A DNA stretch of 63,473 nucleotides, the filler included, from Collodictyon triciliatum (Eukaryota), in the NCBI GenBank assembly GCA_043381765.1. It is 4 parts of 4 records of this genome, joined end to end, with 100 filler letters (N's around TTAATTAATTAA, not from the genome) between each part and the next. Parts side by side here need not be neighbours in the genome. Positions count along the whole stretch, not along the records: positions 38,926 to 54,643 come from JBHJMP010001522.1; 3 more parts are not named here. One strand, given 5' to 3'. Below, piece after piece: positions 1 to 63,473 of this stretch (positions are counted from its first letter, which is position 1; each line of letters begins with the position of its first letter). The notes below the pieces were generated by a model. The model saw nothing but the letters and a program-made list of their open reading frames with translations, was not told the origin of the DNA and ran no database searches. Position numbers and translations under genes: made by a program.

Positions 1-140
1 AAAAAAAAAACAAAAAACAAAAAACAAAAAACAAAAAACAAAAAACAAAAAAACAAAAAAACAAAAAAACAAAAAAACAAAAAAACAAAAAACAAAAAAC
101 AAAAAACAAAAAAGGTAACAAAAATAAAACAAAAACAAAC
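1..140. repeat. (CAAAAAA)n-type A-rich repeat at window start
   Basis: Seen directly. Confidence 0.9.
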
Positions 141-488
141 CTGGAAGAAAAAAAGGAAGAAAAAGCACTCGCTCTTTAACGAGCACGCGAAACCTGCGAT
201 CTGAATCCGCGCGCACTGTGCACTCCACCTTTGCACGGACACGATCGGGGAAAAAGCCAGAGTCAAATCTCAGCTTTTGGAGTGGATATTCACGTCCTTT
301 TTTTCCTGTTTGCCTCGTCTTGGGCTGTTGATCACGCACTTGACCCACTCCCGTTCCAACTATCTTTCATACTAGAGTAATATGCAAGTGAGAAAAAAAA
401 AGAAAAAAAAAGAGAGAGATAAAAACACAATTCCGTTTTTTTAATTCTGCCCATGAACATGCAGTCAAGTTCTTGGCCTCTGGAGACC

Positions 489-3400
489 ATGTCCACCCAG
501 CAAGTTGCTGTTGATAAAGCAGAGTCCGATGCGGTTTTTAATCGCTTGAAGCTCAAAGCAGAGAATAAGGTTTCCAATAATCATATGATCCTTACGTATT
601 CATCCCTGTATATGACGACTTTATGAAATGTTCGTGTTGGCGGTTTCATTTAGCCTTTTGAAAGAAAAAAAAGCCTTAGCGCATGTAAATACTGTATTCA
701 GTGCAAACACCTATCCTATATGTAAAATCTTACAGCGTGCTGTTGCCAAGTAATTATGCTACACGACTATAGATAAGTAATATTACACAAATCCTCTCCC
801 ATGAAATAAATTAACATGTTCGTAGGTTTGCTTCGACTGTAATGCAAAGAATCCGACATGGACCTCCGTGACCTACGGAATCTTTATTTGCCTGGACTGT
901 TCCGCTGTTCATCGTTCGATGGGTGTTCACAAAACATTTGTTCGGTAATGTACATGCGAGAAGAATACTCAAAAAAACAGAGTGCTTACTTCTCACACGT
1001 TTTATATTCTTTTTCACCACGAGATTTGTAACAAAAAAAAGGACAAAAGGAAAATATATGGCATATTTACTATCCGTCTAGAAAACTCATATTATACAAA
1101 CTTCAAATATGATGCTTGCTGCGCAACCACGGTACACATACCCATTTTTTTATACACATTTCTTTCTATAGATCGACTTCTCTTGACACTTGGTATCGCC
1201 ATCAAATCTCAAGAATGCTAGCTGGTGGAAACGCAAAAGCTGCCGAGTTTTTCCGCAGACATGGCGCCAGCGATTTCTCAAAGGTCGATGCAAAATATAA
1301 CACGCGAGCAGCAGAGATGTACCGCGAGCAACTCGACCGCCTAGCGCGACAGGAAGAGACAAAGTATGTACTCAGATTCCAAGTTATAAATCATTATTAT
1401 CGATTGGAAACAATATATCATCAGTCTTTCAACAAGGTGATTTGAACTGGCCATCCATACAACTATCTTGTGCCACAGAGGCATCCTATGCATGCGCCTT
1501 TAATTAAAAAAACATTTTTCATTCAATAATCTTGCAATTCAACATTATACTCGACTAATATATATATATATATTTAAAAAACCAGGCAAGGCAAAGGAGC
1601 ATCTTCTGCTGAGCAGGACGCCCCATCAAAGGCCGAGCCAGATGATTTCTTTGAGACAGCGCTCTCTGGAACATCATCAAAGCCATCAGGATTAACAGCA
1701 TCTATGATTTCTCCAAAGGTTGCCCCTGCCGTTACCTCGGCAAGCCCAATCATCCAAAAGGCATCTGCTCCGCCAGTTACTGTATCGTCGTCAAAAGCTG
1801 CCGCGCAGCCGGTTGAAGAGGAGCCAGAGTCAGACCCATTTGCGCAATTTTCCTCTGCTGTTTCTATCTCTTCATCAGCTAGTGAGCCCACACAGGACGC
1901 TTCATCATCTGTGGGTTCATGAATCATTATCATTATCATTATCATTATCATTATCATTATCATTATCATTATCATTATCATTATCATTATCATTATCATT
2001 ATCATTATCATTATCATTATCATTATCATTATCATAATCATAATCATTATCATTATCATTATCATTATCATAATCATAATCATAATCATAATCATAATCA
2101 TAATCATAATCATAATCAGCTCATTCTGTCACTATCGATAGTACAATTTTGCGTGTACGTTTCTTGTAATGCTATGTTTTTTTTTTTCATCGCATACTTA
2201 CCTCTGCTTCTTTTTTTTCTTTTTCTTTTCTTTTTTGCAGGCGGCCAAAAAGTCATTCGTTCCGAAGAAAAAAGGACCAGGACTCGGCGCCAAGAAAATC
2301 TCTACAAACTTTGAAGACATTAAGCCTGCTACAGTCGCAGAGCCTACACCGCAACCCCCTCAACAAAGCGCATTTGGCCGTTCGAGGTAGCTCTTTTTCT
2401 TATATCGGAATATCTTATCTTGACGATTCCTTACATCCCATATCCAAAATACACTTAATTCCATTTGAACTGACAGTTCGGCAAATCTCCGTTTATGTCA
2501 TCTTGTTGCGTATCCCTTCATCCAATCTTTAAAATTATGATTTTACCCTGTCTCATGTCCTTGAAATGACCAGCGATGCAAACTTTATTGTGGAGCCATC
2601 TCCTGGTTCTTTGCTTGCTCGCGCTTATCAAGATTCAATAGAAAGTGAGACCGGAAAGAAATCATCATCCTCTAGGTTAGTATGCGCTCAAATAAACATG
2701 GCAGCATCAACGTTTCGAATATGTTTTGCTTCTCCAACACTAACATATCTATAAGACAACATATATTGTAATTTTTAGACACATACTTTTCAGAGTTACC
2801 CTATCGTTTTTTTCTTTTCCTTAAAAAAACCAAAGAAAGATAAATTCCATGAATGTAATTAGCCTTCAAGACGGACAATCCTCGTCCACTTCGCGGAATC
2901 AAATACCAGGTCGAGGAAAGACAGGTACTATTTCGTAGTTTAACGCTGCATCATCGATTTTCTTCGAGCACAAATCAACTAAAAACTCCTTCGCTCGCTC
3001 ATTTGTACCTATTTCATATGCAACGTATTTATATACAAAAGTGATGGTAAAGAAGATGGCATATAAAAGGCCCGGGACAACATAAATTGATTCACACTTG
3101 TTGACCCTTCTCTGAACACCACATTCCTTCCAATAGCGCAAAGTTCCCAGTCATACGAGCGGGATTCAACTCTGGAGAAATATGCAAATGCAAAAGCCAT
3201 ATCGTCAGATATGTTTTACTCTAGTGACAACACCAGCGACCAGTTTCCAAACCAAATGGACTCCTATAAGTGACCCATTTTTTCTTCATCTGAGGCCATA
3301 TCGTGTTCTGATTATTATCATTATAAGTATTTAACAGTATGTAACCCTCAGACATTTCTATTCTATCTCACTTCATGCAATAAAATAAGCGGAAATGAAA

Positions 3401-3815
3401 TGATTTGTTTATGTAAAAATCCAACCCGGGATTCATAGATTTTCTGGATCGTCGGCCATTTCAAGCGACCAATACTTTGGCCGAGAATCGTCGTCCTCTG
3501 GTGAGAGTTGTATCAATAAACATTCATATTCGTGTAGACGGCATGGAGCACTCTGTTGAACATGTGATTACTCTCCAGGTGGCTCTGCTGGGTTCAGTGG
3601 CTTCTCTGATGCTTATGGAACCGATCTTGAGCAAGTTCAGCAATACATCACAGAGGGGTCTCGGAAGGTGCCAATGAATACCAAAAAAAATAAATAAATC
3701 ATTTTTTTATTATCATCAGTCAAAATCAAGATAACATTGCTCACACACATTACTCTCACAGATTATTGACAAGACAACAGACTTCATCTCCGAATTGACC
3801 AGTAGATACAGTTAG
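489..3815 (+). CDS. ARFGAP2/3: ArfGAP2/3 (Glo3-type) ADP-ribosylation factor GTPase-activating protein, multi-exon
   Basis: Spliced translation gives [74 protein letters not shown]...MLAGGNAKA, the ArfGAP CxxCx16CxxC zinc finger with its catalytic Arg. It also has [12 protein letters not shown] and two Glo3 motifs (AKAISSDMF ~3190, [10 protein letters not shown] ~3455). Introns are GT-AG; stop TAG at 3813-3815. Confidence 0.93.
1924..2118. repeat. (CATTAT)n/(CATAAT)n intronic microsatellite
   Basis: Seen directly, inside an ArfGAP intron. Confidence 0.97.
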
Positions 3816-4288
3816 ACCGATTGAAACAAAAGCACAAACAGCAATGCGGAGAGCCGCGCATCAATAAACTTTTTTCTCTCTATTCATTCACCATTGCGCA
3901 TTCCTCTATCTCCACAACTTATCCGCGTTTATCTCTGGGATGTGCACTCACTCGTGGTGTTCTAGGTCGAAGCAAATAATAATATTTTTGTATATAAAAG
4001 CTATCATTTACCTCTGTATCAAAGAGAAGTAGCCAAAGAAAAGCAGAAATAGCCCCAAGAAACGATAAAGTGATGGAAAGAGCACGTAAGGAACTTGGCA
4101 GGTTCGGACTGACCAAACTTCTTTTTTGAGTCCACATGATAATGCATAACACGGCAAAGTTTATTAGTTTTCATCGTTTGTATATCGCAGCCGCCGAAAG
4201 AAACCCCCACAGATCGACGCGTATATGTTCATGAGCGCGTGACGGGATTAACAAGATTCTTCAGGACTCGAGCACAGGAGACTTTTAG

Positions 4289-7200
4289 TTACAAGGTAGT
4301 GAAAGCTGTTGATTGTCGATTGGAAAGGACACGCCGAAGTTCTATTTTCTCGCGTAATAGTTGCTGCAGTGATTGGATGAGGTTGTATTGGCGCTCCAAG
4401 ATTTGTGGGTTTGGGTGTTGCTCCCTGTAAAGCAATTATTTCAATCATAAAAAAAAATTAACAAAATGAACAAAAATAAAAAACGAATAAAACAAATCTC
4501 ATAACAAATACTGAGATGAAAGAGTAAAAAGATTAGTAAAACGTGTCAATTTCATAAGATTGCCAATTCTCTGTTTTTTTTTTCCTGTTCTTTTGTACTA
4601 TGCGTAATAAAGTCGAAAACTTGCATCTTTGAAAGAGACTCTTCAATGCTTTTTAGTTCACGGAGGATAGAATCGAGTCTGGTTTCATCAGATGAGCGGT
4701 CGCGCTCCAGCTGCAAAATTATGTTTTCTTCTCGCAGTTTGCAGAGTTCGCTCTGGGCTATAGTATAAGGTTTTGTATAAGCTTTGATCGGGAGTTGTTC
4801 GATTGATTAAGAATCAAGAACAGTATGCTGCATCATATTTGATTATATCATCATCTCATTTGGCCAGACAAGGTAAGGATGGTCTGTTAGAAACAAATCT
4901 AAAGCCTCTGCATACAACTCCTCCTTATAATAAAATATTAATATGAACCCTTTTCCAATTGGCGGGCATTATCCGAGAGGACGGATTGCATGTGTATCAA
5001 GAATCGGTCACAGGTGGATGACATGTCTGTTGAATTGCATTTGAATTGTTTGGGATAATGGACTAAAGGAATGACATATAAAGGATACTGGGATAATCAG
5101 AAATGATATCGCTTTTTTCCCTTTATTCGATTCAAAGTGAAATGACAACACTTTAAACATTCCGTCCAGAAAATAAAAATCAATAGGAAGAGAAAATTAT
5201 ACCGATGAGCTCTGTGGCACTGTCCCACCTCTTAGAGGAATATGAAGAGGAATTTGTAGGACTATTGTATGATGCAAATTCTTGTCGATGTTGTGTAAAA
5301 TGGCCAAAGGTTGGAATATTATGCGCTCTCAAGAGATTAAAATAGAATAAAATAGAATAAAATAGAATAAAATAGAATAAAATAGAATAAAATAGAATAA
5401 AATAGAATAAAATAGAATAAAATAGAATAAAATAGAATAAAATAGAATACAATAGAATACAATAGAATACAATAGAATACAATAGAATACAATAGAATAC
5501 AATAGAATACAATAGAATAAAAATAGAATACAATAGAATAAAAATAGATCAGAACATACATTAGCTCAACGGTTTGCTTCTTTGATTCCTGCACAATACG
5601 GATGAGGGAGAGATGTTCGATCTCTAGTTTACGATATTCTCGTGTTCGCTCTTCGAGTCTATATAAGTTAATAATATTAAGCTGTTTTAAAAAAAGAACT
5701 AAATGCAAAGGCGACAAAAAGCATGCACCAGTATTCAACACCGTAGTGCATTAGTTTTCCCCCTTATCGGCTATTAGTAAGTTGAAAAATGAGATTACTC
5801 CATAAATAACCGAGATTTTTTATCTTCGGCTTCTTTTCTATAATCAATCATTTCATCCCTCTCGCTCCCGATGTCATCCAAATGCCGTTGCAGTATTTTG
5901 TAATTTTCTTCAAAATCAGAGAGAAAGGCACGAATCATTTGCGAGTTTCTTCCTGACATGTTGAACGTATGCATTCATTAGCTACATGGCGCCTATATGT
6001 TTTTTTTTTCCATAATATATTTTAAAATCAAGTCAAGCCAAGTAAAATAAGATAAAACAACCTTCACGAGAAGATGACAGCGATTTGACAGAATCCTCAA
6101 AAGTTCGAAGATTTCGTTTCACTTCGATTAGAGCTGACTCCTGTGCAAATTTCGATGAATTATATTATAGAACAAAAAAAAATATCATGAGATTAAAGAG
6201 ACCCATTGTACATATAGTTCTTTAATCTTGAATCTTGATAATGCGGATATGTATGAAAGATCGATGCCTCACGATATCACTAAGAAGAGATGACCTCTTG
6301 GCGGTCATTCTGGACAGAAAGTCCTATAATTTGCGATCAGTTTTATTTTTAAACGAAAAATATACAATCAGATCTAAAATTACGATACAAGAATGAGAAT
6401 TAAGTACCGCAAGTTTCTGAATTTGAGTCTCAACAATTCCTCGAGTCGACCTATTTCCAGCGAAAAGGATTATTCAAAAGAAGGCATACCAAACCAAATT
6501 AAGAGCAGCCGAACTGATTTAAATGAATAAGCTGAATAAATACGATATAAGTGACTCTAGGGAGTGCGTATGTGTGGCTGAGAGGAGTCCTTCGATTGTT
6601 GCCCGGAACGATATAAAGTCTAAATCGAAAGCAGCCGATCTTTTGGTTAGCTTTGATAAATTTTCAGAGGTCGTGAATCCGTGGTGGGGTGAATATCCGA
6701 TGGCCCCAAAGCTTGAATCTAAAGCTCTGACAGGGGTGTTTGTGGAAGAACCATAAATCTGAGAATATTTTCCTAGGTCGAGTTCATCTACCAAGTTCCG
6801 AGCTGCATGGAAATCGGGAGTCGAACCAAATGATAAATTCGTGTTCGTTTGCGGCACTTTTTCTGGCGTCTGAACATGATTGGTTGCTTGGTGAGTAAAG
6901 TTGTTGCAGTGATTGAATCGAACGTCACATGGAAATAGGGTATTCAAGTGCGCTTACGCTAAAGTTGACACTGTGGTCGGTGCTTCCGTCTAGTAAATGA
7001 GTTGAATGGTTTGATGTCACAGTTGCGTTACCATCGCGCACCAGACTCACGTCGGGGAGTAATCTCTCCATTTTTTGCAACTGCGATAGCAACTGAGTCT
7101 CTTGCTCCTCTGTTTTCTAGAATGAAAGGGATTATGGACTTCGAATAGCTAATTTGATGTGTTTTGGTAGTTGAGAAGCTTATATTGAATATGAAGCTAC

Positions 7201-10200
7201 ACTATTGCTGACAATATATGTTTAGAATAAGGTATTTTTAAAAGAGAACAAGAGAAAAATACACAATTTCAACTAGAAAAAAAAAAGAAAAGAAGGCATA
7301 TGAATCTTAGGGACAGTAGGATATATACATTTTCCAGTTCACGTGTTTTCTTCAGATATTTACATAGCTCTCTCTTGAGATATTCAATTCTCACTTGATG
7401 TATGTTTCTGAAATCATTCCTACAAATTGGTATGGATAGAAAAATCATATGAGGATTGCATGAGCACATAAGTAATCTTTCCTCTTCCTGTTTGATATTT
7501 AAAGCAAAGTATGGCTATTTGAATCATGCAACTACAGTGACTATGCTGGAATAAAATTGTGATGAAATTAACTGGGCATATGCATATTCATCTATTCTCA
7601 GTAGCTCGTCATCAATTTTAGACATTATTTCGGGTTCTGTCAATTCCCTCTGCGTGCTGCTTGAAAAGGAATCACTTTTCTCCTGAGAGTCATCGCTGTC
7701 ATCCTGACTTCTCTTCAAATGAACCGTTTCTATTCAAAAACTACTGTCAATATTGGTAAATCTAAAGCACTGAAATTAGCTGCTATCATTCAGACGTTTC
7801 ATTACGTATAATATCCCGAATACTTGAGAGTTCAGTCATAAGTTGGGCTCTGAGTTTTTTCTCTTCAAAAAATTGTTGGCGAATGGAGATTAGATCATTA
7901 ATAGCAGAATATTCGTGTTCCGTGGCCTGGATTGATAAGTGAAAGATATGAGATTAGAATTAAAGGTTTTCTTTCATCTTTGAATTTAATGAATGTTCGT
8001 CTCTAGAAAAATAAAACAAACAGAGAGCGCAGTGAATTTCAAGGATTATGGTCGGACATAAGCATATTTTCGTAATTTACACCTTTAAAAAGGAGTCAAA
8101 AAGTTCTTGCATTCTCTGTAGTTGTATCTCCAAGTCTATTTTCTCTGTCAAAATTTTATGATGGCGATGTTCAAGGACTGAGTTTTCGGCCTTGAGGATG
8201 TGTATTTGAGCCCCAAGTCTTGTGCTGATATTTTGTTTGTTGTTTCATTTATACATAATCTGCAAAGAAATCGATATGGAAAATATAGACTTTTCACTTT
8301 CATTTACTTGACGGTGGAGAGCTCATATCCGGAATATTTCAATATTTATTTGGAATAGTACCTGTCAGCGTCTGATCGTTGCAGCTCCCGGACGGATGAA
8401 TCCATAGCATCGCGGATAGAAACAGCCTCTTTTAGGTCATTCTGACACTATGATTAATCTAGGTGAATATCCAAGCAGGCGGAAACATTTACACGCACGG
8501 TTTATCCCAGTGCAGGAATAGCCGGTATGAATATTTGAAAACCTTTGTGAGCAGCTTTTGAAGTCTGTCATTTTCTCGAAGAAGTTCGGTGGAATCTAAG
8601 ATTTAAGATACTCTTAATAATAGCGTAGTAACATATCCATATTTTTCAGTGATAAACTGACTAATTGAAGTTATGAAGCAATTCAAGGATATTCAACCGG
8701 TTTTTACCTGATGTTGAGGGTGTAATGAGATATTCTGTTCCATTTATTTTTCTTTGCTGCTCCAGTAACCGGATTAGTTTATTTACATCTTCCTGGATTT
8801 GTGTGTTGGTATCCTAGTGTGTCATTAAACTAAGTTCAACCAGTTATTGGTGATATACTCTATATTAACAGCAATTTAAAGGGTATCAACGTAGCATTTG
8901 TTGAATTTTTTTCGACAAAGAACCTCGCATCGCCTTCGGATTTTGGCCTCATCTTCTAATCGGATAGTCAATCTGTCTTTTTCCCTTGCAAGCAACTTCA
9001 CCTCCTTTGGTTATGTAGGTGTTATACTCTTTTCTTCTTCTTTTTTGGTTATGTAAGTGTTATCTTAAAAATATATCAACGATACTTTCTCATAAAAAAA
9101 ACTTCAAAAAAAAAAAACATACGTCATTTACTACCGCTCGAAGCTTTGTATCGTTTTCCGTCAGTGATTGAATAAGCGTATGTAGTTGATATGAATGCGG
9201 ATTTGAATCTGTGAGCGAGCGAACCTCCTTGATTAGCTCGCGTTCAAGAAGGAGTTTATTTTCTAATAAAATCTCTTTTTGTGTCATTTCATTCAGTAAT
9301 CTCTGTTGTAAAAACTGATTCTGAATTTGAATGTCATGAAGAAGTTCGACGGGGTTTTCTCTGTAATGGACTTCTTTGGCCTCATCGTCACTATCTGGGG
9401 AATTCTTTCGCGCTCTAGATTTCTCTCTTTTTAATGGAAGTCTCGAAAGGTCGAGAATCCCTGCGTCAAACAAAAGGTTGTAATCAACATCATTATAAGA
9501 AAGTCGCTCTAAAGCATCTCGTCTGCTACGTTCTCTGACATGCAATCGATCAATCTCGGATGATAGGTACATGGTGTAAGACAACTGGTCATCGACAATC
9601 TTCTGAAGAATCGACAACTGCTGTTGTGTGTCTGAATCTCGCTGCATTACCGAAATAACCGATCGAACCTCTTGTGATTTCGTGGATGTTTGGTCGAGAA
9701 ATTTTCCTTATTGGAGATTTTAAAGTGAGTCGATATTTCTGATCAAAATTACTCTAAGAATAGAGAAAAGAGATAAGTTAGAAGTTAATAGAGAAAAGAG
9801 AAAAATGAAAAGAGAAAAATGAAAAGAGAAAAATGAAAAGAGAAAAATGAAAAGAGAAAAATGAAAAGAGAAAAATGAAAAGAGAAAAATGAAAAGAGAA
9901 TAAGGAAATATAGATAAGAGAATAATGAAGGAGATCTTATGTTATGCCATTGTATTATTTCAACTTATTTTCATCGGACTGTAAAGTAATCAAGATATTA
10001 AACTGAATTCATGTGCCATACATATACACACACGCACGAAGAAAAAAAAATCTCCGCTCGAACTAAAGCAAGATATGGAGCCGCATTCAACTTCTGGTGA
10101 TTTGCTTAGAATGATGTTTTGAAATAAACCTGCGCTAATGGCTGTGGCTGCATTTTTCCTAAGAAAGCCTCTTGAAGGAGAAACAATGGCTTTACCTGAG

Positions 10201-12629
10201 GGAGCACTTTCGCCAATACACTTAAAAATATGTGTAAGTTGCTCAGAAAGATTTCCTCGTATGACAGAGACCTACAATAACGACATAATAATAAAAAAAT
10301 ATAATATAACCAAGTTTTTGTTCAGTATTAATTGCGAGCAAAGGATCGAACCATCGCTTCTTTTTTTCTTTTTTTTTTTCGTCTTCACAGGTTGGCAAAC
10401 CTTTTGAGCAGCTTCGTTGGATAAAGTGCTAGATATTTCGTTTAGTTCATTCAATAATCCATGGATTGTCGAGCTTTTACTCAGTGCTACAATGTTTGTT
10501 GATTCATGCAAAACTCTCCATTCCTAGATGTTGTTGATATAAAGTATTGCTAAGTGATTGATTAGGGGTTTTAATTACATATGTTAATGCATCATGATTA
10601 CACATACTTCTTTATTTTCCACCTTAGATAAATTACCTCAAGTTCCAGTTGCACCGCTTGCATTTGCTGGAATATAGTGTCCCTTTCATTCTTTAGCTCT
10701 GTCTATAAAGTGTGCAGGTTTTGGAAACCATTAGCATTATTTTAACACTCCAGGTATGGATATCTCACTTAGATTAACTTTTTTTTCTGTAAAAAAAAGA
10801 AGAAGGAAGCGTATATGTCGAACCTTTTCTATTGAATCTGATTTTATTCGAGATTCAGCCAACGAGATTGCCTTCTCTAATTGCTCTAGCTTTGTAGAAT
10901 ACATTTCATGTAAGTTGTTCCTCAATGTACGCTCCGAAGCGAGCTTTTGGCGAAGATTATCCAGTAGGCCGTCGTAGTGAGAGCGAATCTCATACTAAGC
11001 ATAAGTGTTTTTTTTCTTCTCGTTTCAGGACACCAAATAAATTTGTAAAGAATACTCATTACGCCAGAAACATGATTTGTCATCGATTGTAAAGTTTTGT
11101 CACCTATAAGGATAAAACAAGTGAAAAGCCAATTAGAAAAGAAGTTGGTTTACCTGTTTCGTCAAAAGAGAGTTTCGAGCGCGGACTCGTGGAGGAGCGG
11201 TATCAAGAGTTTGAGCGAACCCGTCCTTCTTCAGTAGCAGTGTGCTGACTCGCTTCGACAAACGAGCATAGGTTGGAGGAGGCTGCATGTGCTCTACTAA
11301 ATCGTAAGGCGTGGACCTGTTTGAGTCGTAACTCATGATTGTAGGAGAGACAGAAGCCAGAGCTTTCGGAGATGGTTTGTTGGATAGAGCAAAAGGTGCT
11401 TGACTTATTGGTGTGTTGGATAATGGTGATGTCGAGGTTGAAGTTGATGTGTGCGCAGGTGTTTTAACTTGAACGATGATGCTATCGATCGATTTTAGTC
11501 TCTGTTTCGTTTGCTTTGCATCAACTTCATCCTGTTGTATATCCCATCTTAGAGTCTCAGCCACATCCCCGTTCTCAATCAAAGGAAGAGCGAAAATGCG
11601 GTTCGTGGAGTTCGAATTATGACGGGGAATGAGTTTCTCATTCTCATCAGATCCAAAGGATGGCTTATTGCATTTTAAATCTATAACAACGTGCGAAACC
11701 ATTTTAGCTCCGGTTTCATCGGCAATGAGTGATTTTGGTTCTGGATTCATTACTGGCTCATCTTTTTTGGATGCTTCAGCTTCTAATATGTGCGGTGGAA
11801 CATCAGCATCCAAGTCCAGGTCAATGCTAATAGCTGAATTTGCATCAGACTCTGAACTGGAGTGTGCGACAGGTTCGAGGTCGTCGGCCTTGTGTAGGTG
11901 TGTCTGTGTTGATGTTGGCTCTTGCACAATAGGAAAGGCTTGAGAAGTTGGGGTTGAATTATGTGGTGGTGCAACTTGCTGTGTAATCATTTGCAAGGTC
12001 GATTGCACACTTGTGGGAAGATGTTGATGGTTTTGTTGATGATTTTGTTGATGATTTTGTTGATGATTTTGTTGATGGTTTTGTTGATGGTTTTGTTGAT
12101 GATTTTGTGTAGCAACTGTATTGCCCTGTGGCTGGGCAAGCGTGGTAGGTTGCCATATGGGATAGGACGTAGTCGATGGGAAGGCTGGGATGCCTGGCGA
12201 GAAGCGGAAAGGTGATGTGCCTGCTTGTAAGGGTTGGTATTGCATCTGACTGTGTGTTTGTGAAGCCGAAAAGAAGCGAGGTGGTTGGTTCTGTGCTTGG
12301 AAGAGTGGCGAGAATGTTTGCGACGGAGCGTAAGGTGGAGCTGCAGTGGAGGGCAAGGGAGAAGGCAGAAAAGAGGCGAAAGATGGAGAGTGTAAAGTGC
12401 TTTGGCGGTCGTGGGCAGAGGCCGAGACAGGGGCAGAGCCTGCAATGGGGAGCGAAGAAGCAGAGTATGAGCGCTGCATCGTGAGTTTCTGCTGGGGGGT
12501 TGTGTTGGAGGCAGGGATCGGGCTGTGTGGACTGAGTGGGTTCTGAGACGGGCGGAATGAATGCGACGCGCCGGCCCTCGAGTGGAAGGGCGAGTAAGGA
12601 TGTGCGCCTCCTGGGTTGATCGAATGCAT
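4289..12629 (-). CDS. Large multi-exon protein with low-complexity P/S/Q-rich N-terminus and coiled-coil C-terminal half; function unknown
   Basis: The first exon is a 498-aa ORF (11133-12629) with NHQQ repeats. It is followed by many GT-AG-bounded minus-strand exons rich in E/K/L/Q heptads (e.g. 9123-9706, 10803-10992, 5560-5660). The last exon reads ...QILERQYNLIQSLQQLLREKIELRRVLSNRQSTAFTTL*. The exact exon chain is not fully verified and this could be more than one gene. Confidence 0.6.
5107..5138 (-). mobile_element. Micro-insertion copy 1: ACTTTGAATCGAATAAAG + GGAAAAAA..., flanked by direct repeat
   Basis: Core at 5121-5138; GAAATGA repeated at 5100-5106 and 5139-5145; intronic. Confidence 0.6.
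5339..5547. repeat. (AATAGAATAA)n grading into (AATAGAATAC)n, intronic
   Basis: Seen directly. Confidence 0.96.
9790..9900. repeat. (GAAAAGAGAAAAAT)n 14-mer minisatellite, intronic
   Basis: Seen directly. Confidence 0.93.
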
Positions 12630-13455
12630 CGTTGCTCCTTTGGGGTTGTTTTGGTTTAGTGACCCGCTTCTTTGTTCTCGCTTTGTTTTTGTTTTTTGAA
12701 TATATTTTTTTTGTTTTGTTTCTCTCTGTTTTGGGTTTTCTTGTCTGTGTGTCTGGGCACGAGAGGAAGCAGAGGTTAGATAAGGGTGTTTGGTGGTTTA
12801 TTATCTGGTTGAAACCATGGCCGGCACGATTCAGAGAGCCACAGACTCTGCCTTACATCCAGCGTTGTTGGCGACTGTGTCCTCGGTGCTTTCTGCTGCC
12901 GTACCGTTGCTTTAGAAGCCAATGCTGCGCCTTAACCAGCGCGTTCGAAACATCCTCGGTGATTGCATAATCGATGATGTCCGTCGTCTCAAGGAGGATG
13001 TAAGAAAACAACGTCGTTACAAACACACAGTATTCTTCATCATCTACAGAGGAGTAACCACGATTCCTACCTATTTTTCATTGGTAAGTGAAAAAATTGG
13101 AAAAAAAAAGAGATTTTATTCATTAAAAATGCATCGATTATCTCTGAAGGAAAACAAGAAAAAGATATAAAATATCAAAGCTTACGCCCAGTTCATAGAA
13201 TATAACAAATGGAGAAATAAATAAATATGGTAAGGACATCGAATATAGGAATTACATATCTTACCCAAGTCAAAATGGGATGTTAGAATTTTGCCTACAA
13301 TATCGTACTCCCAATAACCATCCCCTTTTGATTATAGGAGGTGATAATTAATTCAAAAGGGATATTTGCTCTGTTTTTTTTTTGTTTTTTTTGGCATTAA
13401 TGATAGAAAAAACAGCACAACCCTCATGAAATACATTATGGATGCAAGGGGAAAA

Positions 13456-36581: not shown

Positions 36582-37989
36582 TTAGTTGTCTTTCGAGCTA
36601 GTTGCGGTTGCCTTTATTGCTTCCAAATCGTCAAACGAAATGCCGCCCAGCTGCCCTTGATGTGCGTCATGTCTCTCGGCTGCGCCTGGGGGTAAACATT
36701 TTGTGATATTAAGCCACATAAGAGGAAAAAATAATATTAATCTTTCAATGTGAATCAAGTCCAAGAGAACCTCTTTGTTTATGGGTCTCTTCCATGTCCA
36801 ATACCGTCTGGGATGTTTCAATCACACTACTTTTCAAGTGTTCATATTCTTTCAACAATCCTTTCAGCTCTTTCTCCACGTTTTCGAGATTGGCTGCATC
36901 CAATAGACAAGATAACGTTTACTATACTTTCTAGTGGGGAACTGTTCACACATTACGTAGAGTATGAAGGACACAATATACATTACTTGATTTTGCTTCG
37001 CAAGCAGAACGAATTCCGTCGATTTCTGGCAAAACCTCCTTTTGGAATCGTTCCAAGTCTTTATCGATTGCTTCAATATCTTGAACAAGGCCATGATTGA
37101 TAGATTGGATCTATTCTCCAGACGGGGAGTTAAAAGAGAAAAGAGAAAAGAGAAAAGAGAAAACCAAGATTTATACCATAGTATCATTAATGATTATTAA
37201 CTACACTCGAATCATATTTGTGTTATCATACTATATTCTCGCCCATATCAAATCCAAAAATCTCGAGAGGCATTTTAAAATGAACAATAATATATTTGGG
37301 TTCTATCAAACACGTATGTTAAAACAGCGTTGATTACTCCTTTCATCTCCTCCTGGAGCTTCAGAATCTCCTGCTTCAACTCGGGGTCGGAATCAATGGA
37401 TTCGAGCAGAGCACGATACTCTCGGCGTTCCTCCTCGTCAATCGCATCCATCACCTCCTCTGGTATCTGGAAAATGTTTCTGACCACGTAGGCAGTGAAG
37501 CGATCCATGTTTTTCCGGGTGGATCCCTGAAGCAAGTCAGCGTAGGAGTCGACTGCCTGAGGGCAAAGAGAAAAAAGATACACACAGGCATACAAAGCAA
37601 CAACACAGCAAAGGATCCATTCGTGTCGAGGATAAGTTTTCAGCCAACTCTAATGAAAAAAAAATAAATAGCAAGTGCATTTCGCTGCTTGGCCATAATA
37701 TAGAGCTCCGAAGAAACCAAAGAAAGAGAGCAAGAGTTGGATCTGATTCAACGCAACTAAAGTCCTTGGTAAAGCCTTTCATGAGCGAAAAAGAAAAGGG
37801 CACCTTTGAAATGGACGTCTTCTCAGACTCACTCATGGGCCCGTCGGACTTTTCTGCCTCCTGGGCGATGGTCATTTCAAGCACGTCGGCTCCATCAGCA
37901 ATCACGCCAGAGACCAGTTTGTCCACCTCCTCGACAAAGGTGGCTGGGTGGAAGTCGAAGAATGTGGTGGCTCGATCAAGCTTCTCCAT
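36582..37989 (-). CDS. MIS12: Kinetochore protein Mis12 homologue
   Basis: TFFDFHPATFVEEVDKLV...KNMDRFTAYVVRNIFQIP followed by coiled coil. The FFxFxP and DxFxxYxxRNxFxIP motifs belong to the Mis12 family. The 3' exons are approximate. Confidence 0.72.
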
Positions 37990-38738
37990 GTTGCACAGGG
38001 TTCGCAGAGACCAAGCAGAATGTTGGTTTCGAAGTGCTGGCTGCAGGCGTTGCAGAGGACGAGTGGGGTTGTTTAGTAAAAGTAAAAGGGTGGGATTCTG
38101 TTTGTCAGCCTTTTGAGTTTAAGGGTTTCATTTGCTGTCAAAGTCTTTCCAGTCTGAATGAGTGAGGAGTGCCTGGTTTTCATTCATGGGTCTGAAATCT
38201 GCGTTTCGATGGTGCGCTGCAAGCAAAAGAATAGTATGATTAACGTTTCTGTCTTTGCTCGGGGTATCTACGAAGAACGGAATTCCTGCTTATGACAAAA
38301 TACGTGTGTGGGTTATATATGTGCTTCTTTCATTATTTTTTTTTTTGGGCTGGGTGTTTGCTTTTGATAGCGGCTCGTGAGAGTCCGATGTGGTAATGAA
38401 TACCTTGAAGTTTTCTCCAGCCTGGATGCTCGCTGCTTTCGATACATTCGTAAACTTTTCGTTCTGACATTGATTTTCTTTGAAGCATCTGCGCCAGGAG
38501 AGCATACTCCCGGATGACAAACAGCGAATATTTATGCGGTGCTGTTATAATATGTTCATGAGGTCTTCATATCTGCGGTGTAGCCAAAGCATTCACCACT
38601 ATAAGCTCTTATCCGAGGTTTTCTTTTTCTAGGAAAGTTGAATAATGGAAAAGTAAGGTTTTCTTTTTCTTTAAAAGAATGGAGATTGCCTTCTTTGATG
38701 AACGTGGATATCATTGTGTTGTAATCCCTTCGCCCTGT

Positions 38739-38777
<39 letters not shown>

Positions 38778-38825
38778 CACCCCCGCTCCGCAACGCCAAC
38801 CTAAAAACTCCAAAAAACCCCTTTT

Positions 38826-38925
38826 NNNNNNNNNNNNNNNNNNNNNNNNNNNNNNNNNNNNNNNNNNNNTTAATTAATTAANNNNNNNNNNNNNNNNNNN
38901 NNNNNNNNNNNNNNNNNNNNNNNNN
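38826..38925. other. Artificial contig-joining spacer
   Basis: 44N-TTAATTAATTAA-44N. Confidence 0.95.
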
Positions 38926-39055
38926 TGTTATTATTGTTGTTATTATTGTTGTTATTATTGTTGTTATTATTGTTGTTATTATTGTTGTTATTATTGTTGT
39001 TATTATTGTTGTTATTATTGTTGTTATTGTTATTATTGTTGTTGTTGTTGTTGTT
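38926..39055. repeat. (TTGTTGTTATTA)n-type repeat at contig start
   Basis: Seen directly. Confidence 0.92.
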
Positions 39056-39213
39056 TTGGATCGTTTTGTCGTCGAGTAGTATCATTCCACTTTTTAAAAA
39101 AATAAAATACAAATACCGAAAAAAGTGAATTTTGCTATAAATTCAGTTTTCGCGGCTGAATTCAATCGATTAATATCTAATTGTGATGTTCGGTTTTTCG
39201 TTCTGAATCAAAT

Positions 39214-42200
39214 ATGAAAAGACTTCTCCATTACGTGGCTGAGTGTGGGGCTGTGAAGTGTCTGAAGTACCTGTGCCAGTTAGGCGCAGCGGTTGATGTT
39301 ACATCGGATACAGGAACAACGCCAATTCATCTTGCAGTGGATTCGAATCACATTACATGTGTACAAGAGCTCATTCGGCATCGAGCAGACCTGAATTTAT
39401 CGTTGTTATTATATTCATCGCATCTTGTTTCGTTTTTTTTTTATCTATGAAAATTTCAGAATATATAGGAATATGCAAGAAACTTAATAATGCATTCAAG
39501 TCTGAGAAAATATGATAATACGATATGATGTGAGGGAAATTTATGGAAAATTGGTTGATTCCAATACTATTTCACAACTAAGCTAATAGAAACTACATGT
39601 AAAAGGGACGGCTGGCTGGGCTATGCCACACTTCATTGGGCAGTTCGACAAAGGAATTTGGATATGGTCCGTCTCCTCGTTCGAAGGTTCGATATCGATT
39701 AAAATAGTTCCAGAGAAGAAAGAGGGAGATGAGGAGAAAGTAAAAAAAAAAAGGGTGAGGGGGATGGATTTGGGAGAGGAGTGGGGGCCACCAAAAGGTA
39801 TAATATAAGACAAATAAATGGTTGATTAAGTTTGATGTGTCATATATTATTGACATTTGGGTCTGTCGTAGTGGTGCTGGTATCAACCTTCAAAACAACG
39901 AGGGTAACACCCCGGCGCATATGGCAGCCAAACTGGGAGATCTTCAAATACTCGAACTATTAGTCACAAGGAGGGCCGATGTAATATATATGAATTTTAA
40001 AAAAAAAGTTGTTCAGCGTTTATGATTTTATTCTTTCATCCTTTCATCCTTTCATCCTTTCGTTCTTGCTTCTTTTTAATGTTTTTTCATCGGTATTTGC
40101 TTTTTACGCAAGGAAGAATCAAAGCTACTTGCAACTGTATGAAGAAGCTTTTTTTTTTTTTTTTTGAAAATTACTATTATGCAGCTTAATGTTTTGAACG
40201 ATGCAAATTTGAAGCCGCTGGATATCTCAATCAGGGAAAACCACACAGAATGTACCCAGATACTAAGGACTCCTCCTGCTGCACGCCCCAAGGTGAGTTT
40301 ACATTCTACACGCGCAAATGTCAATAGTTTGATTAAATCAAAAATTAAACCCTTGAGCTCCGTCCCAAGGTATTTGCCAATGTTATGTAGTGTGCATTTT
40401 TTTCAATACAGCTCGCTTCATTTTTTTTCTTTTATTTTATTCTTTGGTTCTGGTGCAGTCTGTGAGAGAAGAAGAGCCTTATCCTTTTCCGAAGAATACT
40501 CCACAATCATTCATTTATGGAGACCCCAAGCCAACTCGACACAATATTGTTTTGCATGACAGTTAATAGAATTATAATTCATTTACCCTACTCTGTATTT
40601 TTTGTTTTATTTAAATGCATTTGCTTATTTTGAAAAAAACTTTTTCCTTTATTCCACATTGAAGGGAAAATATTATGGCTTCCTTTGTGACTCCCTACTC
40701 CAATATATATGTATAACATGGTAGATTGGCATCCATTTTGAAATCACTTTTATTTATGTATTTAAGTCACCAGCGAATACCCCAGTGGAGTCCTTTCTCC
40801 CAATAGACTATCAAGGGCTGCAACTCATGCAACAAGCATTCCGCGCGCGCTGAGCCCGCCTGAGATTGCGCGACTAGAAAGAAGCAACACAACCTGGTCA
40901 AGTACCGGTAGTCTAAGATATAATCCTTCGGCTTTTGAATCTACTTCGTCTGTTTTGTCCTTTTCCACATCTTCTCGGTCGCTTTTATCGGAAAGCCCCA
41001 GCTTGGGTGACGATATCGATTACAAGGCTGAGATGGCAAAGTTTGATGCAATAGTGCATAATTTCTCGAGCAAGCTGAGCTCATGGCAAGATCTGGTCGC
41101 CTATATAATGAAGTAACTATATAAGCACCCATGTGCTCTTTCTTGAATATTTCATCGCTTCGTTTATATGTCTGCTTCCATGAAATAATCAAAATATTAT
41201 TAGAAAAGAGAGAGACACAGATATGTAATCTAAAACTTAAATTTAGACCAGCAGAAAGAGACTCCAAAATACTGTGCGTTTTAGAGAAGGATACTTCATT
41301 GAATGGTATTTACCGGTTTTACTTGAAATGGGAAAAAGATTCTAGGAAGAGTTTGTTACTGCAATCTTTTAAGAGGCTATCAAGGTAAGTGTGCTATACG
41401 TTTACTCTTGTCATATATCTATATGATATATTCTGATGAAAAGCCGCTTCGTTATCCTTGCTTATTTTATTTAATTTAATTGCACCCTCTTCGTCATTTC
41501 TCATCGATGATTTGCGTGGTTTAATTAGCACCACCCCAAATTATCCGATAGGCCTATCAAAAAAGGATATTACAGATCGTAATACGAGTGGTTACCTTGG
41601 AAAATTGAGGTTAAGTGCATTCGAATATACGCAAGATTCAAGTAACGCTGATATAACCCCTCTTGAACTTAACTTGTATATCCTGTCGTATTTAACAGGG
41701 GAAACGGGGCAAAAAATGAATATATTGCTTTTAATGCTGGTATAAATCCTGATCGGAGGTCCTCCGTTGGTCGCTTCAATACCCGCTCCGGCCTAGCAAC
41801 AGTCAAAATGGTTAGATTATCTATTTTCCTGTAACTAATCCGTGCAAAACTTCAAGTCTAAATCCATTTTCTTGGTTGCGCTTTTCTTATCTTGAGCCAA
41901 TATCTGGATTTATTTGTTATCTTTCGCTTTTTTTCTCCATTGTCCTCCACAAAATTGGAAGGAAAAATAAAAAAAATCTTTCGCTTTTCTTCTGTCATAG
42001 TGATTTTTCCTTTTCCTACTCAAATTAAACCTTTATGTAAAAAAAAAAATCACCCCGTAGAGTGACAGCCCAACGAAGAGATATACGGTTTTGTTTATTT
42101 CGTTTCTTTGTTTCTTTGTTTCTTTGTTTCTTTGTTTCTTTGTTTCTTTGTTTCTTTGTTTCTTTGTTTCTTTGTTTCTTTGTTTCTTTGTTTCTTTGTT

Positions 42201-42503
42201 TCTTTGTTTCTTTGTTTCTTTGTTTCTTCGTTTGTTTAAGTTCGAAATGAAAAGGTCGATATAGTCTATCGCCCCTGCATATTTTACGAATATGGACCAC
42301 ACAACAATAACAAGTCATGTGTTTCTTTAGATTACCATTCCCAATCCAGATCTTGCGGACTCAGAGTACATAAGGCTGCAATCTTCTGTAGAATCATCGA
42401 TACCTGGTAAGCTATCTGCCATGCATCGGCCCTTTGGTCTAAATGAATGATGCGGATTTCTATCCCCCTTTAATGAACTTCTCATCTTAAGTCGAGATTG
42501 TTG

Positions 42504-42558
<55 letters not shown>

Positions 42559-43185
42559 ATCCCTTCATTCATTCTGGCCGATTCTATATCAATTATTAAG
42601 TACTCTCTTCTATTGATTATTAGATTGCTAAATTTTCGCTAATATTTATCGTATACTCAGAATCTCCTGACCGGAAGAAAGATAATTCTATGGTAACGTT
42701 TTATTGTACCCAAGGACAAAAAGGTATTATTAACTTGTCAAAATTCATCCTTCTCGTTTACTTGTTGCTATGATATACTTATTTGCTGTTGATTTAAGTT
42801 CACATATGTTTCAAATATTGCACAAACAACTAGTGAGATGTAGTTTCCAGTTTCTGTAATTTCCCTTTCTTTTTTTTCGACGATGATCTAGTTTTACAAC
42901 ATACAATCATACCATTCAAATTTTATCACTTTGCCGCTCTGTCCCCACTTACGCTGCCCTTTGAAATATATAGAGAACGCCAAACCAAATCTCACCATAT
43001 CAGCAAGGACAGCTTTAAGTGCTGAGATACTATTCACATACCCCTTGACCCCTTTCCAGGTAAATCCCTTCTTGTACATATTATGTTATTGCAGATTGAA
43101 ATGTCATCGTTCTCGTTGTTTTTTCAACAGGTATTTTCTGTATGTCTGGCGATCTTCGACTCTTCCTAGAGAAGAGCGTATTTAG
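39214..43185 (+). CDS. Ankyrin-repeat protein, multi-exon, probably 5'-incomplete (contig start); 3' end uncertain
   Basis: LLHYVAECGAVKCLKYL...GTTPIHLAVDSNHITCVQELIRHRADLNL|SDGWLGYATLHWAVRQRNLDMVRLLV|GAGINLQNNEGNTPAHMAAKLGDLQILELLV...|KPLDISIRENHTECTQIL, i.e. about 5 ankyrin repeats followed by low-complexity exons. Confidence 0.75.
42102..42228. repeat. (TTTCTTTG)n octamer repeat, intronic
   Basis: Seen directly. Confidence 0.95.
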
Positions 43186-43310
43186 AGAGAAAGGCTTATT
43201 ATCATCGTAATGGCACAGCCAAATACTCTTCATTCAATCTCCCTTGCGCTTCTATCCCTTCACGTCCCCAACCACCACCCAACCACTCACAATAAACCTC
43301 CCATCCAACA

Positions 43311-43347
43311 TTCGCTGCACTTTGAATCGAATAAAGCAAGAAAAAAA
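43311..43347 (+). mobile_element. Micro-insertion copy 2: ACTTTGAATCGAATAAAG + CAAG-poly(A), flanked by ~17-bp direct repeat
   Basis: Core at 43319-43336; AAACCTCCCATCCAACA before and AAACCTCCCACCCAACA after (one mismatch). Confidence 0.7.
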
Positions 43348-44800
43348 AAACCTCCCACCCAACACACCCCCAAGCCAAACGCCGCGGAAACACACTAAAA
43401 TTTTCCATTTATGGAATATAATTACAATATTTACAAAAAACCTTAATAATGCATCTTTACAACAAATAATCTATAAACTGTCTATAAAATATTTTTATTG
43501 TATAAGTATGCCGATAGCTGCTCAACATGATAAGGGAGTATCTCTTAAATTAAGCTTCAACCCTGCACCGCAAAAATTCACTGAACTTACAACATTCCAG
43601 CCATAATTCCATATGCTTTTTTGTCCCTTCCAGCGCAGTCAATGTGTCCCCTGGCCATTATGGCCGACGCGCGAGGCGTCAGCGGGTTGAAAAGAGCTTC
43701 GGGCTTGAAGGGACGCGGTTCGCGGGTGTAGAAACACATATATACCAGACCACATGCCAAAGGGGTGTATAAAAGCATAAACGGCAAAGTACAAAGCCGC
43801 CAGCTGGGGTTGATAAGCTGGGAACATTCTCTGTCCCTTGTGCGAAGCCTATGGCCGGCGGGGTGGAGAGAAGTCGCACCGTGCGGTGTATTTATTGCGG
43901 CATTGGTCGCCTGGGCGGGTGACAGGAGACTCACATGGTCAAGAGAATGTCCGCAGGCAAAGGGCCGCTACCCCCGCTATCGCCTCGTAGCGGCAGCGCC
44001 TCGCGGTTACTGGCAACTGGCCAGCAGCCCAACCGCACACCGCCACCCCTGTATTCTCCGCAGTGATCAACAACGCGNNNNNNNNNNNNNNNNNNNNNNN
44101 NNNNNNNNNNNNNNNNNNNNNNNNNNNNNNNNNNNNNNNNNNNNNNNNNNNNNNNNNNNNNNNNNNNNNNNNNNNNNNNNNNNNNNNNNNNNNNNNNNNN
44201 NNNNNNNNNNNNNNNNNNNNNNNNNNNNNNNNNNNNNNNNNNNNNNNNNNNNNNNNNNNNNNNNNNNNNNNNNNNNNNNNNNNNNNNNNNNNNNNNNNNN
44301 NNNNNNNNNNNNNNNNNNNNNNNNNNNNNNNNNNNNNNNNNNNNNNNNNNNNNNNNNNNNNNNNNNNNNNNNNNNNNNNNNNNNNNNNNNNNNNNNNNNN
44401 NNNNNNNNNNNNNNNNNNNNNNNNNNNNNNNNNNNNNNNNNNNNNNNNNNNNNNNNNNNNNNNNNNNNNNNNNNNNNNNNNNNNNNNNNNNNNNNNNNNN
44501 NNNNNNNNNNNNNNNNNNNNNNNNNNNNTTCCTACCAAACTGCCTTGTGAATCCCAAAATGCCAGAGCCCAAGCCACTGAGGACGCGGTACAAAACTAAT
44601 TAAAATTGACTGTCAAGCTGTTTTTGTTTGTGTATGTGCCATTGCTTTGCTTTATATTCAAAAGTATTTTTACTTCAAGCGGAAGTGAATATGAATGCTA
44701 ACCTGAGAGGTTTAGTGGACACGCTTTAACTCTTTATGGCCTGTAACTTAATCACCATTGCTCACTTTTTTTTCCGTTGCTGTCAAAATATATATTGCAG

Positions 44801-47491
44801 GCCTACAAGTTCATTGGTTACTACACCAACTGGGCCCAAGTAAGATTCTAATACCACCTAACTATTACAAGGAACAATTACGTTCAATTCATACACAATA
44901 GATAATCGAGACAGAAACGATCAATATGCAGTGTTTTTTTTTTTTATGCTTTTGTACTAAAAACGTCTAGTTATCTGTATGTATCCTATTTCCTAAACTG
45001 AGTGAGCTCTCTTTCTTCTTTTCTTCTCTAGTATCGCCCTTCACCCTACCAGTTCTTCCCCGAGAACATCGATCCTCTGCTCTTCACCCACATTAACTAC
45101 GCCTTCGCCAAGGTGTGTGTATATTTGTCGGGGCCTTGGGCCTACCTCAACATCGTAAAGATATCTGGTCTCTTAGCTATACATACTCAACATTTCCCCT
45201 TATTTCTCGCTAGGTTGAGGATCGCACATGGCAAATCCTTCCCTACGAGTGGAATGATGTCCCCACTATGTACAACCGTATGATGGCGTAAGTCCGACAA
45301 GATATGCTATCAGTTTCCCTCTATTCGACAAACTAAACAATCTACACAACATTGGAAGCCCTACACTTACAGCCTTCTTCCCTAAAGGATAATTTCACTG
45401 CCAATGCTTTTTTTTTTATTATTATTATTATTAAAAACCAACGAACATACACCTTAGCCTGAAGTCTGCGAATCCCAACCTGAAGGTTCTTATTTCTCTC
45501 GGAGGATGGAACTTCAACTACTACCCTGCCACCAAGTACATCTTCTCCAATATGGCTTCCTCATCTTCTTCGCGCTCCACCTTCATCAAGAATTGCATCG
45601 CCTACGCACGGTAATATTAACTGAACTTAAAATATCTATAAAACCAAGATGAGCTGTTTTGGTAAATTATGCAAAGCTTATAAGTTCTATCATCAATAAT
45701 ATTGACAACAGCATGACTATATTTGCCTTATTTCAGCACCTATGGATTTGACGGCGTTGACATCGACTGGGAATACCCAGCCAACCCCAGCCAAGTACGC
45801 ACAATACTCTACCCACTTTTGAATGATTGGAGCAAGAAACGCGTCTTTTGTCTTCATTCAATGATCAACAAGATATAGCATTGCAATTCTCAATATTATA
45901 TCCGAAAAAACGTAGGGTGGATCTCCTCAGGACAAGCAGAACTTTGTCTATCTTCTTAAGGAGTTCAGAACCGCCATTAATAATGAGGCTGTCCCCCCTG
46001 GAAAGGTTCGATTATTTTTTGATTTTATTATTCAAATAAAAGACAACTTAACCCAGATTGCCATATCACTAGAGGAAATAACCATTTGTTTCCTTGAAGT
46101 ATAGCTGAAATGCACTTATTTTGTAACTGAGTTTAATTATTTTTTTTTCATGAGGTGAACATTAATAGCGTGTAATTATAATTTATAGCAACGTCTCCTC
46201 CTCACCATCGCAGCCCCAGCTGGCGAATCCAACATTTACCCTGGATATGACATCCCCAATATCCACAGCTCATGTATGACTCATCCCGATGGAGACCTTG
46301 ATAATTTCAGCGCACTGCTGTTTCATTTCAAACGTTACTTTTTTTTTGTCCAAGAACTTCTCAAATCATACAATGATTGTTGAATAGTGGACTTCATTAA
46401 CCTGATGACCTATGACATGCATGGCGCCTGGGAATCCGTCACCGGAGCAAACACCCCGCTCTATGACCCTTCTTCAAATCTCAACATCGACAATGCTGTT
46501 AACATCTGGGTTAACGGAGTAAGTCTGAATTGATACCCCGTTTCTTAATATGATGGCCATGATTTGGTCTCGAGAAGTTCGTTCTGCATTTAGTATTAAC
46601 TTATATATCAACCTGGGTATTTGTAGGGAACACCTTCAAACAAGGTCGTCCTTGGTTTGGGAACTTATGGCCGTACCTGGACTCTTGGTAAGAACCAGTC
46701 TTTTTCAAAATGGGATATCTGGATTTCTGAATAAGAAATGCAGCACATACGTTCTATTCCATATTTTAAAACATGCCAGGTTATTATATGTTAACCAAAA
46801 TGCTGACTGAGGTGCGATGTTCATTCAATTGTCGTAGCTAACCCATCGAACAATGGTATGGGTGCTCCTGCTGTTGGTGCTGGTTATGCTGGAACCTACA
46901 CCCGCGAAGGAGGCTTCTTGTCATACTACGAGATCGTCTCCATGCTTAACAGCGGAGCAACTCGCAGATACGACACTGTCCGCAAGGTCTTCGCCTCTCT
47001 ATATCATCTCTATTGAAAAAGAACATAGCAGATGCCATATTTTCATTATTTAACTTTATTTACACCAGTCTGAGATTTGTTCATCCAATGGTCTCGTTGC
47101 TCACCACTTAGCATTCAGGTTCCATATGCCTATCTTAACAACCAGTGGGTTTCCTACGACGACGTAGAGTCCATCAATACAAAGGTATGCATACCGCTTG
47201 TTATTATCCAATCAGTACTTATCGTTTGTATCATTCTGACGGTGAATTATATACTATCGACAACAGTGTGATTTCGGGTACTTTATCTCTTGAATTGCTC
47301 TGTCCCTTTTTTTTTTTCTTTTCCTTTTTTTTTTCCCGGTCACTATGACTAAATCTTATGACTAGGTGGATTACCTTCGCTCTCGCAACCTTGGCGGTGC
47401 CATGGTCTGGGCTCTTGACTTGGATGAGTTCTCTCGTGGTGCCTACCCTCTATGCCGTGCTGCATACAGCCGTCTCAATGGCAAGGAGTAA
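44801..47491 (+). CDS. GH18 chitinase (chitotriosidase/AMCase-like catalytic domain), multi-exon; first exon uncertain, near the gap
   Basis: YKFIGYYTNWAQ|YRP...ENIDPLLFTHINYAFAK, LKVLISLGGWNF, intact FDGVDIDWEYP (DxxDxDxE), DFINLMTYDMHGAW, YGRTWTL, GFLSYYEI, QWVSYDDVESI, LGGAMVWALDLD; stop at 47489-47491. Confidence 0.95.
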
Positions 47492-48405
47492 GCACACCCA
47501 TCCATAAACGAAATGACATCTGAAATATTCCACACCGCTCGCACCATTCTTAAACATCTACCTCTTCTCTCTACTTTGATTCCTTTCACATATTCCATGT
47601 ATATAAAATATAATATAATAATTTCTTCTCTATGCAAACCAAACATTATCTCATCTTCATCACGTCTTTTCCTTCCTACTATCGCGGTGTTCCCCGCCAC
47701 CCACGAAATCCGTTCACCAAGGCTATCTGCACCTGAGGTAATTCTAATTCATGGTTTTATTAATTCAACTTGTACATGCAAAGATTCGGCACCCTTGTTG
47801 TCGATATACCTTTCTATTCTCTTATCTTTTGTCCTTTTGATTTACCTGGTTCAAGCAAAATATTCGCCCAGTGTTCTTTACTGCGCGCGAAACCCTCCTT
47901 TAAAACGCCACGCCTCATTTTATCCCCTCTGTAGGAAAACTAAACGCTCAGGGTTGCTGGGAAGTGCCGGGCGTTGTCCTCAGAGCTATGGGGCTGATGA
48001 ATCGCGCAACGTGGTGGACAAAAGGGAAGGCACCTGGCTGTGGCTTCCACAGCTTCTTCTTCTTGCATCTCTGCTGCTGATACCTACTTCATGTTGTTTT
48101 CTCGCAGGGAACAAATCACCACACCTGTCGGCATTCTCCCTCTCTCACAGGCAGCTCAGCTAAACTGACGCACGACCCAAAGCAGCTCTCCCACGCCCTT
48201 CTCGTCAACCCCATGCCTTTATTTCTCACCCTTCTAGAGGGGCCGCCCTTTTGGCTCTGCTGGGCCTGCTACTATACTTTACTGCTGTTGTTGTTTGTCA
48301 TCCGTGTTGGCGCAGTCGGTGGTTCGAATGGATGGCAGCAGCGGCAGAGAAGGAAAAGGAAGGAGCCGGGCATCGGACCATGGGTGAGAGAAGGCAGCCT
48401 CCAGC

Positions 48406-48607
48406 TTAGCCAAGGACGGGCATGCTCATGCTGGACGAGAGTGTGCTGATGTCGTCGTCCTTCCAGAGGCTCGTGATGGTCTTTGTCTGCGTGTAGAACT
48501 GCACGGCCGTCTTTCCTTGGAAGTTCACGTCGCCGATGATGGAGCCACGGGAGCCGGTGAAGGAGAAGAACGGGAGAGGCACTGGGATTGGCACGTTGAC
48601 TCCGACC

Positions 48608-48659
<52 letters not shown>

Positions 48660-51600
48660 AATGGGGAGTGGCGGAGGGCACTTGCCGACTTGATTTGATT
48701 CGAACTCAAACCTGGCCGACATCAACCTCGTGCTGGTACTTGCGGGCTGCGGCGCCGGAGCGTGTAAAGATGGCGGTTCCGTTTCCGTAGGGGTTCTTGT
48801 TGATGAGCGTGATGGCGTCGTCCAGGGTGTTTGCTTTGAGGCAGATCATCACGGGGCCAAACACCTACACATTCGTTGCATCTTAGATTCTATCTTGGAG
48901 AGGAAGATAGTGGATCGAGTAGGTTGCGTAGAAGGCCAGTGGCCGATGCATTGGCGTTGATCCGCGTGGAGAAAACATGATGGAGTCGTATGTCGCGGGT
49001 GCGTACCTCTTCTTTGTAGATCTCCATCTCTGGAGTGACATCTGTGATGATCGTCGGCCCGACAAAGTTTCCGTGGTCGTAGCCGGGAACCCTGATGTTG
49101 CGGCCGTCAAGGAGGATTCGGGCCCCTTCTTTTGCGCTGTTTTCGATCAGGCGGTGGACTCTGTCCTTGGACTTTTGGAGTAGGTTAAAATAACAATTAA
49201 GGTTTGAGAGAAATGAGTAATCTACAACTTAATGTGGTCGGTCTCTTTCGAGCCGAAGATAAATTCTTTGTATAATGGCACGCTATCACATGTCATCTAG
49301 GGTATATCTTGTAAGTAAGTTCTTTCAATATACATCCTTGGAGACCAGAGGGCCCATGTTGGCCTTTGGGTCGGCTGGATTCGTCACCACGAGACGCTTC
49401 GCTCGTTCGACTAGGTCATTGACCCTGCCATGGAAATCAAGAAGAAAAATAAGAATGAATTGAATAAAGGAAAAAAAAAGAAGAAAAAGAGGAATTTATC
49501 AGGTATTTGCTTGTGGAAGACACATACCAAGACTGACTTTCACCGACGAATACGGCAGCAGAGAGTGCCATGCAGCGTTGCCCAGAGGCACCAAAAGCAG
49601 CACCGGTCAATGCGTCCAGAGTTGTCTCACGATTGGCGTCTGGCATGATAGTGGCATGATTTTTTGCTCCTAAATTCGCCTGAGTCGTTGGAGGGAATTT
49701 AAAAAAATTATGCGTTTCAAATCGTTTTTGCGAGTGCCGTTTTATTTTATTTTTTTAATATACATATAAAAGGAATGAATAAATAACCTGGACTCGCTTC
49801 CCATTTTTAGACCCAAGCTCATGAACATATGTTCCAACGCGATTGCCTCCCACAAAAGATATAGCACGAATGTCAGGATGTGTACAAATGAAATCAACAG
49901 AGTCCTAAACCATTTCCATTTTCGATGGTTTATAAATGTCGGATGTAAAAGTTACACGCTCTTTCATTTTATTTTTTTTACGGATGCTTGGGATATTAAG
50001 TTACTTTTTGTCCGTGGATAACGTTGAGCACCCCTGGCGGGAGTCCTGCTTTCAAAGCTAGCTCAGCAAGGAACATAGTAGCTCCAGGGTCGCGTTCGGA
50101 TGGTTTGAGAATAAAAGTATTTCCGCATGCTGTGGCCATCGGGAACCTCATAGCAATTATATGAAAATTAATAAAGTATATTAATTTCTTTAGTCTCTTC
50201 ATGATTATCATTCGGAGAAAAAAATGGATGGCAATCACTTACATAGCCATATATATGAAGGGGTACTTACATCTACGATATTCGAATTAACTCCATGGTA
50301 CGAACAAAAGAACTCACAAAAAGGAGATATCGCATGCAATAGCATGCAGTTAGAATGAAATGAGCACAACATAGAATTCGAGAAACCCATCTAACACATT
50401 ATTTGAGAGTGAATCTTCCATCCTACATAATTTGATGGAATGATATATAAAAACTGACCCAGAGAGGTATCAAAGCTGGGAAGTTAAAAGGGGAAATTCC
50501 AGCACAGACACCCAGTGGTTGTCGATAACTGTATGTATCCATGTTGCGGGAAACTCCTTCAGCAGTCTCACCCATAGTCAATGTCGCCATCGAGCAAGCA
50601 TGCTCAACGACTTCCAAACCACGAAAGACGTCGCCCTTTAGAAGAAGCAAGAAATCAATACCTTCTTGAAAAAAAAATTAAGAAAAAAAGGTATACTCCT
50701 ATTTCATGAAAAAATGAATTAAGAAAGGGGTATATAAGAAAATAAATGGAAGCTGCCTTTATGATTCGATCGGAGAGATTTTTTTCTCCTTTATTCGATT
50801 CAAAGTTTCGATCGGAGAGATTATAATATCTTCATTCAAGAAACATCAGTATGGTGGAAAATAATAACCTCAGCATCGGCTTTAGTTTTACCAAGTTCCT
50901 GAGTGATTAGGCTCGCTATTTTCCCCTGATATAAACAAATATATTGTTGAGATTGGGTCCATGCATATTTCATATACTTTATATATACATATATATCATG
51001 CTACATATATATATATCAAATTTGCGCCATGAACAAGCAGCAACGGAAGGAAATGGAAACCAAATTTTCTCGGATGAGATGCTGGTAGTTGAACATCACG
51101 CGGACTCTGGTCAGTGTGCTGACGTCCTTCCATGTCCGAAAAGCCTCTTTGGCAGCTGAAACAGCAGCGTTCATTTCGTCGTTGGTGGTCAAAGGCACTC
51201 GTGAAACAACTTCTTGTGTAGCCTATAACATTAATATGATCCTTTGTTACCTCTCATCTGTTTTAACCAATCAGTTCAAAAGTGAGAAGATACAGAAGGC
51301 TATAAAACAAAGATGATAAAAGAACAGTTAATTAAAAAAGACAATAAAAAGACAATAAAAAGACAATAAAAAGACAATAAAAAGACAATAAAAAGACAAT
51401 AAAAAGACAATAAAAAGACAATAAAAAGACAATAAAAAGACAATAAAAAAAAAAANNNNNNNNNNNNNNNNNNNNNNNNNNNNNNNNNNNNNNNNNNNNN
51501 NNNNNNNNNNNNNNNNNNNNNNNNNNNNNNNNNNNNNNNNNNNNNNNNNNNNNNNNNNNNNNNNNNNNNNNNNNNNNNNNNNNNNNNNNNNNNNNNNNNN

Positions 51601-52192
51601 NNNNNNNNNNNNNNNNNNNNNNNNNNNNNNNNNNNNNNNNNNNNNNAAAAAAAGACAAAAAAAAAAAAAAAAAAAGACAATAAAAAGACAATAAAAAAGA
51701 CAATAAAAAAGACAATAAAAAAGACAAAAAAAAAAGACTTAAAGAAAAGAAAAACATGGGCCTTGGTTACATACAGGGTTGGTAACGTCGACAAAGTTTT
51801 TTGTCTTTGACTCCACAGTTTGGCCATCGATTAAGAGCTTAACAGTTTGCTAATAAAAAAAAACATTGTTGGTTTTCTATTACCATAATTTTAGTAATAA
51901 CTATATATATTCCCACTGCTTTGCTTTGGCAAACAATAAAATAAAATTCGAGTGTTTTTCGACAGTATTAAACTTATCCCAGACAGAGCTATTCAACAGT
52001 CTCAAGTGGTATAGAAATGATATACAGCAAAACGTCAACATCTCGTGCAAAGCCAAATATAATGCCAATAAATGTAACAAGGAAGGGTTCAAAAATGTTG
52101 ATTCATCATACCGGGCGAGTTGTGGTGGTTACAAGACGGGCAGAGAGTCTCACTGACAGCAGACCAGCTTTGGATGGCTTGAATACAATCAT
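48406..52192 (-). CDS. ALDH6A1: Methylmalonate-semialdehyde dehydrogenase, mitochondrial, multi-exon
   Basis: The first exon looks like a transit peptide ([21 protein letters not shown]). Later motifs: [55 protein letters not shown] (catalytic Cys), [22 protein letters not shown]. Confidence 0.96.
48608..48656. repeat. (CAT)n repeat abutting the last ALDH6A1 3' splice site
   Basis: Seen directly. Confidence 0.95.
50781..50806 (-). mobile_element. Micro-insertion copy 3: ACTTTGAATCGAATAAAG + GAGAAAAA, flanked by perfect 16-bp direct repeat
   Basis: Core at 50789-50806; TTCGATCGGAGAGATT at 50765-50780 and 50807-50822; inside an ALDH6A1 intron. Confidence 0.75.
51334..51740. repeat. (AAAAAGACAAT)n 11-mer array spanning an assembly gap, ALDH6A1 intron
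   Basis: Seen on both sides of the N run. Confidence 0.9.
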
Positions 52193-53853
52193 CTGCAATT
52201 CGTTGACAAGAGCTGTCATAGGGGAGTGTGAGGTTTTTTTATTATCACTCTGTGTGTATCCCTCTGGGGTCGTGCCTCAGAAAGTGACTGCCTTGGTGGA
52301 TCGCCAACGCTAAGCCATTTATTTGCTTCATAATTCGTTTTGCTGTCACCCGTCAAACAAAATTCCGCAAATGTAATAGGGCCGGGATAGGGCTGTGAGC
52401 TATGCAACAGGGGCTTTTCCCTGTGTGTTGGTAGCGATTGCATTCATGACGATCACGGATATACGCAGGCATGTATGTAGAGTACATTGTGATCATTGAG
52501 ATCCTCTGATTGATCTGTGGTGGGTTGTTGATGCCAAACCCACCAGCTTGTCTACCTTTTGGGGACTGGGGAAGATATGGCACGGCACAGATTTCAAAAG
52601 ACACTCTCCAACCTTTTCCAGATGAAGATAACTTGAGCGAAAGCACTCAATGGCAACAAAAGAGGCAATCGTTTTGGTAATTCAACAAAGGAGGGAAAGT
52701 TGCAGAAAATGGAGGCGTTGACTGGCTTCTCTTCGCGGAGACTAAACCCAAGTTGAAACAAGTTTGTAACAAGCAAGCGAATTCGCCCACACGATCAAGA
52801 GCCGATGGGATGATTGTGTCAATCATTTGCTCCATACCATAAGTCCCTGGATATGACAATACTACTATTCGCCGTCTCTACGCCTCAAAAAAGCGAGCAA
52901 ATGGAAAACAAAAGTTTGGGAGAGAAGAGAGTATATTTTTCTTGCACCTAGACGCATGCATTTGGCACGAAGGATAAGCTGCCAACACTCATTTCACGTC
53001 TCGCTTTTTTTTTTTAAAAAAAAAAAACGTCTTCCACCAATCCTCCTTTCATATGGCCTCGTGAACCAAGCGAAAGTTTGGCGCAATTATTACACTTTAA
53101 TGAAAAAAAGAAGGCGCCGAGATAATTTCTTCAAGTAACCATTTAAGCTAGAAGCGTACCACAGACTATCTACGAGAGGATTTATTCACAAGTTCTTTTT
53201 CTTTTAGAACCCCACTTCGCCCTGTTGCTTAGCCTAGCGACAGTCATTCACGTCTCACTTGAAAGACTTGTAACCTCCAAAAAGTCAAAAAAGAAAAAAA
53301 AAAGGCGAGTTTCCCTTAAATGAATGAGATCCAAGAGGCCATACAGTGCGATCTTTTGGAAGCAGAGAATAAGGCGACAGAATTAAAGGTAAAGAGTCCT
53401 TTATCAATCACAAAATCACGACTTTCCCTTCTTCACCTTTGTCGCTTGGAGAAGCTTACAGTCACGTCACGAAAGACTTCTCTTTGACAAAACTTGATTG
53501 AGGCAACCTCCACTAAGGTCCCCCTTCCTCAAAGTTCCTGAAGGCGCTAGCAAATCGGCTTGGCTGTTTGAATCGCGCTGAATACGCCCTTTTAGGCGAT
53601 TCCGAACTTCTCCCCACAACACAATTTTTTTTATGATTCATTTGCCAGTTTTGAGGGACAGGGGGCACTGAAGGCACAAAAAAACTAGCATAGGAGATAT
53701 ACAATTATTATTAATTTTTTTTTGTTCTTTCTTTTTATCGATTCGAAGAGGAGATGAACTGTATGTTAATTTGTTAAAAAAAAAAAACTTTCTTAAAAAA
53801 AGGTATATGAAGAGCACACATACTTTGAGAATAGCAAGCGCACTCGCCGACCA

Positions 53854-54528
53854 ATGAAACGTTGGACACGTTCTGAAGATGAACAGTTGCGTAAGTTGGT
53901 CACAGAGATGGAGTTTACAGCCTTGGCATTGACAGGAGCTGATTCCGGACATACAAAGCAATCGAGCGGCCAAAGTGAGGCAGTAAGTCCATGGCCTGGC
54001 CCATCCAACACAAGGACAGGCGCGATCTTCAAGGAGAGAAAGCAGGAGAATAAAGACCGTGCGTCTTTTCGCTGGAAGGAGATAGCAGCTCGCATGGGCG
54101 GTGAGCGCACACCCGATCAGTACTGCGAAAGGTGGCATCGCTTCCTACGCACGGATATTCGACGAGATGAATGGACCGAGGATGAAGACCGACATTTGGC
54201 CATGGTCATGCAAGCTTATGGCTCCAGAGGATGGAAAACGGTTGTAGCTCACATGAATGGTCGCACAGAACGTCAGTGTCAGTTCAGATGGCATCAGATT
54301 CACAAGAAGCCACCCAGCATGACGTTTCACAATCTCTTTGTCCAGTCTCACACACCGGCTCCTTCCAGCAACCCAGCGTCTCTGTTTCTACCCTTATCCA
54401 CAGAGAACTTCACTTATCCCGAGAAGAGCACCACACTCTCCGAGCAAACGGTCATTAGCCCACCAAAATCTGACGGCCTGAACTCATCCTCGACACAACG
54501 CATGTCCATCAACTGGCTCCTTAATTGA
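53854..54528 (+). CDS. Two-repeat Myb transcription factor, intronless ORF
   Basis: RWTRSEDEQL...RWKEIAARMGGERTPDQYCERWHRFL...EWTEDEDRHL...WKTVVAHMNGRTERQCQFRW, with regularly spaced Trp residues. Confidence 0.88.
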   Translation: MKRWTRSEDEQLRKLVTEMEFTALALTGADSGHTKQSSGQSEAVSPWPGPSNTRTGAIFKERKQENKDRASFRWKEIAARMGGERTPDQYCERWHRFLRTDIRRDEWTEDEDRHLAMVMQAYGSRGWKTVVAHMNGRTERQCQFRWHQIHKKPPSMTFHNLFVQSHTPAPSSNPASLFLPLSTENFTYPEKSTTLSEQTVISPPKSDGLNSSSTQRMSINWLLN

Positions 54529-54604
54529 AACAACCAATTCACATTTGACAAACAAACAAAAACAAAAAAAAAAAAAAAATTTATCTTTTTTTCTCTTTTT
54601 TTTT

Positions 54605-54643
<39 letters not shown>

Positions 54644-54743
54644 NNNNNNNNNNNNNNNNNNNNNNNNNNNNNNNNNNNNNNNNNNNNTTAATTAATTAAN
54701 NNNNNNNNNNNNNNNNNNNNNNNNNNNNNNNNNNNNNNNNNNN
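54644..54743. other. Artificial contig-joining spacer
   Basis: 44N-TTAATTAATTAA-44N. Confidence 0.95.
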
Positions 54744-55358
54744 TCTTCTTCTTTTTCTTCTTCTTTTTCTTCTTCTTCTTTTTCTTCTTTTTCTTCTTTT
54801 TCTTCTTTTTCTTCTTTTTCTTCTTTTTCTTCTTTTTCTTCTTTTGTTATTGTTTCCCATTCCTTTTCTTAAGCCCTTGGGGATGGGTGGGGCGTTCGTT
54901 CGAATGCGGCTTTCATAGAACCAGGTTTGTTAGGCGTAGTTGTTGCTCGTTTTTTCATTCCCCCATATCCGATTAGAGGGTCGCTTCGAGGTTGAAAGAT
55001 TAGTTCATAATGAGTATCTCTCTTGTATCACCCCAGCGTAAGAATGCTGCTGATATATCATATTTACATTAATATTCATTCAGAGGTATAGGTGTTGTAT
55101 CTTAGTGCTGCGATGGGTATAAAAGAAATCGAATGTACTGGGTCGTTTTTAGCTTTAAAAAGTTCAACGTATGTTTACATTATACTGAATATCCATGTGT
55201 GCAATATGTTTATTATGGTGTATTTAATTCACTTGAACATCCTCTTTTCTATGTCTATGAATCCAGAGTATATTTTTTTTATTTCTGTTGGGCTTGTTTC
55301 AATATGGTCCCCTTTTCCTAAACACTATTCTGCGACTCCTTCACTCGAGGAATGACGT

Positions 55359-58300
55359 TAGCCTTCAACCCTGGTCAGGCAATAGCAGTTAGTGTATCCT
55401 GCATTTATAAGTTGGGATATCTTGTCTAGAGTGCGCAAAATATGACAATGCTAACCATTGGAAAGTCGAAGGACAACGAAAGGCTCGGGACTCATGAGAC
55501 ATGGGTCAACGAACCGTAGATGAAATCTCCGAATAATCATGGATAGTATCAGTTTCATTTCCATCCATGCTGCTCAAGCAAAGGTTTTTTAAGAAAAAAA
55601 AGTTCAAAACTACAAGAGAGGGTTCCTGATGCACACGCATTAATCAAGGATAAATCAATTAGGATGTTCCAAGATATTATCTAAGGTGATGACTAACCGA
55701 AATTCTGGCCCAGGCAATTCCTTTGGCCAGCGCTAAATGGGCTAAATTATGTTTCGTTTGGGTTAATACTGTTCGCGAATTTTTGATAGCGGTGCATAAA
55801 ATAAAAATTGAATCTGAATTCAAGTTTTGTTTACAAAATAACCCTTTTCTTTAAAAAAAAAAAATAATAATAATCAAGAAATACACAAATGCAAAAGGAT
55901 GTCTCCCTTTAGATCTCTCTGCACTAAATCTGTCAGGGTCGTATAAGTCTGGGGATTCCCATCTTAAATGAAAGGAGAATAGGCAATTATTAGTGGTCTG
56001 AAAACTTTAAGGGGATGCTTGAGTTATCCGTCATGTTTGAATCAAGACAAAAGAAACGCTACATTTGAGGGTTTCGGTGAATGGAAAAGGGGACGATAGC
56101 TATTTCGACATTTTCTGGGATGGTATATTGCCCTATTTGAAGTGGTTTATCGGTTCTTCGCCCGAGAATTGGAACAGTTGTGTACAGCCGTAGGCTCTAA
56201 ATACATATGCTTTCATGCATGCTTTGTTGTTTTATTGTTTTATTGTTTTATTGTTTTATTGTTTTATTGTTTTATTGTTTTATTGTTTTATTGTTTTATT
56301 GTTTTATTGTTTTATTGTTTTATTGTTTTATTGTTTTATTGTTTTATNNNNNNNNNNNNNNNNNNNNNNNNNNNNNNNNNNNNNNNNNNNNNNNNNNNNN
56401 NNNNNNNNNNNNNNNNNNNNNNNNNNNNNNNNNNNNNNNNNNNNNNNNNNNNNNNNNNNNNNNNNNNNNNNNNNNNNNNNNNNNNNNNNNNNNNNNNNNN
56501 NNNNNNNNNNNNNNNNNNNNNNNNNNNNNNNNNNNNNNNNNNNNNNNNNNNNNNNNNNNNNNNNNNNNNNNNNNNNNNNNNNNNNNNNNNNNNNNNNNNN
56601 NNNNNNNNNNNTTTTTTTTTTTGGTTTTTTTTTTTGGTTTTTTAATAATTTATAATAATAAACATACAAGTAGCTATAATTTCATGTCTTGTGGTTCCTT
56701 CGATTCATTAAATATGTAAACCTCTTTTAAACAATGGTCCAGATATGACATTCCCTTAAGGTCTTCATAGGTGGGCATATCTTTTTCTCCTAAAACTCGG
56801 CGTATCTCCTCGCAAACCTTGGATTCTGGGAATCGTTGAATTTTATTAGTTTTGCACAATATATGTTGCTTTTAAAGGGTCTAACCGACGTCAGGATGTG
56901 TCATAATGTTAAACAGGGCGTATTGGAGGGATGTCGCCGATGTATCGCTGAATTTAATAGGTAACCGTTATTTTAATTGGATATAGCAATCAGTTATGAT
57001 ACATCAGTATGTTATACAACAGCCTCTTACTGCCCTGCAAAAATGAAAGTTATCACTTCATCCATTACATCACTCTCAGATAGCATGTCCCCAGTTTCTC
57101 CATCACGTGCTAATTAATTCTATGTTAGCTTTGTAGAAAACGAATCGATTTCATTGGAAGGTATTAAGAAATAGAAAATTATTCATACATGACAATAATA
57201 TATCTAGAAAGTCCTTTGGAGCTCTTTGAATCGATGCAGACTATTTTCAATATAACGATGGGTCTTTGATTAAAAAGGCGACATAAATTAATGATGGTTT
57301 GATTCAGGGTGATTATATCAAAAAAAAAAAGCGAAAACCTTTCCTGTTAATCCATTTCTTCTGTTTTCGATCATCGATGAGCATATCCCTTTTGGGAATG
57401 TGACGATGAGTCCCTATGTAATTATTATTATTTTTGTTCATAAAATCATACCTCTGATTTTTTTGACTGCTTGTAGATGTCTCCGACCGCTATCAGTCAT
57501 GAACCAAAGTCTTGGGGGAATGTAAGGGTACTTCGTCTTAAGTTTGAAAAAAAATTCATTGAATAAGCTTTTCGTTAACTCCAATGAGGACTTTTGAATA
57601 TGTCTTTCAGTATCTATACTCAATATTAGTATGTTAGTGTCGTTGGCGGCTAGAGAATGATAAAGAAAAGTGCGCACGATATGATATCCTATTGTTTCCA
57701 AAGCCTCTGTCACAGCTTGACAGAATTCAGACTCTTCATTTAACTGTGCATTTGCCTTAAATCCACAAGCACACTGTCATGTAATAAGTGTTAAATATGA
57801 GCAATCAAATAAAATGAAAATGGCCCCATCTAGTAATACTGCTACGAACCTCTGCGATTATGTCGAATGTGCACATAAATAGCCTATTAAAGTGATGGTT
57901 ATATTCAGAAGAATCGAACTTTATGCATAAGTATACTGCCAAGCCCACTTACATAGAACCCACGTCAAATGTTGGGAGGGCACCCGACCCAAGCTTTTCT
58001 TGCGAGAAAATTTCCAGTTTTTCGATAAGTACCTTGACATTCTTGGTCATCACTTTGTAATATTCCTGATATTATATTAATGGAAAGAAAATATTTATGG
58101 AATAATGGTGGTGTCTGTAAGAAAAAAATTCATCATATTGCAATTTATGTGTTGGAAAGTGAGTAAATAGATACTTGAAGGATTTCAAAATGAAATGCAG
58201 GAGTCAAAAGCTTTCTTGATTTTTTCCAATGCATTCCATCAGATGTGATTAACCCTGTAAGTATGCTGTATTTTGGAAAACGTGCCCCACTTTTAGACAT

Positions 58301-59088
58301 AAAAAAGATGTATAATGCCGAACCTTGTCCCAGAAACTCTTGGAAGAATTTTGTTGAGAAAGCCTTTGGCACAGTGTTCTTATATATGTAATGGGCTAGG
58401 TAGGGTTAATGAGCTATTGAGTATGATTCCACACTTACATCAGTATACAAAATTCTCTTCTATAGTGTACTTAAGATTGGCTTGGAAACTTTATAATTAA
58501 ATACTATGCCTGGGTCTGGGTGCAATACTACAACCACTGGAAACGTGGGGGTGACCCAAACTGTTGTCATCGGGCCGATTTGTGTTGCGATTTTGGTCAA
58601 TTCGATCAGAGGTATATATCCAAACTCATTGGCATGGATGTGACTAAAAAAAATATTTATTTCATTAAAAGTAAGAGTGAAAAAAATATAAATATCATCT
58701 AATTGTAGTGATATATCGATATTTTTCCAATTGAAATGAGTTTCTGATATTGCATTACAAAACATGATTATGAATAGGTACCCAATTAATGGCATCAGAG
58801 GAAGTGAAGGCAACTTGCTCAATTCTGTGCATAAGACACAAGACTCATTAAAAAAATGTGTGGACTGACACATTTTCAAATATTTGAGTATACCTTTGTA
58901 ATAAATACGCCTGTGTAAATTATTTGCGTAATGCACCACCAAAACTAAGGACAACACGATTGTATCTGCAATCCAATCGCGGCGAAATAATTTTCTAGCC
59001 ACTTTATGGATTGCATACAATAGAGATGACCCTGTTAAGAAAACAGTGATGCTCAATATTTGACCAAACCTCCTAATCCGTCTAGACT
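55359..59088 (-). CDS. Cytochrome P450, CYP4-clan-like, multi-exon; both termini approximate
   Basis: [40 protein letters not shown] (I-helix), [13 protein letters not shown] (ExxR), [26 protein letters not shown] (heme Cys). Confidence 0.93.
56226..56347. repeat. (TTTTATTG)n octamer array adjoining a gap, P450 intron
   Basis: Seen directly. Confidence 0.93.
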
Positions 59089-60132
59089 AATGGGGAAAAA
59101 TTACTTGATAAAAATCTCATGACTGTCTTTCGCGTTCATCTTAAAGTATGGAAGTGAATATATGGAATTAATGCCAAAGCATGAGGTTCTCGAAAAGATG
59201 GTATATTGGCATCACAAGCAATAATACGAATAGCTTTATACCCGGGTTTCGTCACCAATCTTGATCAGCTCATCTCTGGATATTGGTGGTCTAATATATG
59301 TTATTCAGCTATTAATATAATCATGTAGAATTTAAAAGAAATACGTAGCTTTATTTCTTTAATTTTTCTTGATTGTAGTCTATTATATTCTTTAATTCTA
59401 CTATTTTTACCTTTATCATTATGTTCTCTATGTCGCATAGATTATAAATCGCAAAATATGAAGAAATATGGTTGTCATTACAGGCCGATAGGTTTCTCGC
59501 ATGACGTGTTTTTTTCCCACCAAGCTGGGTCAATTTGTTGATTCAGGGTTCCTGGCTGAATTGCTCTTCTATTAGATAGAGATAAAGTAAGATTGTTGGC
59601 ACGGGCGTCAACAGCTAAGTATGTCATGAATATAAAAAAAAGGGAGAGAAATAAGGTACATAAAAATCAATAAATTGTGGTATTAATACATCTATATTAT
59701 ATTGGTATTAGTACCACATAGATAACAAAAAAAAAATACGCAAATCTTTGCCTTAAAGTTAATCACCAACCCAACATGCTAAAATACGTGAAAGTTTTGT
59801 AAAGTCTATCACTTACAGCAATCCCACAAAGGAGCCTGATCCAAGCAAAAGATAAAACTTTGTGCGAAGAGATAAAGCTTGAGGCATACCGAGTATTTTA
59901 TTTTATTATACTTTGGATGTGCTAACTTTTATGGCAAAGCAATCTCTAGTCCAGCTCCGGGTAGTTGATGCAGCCGTCAACCTACTTGGGAAAGCGTCAT
60001 TGTCGTTGTGAAGTAGACGGATAATTTAATTGATCGAAGAGATTGATTCCCCAAGGTAACCAGCAGAAAGGAAGAATGACAGAGCACCAAAAACAGCGTG
60101 GCTGGACGGCAGGAAGAAAACAGAGAGGATAC

Positions 60133-60173
60133 CCCTTTTCTTGTTCGTTTTTTCCCTTTATTCGATTCAAAGT
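60133..60173 (-). mobile_element. Micro-insertion copy 4: ACTTTGAATCGAATAAAG + GGAAAAAACGAACAAGAAAAGGG, flanked by 7-bp direct repeat
   Basis: Core at 60156-60173; AGGATAC at 60126-60132 and 60174-60180. Confidence 0.65.
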
Positions 60174-60386
60174 AGGATACTTCTTTGAATAGTAGGCTGA
60201 GAGAAATAAACTTTGGTGGCCAAATAGGTGTCTGAAAAACATAATTCGGTTCTTTCGCTGTGCAAAATAAACCTCCAGGCGCGAATAATCGAGACAAGCA
60301 AACCCCACCGCCCGATAAGACGGCACCTTTCACACCCGAGACCCCGAAAGTGTGGGTACAATCATTATCTTGCGCCATTGTTTGGC

Positions 60387-60389
60387 TAT

Positions 60390-60488
<99 letters not shown>

Positions 60489-60491
60489 TTT
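60387..60491. repeat. (TATT)n microsatellite
   Basis: Seen directly. Confidence 0.96.
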
Positions 60492-61058
60492 CGTGAGCGA
60501 TCCGTCGCTCCATGAGGCAGGGCTTGCTTGTCTCTTGCAGGCGTCAAACTGTTGGGAATCCCTGGATGAGAATCCTCTGCCGAAGCGGCCGCTACATCGT
60601 GTAATCACAAATCCATACACACCATCACAATTGCGCTCCAATTACCGCATTCTTCCCACATCCGAACAGCATAGTTGATGCACGGTTGGTAGTCTTCGAC
60701 TTATAAAATGAAAAGAAAATCCTCGTGGCAAAAGAAGTAAAGCCAGAAGACAAACTTAATATGTGTACATATTTATTGTGGGCAACTATATTTTTGAATA
60801 TTGGTGCTGACACTTTAGTACAATTGGAATATTGTTCGTGTATATTTTAAATTCCACATCGGTTCACTTCGTCATCAATCCAGCGCGAGCGGCCCACACA
60901 ACCTCCTGGGTGGCGTTGTCGATGTGTGTGGTGTGAGTCTAATCAAAGTCGTCCTGGGAGGAGTTGTATTCCTTTCGCAGGTGATCGTGAAGTCTGACCC
61001 ACTCGACCGCCCGACAACACTGCTAAAATCTACGCATCAACTTGGATAGAGAGCAAGT

Positions 61059-61464
61059 ATGAGGACTGAGTCGAGCGCGTGGGATAAAATCAAAGGAGGC
61101 GCGGTTCTGGGCGCGGGTCTTGGAGGTATGTGTTTTCGTCCGTGTCTTTTTTTTTTTGTTTGTTTTTTTGGCGCTGCTCTCTGTCTTTTCCGCTCTCTAT
61201 TGACTATCTCTTTGTGCAAACAACATAGCCTCGGTGGGCGTAGTCTTTGGATCTGTAGCAGGGTTTATGAACCGCAAGGAGGTCTCCTTTTTTGAGACTC
61301 TGGGCAAAGTCACTATATCCACCTCAGCCACCTTCGCAGTCTTCGTAGCTGTTGGTACGGTGGCCCCTTTCTCTCACAATCCCCCATTCGATTCTCTTTC
61401 CGATTCGTTCTCGTCTTGCTTTCGGCTGTTGATACATAGACTTATTGATTGTCTAGGCGCATGA
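61059..61464 (+). CDS. ROMO1: Romo1/Mgr2 family mitochondrial inner-membrane protein, 3 exons
   Basis: SAWDKIKGGAVLGAGLG|ASVGVVFGSVAGFM...LGKVTISTSATFAVFVAVG matches the Romo1 pattern (DxxKxG...G...FG...GK....ATFxxFxAxG). The last exon ends at 61464 or 61483. Confidence 0.75.
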
Positions 61465-61861
61465 AGCACTATTTGCTTACTAAAAATGAGGCCACAGGCA
61501 GCGTCCTCCGCAGCAGCAACGAGCTGATTCACCTGAAAAACGAGCGCAAGGCCATCTTCGCCCCACATCCAGATATGAGATACAAGCGCATTGTGCGCCC
61601 GGTACAGTCACAAGACGAATGAGTCAGATATCACGAACGGATGGCATGGAAAAAAATATGAATTGAATAAAATATTAAGAAACAGTGAAACATGGGCTAC
61701 TTCCCTTGCGAATGGATTGCATCCAACCCGCTAGTTTGCTTCGTTTTCGTTTCCAGAAGATATGCATTCAAATCAGCTATTATTAACCTTTGGCTTTTTA
61801 TGTCCAGACATATCCCGAGTGGTCAAATGGTAGGCAGGTTGTTGACTGTATTTCATCTCCT

Positions 61862-63272
61862 CTACTGGCCAAACTGGCTTTTTTGGAGCCAAAGAGGCAG
61901 TTTCTTCCCCATTAAAAAGAGTTTGTTCTGATGTTCTTTCATGCTTTCATCCAGCAAGTGCTGTATTATGTATATGTTCAGTTAATGGTATGCATTCATG
62001 TTAAGTACTAATCCGATTTTTCGCCCATAAATATATCATAAAGGTTGGTAATTTATTTATTTCTTTAGTTAAAAAATATATTATACAAGCTATCTGCAAA
62101 CAATCAGATGCACACGCATGAATATTTTGCTATAAATTGGTGAAATATTGTTCTTATTCAACTTGTATGCGAAATAGCACCGTGTAATGGGCAAAAACAT
62201 AGCCCGTTGCATAAGCATCAAAGCCAGCGGAATGCGAGCCGTTGGAAACTGTTTTTTGAGCCTGATGATATAATTATAATTTGTCATATCACTCTTCTTT
62301 TCTTTTTTTTCTTTTTTTACTAAGGTAATAAAATATTATAAAATTTGAATCTGAATAATTTTTGAAAAATTGAATTATCTCTTATATCTCATATATCAGC
62401 GCGTCAGACTTTCCTACTATTAAATTAAATACCTTATTCAGTATAAAAAGAAATGTGTGTACCTGCTTTGGATTGGGTTTCGAATTCGATGCACTTGGTT
62501 CCCCTTTCACTAGTCCGGAAATAAAAGCACAATGTAAATGGAAGAAAAATTGGAAGCAAAGTTGTCTCTTGATGACCAGTGCATATAGATCGAAGCATTT
62601 TTTGTGCCCAAATGAAACTCGACGAACCATTCTCTTGTGACCCGCTAACCTCAGCATCTGTGGTTTTTCGTTTCTTGCCCGATGTAAATATGTCCTCTTT
62701 CCAGATTATATCATTAACTATACATTTATACATAATATGGTTAACGGGACGGACTTTAGCGTCGAATAAGTGGTTAAGAAGTTTAAGGAGTGTTCGGAAA
62801 AACCAATCAATTCACAGAATCATTATGGAACCGAACCGTCATGACTAAGCTCACAGACTAATTCACGAGGACAGAAGCCACTTTGCTAATGAAGAATGTT
62901 CAAAAAATCAAATGTATTATCGATAGCGTACCTAGTCGAAAGAAAAATATCCAATCAGATCTGAATTTTTCATGACATACCAAAAACCGTGCACATATAT
63001 GTTGGGGCTTGTCAGATATCTCTCTTAGGATTACTAAATAATCCTATGTATGGAATGAAGGGATAAGCAGAGTTATTTAAGGCCACTAATATATGAATTG
63101 ATTTATTGTTCAAAAATACAAATAATATCTAAATATTCAACTGAAGTATCATATATATTAGAGTTTTTAAGAAAAAGAAAAAACAACCTCTTCTTTTACA
63201 ATTCCTCCAAAATAGTTGTGTCTATCCATCGTTTCGTCACTAGTTCTCATTTTAGCGACTCTTGACCAACTG
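61862..63272 (-). CDS. TOE1: TOE1 (CAF1/DEDD-family deadenylase with CCCH finger), 3' portion; gene continues past the window end
   Basis: Spliced exons: HICARFL|QSGFCPRELVCELSHD (C-x8-C-x5-C-x3-H), KKRK basic stretch, GSHSAGFDAYATGYVFA, and NKLFLMGKKLPLWLQKSQFGQ* (stop at 61862-61864). Confidence 0.85.
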
Positions 63273-63387
63273 GGGAAAAAATTGAATAATTTTATTTTTA
63301 AAAAAACTAGGCATATAGAAAATACAACCCTCGTCAGCTGAATCAGGTAGAGGGGAGATATGAATTAGAAGGGGACCAAAGTGGTTC

Positions 63388-63433
<46 letters not shown>

Positions 63434-63473
63434 AGAATAGGGGTATTTTTTATTTTAAAAATTAAAATTCAAC

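Follow-up and report, generated by a model that had tools for sequence, protein, structure and literature searches.

What kind of RNA left behind the short insertions of 26–41 bp that share the sequence ACTTTGAATCGAATAAAG (the 18-mer) in the genome of Collodictyon triciliatum? The initial annotation of this DNA favoured mRNA 5′ ends carrying an 18-nt spliced leader as the source, with an ultra-short LINE 3′ tail as the alternative. We find the alternative to be the better reading, as a long LINE copy from a metagenome ends in the 18-mer. The 18-mer is very probably the conserved 3′ end of an endonuclease-type LINE, directly ahead of the A-rich tail, and the short copies its dead-on-arrival products of target-primed reverse transcription. 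The main value of the analysis is this correction, by which apparent spliced-leader scars would become tail sequence from a hitherto undescribed family of LINEs in an intron-rich freshwater eukaryote.

Short insertions share an invariant 18-mer

The window, meaning the whole stretch of 63,473 nucleotides analysed here, is made of four contigs (1–22044, 22145–38825, 38926–54643 and 54744–63473) with joiners of the form N44-TTAATTAATTAA-N44 between them. As the initial annotation had stated, the 18-mer occurs four times, base-perfect, on three of the four contigs: at 5121–5138 (−), 43319–43336 (+), 50789–50806 (−) and 60156–60173 (−), with all 18 of 18 bases identical among the copies. The chance expectation is 0.14 matches, and none of 100 shuffles reached four. 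Scanning the window with up to three mismatches gave no match beyond the exact ones. A blastn match adds a possible fifth copy, and the density of short copies is about one per 12–15 kb over 62.3 kb of sequence. The copies are as follows, each read along its own strand.

Copy 1, 5100..5145, minus strand: TCATTTC (5145–5139), 18-mer (5138–5121), GGAAAAAAGCGATA, TCATTTC (5106–5100).
Copy 2, 43294..43364, plus strand: AAACCTCCCATCCAACA (43294–43310), TTCGCTGC (43311–43318), 18-mer (43319–43336), CAAGAAAAAAA, AAACCTCCCACCCAACA (43348–43364).
Copy 3, 50765..50822, minus strand: AATCTCTCCGATCGAA (50822–50807), 18-mer (50806–50789), tail GAGAAAAA (50788–50781), the same 16-mer (50780–50765).
Copy 4, 60126..60180, minus strand: GTATCCT (60180–60174), 18-mer (60173–60156), GGAAAAAACGAACAAGAAAAGGG, GTATCCT (60132–60126).
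Possible copy 5, truncated or diverged, 49456–49479, plus strand: TGAATTGAATAAAG, G and A9; blastn identity 95.8% over 24 nt.

Copies 1–4 each have their own direct repeat, and these target-site duplications vary in length (7, 17, 16 and 7 bp, respectively). The 17-bp duplication of copy 2 is identical at 16 of 17 positions, and the exact 16-bp repeat of copy 3 was recovered by script. Copies 1, 3 and 4 start at the first A of the 18-mer, directly against the repeat, just as described earlier. The description of copy 2 needs correction, as the eight extra bases TTCGCTGC stand between its duplication and the 18-mer. Copy 5 begins at base 5 of the 18-mer and has one C>T change; A-rich flanks leave its duplication ambiguous. 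For a background we scanned 2898 random positions of the window with deliberately loose criteria; exact flanking repeats of at least 7 bp accompanied 6.6% of these positions, and repeats of at least 15 bp accompanied 1.9%. Taken singly, the 7-bp repeats of copies 1 and 4 are weak, yet they adjoin the element exactly.

An A-rich tail follows the 18-mer in each copy, as the initial annotation held, but it quoted those of copies 1 and 4 too short. Taken together, the variable-length duplications and A-rich 3′ ends bear out its proposal of LINE-type target-primed reverse transcription.

We also considered non-mobile origins: an artefact of assembly or of an adapter, repeats that arose by chance, or filler DNA templated during the repair of a double-strand break. 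Such an origin is extremely improbable. The only point that leans toward it, and nothing specific does, is the individual weakness of the two 7-bp duplications. The shuffles argue against it, as do the 16- and 17-bp duplications that flank two copies, and an independent metagenome contig, as well as an RNA contig of run X2, has the 18-mer with a similar tail (both described below). To our knowledge, filler DNA does not give target-site duplications plus A tails.

A metagenomic LINE ends in the 18-mer

An exact search of metagenome contigs returned 23 matches to the 18-mer, of which 22 look like chance or unrelated genes. The remaining one, L003, has an element-like context and reads ...CTCGCTAC, 18-mer, G, A10. 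On its 5′ side are 1027 nt at 51.5% GC, and on the 3′ side of the tail is a 101-nt flank at 28.7% GC. The L003 reading frame (202 aa) is the C-terminus of an ORF2 with a zf-RVT domain (E = 1.5e-7; 32.4 bits, with the cut-off at 27.5), and it stops 74 nt before the 18-mer, which leaves a 74-nt 3′ UTR. No duplication of ...CTCGCTAC follows the L003 tail; therefore, the 18-mer there ends the LINE itself and is no micro-insertion nested in it.

The reverse transcriptase and endonuclease domains of L003 lie beyond the contig end, and such domains are read only in its relatives P0129–P0132. A HMMER library search gave 14 matches. The full-length ones, P0129–P0132, are 1226–1275 aa long and share 25–38% identity over the matched part (tblastn); all four have Exo_endo_phos and RVT_1, and three of the four have zf-RVT. 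A homologue search among longer proteins gave no scored match from 403 candidates, and a comparison of the L003 reading frame with genome contigs matched 130 pattern stretches, none of which was confirmed. Judging by the domains of the relatives, the LINE is probably L1-like, with an endonuclease, a reverse transcriptase and a C-terminal zinc-binding zf-RVT. "L1-like" is used here for domain architecture only and implies no placement in the L1 clade.

Copy 2 is tied to L003 by the bases just upstream of the 18-mer. Six of seven are equal to TCGCTAC of L003 (chance 0.0013), so that the common sequence is TCGCT[G/A]C, and blastn aligns 1021–1059 of the L003 reverse complement with window positions 43312–43350 at 89.7%. 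One long metagenome copy and 7–8 bases in copy 2 make up the link between the short insertions and a LINE, which is a counterpoint to our reading. The material has several features of a LINE family: ORF2 sequence in the long copy, an A-rich tail directly before target DNA, duplications of variable length, and a common 3′ end with differing 5′ ends in six copies.

A related LINE in the window has a similar 3′ end

No full-length element with the 18-mer tail is present in the window, which does contain a fragment of a related LINE.

Related LINE, 5′-truncated, 19483–20116, plus strand: ORF2 C-terminus, 3′ UTR of ~185 nt, end ...AAAACTTGAAGAATAAAAAACAAG.

The ORF2 C-terminus of this fragment has a cysteine/histidine motif and one frameshift near 19695–19701. 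It matches L003 at E = 1e-21 (tblastx) and P0127 at E = 1e-38 (tblastn), and its GC content is 0.48 versus 0.39 in the window. With 13 LINE relatives as tblastn queries, the sole match in the window was 19483–19901 of this fragment. At the homologous place, the window LINE ends in TTGAA--GAATAAA, an A-rich stretch and CAAG, which resembles the 18-mer. The likeness of the two tails scores 18, a value attained by 0.56% of 5000 randomly chosen 41-nt segments. We also looked for tail-only copies of the window LINE tail (ACTTGAAGAATAAA, up to two mismatches); there were seven matches in the window, none of them convincing.

The tails fit a LINE better than mRNA 5′ ends

The earlier interpretation took the divergence after the 18-mer for the start of different mRNA 5′ ends. 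A G and then an A run follow ...AAAG in six of the seven copies seen, which is more in keeping with a tail that belongs to the element than with unrelated 5′ UTRs. Tails also recur: GG + A6 is common to copies 1 and 4, GAG + A7 is found in copy 3 and in the X2 RNA contig from another locus, and the tails of copy 2, copy 4 and the window LINE all contain CAAG. On the LINE reading, the variable bases (G, GG, GAG or CAAG, plus an A run) are the element's own partly templated, CAAG-interrupted A-rich tail, not mRNA.

Could the 18-mer still be a trans-spliced leader, or its free oligoadenylated capped 5′ exon, copied by a LINE enzyme? We consider this very unlikely. A leader would account for the fixed 5′ start of three of the four exact copies and for divergence right after ...AAAG. 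In addition, the X2 RNA contig, read downstream from the 18-mer, continues with GAGAAAAAAAT and then GGCGATGC..., an order that could also be read as a leader, a short 5′ UTR and an ATG. However, a leader retrocopy would have nothing upstream, so the upstream bases common to copy 2 and L003 leave this reading unsupported. Both copies would have to be chimeras formed when the enzyme jumped from the leader end onto the 3′ end of LINE RNA, and two independent jumps to the identical LINE position would be needed. Longer copies with LINE sequence upstream were among what the initial annotation had named as telling against a leader; L003, with ORF2 and a 3′ UTR directly upstream of the 18-mer, is such a copy, and copy 2 shares six of the seven bases there. 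The diverged version of the motif at the window LINE's own 3′ end and the recurring tails also speak against a leader.

The search for a leader gene, as an 18-mer followed by GT and an Sm site, gave none among the four window copies or 43 matches outside the window. GT follows none of the window copies, and the outside matches that it does follow belong to bacterial-gene families or to an unrelated motif array. This array (L004/L016, one sequence, 99.9% alike) has the 18-mer and GT within five TTTGAATC motifs and no other likeness to the window, and we set it aside as a leader gene by its context. A scan of genome contigs gave 20 matches, all in bacterial contexts without an A tail, and a scan of viral contigs gave none. 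Neither the 18-mer nor its parts turned up in a literature search, whether written as DNA, as RNA or as the reverse complement. If the leader reading were true, genomic scars alone would have revealed trans-splicing in a freshwater eukaryote.

Relict DinoSL leaders in dinoflagellate retrogenes (PMC6050394, PMC5585692) are similar in that a short invariant word is scattered by reverse transcription. In those retrogenes, though, a 22-nt leader heads a retroposed gene body, whereas here only an A-rich tail follows, and two copies (copy 2 and L003) have LINE sequence upstream of the word. U6/L1 chimeric retrocopies are attributed to joining or template switching (PMC6789731). Were the 18-mer a small RNA in its own right, such chimeras would serve as the model for L003 and copy 2. 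In them the small RNA stands on the 5′ side of the L1 part; the 18-mer, in contrast, stands on the 3′ side of the LINE sequence and adjoins the tail, where the end of the LINE itself would be expected.

A possible preferred 5′ stop at base 1 of the 18-mer

Ordered by 5′ end, the six copies compared (five short ones and L003) form a series: at least −1027 (L003), −8 (copy 2), +1 (copies 1, 3 and 4) and +5 (copy 5). For such copies, the reverse-transcription steps that we infer would begin with an endonuclease nick in the target. The nicked strand would then be primed at the A-rich tail of LINE RNA, and no more than the last 14 to 26 nt would be copied before the enzyme stops or changes over to the target. 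Once the staggered breaks are repaired, a duplication of 7 to 17 bp would remain.

A counterpoint to the LINE reading is that three of the five short copies have exactly the same first base, which random 5′ truncation does not predict. The initial annotation had rightly pointed to this poor fit. As to what would cause a preferred stop at base 1, one guess is that the enzyme-bound terminal segment outlasts RNA decay; another is that the enzyme leaves its template on exiting its recognition segment. A sharp 5′ end at 18 nt, if genome-wide, would mark the enzyme's template release point or the size of the RNA segment protected. The idea that a hairpin fixes the 5′ end is not supported: the fold of the 18-mer plus tail is worth −0.3 kcal/mol, which 119 of 200 shuffles match. 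The 3′ ends of L003 and the window LINE have fold z-scores of 0.05 and 0.08, respectively. At gathering thresholds, Rfam gave no match to a ribozyme or any other family in the window and L003.

The common first base could instead indicate a discrete, non-autonomous micro-retroposon, in which the 18-nt unit and its tail have their own source RNA, e.g., a processed or internally initiated LINE 3′ fragment, and borrow the LINE enzyme. We regard this as unlikely. Three copies with exactly the same 5′ end, the identity of the four exact copies at every base and the density of copies noted above would suit it, and by eye the L003 start context, CTAC|ACTTT, may resemble the consensus of an initiator-like start site. 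Nevertheless, copy 2 starts at −8 and copy 5 at +5, neither a source gene nor a promoter was seen, and the peak at +1 comes from a small sample of five short copies. An 18-nt RNA is also far shorter than any SINE that we know to be described. Nor is there a SINE head of the tRNA, 5S or 7SL type with an internal promoter, as the units are 26–41 bp, with 0 tRNA genes and 0 Rfam matches. A processed 18-nt LINE 3′ fragment, if real, would be the shortest retroposon family yet seen.

The reading as tail-only LINE copies agrees with 5′-truncated copies of L1-like LINEs in the A-rich 3′ tail, duplications of 7–17 bp and varied 5′ ends; the zf-RVT of L003 and the Exo_endo_phos, RVT_1 and zf-RVT of its relatives are likewise alike. 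It differs from the usual truncated LINEs in that the copies are only 26–41 bp, three of five stop at one position, and the tail is interrupted by G and CAAG instead of being a pure A run. In stringent-type LINEs such as eel UnaL2 and zebrafish ZfL2, the enzyme recognises a conserved 3′ tail common to partner SINEs (PMC1636434, PMC4176376). Like those elements, the present family keeps a short terminal sequence before the repeat tail in every copy, however short, and in a related LINE a similar motif stands in the corresponding position. Unlike them, it has no conserved terminal stem-loop by fold comparison with shuffles, whereas the tails of UnaL2 and ZfL2 act via a stem-loop; recognition by the enzyme would be an assumption here.

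Copies 3 and 5 probably lie within genes

Tail-only copies of 26–41 bp matter for annotation, as they escape ordinary repeat masking, yet occur here at the density given above. They also stand in introns in sense orientation and contain the word AATAAA.

Copy 3 probably lies in an intron of an aldehyde dehydrogenase (ALDH) gene, in sense orientation. Aldedh Pfam matches support the gene around the copy, and RNA contig pieces match 50459–50634 and 51060–51222, so that just 57 letters of the contig remain for what separates these two. An exon at 50869–50925 and a GT donor at 50868 were read by eye, and for this reason we call the intron placement probable. Copy 5 is within an intron that is spliced out in RNA contigs, with the joint 49423→49527 in both X1 and X2. 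The 5′ ends of the plus-strand gene and the ALDH gene run off the stretch compared with RNA contigs, with loose ends at 44565 and 51222, respectively. The 30-letter loose end of X2 had no match in the window. For the VIT-VWA protein, identity is only about 30% with the closest named relatives and 39% with the top unnamed transcriptome match.

We also noted the summed depth of RNA contigs along this region. The bin 50658–50884 has a depth of 116 (X1) and 164 (X2), versus 5–10 in the neighbouring bins. LINE 3′ ends, or one deep mRNA with the 18-mer, would both account for this peak.

Anatomy of the short copies

The 18-mer ACTTTGAATCGAATAAAG has four mismatch-free matches in the window, with no further match there at up to three mismatches. 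All four lie exactly where the initial annotation had placed them. The window joins four contigs through spacers of the form N44-TTAATTAATTAA-N44, so the copies are spread over three contigs, as had been claimed. The chance expectation is 0.14 matches, and four or more were reached in 0 of 100 shuffles; an origin as artefact, chance or repair filler is scarcely credible. Each of copies 1–4, read on the element strand, is flanked by its own direct repeat, of the lengths previously described.

Short copies of the 18-mer in the window
5121–5138, minus strand: copy 1, direct repeat of 7 bp (TCATTTC)
43319–43336, plus strand: copy 2, direct repeat of 17 bp with one mismatch
50789–50806, minus strand: copy 3, direct repeat of 16 bp (AATCTCTCCGATCGAA)
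60156–60173, minus strand: copy 4, direct repeat of 7 bp (GTATCCT)
49456–49479, plus strand: copy 5, starts at base 5 of the 18-mer, with one C>T, then G and A9

Exact flanking repeats of at least 15 bp occur at 1.9% of random positions and of at least 7 bp at 6.6% (lax scan, 2898 positions), and the weight rests on the long repeats of the copies. The first A of the 18-mer adjoins the repeat in copies 1, 3, and 4, three of the four as first noted; in copy 2, eight inserted bases (TTCGCTGC), a detail missing from the initial annotation, separate the two. An A-rich tail is present 3′ of ...AAAG in each of copies 1–4; in copies 1 and 4 it is longer than first quoted (GCGATA; AAAAGGG). The base after the 18-mer is G in six of seven copies, the tail GG+A6 is seen twice, GAG+A7 is shared by copy 3 and an RNA contig of a different locus, and CAAG is common to three tails. 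The tails behave like element tails.

A LINE that ends in the 18-mer

In the metagenome contigs scanned, the 18-mer has 23 exact matches, roughly as many as an 18-base word would have by chance in so large a collection, and 22 of these were rejected as element copies, their contexts being unrelated. Set aside, as a presumably unrelated motif array, was L004 555–911 (= L016), an AT-rich, nearly ORF-free metagenome contig in which TTTGAATC motifs occur five times within 340 nt. In one case the motif completes the 18-mer, GT comes next, and GATTTTAGG stands ~75 nt further along; no other likeness between L004/L016 and the window was found.

The remaining match lies in metagenome contig L003, whose minus strand reads ...CCTCGCTAC, the 18-mer, G, and A10, and then a 101-nt AT-rich flank (28.7% GC). 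The preceding 1027 nt, 5′ of the 18-mer, have 51.5% GC and are a LINE end. An open frame of 202 aa matches Pfam zf-RVT (E 1.5e-7, above the curated cut-off) and, past one frameshift, stops 74 nt 5′ of the 18-mer. Exhaustive HMMER searching turned up 14 relatives. The four full-length ones (1226–1275 aa) all carry Exo_endo_phos and RVT_1, three of them also zf-RVT, in the domain order of L1-like LINEs. No repeat of the bases preceding the 18-mer was found 3′ of the L003 tail, so the 18-mer is this element's own terminus, not a nested micro-insertion.

The bases inserted in copy 2 (T TCGCTGC) agree with L003 at the same position (C TCGCTAC) in 6 of 7 places, with a chance of 0.0013 at a fixed position, and the blastn alignment of the two reaches 7 nt upstream of the 18-mer. 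Copy 2 is therefore a slightly longer truncation from a sister subfamily. The window also holds a related LINE:

19483–20116: 5′-truncated copy (tblastx E 1e-21; tblastn with P0127, a LINE relative, E 1e-38)

Aligned with the L003 terminus, the 3′ end of this copy reads ...AAAACTTGAAGAATAAAAAACAAG and matches the 18-mer as TTGAA--GAATAAA, which 0.56% of 5000 random 41-nt windows reach. The reading frame of this fragment changes at an A run (19692–19705), and L003 has a frame change at the corresponding place relative to the uninterrupted protein P0121; both copies may have decayed there, or the shift may be a programmed one. Separately, ACTTTTAGAATAAAAAAAA at 21921–21939 (minus strand) is possibly a tail-only copy of another LINE subfamily, without a clear duplication.

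Origin of the short copies

The L003 LINE end, the upstream bases of copy 2, and the 3′ end of the window LINE agree on a LINE 3′ tail, which the initial annotation had held as its alternative. The comparisons demonstrate the anatomy of the copies and their link to the LINE, and the short copies are very probably tail-only, dead-on-arrival products of LINE target-primed reverse transcription. The feature is real, ordinary in kind, and from a LINE family not yet described. By established endonuclease-type LINE biology, the target would be nicked, the nick would prime on the A-rich tail, 14–26 nt would be copied before synthesis stops early, and repair would leave the 7–17 bp duplication. The copies work like 5′-truncated L1-type insertions and show the LINE features examined. 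Like stringent-type LINE tails, they keep a conserved terminal word, but the stem-loop that defines such tails was looked for here and not found.

The favored reading had been a retroposed spliced leader, which we now regard as very unlikely: two copies have common sequence upstream of base 1, GT follows the 18-mer in none of the four window copies, and in a second family, too, the motif belongs to a LINE end. Dinoflagellate leader relicts head whole retrogenes, unlike these copies. In the RNA contig carrying the word, the 18-mer continues downstream into GAGAAAAAAAT and GGCGATGC..., and the 5′ ends of both genes with RNA contigs fall outside the stretch. No paper with the 18-mer sequence was found in the library searched. 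A discrete micro-retroposon derived from a separate source RNA also seems unlikely.

The sole curious property of the feature is its sharp 18-nt stop, with three of the five short copies (a small sample) ending exactly at base 1. The 18-mer folds no better than shuffled sequence, so a hairpin is not supported as the cause; an Rfam search gave no match, and the base-1 copies have no microhomology to the target in common. We can only guess at a protein-protected terminal RNA segment, or at template release when the enzyme moves off its recognition segment.

Genomic setting

The window is eukaryotic and nuclear, at 38.8% GC. Its exons encode ArfGap, VIT/VWA, protein kinase, Mis12, ankyrin, aldehyde dehydrogenase, Myb, and Romo1 domains, and RNA contigs from four public runs bridge GT..AG introns of 100–200 nt and include poly(A) ends. 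The best-matching proteins are only remote relatives (39% identity for an unnamed transcriptome, ~30% for named proteins). Microsatellites are abundant (33 tandem-repeat rows, several of 100–700 bp). The tandem repeats include (GAAAG)x40 at 19280–19478, directly upstream of the LINE fragment, and ~101 copies of GCTTTAT at 22145–22852. The GCTTTAT array opens contig 2 from base 1 and may mark a chromosome end or be an ordinary microsatellite.

Copy 5 lies within an intron (49424–49526) spliced out in contigs of public RNA runs X1 and X2, and copy 3 has exon pieces of the same aldehyde dehydrogenase gene on either side. Placed by eye, copy 3 appears to sit 46 nt into a 234-nt intron, in sense orientation. 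Summed RNA-contig depth at 50658–50884, mostly intron, is 116 (X1) and 164 (X2) versus 5–10 in adjacent bins. The plus-strand gene at 44565–48181 has a 13-nt micro-exon, CTATCTGCACCTG, at 47723–47735, besides at least 13 further GT..AG introns of 100–200 nt. The 13 letters of the micro-exon sit between 47488 and 47933 in RNA contigs of X1, X2, and a third run, X3; the window has this word a single time, within that interval.
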